This document shows, piece by piece, positions 1 to 64,000 of a stretch of DNA of 64,000 bases (positions within the stretch are counted from its first letter, which is position 1; each line of letters begins with the position of its first letter). Origin of the DNA: Saccostrea cucullata (taxonomy: Eukaryota). The position numbers and the translations under genes were made by a program. The notes under the pieces were generated by a model. It made no database searches and was not told where the DNA came from. It was given only the letters and a program-made list of their open reading frames with translations. The stretch is from NCBI RefSeq assembly GCF_032062105.1, contig NW_026935833.1:124001-188000 (forward strand), in the 5' to 3' direction.

Positions 1-10727: not shown

Positions 10728-13700
10728 GCTCCTTGGTATCAAATTAACAATTTAAGTACATAGTTATGATGAGCAAGAGTGCCTTTTTCAGATTTGTGAA
10801 TTTCATGGCCCCAGGGTCAGGGGTTCTGGTGTTAGGGCGGGGCTCTCTTGATTATAAAGTGAAAATGCATTAATTCTTTGAAAATCTTCTTCTCTGCTCC
10901 TGGGTATTGAATAAACTAACTAAGTACATTGTTATGATGACCAAGAGTGCCTCTTCCTAAATTGTGAATTTCATGGCCCCAGGGTCAGGGGTTCTGGTGT
11001 TAGGGCGGGGCTCTATTGATTATATAGTGAAAATGCATTAATTCTTTAAATATTTTTCTCTGCTCCTAGGTATTAAATAAACTAACTAAGTGCATAGTTA
11101 TGATGAGCAAGAGTGCCTCTACCAAAATTGTGAATTTTATGGCCCCAGGGTCAGGGGTTCTGGTGCTAGGGCGGGGCTCTATTGATTATATAGTGAAAAT
11201 GCATTAATTCTTTGAAAATCTTCTTCTGTATTCCTGTGTATTAAATAAACTAACTAAGTAGATTGTTATGATGAGTAAGAGTGCCTCTTTCAAAACTGTG
11301 AATATTAAGGCCCCAGGGTCAGGGGTTCTGGTGTTAGGGTGGGGCTCTATTGGTTATATTGTGAAAATGCATTTATTCTTTAAAAATCTTCTTCTCTGCT
11401 TCAAGGTATTAAATAAACAACATAAAGTACATAGTTATGATGAGGAAAGAATGGCACCTCAACCAATTTTGTGAATTTTTATGTCCCCTGTGTCAGGGGT
11501 TTTGCCATTTGCTTTAAGGGGGGGGGGGACTTTTGATTATATAGTGAAAATGCATTAATTCTTTGAAAATCTTTTCCTTTGCTCAAGGGTATTAAATTAT
11601 GCCAATGATCTAAGTATATATATATTTTTTTGATGAAAAAAGGTGTATCTAGCAAAACGGTTAATTTCATGCCCCCCTGGGTCAGGGGTATAGGAGGGGG
11701 GGGTTACATAGTCTGAAAATAAATTAATGCTTTGAAATCTGCTTTTTGGTATTAATCAACCATTTATGATGAAATAAAATTCATGATAAAATTTCCAAAA
11801 TTTTGAAATAAATGGCCCCAGGGTTAGTGGTTCCTTTGGGGTGAGGTGCATAAATGGTTATAAAGTGGAAGTGCATTTTCTCTTTGTTACTCTGATGTAC
11901 GTCTGGGTATTAAGTAACAAGAGTAAGCATGGTAAGTGTATAATTATGATAAGCAATAGTGCCTCTTTCAAAATTATGAATTTCATGGCCTCTGGTTTAA
12001 AACACGAAATAAATTCAATTGTTAAAAGTTGTTACATGACCCTCAGGTGACCTATAAGGCACGTGGGCCTCTTGTCTTCCCTTGTAATCATTTTTTCTTT
12101 AATTATTTCGTCAGATGTTAATAATCAATGTGATGTAATCTTTCTTTTCTTCAAAGGCACAGTACTTGTGGTTTTGAGTGGCCTCGGCGGAAAAAATTCT
12201 TTTTTTTTTCGGTGGATATTGGTAAGACAAGATCGAAAACTGATGCAAGACGAAGAAGATCTTCGTTGGTGGCTAGAGTAAACTGCCCATCTGCTAGATT
12301 TGGATCTGCAGTCTCCAAAGATACTTTTGCCAGCAGTGTTCCAGAAGGACTGTCAAAGGAGTTTGTCAAATCAGATGGTGAAACAGACGAGTCCAAATTG
12401 TCGGAAGGAGTGACACAGGTGGATGAGGAAGTAACTGAGGCTCTTGCAGACGAAACAGAAGTAGATGGCATCTCAGAGGATGATATTACAGTGGAGAAAC
12501 TAGCTGAAAAAGCTTCAGAAACAGACATGGAAGAAGTACAAATGGTGGGTGCATCTGAACTGGAAGTTGTAGAAGGGGATGTGCAGAGGAGTTGGTCATC
12601 AAAATTGCTGTTGAGGCACTAGGAGATAAGGTAGCACTCTGAGTCTGAGAAACATGATTATCAAATGGAATGCTGGTGTGGAAACCCTGATCTGGAATAG
12701 AACTTAAATCTACTGCGAATGTCCTGCAAGCCTTGAATCCAGCCTTGATGTTGTCTGGAGTCACAGAAGATTCCCAGGCAGAAGAAAATAAGACTGGCCA
12801 AGTTATTGATCAGGTTGGACGGATTCTGGCAAAGAAACTCGGAGCAGGCTTTATTAAAGGACCGAGATAAGGGACCAAATACAGTTCTATCAAGGGGTTG
12901 AAGCAAGGCAGTGGTGTGCGGGGGAAGTGCCAGGATGTCAATCTGGTTCGCTTTGGTCATTTGAAGAAGACCCAAGACCTCGTGACTCCTGTGTGAATCC
13001 AGTATTAACAACTGAGGACGGTGGGGCCCACAATGTTTCAGAAAAACCTCCTCGAACCACTGATCACCAAGAATATCTGTCGTCCAGGCCTTCTTCTGGA
13101 ATGTCCACACTGTGTCTAGAGGACCATCTTCAGTCGAAAAGGACTCTAGACTCCGTCTGGGTTTGCCTATAACCAAACCACAACCATGGGAGGCATCCGG
13201 GCTCCAGAAACGTTGATACAAGGGAAGACAGAGATGCTTTCTCGAGAATTGGAAATGCGTCCAGGAAGAGAACGAGATCCTTTCCTGGCACACACAGAAA
13301 CAGGAGAATGTCCAAACTGAAATCCCTTCTCGTCACAGTTTCAGATACACTCAGGCTTATCATGAAGATGTCAAGGTGTGGTCAAGAGCACTGAAGCATT
13401 TGGTAAAAATCTCCCGGTTCATCATCTTGGACCGAACTGTGGATAGTATTTCCGGCTTTCTAATGACCAATTCCGAAAACCTAGACCTTAAACCCCGCCA
13501 ACACATGTTTCCAGGGATGCCATTTTTGGAAGGAATTGGAGGCTTTAAGCGGTTTACCAGTTGGCAAGTCTTAGCGTTTAGCATCCCCCGACTGATTCCG
13601 AATCCCATGTCAGCTGCATCTAATGCCAACTTAACAACTTGCTGCTCTATTTCAACAGGGATGGCTGGTGGCTTTCCTGGCCTGGCACCTGCTTCTATCT

Positions 13701-13851
13701 TACCAGTTACATGGTCATGTATGGTAGTTCTTGGCACAGAAAACTGTTGTGAGGCTTTCCTTATCGACATGCCAGACTTGACTGCAGCAACAGCGTTTTC
13801 GAGTTCTTTAACATCATAATTTTGGTATATGTTCTTTCTCTTTTTTGCCAT
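10276..13851 (-). pseudogene. Second pogo-like transposase (DD35D), frameshifted, split by the HINE at 10298-12075
   Basis: MAKKRKNIYQNY...AVKSGMSIRKASQQFSVPRTTI (psq HTH); NCDEKG; LILDSHRSH-x-LPPHTTALLQPLD with 35 residues between the 2nd and 3rd Asp. C-terminal KITSH.LLTSDEII parallels the first pogo (KTSHRLLTTEDVI). Confidence 0.88.
10298..12075 (+). mobile_element. Non-autonomous Helentron-type element (HINE) with ~167-bp tandem array
   Basis: 5' hairpin ggtcacctgagt-aa-actcaggtgacc, (cgt)n microsatellite, ~6-7 units of gtgaatttcatggccccagggtcaggggttctggtgttagggcggggctc, and a 3' subTIR ctcaggtgacc plus palindrome aggcacgtgggcct-cttgt. Inserted into the 3' end of the second pogo transposase. 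Confidence 0.82.
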
Positions 13852-15066
13852 GGTTTCTGATAAAGATAATTAAAAATTTATTATTGTGTTTTTATTTTTT
13901 TGTAATTTCTTATTTAGACAAAAGTAAAATGAATTGTGTCTGTCTGTCTTGTACTTCCATTATTATTTGATCAATGTTTATTACCAAGTACCCCCCCCCC
14001 TCCCCTCTTTATTCCCTTGTTTTTCAAATGCATACTATTAATTCTTAAATTTCTTAAAACCTCCTCGAACCACTGCTCACCAAGAATATCTGTCGTCCAG
14101 GCCTTCTTCTGGAATGTCCACACTGTGTCTAGAGGACCATCTTCAGTCGAAAAGGACTCTAGACTCCGTCTGGGTTTGCCTATAAGCAAACCACAACCAT
14201 GGGAGGCATCCGGGCTCCAGAAGCGTTGATACAAGCGAAGACAGAGATGCTTTCTCGAGAATTGTAAATGCGTCCAGGAAGAGAACGAGATCCTTTCCTG
14301 GCACACACAGAAACATGAGAATGTCCAAACTGAAATCCCTTCTCGTCAAAGTTTCAGATACACTCAGGCTTATCATGAAGATGTCAAGGTGTGGTCAAGA
14401 GCACTGAAGCATTTGGATAAAAATCTCCCGGTTCATCGTCTTGGACCGAACTGTGGATAGTATTTCCGGCTTTCTAATGACCAATTCCGAAAACCTAGAC
14501 CTTAAACCCCGCCAACACATGTTTCCAGGGATGCCATTTTTGGAAGGAATTGGAGGCTTTAAGCGGTTTACCAGTTGGCAAGTCTTAGCTTTTAGCATCC
14601 CCCGACTGATTCCGAATCCCATGTCAGCTGCATCTAATGCCAGCCTAACAACTTGCTGCTCTATTTCAACAGGGATGGCTGGTGGCTTTCCTGGCCTGGC
14701 ACCTGCTTCTATCTTACCAGTTACATGGTCATGTATGGTAGTTCTTGGCACAGAAAACTGTTGTGATGCTTTCTTTATCGACATGCCAGACTTGACTGCA
14801 GCAACAGCGTTTTCGAGTTCTTTAACATCATATTTTGGTATATGTTCTTTCTCTTTTTTGCCATGGTTTCTGATAAAGATAATTAAAAATTTATTATTGT
14901 GTTTTTATTTTTTTTTAATTTCTTATTTAGACAAAAGTAAAATGAATTGTGTCTGTCTGTCTTGTACTTCCATTATTATTTGATCAATGTTTATTACCAA
15001 GTACCCCCCCCCCCTCCCCTCTTTATTCCCTTGCTTTTCAAATGCATAGTATTAATTCTTAAATTT
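13043..15066. repeat. ~1013-bp near-identical tandem duplication of the pogo 5' half
   Basis: 13043-14052 is repeated at 14056-15066; the ORF track shows paired near-identical ORFs. Confidence 0.92.
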
Positions 15067-15915
15067 TTGGTGAAATATATAAAGCAACCCAAAAAAAAAA
15101 TGACTTTTTAATTATTTTTGTACTTGGTAAAAAAAACTGTCATTCATTTAATTTTGTCTATGTTAAATATAGGGTCTATAATCGATTATTTTGACACTTT
15201 CTCTACTGTAAGTGGTGTTGTTAATTCGGACACCGTAATTTCTCTTGATTTTTTTAATGAAATATTGTGTATCTCTATAAAACTTAACCCTTTCACGTTC
15301 GTATCGGTCAATACTGACCGATAAGCCCTTTTTTTCTGACACTTTGCTGAAATAAATTGATAGTTTCGCTTAGAATTAACAGATTTCAAAAAATCAGGTA
15401 CCATTTTAATCGTGAGACTCTACAGAATTTAATTATATGCAATATAATTATGAAATTTAAACATTTATGTCTTAATTAACGGTTAATTCTGACATAACTG
15501 CGAGAAAAAACGCCGAAATTTTGATTTTTATTAATGTGCGTTTTCTACAACTTTCCTCGTTGTTGCAGAAAACATAAGTAATGTTTCGACATAAAACTTA
15601 TTATCTAAAAATGAGGATACTTTAAAGAAACTATTCATATATTTTTTTTACGGATATGTAATGAAAGAATTGAACAGTTCTTGGGTATAATGCAGTAGTC
15701 AAACTGGCATTGGCGTAAAACATAAACAATCGACTATAAACACGTATCGACAAAAAGGATAATCGCAACAGGAAAATGTAAATTAAGTTTTGAAAATTAG
15801 AAGAGTGTAGCTTTCAGTTGGTATATATTTGTAAGTTGTGAGTTCAATAATTCCTACACATAATCCACATTGAAAAGCCAATTACATTTGAATTTTCGCG
15901 CGGTTTGCGGGAAAG

Positions 15916-15917
<2 letters not shown>

Positions 15918-15953
<36 letters not shown>

Positions 15954-16841
15954 CACAAGGGCTAATTAAAAAACACAAATCAGCTAAGTATTGAAAAGTG
16001 TACTTGTTGGGGGAGGGGGGTTGCATCTTTTATTACTTGAGAATGCCACTACTAGTATATCGATAAAGCATACATATATATATAATTTCGCCATACATAT
16101 TTTTATGGAAAGATTTGATTGCCCATCATGGCCCCACCTTAACCCCAGGGGTCATGATATGAACAATCTTGAATTCACTCTGAGAATGTTTCTATTTAAA
16201 TATCACCTTTCATAGCTTTGCTGATCTTGAGAAAAAGATTTTTAAAAGATTTTACCTAGGTATTCCTATGTAAAACTTTGATCAGCCATTGTGGCCCCGC
16301 CCTACTCCCGGGGGCCTTTATTTGAACAAAATTAAATCTAAACTACCTGAGAATGGTTCCACATCAGTTTCATCTTTCCTGGCCTATGGCCCAGTGGTTC
16401 TGGAGAAGAAGATATAAAAAAATGTCCTATATATTCCTATGTAAAACTTTGAGCAGCCATAATTGCCCCGCCCTACCCCCGGGGGTCATGATATAAACAA
16501 AACTGAATCTACACTACCTGTGGATGCTTCCACATGAGTTTCATCTTTCTTGGCTCAGTGGTTCTGAAGAAGATTTTTAAAGATTTTTCCTATATATTCC
16601 TATGTAAAACTTTGATCAGCCATTGTGGCCCCGCCTTACCCCCGGGGGTCATGATTTGAACAAACTTGAAACTACACTACCTGAGGATGCTTCCACATGA
16701 GTTTCATCTTTCCTGGCCAAATGGTTCTGGAGATTTTTAAAAGATGCCATTAATTTTTCATTAATTCATAATTATCTCCCCTTGGAAGAGGGCTTGACCC
16801 TTCATTTGAACAAAGTTGAATCCTCTTCACCCAAGGATACT

Positions 16842-16881
<40 letters not shown>

Positions 16882-16950
16882 GAAGAAGATGAATATATGA
16901 AAAGTTAAAGACAACGACGACAGACGACGGACAAATTTTGATCAGAAATA

Positions 16951-16983
<33 letters not shown>
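15918..16983 (-). mobile_element. HINE carrying Cg170/HindIII-like ~166-bp satellite units
   Basis: Reverse copy of the 42630-44355 family: aacaagaggcccatgggccacatcgctcacctgagc ... ctcacttgagccttcggctcaggtgagctaa. Confidence 0.85.
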
Positions 16984-16984
<1 letters not shown>

Positions 16985-19461
16985 GAGGGCGCAATTAGCA
17001 CTTCCGGCATTGTTGTTGAGAGGTAAACAACTGAACATTCGGCACATTAAATGGATGGCGATTTTCTGTTAGATGAAGTAGATTATAATTATCTTGTTTT
17101 ATTGTTTAGTGGGAAAATTTTCGAAGAATCAGAAGAAAATGACGAAAAGTTTGAAGGATCAAACCCCACAGTTATACATGTTAAATGCACACATATCGGA
17201 GAGAAAAGAAATCCACTACGGCAAGGAAATACTTTTTACTGTGGCAACTTTGAAAGATGGTCATATCGGGCAATATTTTTGTGATTTAACAGATCGTTTT
17301 ACTGTGTTCTTTCCATGTATAAATAGGTACACTCTGAGGAATACTGATCAGGTCCAGCACAACCTCTTGATTAAGCTATATAGCTTTATCTAGCTATATA
17401 GCTTGGTTGAGCTATTTAAAATAGCTTTATTAAGCTATTTGGAATATGACATATTGAAATAAAATTCTTAAAATTAAAAACAAGAGAGTCGCATCATGAG
17501 TACTTGTCAACAAGTTCACCCGTGCATAAAAAATACTCACTAAAATCAAGGTATAAAAGCGATGCGTGTGGGGCGCTCATCTTAATGAAAGGTTTGTTGT
17601 TGACAATGAAACGGTGGAGATTGGCAGATTAAGTGTTTAAGTGTAAAAAATAAACCATGAAAACTAACCCACTGGAGCATCATAGTTCAATTCCCTCCTG
17701 AGCGCTCTACACCGGATATGCTGTATTCAACGTAGTTACAGAAGAAACCCGAATAACGGTAACTTATCCGTCATCCTCTGGTAAAGTATGGAAACATAAT
17801 TTCATTATAAATGCATTTAATGAATCATTGGTGTGAAAGTTAAACTGGTAATCAATAAAGAAAGATTTTAATTTGACAAGCGGAATAAAACAGTCGTATA
17901 ATTTATGATTTTAGCACATAAAAGACAGAAAATACATTTTTTATATAACATGAATATTTTATTTGAGGGAGGGGGGGGGGAGAGGGGGTTTGGTGTTAGT
18001 ACAGAACATTTAATTATTTTTTGGGATAAAAATGCCAACTTGTAGCTGTAGACAACATACAACCTTTGCAAAAGATGAACCTTTTAAAATATATAGACTT
18101 TCTAGTAAAAAATACAAAATTTTAGTTGTTGAAGGTATCGTTGAAAATGGCCATCTGTGTAAAAGAGCAGTGTATTTATGTACAGCATGTGCTGCGTATA
18201 ATGAAAAAAACATAATTTCCAATGAAAAAAACATTCAAAATGAACTTGATCAAGTTATTTATTTGATTTAAACAAACAACAAATCTAAATGAGAATCTGA
18301 TGAAAGCTAGATATCATTGAGATGGTGGCCATCTCAAAGGGCCCCGCTTTTAGCAATGAACGTGAAAATGTAACATAGCTGAAAAGGGTTTATTTTGAAG
18401 GTTTTTGAGATTAAAGGGGACAAAAAGTATTACTCCCTGAAAAATAATACAATTAAAAAACTTTTAGAAATGTATCCTCTATGAAAAGTGTTGCATATCC
18501 CTATCATAATATACAGCTCAACGCACTTTGGTTTTTCGCACAAATTAAGGTTCACATTGTTGTAATTAAAATTACCATTTTCGAACTGCAGTACAAAGAT
18601 ATAACCCTACGTTATATTACATATGTAATGTTCAAGCATAGATGTCTTTTAAAATTATTATTTTAAGTTTCCAAAGTGGATGTTTTTAAGGGGAATTTAT
18701 ATGTAAATGGTACGATGTTTCGACTATACGATTCTACCATAGTTTTTAACAATTTTATAAAAAGAGCTTTCCTTGATATCATGTAGTTGAAATTTTGAAT
18801 TTTTTTTTCCCTTAAAGGTGAGTAGTTTTTAAAATTCTTTGTTCATTTACCATACTCCTCTTGGTTTTGATGAAATGTAGCGCCGAAAAGGGATAACATT
18901 GCAATAGGAAACCACACTAGAGGGAAGGATAATAAAGTATTGTTTATTTTTTTTCAGTAGTAAATTCCTTCTATGAAAAGGAAAATTCCTCTGCATTTAC
19001 GGTTTGAAAGGTTAGAATTTTGCAGAAGGATGAATCTCTCATGAGTCCAGATTTTAGAAGTTGACTCTGAAAATCCCACCTTTTTAACATACAAAGCAGT
19101 CAAACAGATGAAAAATACTATTATCACCCCGAGCTAAAGAGTCAAAGTGTACAGAAAATACAAGCTGGCAGTAGGTAAACTTTGTCCATGTCTACGTTTC
19201 TGCAAAGAGCTGTTGCTTTCAAAAGAATGTATAAAAAGACAATTGCAATTGACAAGAAACCACAAAAATTCAAATGAGAGTAGCTGTTATTCTTCAGCCA
19301 TGAAAATATCAAAGTTCTGCCAATTGATATGTTTGAATTATGTTTTAGTAAATGAAATACCCCCGGTAAAACTCAAATAATGTAAAAGAATACTTTTAAA
19401 ATGTATTTTGATATCTCGATACACAATATTACATCATAACAATGTGACCTTAATTTGTGCG

Positions 19462-20370
19462 AAAAACCATGTGAGCTTAAAAAGTGCGTTGAGCTGTATA
19501 TTGAAGGAAAATCACAAATGTTCCATATCCAGTCCATTTGTTTGAGGCTTAGTGGACTTAAGGGAAAGAAATTATGCAGCAAACAAAGACTTTAAAAAGA
19601 GAGGCTTTGACCTTGACCCTTGACCTAGAAACTTTGTTCAAGGTCACTGCACATTCACTGACCAAAGGCATTCTGTGAGTGAAGTATGAGCAACATGCTC
19701 CGAGCAAGTATTTTTCATATAATTTTGCTATGACCTTAACGTTCGACCTAGAAACATGGTTAAAGGTCACTGCATATCCTTTACCCAAGGGCACTCTGTT
19801 TCTGAAGTATGGGCCAGATTAGGCCAAGGAAAGTGAAAATATGCTCCAGACAGAAATTTAAACAGAAAGGCTATTTTTGAGCTTGACACTAGACCTTGAA
19901 ACTTACCTCAAGGTCACTGCACACCCTTTACCCAAAAGGCACTCTATGGGTGAAGTATGAGCCAGATTGGGCCAAGGGGAGATAAGATATGATCCGGACA
20001 AGGATTTTTCATATCATTCTGCTATGACCTTGACCTTTGACCTAGAAATATAGTTCAAGGTCATTGTACACTGCATACCCAAAGGCACTCCGTGGGTGAA
20101 GTATGAGCCAGATTGGGCCAAGGAGAGAGAAAATATAATCCGGACATTGATTTTTCATATCATTCTGCTATGACCTTGACCTTTGACCTAGAAACATGGT
20201 TCAAGGTCACTGCACACCGGTTACCCAAAGGCACTCTGTGGGTGAAGTATGAGCCAGATTGGGCCAAGGAGAGAGAAGATATGCTCTGGACAAGAGATCT
20301 CGGACGGACAGCTGGACGGACAGATCTAGACTGATCACTATATAGGGCGCCCGGCGAGCGGGGCCCTAAT
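19462..20370 (-). mobile_element. HINE-type element with ~146-bp tandem repeats (gaccttgacctttgacctag family)
   Basis: gaagtatgagccagattgggccaagg recurs at 146-bp spacing (19952, 20098, 20244); (ggac)n microsatellite; terminal hairpin tagggcgcccg...cggggccctaa. Confidence 0.7.
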
Positions 20371-21701
20371 TACTGAAGCCATTGACACTACCGAAAGCAA
20401 AAGAATGATAGGCCGATTTCAATGACAATACATTTAGTCAATACAAGTATGTTGATTTTTTAACATCTGCCACTATTGATACGTGGATATCTGGAAAACA
20501 AAAAACAAAAAAAACAGTGTCATATCTTCATTGTTTTTGTCATTATGTGGGAAAAATATGTCAGATTTATCATCTTCAGAAAAAACAATTGTGTTTCCTA
20601 TTGAACATTTGTACTCTCTTCTATCTTCCAACATAATCAGGCCATTTTCATTCAGTCTGAATCTTTTAACATATTTTATGTCAAATAGCAAAACAGTTTG
20701 TAACATGTATTCTTCCGCCCATCCTGCTGGAAGTTATACTTCTGTTTTGAAATGGATAGCACAGCATGGAACAACACCTCTCACCATTCCATTCCAGCAT
20801 GACGTGTCAACATTTGATAATAACCAAGTGTTAGCAAGGAACTGGAGGGTGCGCTATGACGCCAAAGCTATTCTGAGCTATGTCACGACAGTTGTCCATT
20901 TCTTCCCTAATCCAACTACCGATTTACAACTTGTCCATAATTTCTCTCCCAGACACTGGTTTTACAATATTCAAATATCAGAGAAATACAGTGCTATTTT
21001 AAAATTCATAAATTTATATGAAAATGTATTTAGATCACTTCGTGAAGATTTCATAGAAAGCAGGATACGTGTTTTGTTACAGCATCAGCATCCAGGACTA
21101 AATTATACACAGGACGTCGTTTCTGATCTTTTAAAAAACAAGAACAAGAAATTTTCTGATCATTCAAAGTCCCAGGTTGATGTGTATTCTTTTTTATCAC
21201 ATTCACATAGTAGCCCTCCGAAAATTCAGATGGGAAATCCAATATCGGTTAAACCGCGTTCCTTCAAATCTGTACAAGCTGTGCTAGAGAATTTAAAGTG
21301 CACTGCAGGGATCCCCAATCATAGACAGTGGAGTATAGTAGGTTGTGATGGGCTTCCCTTCCTTCTGTCTCACAGAACTATTAAAAAGATAACCCCCATC
21401 TTCAAGATTTATTCCTTCAAACTGGACTGGGGCATGTTGAAATTAATATGTCCACAGGTACTGTCTCTTTCGTGAAATAAAATTGAATGAATTTTATTAA
21501 ATTTTATACATATATAATTATATAAAATATAACAAAATTCATTCAATTTTATTACATATATTACAGCTGTCATAAAGCTATTATGATAAGTAATTGGGGG
21601 TAGATTTGGCAAAACTATTAGATTATAGATCACCAAAAGCACTGCAGTCCTGCCAACGATAACCACAAGGCCATGCATGCAGTTCATTGAAATTCTTCTT
21701 T

Positions 21702-22814
21702 TTAGCTCTACTGGTCAGAGACCAGAAGAGCTTATGCGATAGTAATGCGTCCGTCGTCCGTCCGTCTGTCTGTCTGTCTGTCTGTCTGTAAACAATTTTT
21801 CAAAATGCTACTCCTCCTACAGTTTTGGTCCGATTTCAATATAACTTGGCACACAAGTAGACTATATTAAGATACATAATTCTGTGCATCGGTTTTTGAT
21901 TTCATTGATCGGTGTTGCTGTGGTTACTAAAAATAGAAATTTCTGTGAAATTCTTTCAAAATGCTACTCCTCCTACAGTTTTGGTCCGATTTCAATATAA
22001 CTTTGCACACAAGTAGACTATATTAAGATACATAATTCTGTGCATCGGTTTTTGATTTCATTGATCGGTGTTGCTGTGGTTACTAGAAATAGAAATTTCT
22101 GTGAAATTCTTTCAAAATGCTACTCCTCCTACAGTTTTGGTCTGATTTTAATATAACTTGACACAAAAGTAGACTACACTAAGGTACATAATTCTGTGCA
22201 TCGGTTTTTGATTTCGATAAACTGTGTTGCCGTGGTTACTAAAAATAGAAATTTTTGTGAAATTCTTTCAAAATGCTACTCCTCCTACAGTCTTGGTCCG
22301 ATTTCAATATAACTTGGCACACAAGTAGACTACACTAAGATACATAATTCTGTGCATCGGTTTTTGATTTCAATGAACGGTGTTGCTGTGGTTACTAAAA
22401 ATAGAAATTTCTGTGAAATTCTTTCAAAATGCTACTCCTCCTACAGTTTTTGGTCTGATTTCAATATAACTTTGCACACAAGTAGACTACACTAAGATAC
22501 ATAATTCTGTGCATCGGTTTTTGATTTTGATGAACTGTGTTGCCATGGTTACTATAAATAGAAATTTCTGTGAAATTCTTTCAAAATGCTACTCTTTCTA
22601 TACTTTTGGTCCGATTTCATTATAACTTGGCACACAAGTAGACTATACTAAGATAACATAATTCTATGCATAGGTTTTTTGTTTGATAAGTGGCAAGGAT
22701 CACTTTTTTTTACTTATTACTGTTTTAAAGTCTCAAGTCCCAACTGCTACTTTTCTCTTCCTTTGTTTTAAGTATAAACCAGTAGAGCTACAGTCTCGAC
22801 AGAGACTTCTGGTT
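21702..22814 (+). mobile_element. HINE / CvA-Pearl-like element, 156-bp repeat family
   Basis: subTIR agctctactgg...ccagtagagct, (gtct)n, ~5.5 units of 156 bp, 3' hairpin agtctc-gaca-gagact. Confidence 0.88.
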
Positions 22815-24058
22815 TTAACAGGTCTGTTAAGAGAAGTGTTCATCATTTTAATAAAATAAACAAAATTAATATACATAAACATTTATTTTCTTTTTTTCAA
22901 ATAAATCTATACCTCTAAGCATTTCCTATCCATAGGGGGGTGAATTGTTGTTCCCCTGCATCTATCATTGCTAGGAAAAGGTAATGGAACCTTCTGGGAA
23001 AGGCTTTTACGCCTGGTGTAAAGACGTAAAGGATCCAAAGTACATGCTGGAGTCCATTTTCACGTATGTACTAGCAGTGTACATGTTCAGAGGTGGGATA
23101 AGACGTAATAACAGCAACGTCATTATGGCCTCCAGAATGAAGTTTTCTCCCTTAATTTTGGTGTGTCCAAAACAAGTACCAACAAATTGAAATGCTATGC
23201 ATCATTATGAGAGTACTAGTCTGTGCACCAACTGAAGTCCTCCAATTCATCCAGGAGCACGACTCCTTCTCTCGTAAGCTTAAGACAGCATGCCCTAACC
23301 TCAACTGCACAATAATGCAAAATGACGCACTTAAATACTAACTTTATTTCCTGCCTATCTTGTGAGACGAGATTTGATTGGTTTGATGGTGGGTGTAAAT
23401 TTCCCTACAGCCGACTTGATTAGTTAAAAAAATGTGACGTCACAAATAACGACGTCAACATGCATTAAATGCATGAAGAAAATATGCACAGTTTGAAACA
23501 CCCATTTTTGAACTAGGTTTTAAAAAAATGATTTCATTACATAACATTAATTAGTTATCCAGGTTTAATGAATGATGTACAGGGATTTGCTCCAGCATTT
23601 ATTAGTATTCTATACACCATGAAGGTGAACAATAAAGAATTTGTGCAATACGTCAATGCATGGGTAAAAACCCGTACACCCTTGAATGAACCGTGGATAG
23701 AATTAACATAAAATTTCTAACCACTTTTTCTTTTTGTTATCCTATGTAGGATATCTATATTTTTTCTGTTTCCTTGGGTTTAAGAGAATTTTTTCCCGAC
23801 CGTATAAATATTTAGAATCTGGAAATGAAAGCAAAGGAGAGGGTTGTGATTTTATATTGGAGGCCAAAAATAGACAGGCTAAAAGCTGGCTTCCCAGTGG
23901 TGCACCAAAGGAGAAACACTGGGTGCAATGTTGCAGAAACTGGATACACTAGAAGATGCAAGTATTTTACAAACATATTGGTATAATAAACATGAATAAA
24001 AGAAAAAAAAGTATTTAAAACATAGTAGGAACTTTTATTACAGACATGAAATAGTTGT

Positions 24059-27000
24059 TCATCTGTGTACAGGACACCTAAACTTTGTTTGCTTAACAAT
24101 ACTGTTTGACGAAAAATAAAACCCCATACATTCGTCATGGACCCAATACCCACACATGGCACGGTCACATCCCAATGTCCACGTGTCTGTGTGGTCAAAA
24201 AACATTGCAAGTGTCGGGTACTTTACTAGTAATTCTTTCAGTCTGCGTGCACTTGCTCTTGCATAACATCGTGCCAACCCTTCTCTTTTCTTTGAAATCT
24301 GATATCCATCTGATCTGTTTCCCTTTCCTCCTGATTCATTGTTAGTTTTAGAGGGGAGAAAAGTAGGTTGAGATGGAAAAGTAGGAGAGGGAGAGGAAAG
24401 TGAAGGTTCTGGGAAGGGTGCATTTGAGGAAAGTATGGGAGGTATTGACTGGGTAGAACAATGTGGGGTGGAGATAAGTTCAGCAGAGGTAGAAGACGAG
24501 CAAGTCGTAGTAACAGAGGAAGAGGAGGATATAGAATTTGTTCTGACAGGGGGTGGTGCGCTAGAAACGTTAGAGGGGGAAATTTTATGAATCGATGAAT
24601 GTGCTGAAATATATCATGAATGCTTGTCTTTAACGAAAAAAAAGGCGGAAAAAATTCATTCAACCAATTCTTTAAATTAATAAATATCATTGAATGAGAT
24701 TTGTGTATTCCATTATATACTAACATCCATAGGGGCTTGTCTTCCGGATTGTTAAATGTAATATAAATTTTAAAAATTTTGAATCTTCTTTAAATACACT
24801 TAACAGTTGTTAAAATAAAGATCCTGACACTTTCAGGCAAGAAAAACCATGTTTAGAAAAGACGTACCACACCTATATACATAAACTCTATAAGGGACGC
24901 AAGCTCCCATCTTGGAAAAAATACCCCCGCCCACTTCAGCGCCTATTTTTGGACTCTAAACCATTAATTTATTTCGGTATCATGGCTCTGTCCCCTTACA
25001 GTGATGATTTTCCTAAATGTTGATGCGATTGTCAGTCGTGAACACGCGTTTAATCAACAGTAAACGGATACAATTTCTTCGATTTGAGCTCATCTCGCTG
25101 AATCGACCCAAAAAGAACGGAAGTTGACATGGTTGCATGGTAACGACGCAAGGGCGATAATCGTGGTATAGCATATAGCGCGCTTTTAAATTATGTAACA
25201 AATTACTTATATGTTAAATGAGTCTTCCCAATGACAATTTAGCCTGTGAAACCAAACTTTAGCCCGTATTTATCATTTTTCACTGTCTTTTTCTTGTCGG
25301 TAAACATTTTTCTCCGCGAAGCTGGAAATCCTTGGGTGTTACCATTCGCTTTCGATTACCCTCTGAGTTTTCCCTATACAATCATTATCTGCCCATGCAA
25401 TTTTGTCAACTTCCGATGAGCTCAAATCGAAGAAATTGTATCCGTTTACTGTTGATTAAACGCGTGTTCACGACTGACAATCGCATCAACATTTAGGAAA
25501 ATCATCACTGTAGGGGACAGAGCCATGATACCGAAATAAATTAATGGTTTAGAGTCCAGAAATAGGCGCTGAAGTGGGCGGGGGTATTTTTTCCAAGATG
25601 GGAGCTTGCGTCCCTCATAGAGTTTATGTATATAGGTGTGGTACGTCTTTTTTAAACGTGGTTTTTCTTGCCTGAAAGTGTCAGGATCTTTATTTTAACA
25701 ACTTTTAAGTGTATTTTAAGAAGATTCAAAATTTTAAAAATTTATTTTACATTTAACAATCCGGAAGACAAGCCCCTATACTAACATCTTCAAAGAAAGG
25801 CGTGGCATACGTGGACATTTTTCCAGACGGTGATTTAACAATAACTAATATTTCACTTTTACTTGTTAGATGGAGTTCTTTAGCCTGTTGAACAATAAAT
25901 TAAGAATATATGATACAGTATATATAAACAAAACATATTGCATTGTAGATAAAAAAGAACATGAAATCCCAAATTAACATCAGGAACTCCAGTGAAGAAT
26001 TGATTTTTCACACCAATCTTGATAATGAGACATTTCAGTGGCGTGCAAAATTAAGATCATCCAAATATCTCTCCAATCCCTTCTCCTCCAACGATCATAC
26101 TTCTCTGTGCAACAAATAAAGAACTAGATAAAGAACTAGATAAAGAACTAGTAAATTTTTCCCAGAAATGCAAAACAACCGGCAACATTATATTCAAGAA
26201 GTTTCTAAAAATAATTCTGTCTAAATATCAATAGGGCGAGAAAGCGGAAGTGCGAGATTTGGCGTGAATTGAACCTCTGGAGATAAACAAATCCGCGCAT
26301 ATACATAGGCAATATAGATTTCTTGTTTTTAGTGATACAGAATGATACAGAATGGCATTGTCCATTCTGTATTGGTTGAATTTTGTATCCGGGACTAAAA
26401 AGCTACACCAGAAGTCTGAAGTGGCTGTGAAATCTGAACACGTACTTAAATTCCTGTACGATCCTGGGCTGAGACACGTCCAGGGAAGGGTGCAAGCCAG
26501 CATGAGGGATAGAAGCTATCATATTAACGTATGTATCAAATTGTTTTATATTTTATAATAATAATATATAAGTACATAAACGACATTATTTTCAATATTT
26601 CGTGTTGCATTTAGATCACACTTGGGGATAATTACACTGTGGAAGACAGTATCTGTGACTGTGTTAATGGCCAGGATAAGTGTCACCACAAAGCTTCTCT
26701 TCTGTTATATGGGTATGCATTTTTTTAATACAATAAAAAATATAAATGATTTTTTCCTTCATTTTATCACAGGTACTTGGGTCGTGGTTTATAAATATTT
26801 ATAATGTACCTTATTGATATGTAAAATACTTTTTTTACATATCAATAAGGTACATTATAAATATTTATAAACCACGACCCAAGTACCTGTGCATTTTATA
26901 AATGTTATTCATCTTAATTTAGGTACAAGAATGTTAGTAAGACGGATGTAAGAGAATCTTGGATAAAACACCCAAAGAGTGGACCCCCAAAGAAAACGAT

Positions 27001-30000
27001 GACCATGGAAAAGCTGAATGACCTTGGTCGATTTTCAGGTCTTGATTTGAAAAAAAAAATGTTGAAACATGTTTTGTTCTTTGTTTAATTGAAAATGTTT
27101 ATACATGTTTCCTTATTTTGTTATGTGACCAGACTAACAAAATATTTTCATTCAGTTTTTGTTGAAATGAAGTTGAGCACTATCAGACTTTCCTGCATAT
27201 TGAAAGCAAAGTGTACGAGATATCCATTGAAAGTGTTTGCATATACTGTATATTGAGAAAATGTTAAAGTATTGTTATTTGATAGACTAATTAAGTATAA
27301 CCCATTTTATTATTAAAATCAAACCATAACTACTGTATCATTTTAGATTAATAAAATATACTCATTTCAATCATTCATACATTTATAATTTATTAATTCT
27401 ATTCAAATTGTTAGCCATGCAATGGATAGTTTCTGAAGAACCCCCTGCTCCCAAAGTGGATGTTCCATGCGTAGAGGATCTTCTGTTAACGGAAGGTTAC
27501 ACAAGTGCGACCAATAAAGTGCAGTGGCTTAAAACAAACCTCCGTGTATCGAAGCAGCAGACAGAACAAGTAGGACATTTATATAAGTATACTCTAGAAT
27601 TATTATGAATTATAAATACTTTGAATCAGTCCCCACCCATTCTTTATTATTTTTTTTTGGGGGGGGGGGTGTACTTTGATTTTATTCCTTTCTTTTAGTC
27701 TCTGTTGAAAATACGGATTGGCCAGATCACCTAATCATTATTTTAAATGTAAAATGAATCACTTCCTTAAGATATTTTAAGATTGAAACAGTAATGAATA
27801 TGTCTAGATGTCAAGTGTATAATGCACACATCAGTAAATACAAACCCATTTTGAAAAATGTGGGTCAGAGTATACAAATCAATTTTTTAATAATGATGGC
27901 ACAACACTCATATTTCAACTGATTAACTTTCAAGAGAGGGGATTACATTTTGTAAATATTGTACTTGACATGTCTTCAAAAAGAAAAAAAAAATATATGT
28001 GACATTAAAAATAAATATTAAATTGAAAATTATGAATATCATCCATATATCATTTTTACACAAAATATTTTTTAAACTATATTAATACATGTAGTACCAA
28101 CTATATTATTTTGCAGGTGGCACAAATGACATGTGGTCAACGAACAAATTATCTTTGGGCTTTGGTTAAAAAAAATCGATTAACGGCATCAAATTTTGGT
28201 GTGGTACTATCGGCAATAAGAAGACAGAGGTAGTACTTTTTTTCTCATCCAAAAGTAAAGTTAACGTATCTTATACAGGTATATTACCTTGTTCAAGTTA
28301 AGTATATAATTTACTTTCAACTGAGGAACTATTGATATATTTTTCAGATTCCCACCATCATTATATAAGCAAATCTTTTCCTCATACAATCTCTCGACAA
28401 AGGATGCCATATTATGGGGGATCAGTAATGAGTCAACTGCTAGGACAAAATACTGTTCATTTGGAGATGCTATTGTAGAAGAAACTGGTAAGTGCATGTG
28501 CTTATGTGTAATTTATAATATAGCCCACAGGTTTCAAACATCTTAAAGGACAAGAATTAATTTAAACAATTTTAAATATTGGAATTGAACGTGAAAAACA
28601 CCAAACATATTTATTACAGGTGTATGGCTGCATGAGAGTGGCATATTGGGAGCCAGCCCTGATGGAATTATTCGACGCGCAGCGACACACAATTACAACT
28701 ACCAGGATGTAGAATTAACAGACCTACTTGAGTGCATGGCTGTTAAACCAGAAGTTTTGGAGGTGAAGTGCCCATTTAGTGCAAGGAATATGTCAATTCC
28801 CGAGGACATAGAATCTGTCAAAGACTTTTGCTTGGGTAGGTTTTAGTTTTAAGGTACAATTTCCGCAAAATCTGAAATCTTGTTTAAGGAATGGTACATA
28901 TTTAATACAAAGTTTATTATTTCATGTCTCAGACTACCAAATATATGAAGGAAGGAAGTTCTACAAGTTAAAGGAGGGCCACAGATATTACGATCAGGTG
29001 CAAGGACAGCTGCACATACTTAACAGGTCATCATGTGACTTTGTAGTGTGGACTACGAAAGACATAGCTATTGTGAGAATTCTTCAGGACAGCACCTGGA
29101 CCCCAAATATGTCAAAACTCATCGATTTTTACTTTTGTAAAATAATCCCAAATATTGTTCAGGACTGACATTTGGTTAGTATGACATCATATAGGCAATT
29201 TTGTATATTTGTACTGATATACGGTAGGTTTTTTATGAGTGACTTAAATTGAAGTTTTTGATTAGTGATTACCAGTAATCCCAATTTATACACATACAAA
29301 TATGTTATATGTTTATGTAATAATACAGTGAGTTGTAGGGCAATGTCAGACTTGTATACCTGCTACATTGAATATTTTGGGACTTGACTTGAACCGCTTA
29401 TTTTCAGTAATCATGAGGCACTATTTATAAGGAATCTTATTGTTATACATATGTACTCGGGGTAAAGCTGGAAACCAACAACAGAAGTTATACTTTGTTT
29501 TCTGAATTATTTCTGAAAGTTTTCTCATCATTACACATAATCATGAATAATTATTTCTTGAGTTTTATATTGTATTGATTGATTTTTGCTTGTAGTGTAT
29601 TTCAGGTTGTTCTTAGTATTTCTTACCACTTAAAAATACACAATATAATTTTTTAATACAGTGAAAGATTTCTTTCAGAACTGTAGAAGAAATAAGTTAA
29701 GTATTCTGTTCAAATGTCTTTTTAAATATATATATATCATAAACTGTGTAATAAATTTTTGACTGTATATGCTTTTTTTTATCTAGTCGAATACATGTAA
29801 GGCCATGCAAAGTTAATTACTTGGTTCTCAGGCCTTTTTTCAAGAAATATGATGAGGGAGGGAGGCATTTTTTTTTTCTTTTTTATTGCCCCCAAAACAT
29901 GACGAGGCAGCTTTTTACATTGTACAAATCCTCAAAAAATGATGAGGGAGGTGATTTGGTGTTTATATTTTATTGATTTAGCATTAGAAAGGGTCAATGA

Positions 30001-33000
30001 GGCACCCTTGGAAGAGATGAGGGAGGGCCTGAGAACCAAGAAATTAATTTTTTTTTTGCCTAATATGCAAGTAAACAAGAGACGAAGTGATGAAAAAATA
30101 CATGTAAATTTTATGTACAATATGGAACTACATTTTTTGGTATTTCACATATTCCATGTAAATATTGGACATCATTTTGTCAAAGAATTATTTCATAACA
30201 ATTGTACTGTTCCATTATCCAAAGAGACTAATGACTCAATGTATTAAAAAAAATGGATAAAGAATAGAAATTTACTATAACATATGTAAAATTTGCTAGC
30301 TTTCATGATATTATAGAATTTAAAATATACATGCTTTTTTGCAAAAAATAATGATAAATGGAGTATTTTCAAAGAATCTTTGTAAAGGTCAATGACAACA
30401 TACTATTTACCTTAAAATGCTCTTTTCAAAGTTGTTTACAAGATTTATGATACATATAATACAACCTTTATTTTCCTGGCACTTATACATAGCACTCTAC
30501 TTGAAGCAAGGTTGGGTTTGTCAAAACTTTGTTACACTTACATTTACAATATCAATTTAGGGTATGAATATCATAAAAGAAATATATGTTAAAGCTGAAC
30601 ACAATTACAAATACTTGGAACCTCTCATGAAATAAATTACATTTGCTCCACCTCTACATTCTTATATCATATATTAATGAGTGTCTAAATCTTGAGCCTG
30701 AATGTAATTATCTGCAATCTCTGCAATCATTGGATCTTGAAAATTGACTAGTATAGAACATACTTGAAAAATTTTCGTGCTTAAATGTCTAAACTTGTGA
30801 GGAATGTGAGATAATATCTCAAAGTTCTTAATTCTTTCATTTACCCGCTCTACATGGATACGAGATCTGGCAATTTTTCTGCACAGTTGCACTTCGGCAG
30901 GAGTGTATTGTCCTTTGTCTTTCAAGAAAGGAGGGATGTTGAGATGCACACCTGCTGGAAGGAGAGAGTGAATAGTAAAACCTTTATCAGCCAGAATCAT
31001 ATCCCCTGGTTTCAACTGGCAGAGCATTTTACTGTGTTCAACAATGGCCACATCAGATGTACTTCCTGGGTAAAGTTTGCTTACATATACCACAGCTCCG
31101 TTAGGGGCAACGCCTGTAACAGATTTTACGGTGTGCCTGTTTTTATATGAGCTATAAGTTTGAGACTGTGCTAACATATCCTGCCCTGGAACGTCTTGGG
31201 TCACCTCTGTCGCATCGATCACAAGACGGCAACAATTAAAATCACCAAAACTTGTCGGCATAGAGGACTTGCACTTTAAGAGGGAGGGAATGTTATTTTC
31301 AATCATGCCCTCAAAGAACACCTCATGCAAAGCAAAAATATGTGTAACCACAATATTTTGCACTGTTGTCTTACTTGTATTGAACCTCTCAGCTAAATCT
31401 AAATTGGGAGAGTTTAGCTTCAATTTCATCAGTGTCATTAATAACTGGTCAGTTCTTGAAATCACTGCTGGTGTCCAGTTGTTGACATATGTTAATGGAA
31501 ATCTCTGAATAGTTGAGTCCACTACTCTAAACATGTCTGCTTTCAAGGAGGTGTACATCAGCATCTAATAAAATATGAATTTATGGAATGTAGTTGTTCT
31601 AGTTTGTTATAAAGGTAAAATAATTTCTCATACTGTATATAATTGCATAGAAAACGGTTGTATTTTTTAAGGTTGAATTATTTAGAGGGATTGACCTGCA
31701 AAAATCATTTTTTTTTATAACTCACGTATAACATGGTATAAGTTGGATGAAGAGTTTTGGACCAAAGTTTAACTCCCAAAAATCAATCTACTTATAGGTG
31801 AGTTTATACAGTATATGCGATTTGAACAAGGACTTATTGTTGTTTAACATCACTCTCATGAATTTTTCACTTATATGGAGATGCCTTCACTTGCCAGTGC
31901 AGGGCTACAAATTCTGACTATACTCGGCACTTATGGCCTTTGAGCAGTGAGGGATGTTTTTCATGCCAGCACTTACTGGGACCTCTGTTTTTACAGTCTC
32001 ATCTGAAGGACTGGTCTCCATCCCGCAATGGGATTTGAACCCGGGAGGTAAGGATCAACTCCTTATTTCACAATGCTCTAACCACTTCACAGAGGGAGCT
32101 ACATTGGAACAAATAATGTATCAGTCAGTAAAAAAATGGATACCTTCTTTTCATCATTGATGATCTGGCTTATGGTGAAAGGTTGTTTCCTAGTCTTAAG
32201 AATAGCTATTTCTGATGTCAGCTTGTCAATTTGTTGTTCCATTTCCTTCAAAAACCATATAAGTGTGTAACTGTTTTTTTTACAACATTGTACACAAAAC
32301 AGAGTTTAAGTACTACAATACTAAATACATGTACTACTGAAATTTTTATACTCACTTGGATTTGTTTTAATAAATTTGACTCTTTATCGCAGTAGGTGCT
32401 TGTAACGGTCCCGTGTCGCAGTAGATGCTGGTCATGGTCAAAACCCTCACTAAATGATTGAATTGGTTGTGCAGCTTCTGTCTCTTCCACCATAACCGCA
32501 TTTTTTTCTCCCTGGTTTACAGATGGGCTCTGTTTGCATTGTCTGTATGTGTTACATAATTTGCTTATAACTAACTACTTCAAATTTTTACATATATTCT
32601 GTCAGATTTTTTTAACTTCATAAATTTATATTAGCTGTTGATAGAAAATATTTTGTTATTGAATAAATTGTATGGTAAAATGATGTCTCAAAATAATGAC
32701 ACAAAAATATTCAAAACATACCTTGAAATAGCATTAGGGTCTCCAAAGTCAAAATACTGCCCTTGATTCCAAGGGAAGATGGTTGGTCCATTTTCTTTTT
32801 TTCCATCTTTGAAATGACAGCTGCATATTCTGTCAGCTGCAGTTACTGTCCTATCTTGTCTCCTGAATTAAATAAATTATATTCTAATTATACGTGTAAA
32901 TATAATCTAGACAAAGATTTGATGTCCGAGTACTATTATTTTCAATTTCATAGCTCTTGTAGATTCACCTCCCCTCTCCACCCGTGCTCTCGTGGGTGAT

Positions 33001-33898
33001 AATTCGGGATAACTTTAAGTTGACTATAAAAGACCACTGTTACAATGAATCAGAATATATTAAAAAGTGAAATACAACACTGATAACTCTGTATTCTTAA
33101 GCTGAATTCAATTTCATGCATTAGGTAACATGTTATAGGCGTACGATTGAAAGGACAGTGTATAACCCGACATTCCTCTGTTATATTTTGAGAAGTGTTT
33201 TTTAAATAAAACATCATACCTGCAAAGTTTTTTCCCATATCTTTATTGATTTCTTTGGGAACCTGAAGAAGCTGCAAGTTTCCCGCAAGCTTTGGTGGTT
33301 ACAGCTCGCCACAAATCAAAGCATTTTTCACGAGGTGAAACCGGCAATATTGAACCGAAAGCACATGTTCGTAATGTTTATCTCCAGCAGCCAAACCGGA
33401 AGTGACGCACAAACGAGACTTTCTTGCCCTATTTCTCTTGAACCTATTTTCTTTACAAGTCTTGAACGTTCTCACTTTCATTCTATCGAAAGTAGAACAA
33501 AAGCAGAAATAGCAGCCAAGATGGAGGAGCAGATTGAAAAACTGCTTGATTTGGATTTTGAAGCTGGTATGCAAATTTCATAATTGTTGCGTTTTTAAAA
33601 TAAAGATATACATACGCATGCATATCTAAAATAAATCATTTTTTTATTGTTAAAAAAGGAGAAGACAGGAGGAGAACGCAATGGAAGAGAGATATAAAGA
33701 ATGGTGGGGAAAAATGTACATTAATTTCTACAAAGAATTACTTGAAGTTGTAGAAAGTTCCCAAGATGTCATGAAGGAAGAAGGTTCATTAGATTTTCAT
33801 ACCTTTTTTAAGAGTGTATTTTTCCTCTTGTACACTGAGTCGTGTCTTTTTTTAGCATCCTCAATATAAGTACTTGGTGCTGGTCCACCTCTTGCCAT
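24059..33898 (-). CDS. Spliced MADS-box + S/T/P-rich linker + PHD-like finger gene (exons 33898-33803, 25884-~25782, ~24603-24059); possibly decayed
   Basis: Exon 1 MARGGPAPSTYIEDAKKRHDSVYKRKNTLLKK joins exon 2 AKELHLTSKSEILVIVKSPSGKMSTYATPFFEDV through a phase-0 GT-AG intron, giving the MADS pattern IE..R....KR..L.KKA.EL.......IV.S..GK...Y. Exon 3 is an open S/T/P-rich frame ending WTLGCDRAMCGYWVHDECMG...FRCPVH*. The exon 2 donor is uncertain and the first PHD CxxC pair appears eroded. Confidence 0.72.
24728..25779. mobile_element. Foldback/MITE with ~366-bp near-perfect TIRs
   Basis: 24729-25094 is the reverse complement of 25415-25779 with few mismatches, around a 320-bp non-coding spacer. 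TSD (a)ctaacatc, 8-9 bp, at 24719-24727 and 25780-25788 (hAT- or MULE-type). Confidence 0.9.
26352..29168 (+). CDS. SWIM zinc finger + YqaJ (lambda-exonuclease-like) protein, 8 exons, ~415 aa
   Basis: Exons approx. 26352-26528, 26615-26712, 26923-27038, 27415-27569, 28117-28229, 28348-28487, 28620-28835, 28933-29168; all GT-AG with compatible phases and no stops. Motifs CDCVNGQDKCHH (SWIM), RLTASNFG, WGISNE, LGASPDG, LEVKCPF, YYDQVQGQL, CDFVVWT. Confidence 0.88.
26768..26891. mobile_element. 124-bp palindromic MITE (hAT-type)
   Basis: 59-bp perfect inverted arms (cacaggtacttgggtcg...) around a 6-nt loop. 8-bp TSD cattttat at 26760-26767 and 26892-26899. Lies in intron 2 of the YqaJ gene. Confidence 0.9.
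29801..30060. mobile_element. Tourist-like (PIF/Harbinger) MITE
   Basis: GGC...GCC termini, imperfect ~34-bp TIR containing cttggttctcaggcc / ggcctgagaaccaag, and a TAA TSD on both sides. Confidence 0.72.
31633..31811. mobile_element. Degenerate Tc1/mariner-type MITE in a transposase intron
   Basis: Ends tactgtata (31631) and tatacagta (31805-31813), consistent with a TA TSD plus short TIR. Confidence 0.4.
31838..32086 (-). mobile_element. Diverged Deu/Nin-like tRNA SINE copy
   Basis: Reverse-complement similarity to 1683-2025 (gtctcatctgaaggac, gagcagtgagggat, ctcggcact), with a B-box-like gggttcaaatccc. Confidence 0.7.
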
Positions 33899-35631
33899 GC
33901 CCCTCTTTTTTTGCCCTTTGTTGTTTTTCCCAGGGTTTATTTTACTATTCTGTATGACATTACAACAGCATATATTATATAATTTAGTTAATTTTTAATA
34001 AAATTAAAAATTGGAACAAGGGGGTAGGGGTAGTGTCAAATTATCTTAATTTTCATAAGTATCGTGAATATAAATGATGACCGTCAAGCGAAAACCACCC
34101 TTATGTGCATTATGACGTTATTGAGAAAACGAGCGCTAAAGTTGACGTCATGAATGTTTGCCGAATTTTGCAAATAAATGCAGTGTTAAACGCATCATTA
34201 ATTATAATATTTCTTCATACAGTAAATGCATATACTAAACAACATAATGAGTAGTCGTAAGTATAATTATCAAAGTCCACTGTTTAGTATGAAAAAAATG
34301 ATTTACAGGAAACTGAATGTGAAAATCCTTTGAAGTAGCGAATACCACAATCTTCGCCTTTATTTTCATTTTATAGGAAAATTTTCTTTTTACTTCTAAA
34401 ACACGAATATGGAGGAGAAATTGCATATTATCTTATGACTCGAGCAGCAACAAAATGGACATAGATCTACTCTTATTGAACATTATTTTTGTCACTATTT
34501 ATTGATATTTTTCTATATTTATGATAAAAAGCATAGAAAACCTAAACAAAGTGTAAAGCCAAGTCGTTGGATTTCATACAAAGGTGTGCAAGTTTATTGC
34601 AAACTAAACAGCGTTATGTACCAAAAATCAAAAACAAGCTTGAAGAAATGGTGGGGCGGGTCACAGAAATATAATTTATCAGTATATAATTAAGGTTGGA
34701 TAACAAAGCCCTCAATACAATTTCACCGGAAAAATATACTTGACTATGACAAATGAAAAAGTTCGTTTTGTTTTGCTATGAAAAAGTTCATTTTGTTTTG
34801 CTATGAAAAAGTTCGTTTTGTTTTTTTTTTCTTATTCCTTGTCAAGACCCCCCCCCCCCTAAAAAAGAAATGAAAAATAAATCGCTTCCTATATGATATT
34901 TTTTAATACGTTGGAATAATAATGAAACATAATGAATCCCTCGATCAGTTAAAGACGAATGCAGCCTACATGTTTTAGGAAAAATTGAAAATTATCATAA
35001 AAATGAAGTCATTTAATCTCTAAATTATGTTGTATCCTAGTACTAAATGGTTTGGGGTGGGTATAAGCAACTTGTACTTTGATAAGGTTATAGAAATTTA
35101 ATTATTAAATTGATTCAAATAAAACTTGAAACTGATGAAATATTTAGCATGTGGCTAATATACGTAACTCTATAACTAAGCTATTAAATTTTTAAAAGAG
35201 GGCAGCCAGAGAAAAAAAAATAACTTACCTGAGAAAAGGTTTACAAGCAAAATGTCCAAACTCGAAATCCTATTTCGTGGGGGGGGGGGGGGGGGGAGGA
35301 GAATAAGCCAGCAGGAAGCAGACATGCAGTGGGATTAACACCATATTCAAGGCTGTTTTTACAACCCGTTGCACCCCTCTCAACAGAATTACGACAGGTG
35401 CATTATGCACAGGACTATTCTTATGAGCTTTCGATTCCGCTCCACGTGCATGTACATGTATGACAAGTTGACCTGCAGTTAGCTGCAGAACTGTAACTCT
35501 CCGAAATATTTTGACAGACCGGGCTGTAAAAATATTTTTTTCGGAGAGCTACAGTTATGCAGCTAACATGCAGTATTTTCGGAGTACTTATTTGGCCATG
35601 TATGGTATACTTAGTACATGTACATATAAAA

Positions 35632-35652
35632 CTCTCTCCTTCTATCTCTCTC

Positions 35653-35702
<50 letters not shown>
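35632..35702. repeat. (CT)n microsatellite
   Basis: More than 20 consecutive CT dinucleotides plus an imperfect 5' extension. Confidence 0.95.
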
Positions 35703-35705
<3 letters not shown>

Positions 35706-36764
35706 AGGTTTCAATGATTTTTGCACAAATTGTCTCACGTCACTCTCCATCCGCATTTATGTCCAGAATTTATGAGCGAGGGTCGTATATTTTGGTCATT
35801 GTTTTCGAAGGTGTATTTCAGGGAAACTTTTAGATTCTATAAGCGAAATCAGGTGTTATTTTAAAGTGTCCATGGGACAACGCTTCATGTATCATTTCTT
35901 TTCAATATAAAAACTAATGTCACGCCAGGTGCACGAAACGCATGCTTAAAAGAGCAAGCAGCCATTACCCTTTCCCTTTAAATTTTACGTTTTAAAAACC
36001 TTATCCTGTGCGGAATTTTCATCCTGATAAATATTTTTCTTTTATTAAAAAAAATATGGACCCTATGGCCACACTGTAAAATTACGAATTCACACCTGTT
36101 AATGCATTTTTATATGCATAACTGAAACAAATACGCATGTAGGTAATGTTTTAATTGTCTTAATTTTAGAAAAATTATTGTCTACAATTAAGCAGGAAAA
36201 ACATATAGTCAATTATTTTCAAATAATTAATTCTTTACCTAAAAGAGACATTTATTCATCATGGAGACTTGCTATCAGTCAAAAATTTTACTTCCTTTGC
36301 AAGCCCTGTACATTGATAAAAGATGGTGGATGTTGGAATCCCTTTAATAAGTAAAATAAGTACATATGTATATAGAGACGGAGATAATTTTTTCGATTTG
36401 TGAACTTGCTTTCCACCACGAGGCGCGACAAATGCTTATTTTCAGAACATAAGAAAGGAGGGGGGCTGTCCTTCCAATTACTGGAAGTTCAGTACCAAAT
36501 TTAAAGTTTTAGTGGGTATAAATTATATTGCAGCAATGTGTATTATATGCATCTTTAATGCAGTGTCAGAGATGACAATTGCTTTGATAAAGCTCTTCAA
36601 GCCATTTGAGTGAGATTAATACAAAGATACAATCGAATCTGTTCCTCAAACTGCTCCACAAAAGAATAAATTGATTTGGAAAAAAACCCACAAAGACAGA
36701 AAGTATTTTCGACGAACACCTTGATTTAAATTATGTGTGAAATAATATACTTTCTCTCTCTTCG

Positions 36765-36967
36765 CGGGTTCGAATCCCGACGTGGAGATCGGTCCTTCGG
36801 ATGAAACCCTATAAACCAAGTTCCCGTGTTGCAGTAAGCGCTGGCACGAAAAGATCCCTACCTGCTCGATGGCCCTGAGTGCTGAGTATAGGACAAAATT
36901 TTTCTCCACCGGAAAGCGGTGGCAGCACTCATATGAAGATATGAGTGAAACATTCTCGAGAGGGACA
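36765..36967 (+). mobile_element. 5'-truncated Deu/Nin-like SINE copy
   Basis: B box gggttcgaatccc, ggtccttcggatgaaacc...aaaccaag, tggccctgagtgc, and atatgagtgaaacattctcgagagggac, all matching the 1683-2025 SINE. Confidence 0.75.
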
Positions 36968-38099
36968 TTTCTCTGGAAAATGATAGAACCGTTTGTCATC
37001 AGAATGCCCCTTATTAGCAGACATAATTTCCGTCTTCCGAATTTATTTAAATTCGTATACATGAGACACAGGAAAGTTTTTCTGTGGCCTTATAAATTTA
37101 GATATCCACAGCGTTCATCTGTTATCAATTCGCAACAGTTACTTTCATTAATATGTCGACTCGACATACCATGATCATGAAATTGTTCAAATTGTTCAAT
37201 CATAAAATGACGAGAACAACTTTCTGAAACAAATGAGCTTTCAAACTATCAATCTAATCTGAACTGTGTACATGTAGGTGTCTGTTTTTTAAAGGGGGAG
37301 GGGGGGTACATAAAAACCTGATATTTCTTCTATAATGCTAAAATTATCGATCATAAAAGGTGACAATAACAATGTAATTAAATAAAAATCACTTATGTAA
37401 TGTCATTTGTTGTCCGAGGTGATTTTTCTTGTGGAGTTTTTACAATGGTAATGTGAGATCAACGAAATTGACGTTGTCCGATAAAACACGGCGTCATAAC
37501 GAAGAATTTGTATTTTTTATTTGAAAAAATTAACTAATGTTTAGTCTTTGAACAACATCATGTTATATATCATTTAAAAGAGGAGAAAATTATCTATCAG
37601 GATCAATAAACAACTCAAAATGTCAAAATTTTCACTTAAGGGTGGTTTTTGCTTGACGGTCATCAAATAAGTGTTTTATTTTTTTGCTTTAATATCATAT
37701 ATTTTTCAATCCCTTCCGTTCTTTAATAGGCAAAGTAATTGCAGAAAATTAATGCGTTACAAAGACAATAATTTGAATACAACTGTGCTTCCACAGATTC
37801 TCAGCCGGAAGATGAAGATCTGCCTGATTCTGTATCAACGCTTTAGTATTGATTGTGCATTTCCTGTATTGGCGACTAGGACTTCCAAAGCACATGTACT
37901 TCAAATTGTGAGTGTTGTCATGGATTTTACGACTATATTTCGATACTTTTCATGGCAGTTTTGTAAACTCTGCACAAGAAACACTTTATGAAATGGATAA
38001 AATTTTTATGAAGGCAATGATGGATTTTTAAATTATCGCTGCTTAATACTGTATTACGTCATAAAGAAAAATATTTATACTTACCATTATGCGATGTTT

Positions 38100-39350
38100 T
38101 TTAGCTCTACTGGTCAGAGACCAGAAGAGCTTATGCGATAGTAATGCGTCCGGCGTCCGTCCGTCTGTCTGTCTGTCCGTCTGTCTGTAAACAATTTTTC
38201 AAAATGCTACTCCTCCTACAGTTTTGGTCTGATTTCAATATAACTTGGCACACAAGTAGACTACACTAAGATACATAATTCTGTGTATCGGTTTTTGATT
38301 TCGATGAACGGTGTTGCCGTGGTTACTAAAAATAGAAATTTCTGTGAAATTCTTTCAAAATGCTACTCCTCCTACAGTTTTGGTCTGATTTCAGTATAAC
38401 TTGGCACACAAGTAGAATACACTAAGATACATAATTCTGTATATTGGTTTTTGATTTCGATGAACGGTGTTGCCGTGGTTACTAAATATAGAAATTTCTG
38501 TGAAATTCTTTCAAAATGCTACTCCTCTTACAGTTTTGGTCTGATTTCAATATAACTTGGCACACAAGTAGACTACACTAAGATACATAATTCTGTGTAT
38601 CGGTTTTTGATTTCGATGAACGGTGTTGCCGTGGTTACTAAAAATAGAAATTTCTGTGAAATTCTTTCAAAATGCTACTCCTCCTACAGTTTTAGTCTGA
38701 TTTCAATATAACTTGGCACACAAGTAGACTACACTAAGATACACAATTCTGTGTATCGGTTTTTGATTATGATGAACGGTGTTGCTGTGGTTACTAAAAA
38801 TAGAAATTTCTGTGAAATTCTTTCAAAATGCTACTCCTTCTACAGTTTTGGTCTGATTTCAATATAACTTGGCACACAAGTAGACTACAATAAGATACAT
38901 AATTCTGTGTATCAGTATTTGACTTCGATGAACGGTGTTGCCGTGGTTACTAAAAATAGAAATTTCTGTGAAATTCTTTCAAAATGCTACTCCTTCTACA
39001 GTTTTAGTCTGATTTCAATATAACTTGGCACACAAGTAGACTACAATAAGATACATAATTCTGTTTATCGGTTTTTGATTTCGATGAACGGTGTTGCCAT
39101 GGTTACTAAAAATAGAAATGTCTTTTAAATACATTCAAAATGCTACTCCAAATACAATTTTAGTCTGATTATAATATAAATGTGGCATGCAAGTAGACTG
39201 CATTAAGAACATAAAGAGACTTAATCAAGGATCATTATTCTATTTATTGCTGTTGAAAAGTTTCAATTTCCAACTGCTTAAGTACTTTTCTCTTCCTTTT
39301 CTATAAGTACAAACCAGTAGAGCTTCAGTCTCTACAGAGACTTCTGGTCT
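38100..39350 (+). mobile_element. HINE / CvA-Pearl-like element with ~6.5 x 156-bp tandem units
   Basis: 5' hairpin/subTIR agctctactggtc...gaccagaagagct, (gtct)n, units starting at 38201, 38357, 38513..., 3' subTIR ccagtagagct plus hairpin agtctc-taca-gagact; T-rich flanks. Confidence 0.9.
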
Positions 39351-39801
39351 TTTTGTGCACTTGTCGATTTTGTTTAAACTTCGTTGAATACAATTGAAAT
39401 TTTCATTAAGATCAGCGCCCCACACGCAATTTTATGCTTGTGTATTTTTTGCCCTGGCAAGGAGAAAACAGAACTTAACAGAAGAACCAAAGAACTTACA
39501 TACAATGTGTGATCTGGCTGAAGAGGAAACTACTCAAACAGGAAAACAGAATTCATACCATGTATACATTTATTTTATACCACCTATTTGGCAACAGATT
39601 TCTTGCAGAAGAAAAATATCTCATAAATGCAAACAGTGCCATGCCTTGTTGTCTTAAATACATTAACTTGCTTGAAAAGGTGTCAGTGGAGAGACTACAA
39701 TATTGTAATCATTATTTCTCCTATCTACAATAGGTGTGCCATTGAACATTGTCAAAGAATGTAAATAAATGGTCAGACTGTAGGAAGAAGTAGCTAGTGC
39801 T

Positions 39802-39852
39802 CAGCATTACAACAGTAATATGGGAGGTGTTGACAAATCTAACCAAATGCTG
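39802..39852 (+). pseudogene. piggyBac transposase fragment
   Basis: QHYNSNMGGVDKSNQML matches the piggyBac YNxxMGGVDxxDQ catalytic motif; only ~17 codons recognisable. Confidence 0.5.
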
Positions 39853-39978
39853 AACAAGCATCTTTTCTGCATCAAGTCGGTTCTTAGCATTTTCGTTCAA
39901 TAATTCATATAAGTTTGGGATTTTTTTTTAGATTTAAAAAAAAAATTTCTGTAAGCATTTTCTACTTCAAGCAAATAA

Positions 39979-41766
39979 ATGTCAAATACTTCGACAACAG
40001 CTCGTGGGGATTTACATACTGCAAGTCAGAAAGAAATCAGCCATGATCATAGCTACACTTGCATGACTTCTGAAGAGTTGCAAATGGATACTGAAGAGTT
40101 GCAAATGAATAATGCTCGCATGTTTTCTCACAATGAGCTGCAATCACAAATGGCATATGGCAGATCAGATTACAATTATTCCACTGTATGTTCTATTGTT
40201 ACAGAACCATGTTCACAAGTTTGTCCGGCACAAAACTCACTTAATGAAGGTTTGGAAAGCCCAACTGCTCTATTTCTTTCTGGAAAACCTCAAAATAAAT
40301 TAGGATGCAATATATGTCCTCAAACAAATAAATCTGCACAAAATTTGAAGACCGCTTCTCCAAGTGCAGATATGTGTACTTTCTTTGAATTAGAGACCCT
40401 AGCAAGCAATGGGTCAACCAACACTGAATTCAAGGTCTTTGATGTCCCAGGTGATGGTCACTGCTATTTTTTTCATTGTTTGAGTTTGATACTTCATGGT
40501 CACATGAACGATACACAAATTACAGAATTATCATCTGTGGTCATCTGTATGAAAACTGGGAAATGTACAAAGAAACAGCTGATGCATGACAAATGCATGC
40601 ACACAAAAAACTTTGAAAAAAATGGTTTTAGGTAGTGGCTTCGCTACAGCTGCTGAGATGATGATTGCAGCATTATTATTTAATGTAAAAATCAATGTGT
40701 ACCTGCAACGTGTATCCTGTCATCATTGTTACTGGTAATCAAAGTACTTTTACACTGGAGTCTTATGAATCAGTTGTTGAAATTGCAGGGGGAAAATCCA
40801 TCTTTCTTCTGCTTAAAAATTGTGTCATTTCCAAGTTCATCACAAAATCAAAAATCTCATCCCCCACTACACATGAAACATCTTGCAGGCCTAGCAATGC
40901 AGATGGGAGAATTCATATTCCAAATGATATTAGGAACAAACATCAAGCTTATACAAATAAAAACAAAAGACAAACACATTTACACTTGGTGATAATTACG
41001 TGAATGATGTTCCTACCACAACAATGAAAACGTGTGCTAACCAGGTTACAGATTGCCTTGAACAGCAATCCAGTAGCAAAGGTACATGATTTTTTAAGAA
41101 AATTCATTTAGTTTAGATTAAAATCTAAATGCCAAGTCAAAAACAGATAAGAACAAAGTAAAACATTCAAAAATATATGACACCAGTACTGCAGACCTGT
41201 ACTTAGAACAGAAAACTTGGATTTCACTATGACCCTGGGCCTCCAGAGTAAAATCTCCAAAAATCTTAAGAAGAAAGAAATACTTTCGTCAAATTCAAAG
41301 AGTCCAAGAAAATTTAGGTATCCAATATTAAATGATATTCCTACCCCCCCCCCCTTTGAACAACTAATTAGTAGGATATCCCCTGCTATCAATATTCATA
41401 TGCTTAAACATGGGGGTATCACTGCAAATGGTCACTGTGTAACATTCCCAAAGCAAATAAAGGAACCTGCACAACTTCTGCCCAAATTTCCCTCAGAAAT
41501 GAATATTCTTAAAGTTCGAAGAAAGGGCAAAGGTGACAGTTGTATGGATTATCGTTTAAGGAGGTTTATTGTTCAAAATGCTCTCATCTGGCTCAAGAAC
41601 AATAACCCAGCATACTCAAATGTCATCATAAACAATGATAGGCTAAATTAACTTCCCTTTGACAGCCCACTTGATCTTCAAACTTGAAATCGACACATTG
41701 GAGAGCAAAAATGATGACCAAGGCCCAGCTCCATTGCAGTTTCAACCTGGCCCAACTGACGGTCTG
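39979..41766 (+). pseudogene. Helentron/Helitron RepHel N-terminal part (OTU-like protease, DUF6570-like region)
   Basis: FKVFDVPGDGHCYF (OTU GDGxC); EQLISRISP...GHCVTFP...VQNALIWLKNNNPAY, typical of Helentron RepHel. The frame resumes after the MULE TSD at 47696-47768. Confidence 0.75.
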
Positions 41767-42626
41767 TCCGATTCGAATCCGGGTCATTTCTCCCCAGTAC
41801 CTGCTCCGCCTAGGTCATTTCTCTTCTAGGTCATTTCCCTCCATTACCCAGGTCATTTCTCTCCACAACCCAGGTCATTTCACTCCAACATGAAAATTGT
41901 TTGACTTATACTAGTATAATAAATGTAATTATAACAAGTTCTATTGTTATCATAATTATTGAACTTAACGTTTAACATGCATCCTTTACTGTTATTTTAT
42001 TTATTTATTTTTATTTATTTATATTTTTTTAATTAATTTATTTATTTAATTATATATTTATTAATTAATTATTTATTTATTTCAGTCATTCAACTAACAC
42101 ATTCCTTTTTTATGTTGTTTACAAATTTACCAGTATTCACTAGGTCTTAACTATAAATTTAATGGTCGATTTCAACATGGTGTTGTAAATATTTGCCGAT
42201 ATATATTCCACGGCAAATCTTAATGTCGTTTCATTTATTTAACAATTTCAAGATGGAATTCTCAGTTTTTAAAAGAGTTCCAAAGAGATTGCAATGAATG
42301 GTGAAAAAGGTTTTTTATCCTTTATAAAATAAAAATTAAACCACCTCTCGCAAATAAAAGCATGCATGGGTATTGATTTTCTTCCGTAAATTAAAGTAAT
42401 GCATTTATGAATTCATTTATTCATTTATTTGTTTGTAAATTTTTTTTTGTTGTTGTTTAAAGTATTCTTTAATTCGTTCCTAAATTCATATTTTTGATTA
42501 ATTAATTATTTATCAATTAACGTATTCATTTATTTTCTTTTTCTTTCTTTCTTTCTAATGGAATATAAAATAACTAACATTGAAATGCGATGCGATTTTT
42601 ATTTATTTATTTTATTTATTTATTAA

Positions 42627-42629
<3 letters not shown>

Positions 42630-42660
<31 letters not shown>

Positions 42661-42709
42661 ATTTTCTGATCACATTTTGTCTGTAGTCCGTCTGTCCGTC
42701 CGTCTGTCT

Positions 42710-42740
<31 letters not shown>

Positions 42741-42752
42741 GACTACTTCTCA

Positions 42753-42783
<31 letters not shown>

Positions 42784-42784
42784 C

Positions 42785-42842
<58 letters not shown>

Positions 42843-44320
42843 CATTCAAGGGGAGATAATTGGGAATTAATAAAAATTTGGTGGCAGGCTTTAAAAATCT
42901 TCTTCTCAAGAACCACTGTGCCAGGAAAGATGAAACTTATATGGAAGCATCCTCAGGTAGTGTTGATTCAAGTTTGTTCAAATCATGACCCCTGGGGGTA
43001 GGGCGGGGCCACAATGGCTGACCAAAGTTTTACATAGAAATATATAGAAAAATTCTTTAAAAATCTTCTTCTCAAGAATAACAAAGCCATAATTGATCAT
43101 ATTTATATGGAAGCATCCTCAGGTAGTGTAGATTCAAGTTTGTTCAAATCATGACCCCCGGGGGTAGGGCGGGGCCACAATGGCCAACCAAAGTTTTACA
43201 TAGAAATATATAGGAATATTCTTTAAAAATCTTCTCAAGAACCACTGTGTCAGGAAAGATGAAACTTATATGGAAGCATCCTCAGGTAGTGTAGATTCAA
43301 GTTTGTTCAAATCATGACCCCCGGGGGTAGGGTTGGGCCACAATGGCTGACCAACGTTTTACATAGAAATATATAGGAATAATCTTTAAAAATCTTCTTC
43401 TCAAGAACCACTGTGCCAGGAAGAATGAAACTTATATGGAAGCATTCTCAAGTAGTGTAAATTCAAGTTTGTTTAAATCATGACCCCTGGGGTAGGGCGG
43501 GGCCACAATGGCCGACCAAAGTTTTACATAGAAATATATAGGAAAATTCTTTAAAAATCTTCTTCTCAAGAACCACTGTGCCAGGAAGGATGAAACTTAT
43601 ATAGAAGCATCCTCAGGTAGTGTAAATTCAAATGTGTCCAAATCATGACTCCCGGGGGTAGGGCAGGGCCACAATGGCCGACCAAAGTTTTACATAGAAA
43701 TATATAGGAGAAATCTTTAAAAATCTTCTTCTCAAGAAAAACAAAGTCATAATTGATCATATTTATATTGAAGCATCCTCAGGTAGTGTACATTCAAGTT
43801 TGTTCAAATCATGACCCCTGGGGGTAGGGCGGGGCAACAATGGCCGACCGAAGTTTTACATAAAAATATATAGGAAAATTCTTCAAAAATCTTCTTAAGA
43901 ACCACTGTGCCAGGAAGGATGAAACTTATATGGAAGCATCTTCAGGTAGTGTAGATACAAGTTTGTTCAAATCATGACCCCCGGGGGTAGGGCGGGGCCA
44001 CAATGGCCGACCAAAATTTTACATAGAAATATATAGGAAAATTCTTTAAAAATCTTCTTCTCAAGAATAACAAAGCCATAATTGATCATATTTATATGGA
44101 AGCATCCTACAGTAGTGTAGATTAAAATTTGTTCAAATCGTGACCCCCAGGGGTAGGGTGGGGCCAAAATGGCCAACCAAAGTTTCACATAGAAATATAT
44201 AGGAAAATTCTTTAAAAATCTTCTTCTCAAGAATAGCAAAACCATGATTGGTCATGGGACTACTTTTGGGTTTAAACTTTTTAATACTAAACCAATTTCT
44301 ACTTTTTCCTAGCCACAGTG

Positions 44321-44355
<35 letters not shown>
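42630..44355 (+). mobile_element. HINE with ~8 Cg170/HindIII-like 166-bp satellite units
   Basis: tagctcacctgagccgaaggctcaagtgag 5' end, (gtct)n, units ggaagcatcctcaggtagtgtagattcaagtttgttcaaatcatgaccccc (42943, 43109...), 3' gctcaggtgagcgatgtggcccatgggcctcttgtt. Confidence 0.9.
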
Positions 44356-44357
<2 letters not shown>

Positions 44358-44793
44358 GTTTTTTTTTTAGTTTTAAGATTTAAATTAAATAGAAGTCTTT
44401 AAGTTTGTTTATTGTCCTGTCATCATTCGTTTATGACCTTTATCAGAATTAAATATATAATTGTTAGATTTCGTAATTGCTGTCTGACCGTTTTATGGTA
44501 CCTTACACGGTGTTTATACACATACATGCTGGGTACATATGTTTATCCGTAAATTGTCAATTTCACAGATTGACACCACAATTATATTAATCGTTTTGAC
44601 TTAGTGACAGAAAATGTCAACTTTGTGTATTGTACATGGATGTATTCAGACAGATTATATAAATAAAAATTTTGCCATTTTTTATTTCACTAAAAAATCA
44701 CATTCACTGCAATACCTTCTGGCGAGAAATTGTAGAATATGAACGTTACACAAAATTCAAGTAAACTGCCAATTTTAAAACTTATAAATTAAG

Positions 44794-46470
44794 GTGGAAC
44801 AGTCCGCGAGAGATAATGTGTTCCAGTCAGCAATGTCAATAGCCGAGGGGACAGTAACGAACCATTTCAATGAGGAAACTAGATTCCTTGCACCAAATCT
44901 CCATCTGATTAAGAGAGTGGCAAATCGATTCAGAAGCAAGTTCTGTCCCGAGGAACCAGTGAATCTTAATTTCCAGGTATATTAATTAGTGACATTTCCC
45001 CCCTTTTCTCGGAGAATTAGCCCCTATCCACATGTCACACACATCATGCTACTTTTTCGATGGACCTTGACTTCCTCCAGTGCGAAGAACTTCCTTGTCG
45101 CCGACATCAATACAGATGGACAAAGTTACATAATATTCAGTTCCCCTTTCCAACTAATCCCTGTGCTGAAGGACGCTAGGCGCTGGTATATGGACTGCAC
45201 TTTTAAGGTTAATATACATGTACATTTATTATATTTAATGAAAGTACCCCAATACTAGAGGCATTGTCAATGCAATTTATATTAATATAAATACACTAAA
45301 TATTATAATTTACCAGATTTAAGTTTAAAACAAACATGGACGGGTGTGTTTTACATGCTAGGTTGTACCCAAAGTTTTCCATAAGACGGGCCAGCTGCTG
45401 TCAATACAAATGTACACGCTTTTGTGCAACAGTGCGGCCAAAAGAAACAGTTTCCTTTGTTATTTGCCCTTATGTCAAGGAGAAAGAAGGAAGACTATAT
45501 GATGGTGAGGCACAAGTAAAGTGACAAAATGCATAAAACTATTCCTGTAAAATGGCAAATCAGAGAAATAATTTCGATTTTCCTGTTCCTTTAGGTTTTG
45601 CAAGCCATATTAGAACGGCTAGATGAACCCGTTGTTGAGGAAATTTTGCTGTACTTTGAAAAGGGTATTTTCATTTTCCTATTCTCATTACGCAAACAAA
45701 AATAGTACTTTAGTGTACCTGTATTAATAAAAAAAATTCAGGAATATACTTGTAAGTTAAATTATGAATATCAATATGCCTTTGTTAGCGGCTTGGCAGT
45801 CCATTCGAGAAGTATTACCCGGCATTTCAATCCGTGGGTGTGTCTTCCATTGGACACAGGCATTATGGAGACGCGTGCAGGAACTTGGACTAGCTGCCAC
45901 CTATCGTGAGAAAAAGGCAACTCACTGGTTCATCAAGCAGTTAATGGCCCTTCCATTTCTGCCTTCAAATGACATCAACCCCACATTCCGGGCAATGCAA
46001 GAAAAGGTTCAGGAATCTTCCTCTCTAAAGTCCCTCACAGACTACATGGAAAGACAGTGGATTAACAACGCTGTATTCCCTATTCCAGCCTGATCCATCT
46101 ACAAACAGGAGATTCGTACCAACAACGATACCGAAGGTAATTTTTTTTCTTATATGTGCCTTCAATATTTATCGGTAACCTCCTCCCCCCTTTAATATTA
46201 TTGGCATGCTTATTCTTTAAAAATTACCAAGGATGGCACAATCGTCTCAATGGCAAAGCCGGGCATGGAAACATTGGGTTCTACCGCTTGATTCCTCTGC
46301 TGCAGAAGGAGGCTGAAATTGTGCACGTCCAGGTTTCCGCACAGGACCTGTCTCGTGATGCCAGAATAACTAGCACAAGGGTGGAGAAGAAAATTCGGCA
46401 AGCTTGGTTGGACTATGACGATGAGATGATCACTGCAAGCCATTTCCTGCGAATTTGTGGAGGTGTTTAA
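44794..46470 (+). pseudogene. Multi-exon MULE transposase
   Basis: WYMDCTFK (1st Asp); FPLLFALM; LLYFEK (2nd Asp replaced by Tyr); GCVFHWTQ (CxxH); RTNNDTE/GWHNRLN (Glu). Stop codon at 46091. Confidence 0.88.
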
Positions 46471-47000
46471 GGCCACACGGAGTAATTTTCGATAATCTGT
46501 TTTTTTTTCGGTGTTAAATTCGTGTTAATTTTTGGAATATTGATGTTTGTACATGCCATATTCTTTTGTATATATGTAAATGTTACATTTCAGGGTTTTT
46601 TTTTCATTGATAGCATTTTCCCCCTAGATTTTTGTTTTCTTCGCGTTCTTAACTTTTTTGGCTTTAATTAAAATTTGTACAAAAACGTAAAACTTCGTAA
46701 ATATTTACATACATGGTTTCTAGATATACAGGTACCATTTCACTACAAAAACATATTTTACTTTATGTTCATTTTCTCCCTTTTTGTCGTAAGATCTAGA
46801 GTGACAGAATGTAATTTGAATCCGTTTTATTTTTTATTCGTACATAGTTGTAACGCTGAACATTATGAAATCAATCGGTAAAAGTAAATTTTTAATTTAA
46901 TAAAAACAAATAAATTTTCTTTAGTTTCGACTTTCTTCGTTTTCTATAATAATATTCTTTTCATAAACAAAATTTCATTATTAGCTAAGGCATAAATTTA

Positions 47001-47580
47001 TCATTTTATTAAATTTATTTGGCTTTAAATTTTTCTTTCAAAATTATGGCCCTTAACGAGGAGGCCTCCACGTGGCAAGGGCTGGGCAACGGTATCTATT
47101 TTTTTAACAAAATAAATTATTTTTCCTGTAAATAAGATACCGGCAGACTTCCTCTCGTAAAGTTTTTATAAGTCATGAATTAATAAAATTAATTTGATTG
47201 ACCAGATACGAGTAAATAACACAAAACAGTGTTGTATGTAATTATATTAGATTAGATAAAAAATCATTTTATTAAATTTTTTTAATTTGGCCTTAAATTT
47301 TTCTTTCAAAATTATGGCCCTTAATGAGGAGGCCTCCACGTGGCAAGGGCTGGACAACGGTATCAATTTCTTTATTTATTTATTTATTTTTTTTTTATTA
47401 TTATTTTTTTTTTTTTTTACAAAATAATAAAATTATTTTTCCTGTGAATAACATACCGGCAGACTTCCTCTTGTATAGTTTTTATAAGTCATAAATTAAT
47501 AAAATTAATTTGATTGACCAGATACGAGTTAATAACACAAAAAATGGAGTTGTAAATAATTATGTAAGACTAGATAAAAA
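47001..47580. repeat. Two-copy direct repeat (~265 and ~315 bp) in the MULE 3' region
   Basis: aaattatggcccttaa(c/t)gaggaggcctccacgtggcaagggctgg and downstream sequence occur twice (~47041 and ~47309). Confidence 0.85.
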
Positions 47581-47770
47581 ATGGGGTGAAATGACCTAGG
47601 TAGCAGAGAGAAATGACCCACCGTGAAATGGTGGGAGAGAAATAACCTGGGAGAGAAAATTTTTTAGAGAGAAATGATCTGACACCTCCGATTCGGGCGT
47701 TCTAATACCAGAACCAAGTATTGACATTAATCAAGAGGTTCAGAATGTGGTTGAAGACATCATCAATTGA

Positions 47771-48402
47771 AACCAGCAGTCTCTGTCGAGACTGTAGCTC
47801 TACTGGTTTGTACTTATAACAGAGGAAGAGAAAGTAGCATTTAAAAGTATTTCAAAGAAATTTCTATTTTTAGTAACCACGGCAACACCATTCATCGAAA
47901 TCAAAAACCGATTTACAGAATTATGCATCATAGTGTAGTCTACTTGTGTGCCAAGTTATGTTGAAATCAGACCAAAAGTGTAGAAGGAGTAGCATTTTGA
48001 AAGCATTAAATTGAAATTTCTATTTTTAGTAACCACGGCAACACCGTTCATCAAAATCAAAAACCGATAAATAGAATGATGTATCTTAGTGTAGTCTACT
48101 TGTGTACCAAGTTGTGTTGAAATCAAACCAAAACTGTAGGAGGAGTAGCATTTTAAAAGTATCACAAATAAATTTCTATTTTTAGTAACAACGGGAACAC
48201 TGTTCATCAAAATCAAAAACCAATACACAGAATTATGTATCTTAGTGTTGTCTACTTGTGTGCCAACTTATATTGAAATCTGACCAAGACTGTAGGAGGA
48301 GTAGCGTTTTGAAAAATTGTTTACAGACAGACAGACAGACGAACGGACGCCGGACGCATTACTATCGAATAAGCTCTTCTGGTCTCTGACCAGTAGAGCT
48401 AA
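47771..48402 (-). mobile_element. HINE, 156-bp family (short copy)
   Basis: Same termini as 38100-39350 in reverse orientation, ~3 units. Confidence 0.85.
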
Positions 48403-48416
48403 AAAAAAAAACAACC

Positions 48417-51400
48417 CCAGAAGTCTCTGTCGAGACTGAAGCTCTACTGGTTTGTACTTATAGCAAAGGAAGTTAAAAGTAAAAGCAGTTGGGAATTGAA
48501 ACTTTACAACAGCAATAAATAGATTAATGATCCTTGATTAAGTCTCTTTATGTTCTTAGTGTAGTCTACTAGCATGCTACATTATATTATAATCAGACTA
48601 AAACTGTATTTAGAGTAGCATTTTGAGAGTATTTCACAGAAATTTCTATTTTTAAACCACGGCAACACCGTTCATCGAAATCAAAAACCGATGAACAGCA
48701 TTATCTACCTTAATGTTGCTTACTTGTGTGCCAAGTTATATTGAAATCAGACCAAAATTGTAGGAGTAGTAGCATTTTTAAAGAATTGCACAGAAATTCT
48801 ATTTTTAGTTACCACGGAAACACCGTTCATCGAAATCAAAAACCGATAAACTGAATTATTTACTTACTGTTGCTTACTTGTGTGCCAAGTTATATTGAAA
48901 TCAGACTATACCTGTAGGAGACGTAGCATTTTGAACAGGTTGGGAACACATCCCCTTTAGCGAGATCATCTCGCTAAATCGCGATTATCCCTCTTTAGCG
49001 AAAGAAAAAACATTACCATAAACGGGAATTTTGTTGTTTTCGTTATAAAATAATCAAAAATCTCGTGCGTATTGAAAATCCGGGAGAAAGCTGCATTGAA
49101 GCGTGAATTTATTACAAAAAACTGACAATATTGGCCAGAAATTTAAGACAATCACTGCTGCGTGTGAGAATAAGATGCTGAAATCCACGTGTAAATCGTG
49201 CATTTTTAGCGAAGGTTTCAAGATTTACAGTCATATATGGTTTTTGAAGCATATAAAATATGTACAGATATCCAAATTATATTCGTTAGGGTCTTAGCTT
49301 TCCATTCTTGTACAAAATTTAAAAATAATGTTCTTTAGAAACCCATGATATTTGCTTAAATATTTGATCTTTGGTTGACGCGAAGAAGTACGGAAGCGCA
49401 ACAGGGTTGTAACGTTTCTGGAAAATTAAGTCATGATTAAAAAAACAAGTATAAACTGAGATGTGTATGGAATATGGGTAAACCATTAATTTAATGGAAT
49501 ATTGAAAACAAACAAATAAAAAGAGGTTTATATTGAGTCTTACCGATATTGACTTAGTACAAATGTTAATGCATGGTAAACTTGTAAATTCAGGAAAGAA
49601 TGATTCAACGGCGTCGGAAGCAAATTGGAAAAAAGGGGGTGGCTAATTCAAAGGAAAAAATTCAACCTGAAAAAAACTTGTCAAAAAAAGAGGAGAATTT
49701 GACCATTGTCCAAACCTGAAAATCCTATTTCGTGCGGGTAGAAGAGGGGGGGGGGGGTTAGCTTCGAACTTTTTTTTTTCAGTTACCACTTACCCATCTT
49801 TTCATTAACACAGAAACGTGCCTGTTGAAAGTGTAAAATGTTACCTTGAATTAAATTTCATAACTATACGAAATTAGAGAAACAAAAATGCAAAATTGCA
49901 TTGTTGAAACTACTGCTTCTAACGTGTTGTTAATCATAATTTAAAGAAGTATTCCCTAGGTATTCGTATTTTAATGACATAAATTCTTAATGTTTTTACC
50001 GGTGGCAATGAACAGTTCTTCGTTTGAGGACACTTTAATTGCATATTGGAAACATATTGGGATCCTGCATAAGTTAAAATGTGTAAATTTTAATAGGGAA
50101 TCAGATACTTTCCAAAACATAGGCTACATGAAATAACACAGACCAGGTGGCATTTTTATATTAAAAAAAAAACGGGGGGGGGGGGGGCTTCTGTAAAAAT
50201 CTGCCACCAAAAATCAAATAAATATTTTTTTAAAATAAAACGATTGATTGTTATTGTTAAATACCGAGTCGGCAAAATTTCAGCAGTATTTTGGCGGCGA
50301 ATACATGCTTTATTGAATAGATTACAAACATTCCAAAGACAATTTGCTTTAATTTGAAAGAATTCATGAGAGGCTATATCATTTATATATCGAATGTAGC
50401 TTCCATGGAAATTCTTCGATAAATTTTATTACATTTTGTTATACCTTGTATTTGTTTTATTGAGTTAATAAGAGAGGCAATTGTCAAAAAATTTTAATAG
50501 CTGATTTTTTTCCTTATTACAAATCCATATGGAGTATTAAAAATAATTGATCAGATAAGACTTATTCAATCAAAAAATAACAGATTAAAATGGTAAAATG
50601 GTTATGTGCGATAGCTTTTACCATGCCTGATTAGAGTCTTGGTATATGATACATTTAAAGAAATCTCACAGCACAACCTTTCTATTTTTGTTCCCCCCCC
50701 CCCCCCCACCGACTATCCGTCCATCTACATGTACCAATAGCCGTCTAAAATATCACGTTTCCAAGATAACTTGCAAAGTTTGAGACAGTGCAATATAGTT
50801 TGCCAAGATAAAATAATTTTTAGTGTTGATTAATTTACGTAGGACGAGAATTTAAAACTGACACTGAACGCATTATTTTCACGTGTAAAATATACAGAAT
50901 TAATATATCTGTTAGAAGATCCTGGAAACTCTGACGAGAAGCAAAGAACCAATGAGGGCGCTTCTTACAGTTAGAAGGTGGGACTTATATAGTCAATCAG
51001 GCGATTTGAGAATTTATAGGATATAAAAAACCAACAGATTTCGTGTCGAGATCGTCATGCCATACGGAAAGTCCAAAGTGACGGACACCCCATCACTATA
51101 TAATGCTGTATATACTCGCGCTTTTCAAGCAGGTATATTAAAAAAAATAAGGTAAACGTGCAATTACAATAACCGTATAACCGAAGTAAGTTTAGTTGTA
51201 CTGATAATTATCACCTGTGGTCCACCGTAATATACGCTATTGTTCATAAATTTATTCTAATTTCCATGATTTGCAGCAGTCGAGGCAATATTTTGAAGCA
51301 AATTTATTGAGATGAGACAATAAATATTTATCGAATGGGTTAACATAGAGCCGGATTTTCCTTTTTCAGAAGTTAACATGATTACAGCTTGAATCGGAGT

Positions 51401-51860
51401 ACAAATCTCGGTTTACCGAGATGAATTTTCTCCCGCTAGACAGGGATAATCGCGATTTAGCGAGATGATCTCGCTAAAGGGGATGTGTTCCCAACCTGTT
51501 AAAGAATTTCATAGAAATTTCGTTTTTATTAACCGCAGCAACATATTCATAAAACAAAAACCGATATGCAGAATTATGTATCTTAGTGTAAACTTGTGTG
51601 CCAAGTTATTTTGAAATCGGACCAAAAGTAGAAGTAGCATTGTATATAAAAATATGCACACAAATTTCTATTTTTACACAAAACACATTTACACCTTTCA
51701 TCTGAAATAAAACCGATACTAAATTATCATTTCAGTATAGTCTACTTGTGTGCCAAGTTATATTGAAATCTGACAAAAACTGCAAAGTAATTTTGAAAGA
51801 ATTTCACAGGAAATTTTTATTTTTAGTAACCACTGTTCCGAAATCAGAAACCGATACTAT
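48417..51860 (-). mobile_element. HINE, 156-bp family, tandem to the previous copy and split by a TIR element
   Basis: Begins ccagaagtctctgtcgagactgaagctctactgg; the repeat unit breaks at 48935 and resumes at ~51499. Confidence 0.72.
48936..51498. mobile_element. Unclassified non-autonomous TIR transposon (CAGG termini)
   Basis: 57-bp perfect TIR caggttgggaacacatcccctttagcgagatcatctcgctaaatcgcgattatccct. Flanks ttgaa | ttaaa give an imperfect 4-5 bp TSD. No coding region inside. Confidence 0.82.
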
Positions 51861-52879
51861 ACATTGTTTGCTGATATTCTTTGTCGGTCAATATCTCTAT
51901 GAAATTTAGCTTTTTTCAAAACACATTAACCGATGAAGGGCGAGGTGAAAATTGTACGAAGATGGCTAAATATTTTAATTGACCGAAAAAGCAGCAATAA
52001 GTGTTTTAAAATATTATTTCTTTGATAAAATGATACAGCTTTCTTGTTTGCATTTAATTTTTTTCCAGTATTAAATACAAGAGAGAAGCAGAATCAGAAC
52101 ATAAATAAACCTTACCAGTCGTATCAATTTGGAATGTTTTTTATCCAAAATTGTGAATTTTTCAAAAATAATATACATGTCAGTCTTTTTTAGTCCTTAG
52201 GATAGATTTTGAAAGAAAGGATCTCTTATCAGGTGAAAACTGACTGCCAATTGTAAAAATTGTTGTTAAGTAAATGTGTTGGAGGGGGTTTACTGCATCC
52301 CTCTGTACCACAGTCACCCAGTAAATATATATTCGATTATGTTTTGTTCACATATTCAATAAAAAAAAGTCATAGTCATTTAAATAGCTTTGCCAAAACA
52401 ATTTGCATCAATTTGGAATATGGATTATTTTATAGATCAATGGTAGAGGAAAGCGTCCTTGTATTTCTAGAACGTCACGTGCAGGTCAATGGAAAACAAA
52501 CATAGTTGCTGATCTCAGCCAATCTTAGATGGAAATTATTCAATCTATAATAAACAGAATTACTGTATCTTATTTCAACTTGTGTGCCAACTTATATATA
52601 TTGGAACTAAGTACATAGTTAAAATGAATTTCACAAAGATTGCTATTTTCAAACCATGTTAACATCGTTCATCGATTTAGCTGAAATTAATAGTGAACAC
52701 AGAATTATGTACCTTAGTGTAGTATCTGACCAGTAGAGCTAATAAAAAAACCCCAACAATATCAATTCCTTGGCCTACAAGAGCTAACATTCCAATCTCT
52801 GAGTTCACAACTAAGTCCTTTTTACTTTTGCTTTTCCTTGTCTCTTTCCCTATGGTACATGTAAAAATAAACTCCATGA

Positions 52880-53670
52880 CAGAATTCTAAGTCCACAATA
52901 TCATTATGATGAGCAAAGTACCTCTCATTCAAAAACTTTGTGAATTTCCTGGAATATCACAATACTGGGCACAAAGAGCTAAAGGGTGGAGCTATATATT
53001 CATTCACTATCAAATAAATGAGTGAAAATGCATTATTTTTAAAAAAAAATTCCATTTCCTCTACACCTTCTACAGTATTACTTATGAAACTACTAAGTAC
53101 ATAGTTATAATGTAAAACACAGAGTGCCCACCCCCCCCCCTCTTCCAAATATGGAATTTTTCAAAGTCCAAAAGGGCAGCTATTTGGTGTAAAAAGAGGG
53201 CGACAGTACAAAACAAATTCTTTGAAAATCTTTTCCTTTGCATCTGATATATCTGTATACTAAGTATATATATATATATTTATGATGAAAGGTGCCTCTA
53301 GCAAAATGGAAAATGAACAGAAACTGCAAATAATTGGAATTTTTCTGGGGGGGGGGGGACATACTCTGTCAAAAAAATAAATGAACAAAACTTGACTTTG
53401 ATATTATCTGATATACCATATTTGATGAAATAACATTTATGATGATAAAAAATATGTGGCCCCAGGGTCTGTGGTTCCTGTGGGGTGGGAAGAAAATGCA
53501 TGGTTTAGAATGGAAGTGCATTTTTCTCTTAGTTACTCTGATCTACTTATGGTTGTTAACTGACTATCTAGTAAGCATTGCTAAGTGTATAATTATGATA
53601 AGCAATAGTACCTCTTTCAAAATCGTGATTTTCATGGCCTCTGGTTAAAACACAAACTAAATTCAATTGT
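52880..53670 (+). repeat. Degenerate fragment of the 167-bp HINE family
   Basis: 53457-53670 aligns by eye with 11813-12023 (ggaagtgcattttctct...tataattatgataagcaatagt...ttcatggcctctggtt). Confidence 0.65.
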
Positions 53671-53708
53671 TGGAAAAAAATAGAAACACTCTTTTTTTCA
53701 ATTTTACA

Positions 53709-56532
53709 AGCCATTCCCCATGTTTTTGCTCATTATCTTGAAATAAGAACTCAAAATTACTTTCGAGAAGCCATGAGCCCTGTATTTAAAGTAAATACAT
53801 ACTGGTACAGACAAGAATTTGCAAAGTAACGTGGAATGGGCCATTGGCATGGTTTGTGTTGGCGTTCTGATAGGGAACCACACACTTTACTGTGCACACT
53901 TATTGAAAGAGGTCTTTCAGATGATGATTGTGCAGAATATCTCTCAAACTGGGCCAGATAGACTCTTGGAATGACAGCTTCCCATCCCGCTGGTAAAGAT
54001 GAAAAAGGAAACTCAAAGAAAGACATTTGGCCCCTACCCTGAAGGATCAGCTCCTCCTCCACCAGAAGAGAAAAATCCTCTTTTAAAGTTACTTACGGAT
54101 GTTTGTGAATCTCAGGAATCTTTACTAGAAGACCATCTCATTTTATCAAACAGAATTAATATTCATTGATATTCCGATTAGTCTTTAAATTCCCAAGCAT
54201 AGAGGGAGATCACCAAAGCGGGTGTGTAGTATGGAGTTTGGAACAGAAGACAACCCTGGTAAAACTCTTAAGTTGTAAACCTGCAGTTGTCCGAGATAAA
54301 AATAGCTTATTAAGACTAGAATTGGAGCGAGATCATCCGCACATTGTCCAGCATTCCCGATACCATACTCAGGGTTGGAGAGCTAATGGTGATGTCTGAA
54401 TCGTTCTTTCTGAAAAACAATCCAGATAATCCCTCTGCTGATGAAATAATTGCTACAAAACGATATGTCTCTCGTTATGCATGTAAAGGAAACAAGCCTA
54501 CAGGAGCACTTGTTGACCTTTTTCATAATCTAGCTAACAACCAAAATGAAAATCCTGGTGCCAATGCCAAAAGTACCTGTACAAAACTGCTTATGAATAC
54601 TGTTAAACGGGACCTTTCTAGTGTTGAAACCTCCTTGTCTTCGACTTTTCCGTTGCAGTCATCAATGAATCTCTCAGGTTCTAGGGTTCTTTAAAAACTG
54701 GTTCTACTGTCACACGACATACACGTCTTGATAAAGACCTTCAAAGACATGAAAATGATAAAAGTTCCTGGTACCACTTCATTTGCTAGTCTGGAAAAGT
54801 CCCACTTATTTCTGGCAGTCAAATTAGAGCCAAGTGGTCCCTAAATGAAGATTATTGTCGCACTATGATACTGCTCCATATGCCAAACTGGAGAAACATT
54901 GATGAATTAAAGGATAACAACAGCACATTTACAACAGTTACAAATTTTCACAAACTTTCTACCTTCTGAATTTTGTCCAAATTTTGTAAGGGCAGATGTT
55001 GAAAGGGCAAGACGGCATGAAGAGCCTGAGGCGTCAGACTCAGTCCCAGAGGAAGATACTGAGAATTCACATTCAAGTTCCCAACAACCTGAATGGATTG
55101 ACCTCCTTGCGCCAAATCCTGATTTCGATTATGAAAATCCAGATTTAAGATATAACGACGGAGGACCAGATTATGACTAGACTAGGGAGTCCATTTCTTA
55201 CCTTAATAAAAAGGCATCAAATTCATTGAAAACCTCAATGTTCAAACTGCAGAAAATGTTTCTAGCAATACATTAGATCTCCCAATGTGTCTTATGAATT
55301 TTTGCATGATGAGCAAACATTTGCTTACAACATATTTATGAATGCTCTCTTAAAATATAAAAATCAGTCTTCAAATTTTCAGCCTCTGAGGATGATTGTT
55401 GCTGGTACTGCAGGTTCAGGGAAAAGTTTTCTTATAAAGTGACTTGTAAGTGACCATCAGAGAGCTCTTTCATTCGAACAATGCTGTGCGAGACCTCTGT
55501 CCTACGGGTAACAGTGCAAATCTTATTTCTGGTGTCAAATTACACAGTTTTCATTACATTCCAATTGGGACAAAATCTGCCAAGGAAATGACACCCCCAG
55601 TGAAAACTACACTGGATGGAATATATTTGTCGCTATGCTATGAGTATGGGTTCTATGTCTTCTTCATCATGTGGTGGTGTACCAGTGGTTGTTTTTCTTG
55701 GCGATGATGTTCAACTCCCTCCTATTTGTGATTCTCCTGTCTAAAACTGTAAAAGCACTAAGCCTACTTCACTTCATGGTGCACTTGTCTGGAAAAAATT
55801 TTAAACTGTTGTCACTCTTTCAAAATATCATTCGTCAAAATAAAAGCCAGATAAAACAAAGAGGCATTTGTCATATTCACAAGCTAAATGGCTTCAAAAT
55901 TTTCAATGGGATTCCTCAAAATTATAACTCATGGCCAATCATTATTGGACAGAATGACACAAAATGGTTTATTTGTTTCTCCTATCCATGCTGAAGAATG
56001 GGAACACAATAAACAGAAACATCTAAAGGTCAATGAAATTTCTACCATTTCCAGAATCAAATCAATAGACCAAGTACACTGGTCCTCCATTTATTGACAG
56101 CCATCCAAAACTTGTGCCAGTTGTTGCTGTTGCTGCTTTAATTGTAAAAGGAAACAAATACCACTTACAAGTAGGTCAGGATGGGGAATCATTATTAATC
56201 GCTGCCAAGGCATGACAATAGGTGATGGAGACACAAGCAGATATACTGTCATCTATCCTGAAATAACGCCTTTGGGTCCAGAAATCCTGGAGCATTTTTT
56301 GTAGCTCTATCCCGAGCAAAATCTGCTGGTGGTGATGAAGTAGATCCTAACTTTGATTGGCATCCCCATGTCCTAGTTAATGAAGACCGACTCTGCCTAA
56401 AAGTTTGCAAAGATACCATGAAAACCCGCACGAAGGAAAGTAAAAGGCAACAAATGCTTATAGACACCACCAAAAGTACTTACTCTCATCTCTTGCAAAA
56501 AATTAATTTCCTTTATGAAGAATAAAACTCTT
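53709..56532 (+). pseudogene. Helentron/Helitron RepHel C-terminal part (HUH Rep + PIF1-family helicase)
   Basis: YWYRQEFAK*RGMGHWHGLCW (HUH motif 2); QGWRANGDV; RYVSRYACKG (catalytic Tyr motif); GTAGSGKS (Walker A, 55404); PTGNSA; LGDDVQLPP; CQGMT; FVALSRAKS. Many stops and frameshifts. Confidence 0.88.
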
Positions 56533-56705
56533 AATTCCATAGATCTTTTGCACATTAACTCATGTGCGGGTGACATGACATGGCGACCCCCTATAGTTTC
56601 TGTGATTGCAGACCCTTAGTTTCTGTGACTGCCGACCCTTAGTTTCTGTGACATTCTTAATGCAATACAAAATCTTTAATAATAGATTTTAAATGGGCTG
56701 CATAT

Positions 56706-57701
56706 TTTTGTCCCCCACTTTCGCGAAAGTGAGGGGACATTGAATCTCATTTGTCTGTTCGTCACAAAACTTTAACCCTGCCCATAACTTTTGATTTAGT
56801 GGAGCTATGACTTTCATTTTTCACATGTGTATTCCTTGTGACAAGACCTTTCTTTGGGTACCCCCAAATATGACCTTTTGACCATGACCTTGGAGTTTGA
56901 CCAACTTTAACACAAAAATTCCTAACTTTTACTTTGGTCATAACTTTTGAATGGTAAGTACTAAGACTTTCATATTTCATATCTGTATTCTTTGTAGCAA
57001 GACCTTTCATTGGATACCAACAACTTTGACCTTGGAGATTCCCATACTTATGAAAAAACTTTATCCTTGACCATAATTTGAATGGTTAGGGATAGGGCTT
57101 TCATACTTCACATCTGTAATTCTTGTGGGAAGCCCTTTCATTGGATACCAAGAACTTTGACCTTGACTTTGGACTTTCATATTTCACCTATGTATTCTTT
57201 GTGCCAAGACCTTTCATTGGTTACCAACAACTTTGACCTTTTGACATTGGAGATTTCCGTACTTATGAAAATACTTTAACCTTGACATACCGTTTGAATG
57301 GTAAGGGCTAAGGCTTTCGTACTTCAAATATGTAATCCTTGTGAGAAGACCTTTCATTGGATACCAAGAACTTTAACCCTTTGACCTTGACTTTGGAGTT
57401 GAACTACTTTAAAAACCTTAGCCAAAACTTTTGAACGGTTAGGGTTAGGGTTTTCATCCTTCATATATGTATTACTTGTGACAAGACCCTTTCACCTGGG
57501 AGTTTTACCTACCTTTCAAAAATTTATCCTCTACTATAACTTTTGAACAGGTGGTGCTAGGGATTTTGTATTTCACAATCATATTTCTTGTGAGAAAAAC
57601 CCTACTTTGGGTTATAATATATTTAATTTGCATTTAAGAAAAGTTTAATCTTCGTTATGTTGCCATACAGGGTCATCAGTGTTTCATAAACACATCTTGT
57701 T
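56706..57701 (+). mobile_element. Degenerate HINE-type element (fifth family)
   Basis: 5' hairpin tgtcccccactttcg-cgaaagtgaggggaca; degenerate tandem units (aagacctttcattggataccaa...tttgaccttg); 3' hairpin gtgttt-cat-aaacac plus cttgtt. Confidence 0.65.
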
Positions 57702-60683
57702 CCTAATATATTGAGAGGAGATAGGGCTTTCATATTTGACATGTGCATTACCTGTGACAAGATAATTCCGAGCATGCTATGATTTCTTACCCATTGACCT
57801 TGACCTTCACGATTGATATTATTTTTTTAAAAATCGACTTCAATGATAATTTCTAAATAACTGAAATATGATAGAGTGTTCATATTAGACACAACTACTG
57901 AAACTAGCTGGGGGAAATTTTTAGCCGGGCTTATTGCAAAGAGCAAGCGTTCAAGGGGGAGTCGCCATTTTAAAGTTGCACGTGCAAAAATCAATAGTTC
58001 TAAATTAACCGCTTTTAAAGATAATACAAACCGCTTTTGAGATAATACAAACGCTAAATAAAGCAACAAAAATAAAACGAAGTTTTATCTATATTTTTTT
58101 TACAGTGTTACCGTAGTTCTCTACACATGTTTACATTCAGCTGCGGTACCAGATTAATTCTGATTCTGACAAAATCGGACCGTGGTATTATTGAAAAACT
58201 CACTGTCAGTGTCTTATGTATATTAATAGTTTTAAAATAATTTTTTCATCAGAATATAAACGTTTCATGTAAGAAAAACTATAAATATCTTTCTTTGATT
58301 TTTTTTTTATTCTATTGACAGTTTATTACACAGGAATATAGCATGACGAAATACTTCAAAGTCCCGCAATTAGTTTAGGAACAGAAATATATAAGAAAAA
58401 TACATTTCCTAGTATTTTGGGGGTATTTTTTTACTTCTACAAATATCAATTTCATTAAAGGCCTCTTCTTCTTACGTTATAAAGCAACTTTAATCTGTTG
58501 TACTATGTTATACATCATGTACTACAGGTGCTCATTGACATTTTCTCTTTACATGTTAGAAACTTTATTTTAGTACATTTTAAGCTATATTTTTGCTTCA
58601 AGTTATTATACTTCAGATGATCTGTTTCCATTTACATCACGGAAAAGAGAATGCATGTAAATTTGAAGCATTTTAAAATATTGAAAAAAAAACAACTTTA
58701 TTTTCATTCCAAATGTACATACAGGCCTAAAAGGTATGAATAAGTGTTAAAAATAAAAGACTGTATGTAGAAAATCAACTGAAATGTATGCATCAAAGAA
58801 CACAAGAACATATTTTTAAAAGCATTCAAGTAAATTTTTCAAAAAACAAACAACCATGGGCCATTAATCGACATTTATTTATAAAACATGAGCACAACTT
58901 ACTAAGATATATTCACAAACTCATTGTGTTACCAGTTTCTTTACATTCATTTCCATGTTCATTCATGATAAACAATCGCCTCGGTTTTCTTTTAGATGCC
59001 ACCTGACTTTCTAGAACTTTCAACAAATAGCGAGATCGGACATAAACCGAAAGGATTTGCACATTTTGTTTTTTAATCAATGGCAACAGCTTATTTCTTT
59101 TATATCACTTAAATCAAGTTTGGATTGAATAATTTATTAATGACGTTTTATGAAATAAATAAGCGCTAGCTTGTCGTCAGTTTTTTTTTTAAATGCCAGT
59201 TACTTAGATCTGCCACCACTTTACTCTCTTCGGTGCTATTTCGAGGCTGTTAATGGAATATGAAAGTTGACTTTTAATTAAATTTACGATAATTACTATG
59301 CGAGTGAAATCTGAATATAGTTGACGGACATCACCTTACACCTAGTGTATTCCTACAGGCTTAAGGAAGAACTCTTGTGCAGCCGTTTCAGAGTTTATTT
59401 GCAAGAATTGTTAATTTATAAGTATAGATATGTCATAAAAAATAACATCTCTTCCACAAAGACACCGAAAGCGGGGGACCACAATTCTTTGAATTTGTTT
59501 GTTCTTTTTCTTTGTTAGAATATCATTGTAACATGAAAGAATTCTTCCTAAAAATCAGAATTTGATGCAAGGATGTCCATAAGCACTAATAATACTCAGG
59601 CCTACACAAATAGAAAACTGTGTAAAGACCTTTTCTCATCTTTTGCAAAAGCTTTTCCTGTATGAAGAACATAGACCTTTAGCACAGTTAATCAATAGGG
59701 TGTGGGTGACATGCCAGTCGCTAACCCTGAGTTTCTGTGCCTTATGTGTAATTCTACTTTATATTTTAAATGTAATTCTTTAAATGAAGACTTCATAATT
59801 TCCTCTCAATGTTAATAAATTAAGACTTTGTCTTTAACCTGAAAAAGCATGTTACAAAAACAAAGTAGTAAAGGAAGACAATGAAATTACTTGGGATGCC
59901 ATTTCCAATCAAATACTACAAAATATCATACAATTCTATTGTTACGTTATTGTACAATTACTACTTTACTTTAAATACAGTTAAACATGCTCATAAGTGC
60001 ATGGGACGAATTTGCTTTGTTATCAGTGGTTATAATCGTAATTGGTTATATCCGTTAAGTTTTCAATACATTTTAAAGGTTTATTCCCTGAACATCTACT
60101 CCCTATATAAACAGTATAATTATCACACTCAATTAAGAGGCCCTCTGAGGGGTACAGGTGGAGTTAACCTGTGTTTCTTGATTCAACATTCTGAATCAGA
60201 TAAACTTATTCATTTTTCTGATAAAGAATATGTACCAAACCACAATTTATTTGATTAAATAACTATAATTCAAGACACCAAACAAGTGTTTTTTCATATA
60301 AATATTTTTATGTTTATTTCAGTACATTTCATTACAAGCACTATGACACAATATATATGTAAAGTGATAACAAATTTTATTTAATTTTTAAAGAATGGCT
60401 GAGATATGCAAAAGATAGAGATGGGGGGCGGAAAAAAAGAGCGGACAAGAAAAGAAGGGAGGAGGAGGCTAGGGAGAGGGAAGAGGAGACAGAGGAGATT
60501 CGGGAGAGGAAAAGTGGCAGTGTCCAACTTTTTTTGTGTTAGAAGATAATTTTATTTTCCAAAGTCATGGGGAATGAAAAACAGTTTGCTGTAAATGTCA
60601 ATTCGTTATAGGCATTTTCGCTATAAGCGTGTTTTAGTGTAATAAGTTTTCATTTTCTTTGCAGAACATGCGGCACATAATTT

Positions 60684-61430
60684 TTGCCCTGGATTCAAGA
60701 GGTGCAAAACTGCAAAATTATCTGCAATTCAAAGAACTATTTGATTTTTCTTATACATATCATGTCATTGTTCGACCAGGTGGTAAAATTTGCCACATCA
60801 GAACTCTTGTTGATCAAAAAATATATCGAATTATTCAATTTAACAAATTGCATAAGATATGGGTTGTTATTTTCTGCTGGAATTTGCAATTTGACAAAGA
60901 TAGTCATCCATGCACATGGTAAAGAGATTGAATACATTCAATCTCATGAAAATGAGCAGTCCATTATATCTGAATTTAAAGATTTACTAATACATTTCCA
61001 ATCACACAATTTCAATATTTCCAATGGAAAATTACAGCAGTCTGTTTATTCTCTAGAGGACAGAAAAGTGCAACAAAATAAAATTAGAGGAAGATTTAAA
61101 ATTAATTCTTCCTTAAGTGAATTAACAACCCCTGTAAGATGGGACAGGGATCTGCTTATTTGTTTCACAAAAAAATGTGGTAGAAAAAACGACAAAGTTA
61201 AAAAAAAGTTGTCAAAACATCATACAAGGCTTTGTACGATGGAGTCCATTCAAATGAAAAACTTTCAAACAAATGATATTATTTCATGCTTTAGTCAGTT
61301 ACAAACAGCATATAATTTGTAAATCAATTAGAAAAAGCAAGTGAAACTGAATCAGATATCGACACGCAAGAATCTTTATGAGAAATTAACTTTGAAAGAT
61401 TATGAATTCCTATTTAAACTACATAATTCC
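60684..61430 (+). other. Unassigned 212-codon ORF and continuation; possible decayed LINE ORF2 remnant
   Basis: Long for this AT content. LEDRKVQQNKIRGRF and YEFLFKLHNSI weakly recall L1/Tx1 ORF2 segments, but no RT or endonuclease core is visible. Confidence 0.25.

Positions 61431-64000: not shown

Follow-up and report, generated by a model that had tools for sequence, protein, structure and literature searches.

PIF/Harbinger transposons combine a DDE_Tnp_4 transposase with a Myb/SANT partner and create a 3-bp target-site duplication (TSD); we know of no exon interleaving in them. To our knowledge, the MADS-box genes of animals are few, namely SRF and MEF2. For Academ elements, TSDs of 3–4 bp in AcademX and 9–10 bp in AcademH have been described (PMC10045372), curated bivalve copies have a mean length of 5565 bp (PMC10294476), and the superfamily is commonest in Pucciniomycotina (PMC5751038). 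A preprint on Puccinia striiformis stripe rust reports enrichment of DUF6589 in pathogenic fungi (10.1101/2025.10.24.684071). The Aplysia protein N-RAG-TP, credited to Panchin and Moroz (2008) in PMC8355894 and PMC8374863, is encoded by a molluscan transposon and contains a region resembling the RAG1 N-terminus.

The locus reported here lies in a 64,000-nucleotide stretch of Saccostrea cucullata DNA, which was analysed as a whole (the window; coordinates refer to it). Positions 17349–39428 are a single old, non-functional copy of a multi-copy family of cut-and-paste DNA transposons. Very probably, this copy is a decayed two-gene convergent transposon, in which the gene of a DUF6589-type DDE transposase is interleaved with a MADS-PHD gene. 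The ends of the element and the insertions nested in it (the latter given without strand) are:

17349–17590, plus strand: left terminal inverted repeat (TIR), matching both ends of the C8196 copy
39401–39428, minus strand: right TIR, inner 28 nt only
18306–20367: nested insertion 1, ~147-bp tandem repeats; cuts transposase exon 1
21703–22816: nested insertion 2, in which a (GTCY)n microsatellite leads into 156-bp satellite repeats
24727–25777: nested insertion 3, a foldback element with 268-nt arms that are 97% complementary; in MADS intron 2
26233–33432 (junctions 26231/3 and 33431/2): nested insertion 4, 7.2 kb, composite
34079–37664: nested insertion 5, an element bounded by its own terminal inverted repeats of 33 bp
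38102–39347: nested insertion 6, a 156-bp satellite element

Each of the six insertions, which an initial annotation of the window had proposed, is absent from related copies. Insertion 1 is missing from C14394 (the other haplotype or a duplicate), insertions 2 and 6 belong to one repeat family, and insertion 4, whose flanks are contiguous in C8196 and C10814, contains a PIF/Harbinger transposase ORF (30674–31564, minus strand; DDE_Tnp_4, E = 4e-39). Once the insertions are removed, the family element measures ~6 kb, and the 6.2-kb element of C7048 is filled by the two genes. Correcting the first reading, we found both genes of the window copy to be broken. The transposase is frameshifted near 23165, near 23940 (a 1-nt loss in the catalytic-Glu exon, leading to a stop at 23950) and in its last exon, and the MADS-PHD gene at the start of exon 3 and within the PHD finger.

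The left TIR terminates in CAGGTCCAGCACAA, carries an array of ~18-bp AAGCTATATAGCTTTAT-type palindromic repeats (17372–17440) and has an invariant GGTATAAAAG block, oriented inward, at 17550–17559; the right TIR of the window copy lacks its outer ~215 bp. Sixty-seven TIR matches were scored among 1006 first-look candidates. TIRs of the family are ~240 bp long and end in CAGG (the arms of C8196 measure 239 bp and are 92% alike), and the alignment of ten TIRs showed that both terminal repeats carry an identical invariant TATA-like block pointing inward. Palindromes of the form GC(A/T)6GC, which resemble the CArG box, are repeated in both terminal repeats. All three clean copies with both ends intact are flanked by 5-bp TSDs (TTAAA, GTAAT and TTAGT). 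Across the whole window, the 12-mer AGCTATATAGCT is not enriched (3 matches compared with 1.85 expected); all that sets it apart is that it is clustered and conserved within the terminal repeats.

The transposase gene occupies the plus strand:

18032–18305, plus strand: exon 1, first part; ATG at 18032, CxC...CxxC zinc motif
20368–21457, plus strand: exon 1, second part; FDNNQ (first catalytic Asp), VKPRS and CDGLP (second Asp)
21560–21702, plus strand: exon 2, approximate limits, by homology to the C8196 exon; adjoins insertion 2
22942–23290, plus strand: exons 3 and 4; RRNN and YQQIE motifs, frameshift near 23165
23806–23957, plus strand: catalytic-Glu exon (GEGCDFILEAKN); GC donor GAAGAT/GCAAGT after 23957
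23958–25948, plus strand: intron housing MADS exons 2 and 3; TAG acceptor before 25949
25949–26232, plus strand: C-terminal exon, first part, found by tblastn
33433–33566, plus strand: C-terminal exon, second part (...LDLDFEAG); donor G/GTATGC
33659–33792, plus strand: last exon, frameshifted; ends ~10 nt from the MADS exon-1 donor

The first part of exon 1 is collinear with a 464-aa open frame of C8196 and C12099, and the second part, whose end was placed from an RNA joint in the sister copy C8196, has at least 117 protein matches in the same genome. The C8196 counterpart of exon 2 lies at merged coordinates 8226–8081; exons 3 and 4 are fused in the window copy, which does not have the 84-nt intron present in C8196. 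By tblastn, 25949–26232 and 33433–33566 are homologous to the transposase C-terminus. Thus, the C-terminal exon of C12276, an interleaved relative, matches 25940–26236 (E = 4e-19) and 33431–33571 (E = 1e-18), that of a non-interleaved relative matches 26009–26107 (E = 9e-5), and residues 995–1109 of the ORF of the intronless relative L016 match the same block in C8196 (E = 1e-5). In an RNA contig on C8196, the last transposase intron (a 109-nt homologue) is spliced; it is among three joints whose CT..AC ends read as GT..AG on the transposase strand. The view of the initial annotation that the plus-strand fragments form one spliced transposase is supported. All RNA detected derives from the transposase strand of C8196. 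Reads and contigs provided no joint for the long intron (23958–25948) or for either MADS intron, and oligo-dT raw-read runs yielded just 2–11 reads each.

The encoded protein is an RNase-H-like DDE cut-and-paste enzyme, with catalytic residues in FDNNQ (D), CDGLP (D) and DFILEAKN (E); D74, D329 and E578 show little or no variation across 34 aligned sequences. The two catalytic Asp residues flank a CxxC...CxxC zinc ribbon, and a helical insertion domain separates the second of them from the Glu. With an AF2 model of the transposase (pLDDT 86), the best structural matches in VIA-align were P element transposase (Z 11.9), ISCth4 (Z 9.1) and Hermes (Z 8.9), followed by integrases (Z ~8), Tn5 and RAG1 (Z 6.2), and a Foldseek search against the PDB returned no match at E ≤ 0.001. 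Pfam found nothing in the window's own transposase exons. The identity was obtained solely via intronless relatives, the searches having used single exons or these relatives. One member of the family, P0028 (E = 5e-192 to the family profile), scores 37 bits for DUF6589 (PF20231) against a curated cut-off of 27. The ORFs of L017, P0001, P0003, P0004, P0007, P0008, P0029, P0163 and P0026 fall short of this threshold, matching collinear profile positions with 15–25 bits, and the window's own 330-aa ORF has no DUF6589 match. The family profile search retrieved 3566 cluster representatives; the atlas gives 0.92 for DUF6589.

The partner gene runs in the opposite direction:

33803–33949, minus strand: exon with the first MADS-box half (exon 1); ATG at 33898–33896, donor following 33803
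25786–25884, minus strand: exon 2, second MADS-box half (AKELHL...PFFED); CAG acceptor and GT donor
24059–24603, minus strand: exon 3, Ser/Pro-rich linker and PHD finger; stop at 24061–24059

As modelled from homology, conserved splice sites and selection, this gene is predicted to encode a protein in which a Ser/Pro-rich linker connects an SRF-type MADS box to a PHD finger at the C-terminus. Exon 1 covers positions 1–22 of the Pfam SRF-TF profile and exon 2 positions 20–48 (E = 7e-4 and 5e-4 for the two half-matches), a phase-0 intron dividing the box (...LLKK/AKEL...), and exon 3 matches Pfam PHD and PHD_NSD (PHD_NSD E = 4.5e-6, 27.3 bits; the PHD of relatives reaches 25.4–25.6 bits). In relatives with an unsplit box, SRF-TF scores 30.2 and 28.3 bits, above the 26-bit cut-off, and in C13325 SRF-TF (30.2 bits) and PHD stand together in one 525-aa ORF. 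The identification of the partner as a MADS-PHD gene in the initial annotation is supported. SRF is the nearest solved protein to the MADS domain (E = 1e-4). A further 5' exon, which was not found, is suggested because an AG acceptor at 33950–33951 and the coding sequence upstream of the MADS ATG are conserved among four copies compared; in C8196 and C7048, the MADS start has no ATG. The PHD exon is not covered by any RNA read or contig, and a word search with this exon recovered unspliced exon fragments only. MADS matches adjoin transposase matches on C13325, C1240, C15692 and C12276, as well as on one Logan contig of another sample, on which the layout outside the same genome rests.

MADS exons 2 and 3 are located inside the transposase intron 23958–25948, and the last two transposase exons inside MADS intron 1; every boundary given in the initial annotation for this mutual interleaving was recovered. 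Since each gene has exons in an intron of the other, each pre-mRNA is antisense to exons of the other. Antisense MADS exons in the same order are also present in C8196, C7048 and C12276, which are independent and diverged, as well as in C10814; the layout is not due to chance, and the pairing characterizes the transposon lineage rather than this one locus. Together with the C-terminal homology, these copies mean that neither outcome by which the initial annotation would have been refuted was obtained. Four diverged copies keep the order and the splice sites, including the donor and acceptor of the 23958–25948 intron, and both genes are under purifying selection (pN 0.14–0.40 vs pS 0.40–0.80). 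The interleaved copies form one clade (SH-aLRT 100). In a distant clade, the two genes stand tail to tail without overlapping, and the MADS box is unsplit; the partner gene is therefore a feature of the lineage, and only in the clade of the window copy has interleaving been seen. Transposase identity between the two MADS-bearing clades is just ~35%, and in a quick tree they are not sisters, so the layout may have changed in either direction. We found no paper describing a mutual-intron layout of a transposase and a MADS-PHD gene.

Could this arrangement itself be functional? As the initial annotation proposed, convergent transcription would then limit the transposase through interference or dsRNA, and the genes would be locked together, since no internal deletion could retain just one of them. 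Such a role is consistent with a layout that was kept while synonymous sites became saturated and both genes stayed under purifying selection, with the shared inward TATA-like block and with a transposase stop only ~10–30 nt from the MADS exon-1 donor. However, no antisense transcript was seen in the RNA examined, and the tail-to-tail clade retains the pair without overlap. Moreover, in the deletion derivative C10814 the MADS-PHD gene is still complete while the transposase gene is left with its two ends, and the lock is therefore leaky. We consider a functional interleaving unlikely and lean slightly towards an origin by the move of a ~1-kb block, with no proven regulatory role. The chances appear even that the invariant TATAAAAG block of the adjoining terminal repeat drives each gene inward.

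A still less probable alternative is that the MADS-PHD gene is captured, host-derived cargo without a role in transposition, either a passenger or acting on host genes. In its favour, transposase clades with no detectable partner (the L016, L017, L021 and L022 loci) are numerous and intronless, and MADS proteins of animals are otherwise host transcription factors. Nevertheless, the gene has been kept within the TIRs of both MADS-bearing clades despite their low transposase identity, it is under strong purifying selection, and it is far from the host's MADS-box genes: the two strong matches in the same genome, taken as host genes (C23005), score 76 and 75 bits, compared with 27–34 bits here. 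A mere accident of this locus, with transposase fragments invading a host MADS-PHD gene or a second element, might seem to fit the six insertions and several frameshifts of the window copy, but its probability is close to nil, being refuted by other copies that show the same order within one TIR pair and 5-bp duplications at no fewer than three unrelated loci, in subfamilies 57–80% alike.

Within the preferred reading of a decayed two-gene transposon, the MADS-PHD protein would serve as an accessory factor that binds the GC(A/T)6GC palindromes in both TIRs and/or tethers the complex to histone H3 tails, akin to the Myb-like partner of PIF/Harbinger or to the RAG2 PHD for RAG1. We put this forward tentatively and by analogy, the transposase's own zinc finger being as likely a binder of the TIR repeats as the MADS box. 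More ambitious, and in our view rather doubtful, is the combined proposal of an undescribed animal transposon lineage with 5-bp integration, in which MADS-PHD is a required subunit that recognizes CArG-like ends and chromatin and the nesting is selected for because it couples or throttles the expression of the two genes; if true, no MADS-box protein would have been known before from an animal transposon.

A conserved, transposon-borne protein that joins an SRF-like MADS box to a PHD finger reading histones would represent a new kind of DNA-transposon accessory protein and offers a testable model for the recognition of ends or targets by such elements. Exons in each other's introns, under selection across saturated divergence, make this one of the rare instances of gene interleaving and one that is cleanly dated, including the birth of an intron within the MADS box. 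In oyster genomes, such copies otherwise risk annotation as odd host 'MADS' or 'PHD' genes.

How does the element compare with the described systems? We take the transposase to be a divergent member of the DUF6589 family and Academ-like, DUF6589 being presumably equivalent to Academ. The Academ label of the initial annotation is only partly supported: the DDE transposase is probably of DUF6589 type (one member above the cut-off, others below it), and the TSD and the lack of a nuclease or helicase speak against the label. Likenesses are the large DDE transposase (~900–1100 aa), the second activity encoded alongside, the length of ~6 kb, near the bivalve mean, and the abundance in bivalves; the fungal ranges of Academ and DUF6589 fit loosely. 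In contrast, the 5-bp TSD of the family fits neither AcademX nor AcademH, and the partner here is an opposite-strand MADS-PHD gene. No full-length relative has a Pfam domain of the XPG-like nuclease or RecQ-like helicase expected beside an Academ transposase, none of the three XPG_I matches in the same genome lies on a contig with a listed transposase match, no XPG was found next to DUF6589 matches, and no atlas cluster combines DUF6589 with a nuclease. We found no paper connecting DUF6589 with Academ.

With N-RAG-TP, compared by the published descriptions, the wider family shares the RAG1-N-terminus-like region, whereas the window's own clade has a CxC...CxxC N-terminus. PIF/Harbinger also has a DDE transposase and a separate DNA-binding partner gene within the same TIRs and offers the closest functional parallel to the MADS-PHD protein, although its transposase is unrelated, its partner is Myb/SANT and its duplication is 3 bp instead of 5 bp. 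RAG1/RAG2 and ProtoRAG (in part after PMC8355894) resemble the element in their convergent transposase and partner genes, their PHD-terminated partner and their 5-bp duplication, and the Pfam domain of the RAG1 N-terminus occurs in part of the wider family (44 and 34.5 bits); no MADS-PHD partner was found for the members with this N-terminus. The differences are that the catalytic core is nearer to the P element than to RAG1 (Z 11.9 vs 6.2) and that RAG2 has a kelch propeller and no MADS box. If the combined proposal above were true, the element would be a second DDE transposase with a convergent PHD partner, independent of RAG1/RAG2.

The element is a DDE transposon that carries two genes between long terminal repeats and integrates with a 5-bp stagger. 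Its limits were set by comparing the window with the closest copies in the same genome, on contigs C8196 and C12099 (~78–81% DNA identity), and with a deletion derivative on C10814. This comparison places the start at 17349, with the terminus CAGGTCCAGCACAA, and the end at 39428 or beyond. Each terminal inverted repeat of the C8196 copy measures 239 bp, and the two are 92% alike. Six blocks within the window element are classed as insertions because they are missing from the related copies; all six had been marked out in the initial annotation, although the first starts further upstream, at 18306 instead of 19462.

Terminal repeats and nested insertions of the element (window positions).
17349–17590: left terminal repeat, complete in the window
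18306–20367: insertion 1, missing from relatives
21703–22816: insertion 2, missing from relatives
24727–25777: insertion 3, missing from relatives
26233–33432: insertion 4, missing from relatives
34079–37664: insertion 5, missing from relatives
38102–39347: insertion 6, missing from relatives
39401–39428: right terminal repeat, only the inner 28 nt retained in the window

Without these insertions the element measures ~6 kb, similar to the 6.2-kb copy on C7048, and perfect 5-bp target duplications (TTAAA, GTAAT, TTAGT) flank three copies that have both ends. Contig C14394 has the left flank of the window locus, without insertions 1 and 2 but with a further one of its own; it is therefore either the alternative haplotype or a duplicate. 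The corresponding locus (L028, G000:C14394:31500-41400) contains the window's insertion site and the element at 90–95% identity with differing nested insertions, among them a ~4.6 kb satellite array whose ~165-bp unit also occurs at window 16094–16733 and 42743–44233. Elsewhere in the genome, ~1000 first-look candidates match the outer 92–145 bp of the terminal repeat alone (80–91% identity) and are probably short non-autonomous derivatives of the family.

The nested insertions are themselves diverse. Insertions 2 and 6, one in each half of the element, belong to one repeat family consisting of a (GTCY)n microsatellite, then five to six 156-bp satellite units and a common 69-bp tail. Insertion 3 is a foldback element (arms of 268 nt and 102 nt, 97–99% complementary) located just beyond the donor of MADS exon 2. 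The 7.2-kb insertion 4 is composite: it contains an intact-looking 296-aa PIF/Harbinger transposase ORF (30674–31564, minus strand; DDE_Tnp_4 E 4e-39, with HTH_Tnp_4) and two plus-strand fragments, one with a SWIM-like CxC...CxH motif (~26615–26725) and one resembling a YqaJ exonuclease (28595–29165, E 7e-4). Insertion 5 ends in 33-bp inverted repeats (TGATGACCGTCAAGCGAAAACC...) and has no long ORF. Just outside the element, a 218-aa ORF (39979–40635) carries a GDGHCYFFHC motif resembling an OTU-type cysteine protease and has no Pfam match at E ≤ 1.

The window's genes were traced with exons searched individually. The 330-aa ORF at 20483–21475 has no Pfam match; within the 1.17-Gb genome it is matched at least 117 times, at identities from 80% down to 24%; intronless same-genome relatives (943–1139 aa) align to 20492–21463, 22939–23272 and 23758–23943. 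The C-terminal exons had been placed at 25949–26230 plus 33433–33566 and at ~33659–33792; relatives' C-terminal exons indeed match the first two stretches: that of C12276 at 25940–26236 (E 4e-19) and 33431–33571 (E 1e-18), and that of the non-interleaved relative L029 at 26009–26107 (E 9e-5). In the C8196 copy, the block beyond the antisense PHD ORF is matched by residues 995–1109 of the intronless L016 ORF (E 1e-5) and by the separate C-terminal exon of each of two non-interleaved relatives, one being L029 (E 1e-13 and 5e-15). The exon limits initially annotated proved exact (23957 with a GC donor, 25949, 33566 with a GT donor, and 33659), and the donor of the exon carrying the catalytic Glu and the acceptor of the C-terminal exon are conserved in four copies with saturated synonymous sites.

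Contigs of one RNA library mapped to the C8196 copy gave three joints with CT..AC ends, which read GT..AG on the transposase strand; one is the 109-nt last transposase intron, situated within MADS intron 1. In this library and copy, the PHD exon had zero coverage by RNA contigs and the long transposase intron gave no joint. Another of the three spliced introns, 84 nt long in the C8196 copy (L020 3779–3862), is missing from the window DNA, where the flanking exons run as a single frame (22942–23290); within this one transposon, subfamilies differ by the gain or loss of an intron.

The partner gene lies on the opposite strand.

MADS-PHD exons in the window.
33949–33803, minus strand: MADS exon with the first half of the SRF-TF profile (profile match)
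25884–25786, minus strand: MADS exon 2 with the other half of the SRF-TF profile (profile match)
24603–24062, minus strand: exon 3 with the PHD finger at its end (Pfam)

The first two join in phase 0 (...LLKK|AKEL...), restoring the MADS box. That both domains belong to one protein is settled by a clade with only ~35% transposase identity: on C13325 a single 525-aa ORF contains SRF-TF (30.2 bits, above cut-off) and PHD. The MADS-PHD partner proposed initially is supported. Its closest solved protein is SRF. Genome-wide, MADS matches adjoin transposase matches on four contigs, and the pair also occurs on a contig from another sample.

In the distant clade the genes stand tail to tail, with no overlap and an unsplit MADS box. 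Antisense MADS exons had been expected in other transposase copies, and the interleaved layout is present in C8196, C12099, C7048, C12276, C10814 and others of the window clade. Interleaved copies form one clade in a quick tree (SH-aLRT 100), whose deeper forks are weak, so that the direction of the layout change is not proven. Comparisons among interleaved subfamilies gave pN of 0.14–0.40 versus pS of 0.40–0.80, alike in MADS, PHD and transposase exons; both genes were therefore under selection while interleaved. The window copy itself is dead. Insertions lie within exon 1 and the C-terminal exon of its transposase and also at exon 2, and the frame is shifted near 23165, near 23940 and within the last exon. 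MADS-PHD has frameshifts where exon 3 begins and within the PHD finger.

The terminal repeats contain four or five ~18-bp units centred on GC(A/T)6GC palindromes, and towards its inner end each repeat has an invariant TATAAAAG block. SRF binds the CArG box CC(A/T)6GG, which these palindromes resemble. The MADS-PHD protein is proposed to be an accessory subunit that would bind the terminal repeats and/or histone tails, and each repeat may drive one gene, inward. Alternatively, the units may be bound by the zinc finger of the transposase itself.

In alignments the core has an invariant D in FDNNQ, D in CDGLP and E in DFxLEExN; a CxxC...CxxC ribbon separates the two D residues. The core of a relative, modelled with AlphaFold (pLDDT 86), matched the P element transposase (Z 11.9), ISCth4 (Z 9.1), Hermes (Z 8.9), retroviral integrases (Z about 8), Tn5 (Z 7.7) and RAG1 (Z 6.2), all RNase-H-like enzymes. 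DUF6589, which we take to be the Academ transposase, is matched collinearly but under cut-off by the intronless relative L017 and eight other members, and above it by the annelid Owenia protein P0028 (37 bits, cut-off 27). In the atlas, a relative neighbours molluscan DUF6589 clusters (at 0.92), and a family profile search retrieved 3566 cluster representatives, including Crassostrea virginica, amphioxus and Owenia proteins. Pfam showed neither nuclease nor helicase in the relatives' proteins, and no XPG match in the genome lay on a contig with a listed transposase match. As the 5-bp duplication matches neither AcademX (3–4 bp) nor AcademH (9–10 bp; PMC10045372) and both enzymes are missing, the family is only likely to be Academ-like.

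Within the wider transposase family, some proteins have the Pfam 'RAG1 importin binding' region at the N-terminus; it scores above the cut-off of 23.3 in P0026 (amphioxus, 44.2 bits) and P0029 (34.5 bits) and under it in P0047 and the ORFs L016:6204-9575:+ and L017:3945-7157:-. This recalls N-RAG-TP, a molluscan element from which the N-terminus of RAG1 has reportedly been proposed to derive; such an N-terminus would put N-RAG-TP-like elements in the DUF6589 family.

Follow-up and report, generated by a model that had tools for sequence, protein, structure and literature searches.

The 64-kb window of Saccostrea cucullata DNA analyzed here (the whole stretch of 64,000 nucleotides, numbered from its first letter) holds one copy of a two-gene transposon, with a transposase on the + strand and a MADS-PHD gene interleaved with it on the - strand. 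This copy is a pseudogene with a dead transposase and six nested insertions. Its features are:

17349 to 17590, + strand: intact terminal inverted repeat (TIR) of the carrier, starting CAGGTCCAGCAC
nt 25-90 of this TIR: CTAT/ATAG half-site array; a TATA-like TATAAAAG lies near the inner end
18032 to 23940, + strand: 5' and core part of the transposase (exons 18032-18286, 20369-21718, 22936-23278, 23803-23940)
18301 to 20375: insertion in the transposase
21699 to 22815: 156-bp tandem element in the transposase
24059 to 24603, - strand: MADS-PHD exon 3, with S/T/P-rich linker, basic patch and PHD finger, within a transposase intron
24729 to 25779: MITE at the exon-2 donor, with 268-nt arms that are 97% complementary
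25786 to 25884, - strand: MADS-PHD exon 2, second MADS half (PF00319 23-48), phase 0 at both ends
25949 to 26232, + strand: 5' part of a transposase C-terminal exon, with 4 stops, within MADS intron 1 and split by ISL2EU
26233 to 33430: ISL2EU insertion with AT duplication
33431 to 33800, + strand: transposase C-terminal exons (33431-33577, about 33637-33800), within MADS intron 1
33803 to 33949, - strand: MADS-PHD exon 1, NPGKNxKGQ motif and PF00319 1-22, within the last transposase intron
34079 to 37665: 3.6-kb insertion with short inverted ends, missing from other copies
37797 to 37846, + strand: last transposase exon, acidic tail and TAG stop, within MADS intron 0
38085 to 38087, - strand: MADS-PHD start mini-exon, ATG|GTAAGT
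38096 to 39348: 156-bp tandem-repeat element, an insertion into the 5' leader of the MADS-PHD gene
39397 to 39439, - strand: remaining inner part of the second TIR

The CTGAT that flanks the intact TIR is likely its target duplication; the outer end of the second TIR was not found within the 64-kb window. Stops, frameshifts and two insertions interrupt the transposase core, with about 15 stops seen in tblastn alignments of the transposase against the intact P0006. The MITE is bordered by a 10-bp duplication, 9/10 matching. The 7.2-kb insertion encodes a DDE_Tnp_4/HTH_Tnp_4 transposase on the - strand and a YqaJ gene on the + strand, which with its AT duplication make it an ISL2EU element. It had already been recognized as ISL2EU in an earlier, sequence-only reading of this DNA; from its bounds, the ancestral MADS intron was about 718 bp long. 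ISL2EU was considered as the carrier of the MADS-PHD gene and rejected, because it is absent from every other copy and splits an exon of the true transposase; it is a later insertion and an unrelated passenger.

The sequence-only reading had joined exon 1 (33898-33803, - strand) to exon 2 (from 25884, - strand), and this join holds: the translations are as quoted, with a GTATGA donor, a ...CAACAG acceptor and phase 0. Together the exons form a complete MADS domain, as was claimed, matching positions 1-22 (E 3.8e-4) and 23-48 (E 1.4e-3) of PF00319 when searched separately. The Met that was quoted as the start is internal: the open frame continues upstream as far as a phase-0 acceptor at 33949, and a Met is missing from this position in most copies. 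The gene starts upstream in the conserved ATG|GTAAGT mini-exon (38087-38085). The PHD-like character given to exon 3 is confirmed by matches to PHD_NSD and PHD (E 4.5e-5 and 6.7e-4), but no MADS-PHD protein can come from the window copy. In comparison with an intact S. echinata copy, exon 3 has frameshifting indels at ~24581 (-1), 24289 (+2), 24201 (-1) and 24172 (-4), and the open frame that had been read through it is a mosaic. A phase-0 splice into it is out of frame and meets a stop before the PHD, whose first CxxC sits in a different frame. Other exon-2/3 splice phases that might restore the frame are unsupported, because all four intact copies splice in phase 0. The exon 3 frameshifts and the broken transposase rule out that the window copy is functional or domesticated.

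The window exons were searched singly, and database gene models stood in for the joined peptide. In independent gene models (XP_062577088.1, XP_021363721.1, CAC5411459.1 and XP_022108939.1) these exons are joined likewise. The protein has ~220-320 aa and is built of the Met mini-exon, the NPGKNxKGQ motif, the MADS box, a disordered, poorly conserved S/T/P-rich linker and the PHD; no activation or repression domain was recognised in it. PF00319 scores 47.8 bits in P0042, 44.3 in P0083 and 34.3 in P0052 (cut-off 26). The predicted structure of the scallop protein matches MEF2 and SRF with Z of 6.5 and 5.6 and PHD fingers with Z of 5.0-5.6, and the MADS part is modeled as helix-strand-strand-helix. 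In intact copies the PHD has its cross-brace zinc ligands as a C4-H-C2-H variant, with up to 28 bits for PF00628. Of 18 PHDs, 17 have a Trp before 'xGC' and 16 have one two residues ahead of the Zn-binding His, which we take to be the aromatic cage positions of BPTF/ING2; the remaining cage positions are variable, and the residue before the first Cys is non-aromatic in the oyster copies.

Comparison of the copies shows what carries this gene. The carrier elements are 5.7-8.8 kb long with CAGGT termini; in 11 elements the TIRs measure 49-572 nt and all begin with CAGGT, and exact 5-bp target duplications were found in 11 elements of 5 species. These follow the pattern NTWAN, with T at position 2 and A at position 4 in 20 of 22 symmetrised sites; the target duplications of two old copies (C10814 and Mercenaria L047) gave no match. 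Three S. echinata copies are 98.8-99.6% identical and lie at separate sites, each with its own target duplication. Each TIR directs one gene inward. The transposase spans the element on one strand, its last exons sitting within the introns of the MADS-PHD gene on the other strand; the genes are mutually antisense and occupy the whole length of the 5.7-6.2 kb elements. With TIRs, target duplications, dispersed copies and an RNase H-fold transposase, the carrier is a cut-and-paste DDE transposon, and we are nearly certain that it is an autonomous element with two genes, MADS-PHD being the second. The proposal of a divergent MADS-PHD protein on a DNA transposon was thus upheld on the three points named beforehand as able to refute it: the MADS HMM is matched by both halves, and the fold of a full-length homologue is MADS plus PHD (monomer model); in all other genomes examined the exons adjoin and share this intron; and the gene has many copies, linked to a single transposase and enclosed by TIRs and target duplications.

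The transposase model (pLDDT 85) has a DDE/RNase H fold with a helical insertion. Its best structural match is the P element (6P5A; Z 13.1, 355 residues, rmsd 6.5), and further matches are Hermes, integrases and ISCth4. With the P element transposase it is only 9% identical, no THAP or GTP-binding domain was detected in it, and P element target duplications are 8 bp rather than 5 bp. D239, D417 and E630 (P0018 numbering) form a candidate catalytic triad, conserved in 24/24, 24/24 and 16/18 sequences. The transposase has its own N-terminal Cys/His domain. An RNA contig shows the transposase spliced across MADS exon 1, and for copy C8196 a joint homologous to the last transposase exon (37797 to 37846) is present in RNA. 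No read spans any MADS-gene junction in four runs, the check that had been proposed for the exon 1-exon 2 join; three polyA runs yielded near zero, 13-24 reads each, with no MADS junction among them.

As a large DDE transposase with xDN, GCDG/GD, GxGH and DxxxE motifs it resembles Academ (AcademX, AcademH). DUF6589 (PF20231), which we take to be the Academ transposase, matches 11 of 24 transposase homologues weakly (best E 2.6e-7), and in the Atlas the structure closest to it belongs to a fungal DUF6589 cluster (TM 0.56); DUF6589 matches elsewhere in the S. cucullata genome are a separate set of loci. This similarity is faint. Published target duplications are 3-4 bp in AcademX and 9-10 bp in AcademH (PMC10045372) as against 5 bp in the carrier, and the bivalve Academ-1 consensus entries examined (PMC10294476) have TAG ends and not CAGGT. 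The nuclease gene of AcademX and helicase gene of AcademH are absent, with MADS-PHD as the second gene; Pfam searches of the element ORFs and of the complete transposase models matched no nuclease or helicase. In RAG-like transposons the second gene faces the transposase, and they belong to the 5-bp duplication class. The carrier shares this orientation and class, the CA termini and a C-terminal PHD in the second gene, which in TransibSU/ProtoRAG is a Kelch-PHD RAG2L next to RAG1L (PMC4411706). It differs in its CAGGT rather than CAC termini, in having MADS in place of Kelch, and in a transposase that is weakly similar to RAG1/Transib (Z 6.0-6.5 vs 13.1 for P). PIF/Harbinger elements also have two genes, the second with a borrowed transcription-factor DNA-binding domain (Myb/SANT), and the Harbinger Myb protein binds both TIRs and transposase (PMC9179366); the carrier differs by an unrelated transposase (not DDE_Tnp_4), its duplication, MADS and PHD instead of Myb, and the interleaving of its genes.

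The S. cucullata genome contains at least 37 MADS exon-1 copies. A transposase match lies within 20 kb of 22 of the 37, in convergent orientation in all 22 and in no other. The same layout is found in S. echinata, Pinctada, Mizuhopecten, Haliotis and Argopecten, and MADS+PHD proteins are further present in Mytilus, starfish and a rotifer; the family is widespread in oysters, scallops, clams and abalone. Looking for homologues by word matching, from either exon 3 or the scallop protein, gave almost no matches, and an Atlas feature search gave no usable match. One could argue for an ordinary host gene that gathered transposon insertions, as 15 of the 37 exon-1 matches have no listed transposase nearby and the annotation gives some copies host-gene names ('BPTF-like', 'MADS-box domain-containing'). 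Yet the copies are many, non-syntenic and inside TIRs and target duplications, and host SRF (C4807/C23453) and a probable MEF2 (C23005) exist apart; we regard this explanation as extremely improbable, and for the family it is refuted by the TIRs, target duplications and transposase linkage.

Regarding the origin of the MADS part, both exon profiles rank SRF/MCM1 over MEF2 in PDB, unlike the fold search, which places MEF2 marginally first; by sequence it appears closer to SRF (type I). It shares the helix-strand-strand-helix fold with SRF/MCM1, and its intron has the same codon and phase as the host SRF intron (after GIMKK) of the same oyster, and because of this shared intron it was most likely captured from genomic SRF. 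In contrast to SRF, the transposon protein is highly divergent and multi-copy, carries the N-terminal NPGKNxKGQ and the C-terminal PHD, and has the arm arginine mostly replaced. MADS domains heterodimerise, and together with the host SRF origin this would suit a captured passenger or host modulator, for example a partner of host SRF/MEF2, with no role in mobility. However, passenger genes decay, while the MADS and PHD exons are under purifying selection (dN/dS 0.10-0.33 where dS is measurable), and gene position and introns stay fixed from bivalves to a gastropod, their transposases sharing only 26-39% identity; we consider such a passenger highly unlikely. Beyond oysters, a Mantel test did not detect that the two genes diverged together (r 0.07, p 0.44).

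What, then, may the protein do? The TIRs contain arrays of ATAG-N10-CTAT half-sites, 28 matches in 12 TIRs where 1.0 is expected and 500 shuffles gave at most 5, the TIRs being related sequences and not independent. The ATAG-N10-CTAT spacing is fixed and the CTAT-to-ATAG spacer varies (0, 1, 5). No canonical CArG box (CC-W6-GG) occurs in any TIR, no MEF2 box is conserved in them, and the Haliotis TIR has no half-site array though its element carries the MADS-PHD gene. The best explanation overall, to which we give about an even chance, is that MADS-PHD serves as a transposition cofactor acting on ends and chromatin. The MADS domain would dimerise, bind and bend the array of A/T-rich palindromes that each TIR carries within its outer 100 bp, and the PHD finger, with two cage tryptophans kept, would hold histone H3 tails, probably methylated at K4. 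The protein may in this way assemble the ends with the transposase and tie the complex to open chromatin, a role that could be likened to the Harbinger Myb protein plus the RAG2 PHD. Points against it are the missing CArG boxes, the varying CTAT-to-ATAG spacer, the Haliotis TIR, the non-aromatic cage residue of the oyster copies, the lack of MADS-junction reads and the Mantel result. The fixed ATAG-N10-CTAT could equally be the site of the transposase N-terminal Cys/His domain.

The start codons of both genes lie just inside the identical TIRs, each of which has the TATA-like TATAAAAG at a distance of 120-180 nt downstream from its palindrome array. Since MADS proteins are transcription factors and two genes in complete antisense overlap require coordinated expression, a self-regulator or anti-silencing factor is possible, though doubtful: it would bind the arrays upstream of the inward promoters, outside the transposition complex, the PHD keeping the promoters active or limiting them. 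The lack of a recognised activation or repression domain, the poorly conserved linker and the near-zero polyA reads speak against it. It is unlikely that the protein is a target-side adaptor only, with MADS on genomic A/T-rich CArG-like sites and PHD on H3K4me steering insertion while the element ends stay unbound; the strong NTWAN preference and the kept cage residues would fit, but it is normally the transposase itself that determines a preference of 5 bp.

The family is apparently undescribed: for MADS with animal transposons or Academ, nothing relevant was found in the literature searched. We tentatively suggest, at somewhat less than an even chance, that these animal DNA transposons (CAGGT, 5-bp duplication) form a lineage not described before, perhaps even a superfamily. 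It would have captured SRF early in the evolution of animals, and would require a MADS-PHD partner whose exons and those of the transposase are interleaved in antisense. Animals are taken to possess two MADS lineages, SRF and MEF2; if the suggestion is true, the transposon proteins would make up a third class, a mobile one, and a chromatin-reading cofactor like RAG2 would have evolved independently. The family also gives a clear case of a host transcription-factor domain, most likely that of SRF, taken by a transposon, intron included, and fused to a chromatin reader; such transfer usually runs in the reverse direction. Young intact copies exist (S. echinata, 99% identical), and therefore the cofactor role and the control of interleaved antisense genes are directly testable. 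The divergent MADS genes that are transposon parts number dozens in each oyster genome, with others across molluscs, and where annotated as host genes they can distort transcription-factor counts; single copies, such as that in starfish, may be domesticated.

The two peptides on which the sequence-only reading of a MADS-box and PHD gene was based are present in the window where it placed them, and the phase-0 join proposed between them has both splice signals, GT following 33803 and AG preceding 25884. In separate Pfam searches, exons 1 and 2 match PF00319 at 1-22 and 23-48, with boundaries that meet exactly, in line with the MADS box proposed. The 7.2-kb insertion between them is indeed an ISL2EU element, whose removal leaves an intron of about 718 bp, close to the estimated ~0.7 kb.

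33949-33803, minus strand: MADS-PHD exon 1
26233-33430: ISL2EU, with an AT duplication and DDE_Tnp_4 and YqaJ genes
25884-25786, minus strand: exon 2
24729-25779: MITE, Mutator-like by duplication length; the 10 bp duplicated at its insertion are those of the exon-2 splice donor
24603-24059, minus strand: exon 3

Exon 3 matches PHD models in the Pfam search, which agrees with the PHD-like C-terminus that had been described; however, compared to the intact Saccostrea echinata copy it carries four frameshifting indels, and in the window the frame is lost before the PHD. Translation through the conserved splice is out of frame and meets a stop ahead of the PHD, whose first two zinc ligands lie in a different frame. 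The window transposase contains about 15 stops and three insertions. This copy is a pseudogene, and the family is real. MADS exons 1-2 retain open frames with dN/dS of 0.10 against S. echinata, a value found in a dead copy because selection acted before its death.

The suggestion that a DNA transposon carries the gene was borne out. A genome search showed that exons 1 and 3 are multi-copy in S. cucullata and that an ORF at 20483, on the opposite strand, has more than 100 matches, many of them adjoining exon 1 or exon 3 copies. Copies examined are 5.7-8.8 kb long, with TIRs of 190-250 nt at both ends, starting CAGGTCCAGC, and exact 5-bp duplications (TTAAA, GTAAT, TTAGT, TTTAT). When this genome was searched with an exon-1 profile, a transposase match was found within 20 kb in 22 of 37 cases, a lower bound given a transposase search that scored 67 of 602 candidates, and all 22 are convergent. 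Two further exon-1 matches lie between family TIRs and two at contig ends. The window element (17349-39428) aligns collinearly, at 76-85% identity, with the intact S. echinata copy of 6183 bp; it contains six nested insertions and lacks an outer end. A copy on contig C14394 (L038-L040), 93-97% identical to that of the window and sharing its truncated TIR and flank (39348-41997), is an allele or segmental duplicate; it has no ISL2EU and a different tandem insertion. Other repeats of the window are:

39693-41997: Helitron-like fragment directly past the broken TIR (DUF6570, E 2.5e-13)
780-1565, 21699-22815, 38096-39348 and 47833-48935, both orientations: 156-bp tandem-array elements
10.5-12 kb, 16-17 kb and 42.7-44.2 kb: tandem arrays of 166-168 bp
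13399-14712: direct repeat with 98% identity between units spaced 1014 bp apart, within an ORF region richer in GC

The two genes of the element are interleaved. The transposase gene spans it from one TIR nearly to the other; its fifth intron contains MADS-PHD exons 3 and 2 in antisense, the exons that follow lie in MADS intron 1, its last intron contains MADS exon 1, and MADS intron 0 encloses its last exon. On the C8196 copy, a contig from an RNA run has two minus-strand GT-AG joints, one of which skips the whole of MADS exon 1, and the interleaving is therefore seen in transcripts on the transposase side. In the four RNA runs examined no reads cross a MADS-gene junction; these junctions are predicted from phase-0 sites conserved in every copy, from the same joints in independent gene models (XP_062577088.1 and others) and from ORFs on short contigs with exons 1 and 2 already joined (P0051, P0068). 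The start is a conserved ATG/GT mini-exon directly inside the TIR, as in the scallop RefSeq model. In RefSeq the scallop gene XP_021363721.1 is misnamed 'BPTF-like', the oyster model XP_062577088.1 has unrelated sequence joined on at its 5' side, and the transposase is cut into two genes at the intron with the antisense exons.

The same element, recognised by its CAGGT ends and 5-bp duplications, was found in S. echinata, where three copies are 98.8-99.6% identical, in Pinctada, where there are two families, and in Haliotis and Mizuhopecten. At Haliotis locus L049 (9192-21987) at least two family copies are nested, with distinct CAGGT TIRs and two oppositely oriented MADS-PHD genes. Argopecten and one further animal assembly share this exon order; the Mercenaria genes are oriented towards each other but are not interleaved at intron 1. 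MADS+PHD proteins also appear in protein records of Mytilus coruscus, Acanthaster planci and the rotifer Didymodactylos. Purifying selection acts on both the MADS and the PHD exons, with dN/dS of 0.10-0.33 between oyster families, where dS is often saturated. That the protein is a passenger of the element we consider very improbable.

A distant relationship to Academ is possible, yet the carrier differs from that group in the duplication lengths and the accessory enzymes published for it (PMC10045372), and the Academ-1 bivalve entries seen in PMC10294476 end in TAG, unlike its CAGGT. Family TIR words do not occur at element ends among the listed entries of that bivalve library. Our literature search found no paper on MADS boxes in animal transposons. 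The element is a candidate new lineage, the main risk to its novelty being a possible entry in Repbase or Dfam.

The Pinctada transposase model (pLDDT 85) shows an RNase H fold that contains a helical insertion, and its best match is the P element transposase (Z 13.1), followed by Hermes, integrases and ISCth4. D239, D417 and H445 are invariant among homologues and E630 nearly so. Pfam gives a faint DUF6589 match alone, and the Atlas match is a fungal DUF6589 cluster (TM 0.56). The scallop MADS-PHD model has a MADS fold at residues 30-97 and a PHD at 152-214. In the family the PHD finger is of a variant type, C4-H-C2-H, and in 16-17 of 18 members Trp occupies two of the methyl-lysine cage positions.

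Within their outer 100 nt, the TIRs contain alternating CTAT/ATAG half-sites, and ATAG-N10-CTAT occurs 28 times in 12 TIRs against 1.0 expected. True CArG boxes are absent from the TIRs; the oyster half-sites form GC-TATATA-GC, with a CArG-like A/T core and changed outer bases. The data establish the element, its protein domains, the interleaved gene layout and the purifying selection. As to binding, partners and function, we infer, taking the Harbinger Myb protein (PMC9179366) and RAG2L (PMC4411706) as precedents, that the protein would bind the TIR ends and also H3 tails as a transposition cofactor, a proposal to which we give an even chance. Harbinger and RAG-like elements are two-gene systems that may work like this carrier, which belongs to neither. 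A possible but less probable option is that the protein regulates the element's own TIR promoters, and a role as a target-only adaptor is unlikely.

In sequence-profile searches with each of the two MADS exons, SRF/MCM1 ranks over MEF2. Host SRF, located by exact match to back-translated YTTFSKRKTGI (C4807:17730-17989 and C23453:94910-95169), has a 116-bp intron in its MADS box at the same codon and phase as MADS-PHD intron 1, and a probable host MEF2 exon begins elsewhere. On these grounds, capture of the MADS part from a genomic SRF would be the simplest origin. Two probable MEF2 exons (C23005:1000873 and 1047897) lie 47 kb apart. Intronless PF00319 matches (model 1-36/39) at C13325:8343, C1240:7369 and C15692:38445, in open frames of 126-525 aa, are each convergent with a more distant transposase homologue 3.5-4 kb away, and these loci appear to be a sister group with an intronless MADS gene. 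Among predicted proteins from Logan contigs, P0060 has the same NPGK motif and MADS box as the family, with the PHD replaced by a different, unnamed C-terminal domain (its Atlas neighbours are unnamed arthropod/mollusc clusters), and P0073 (713 aa) has two divergent MADS boxes.
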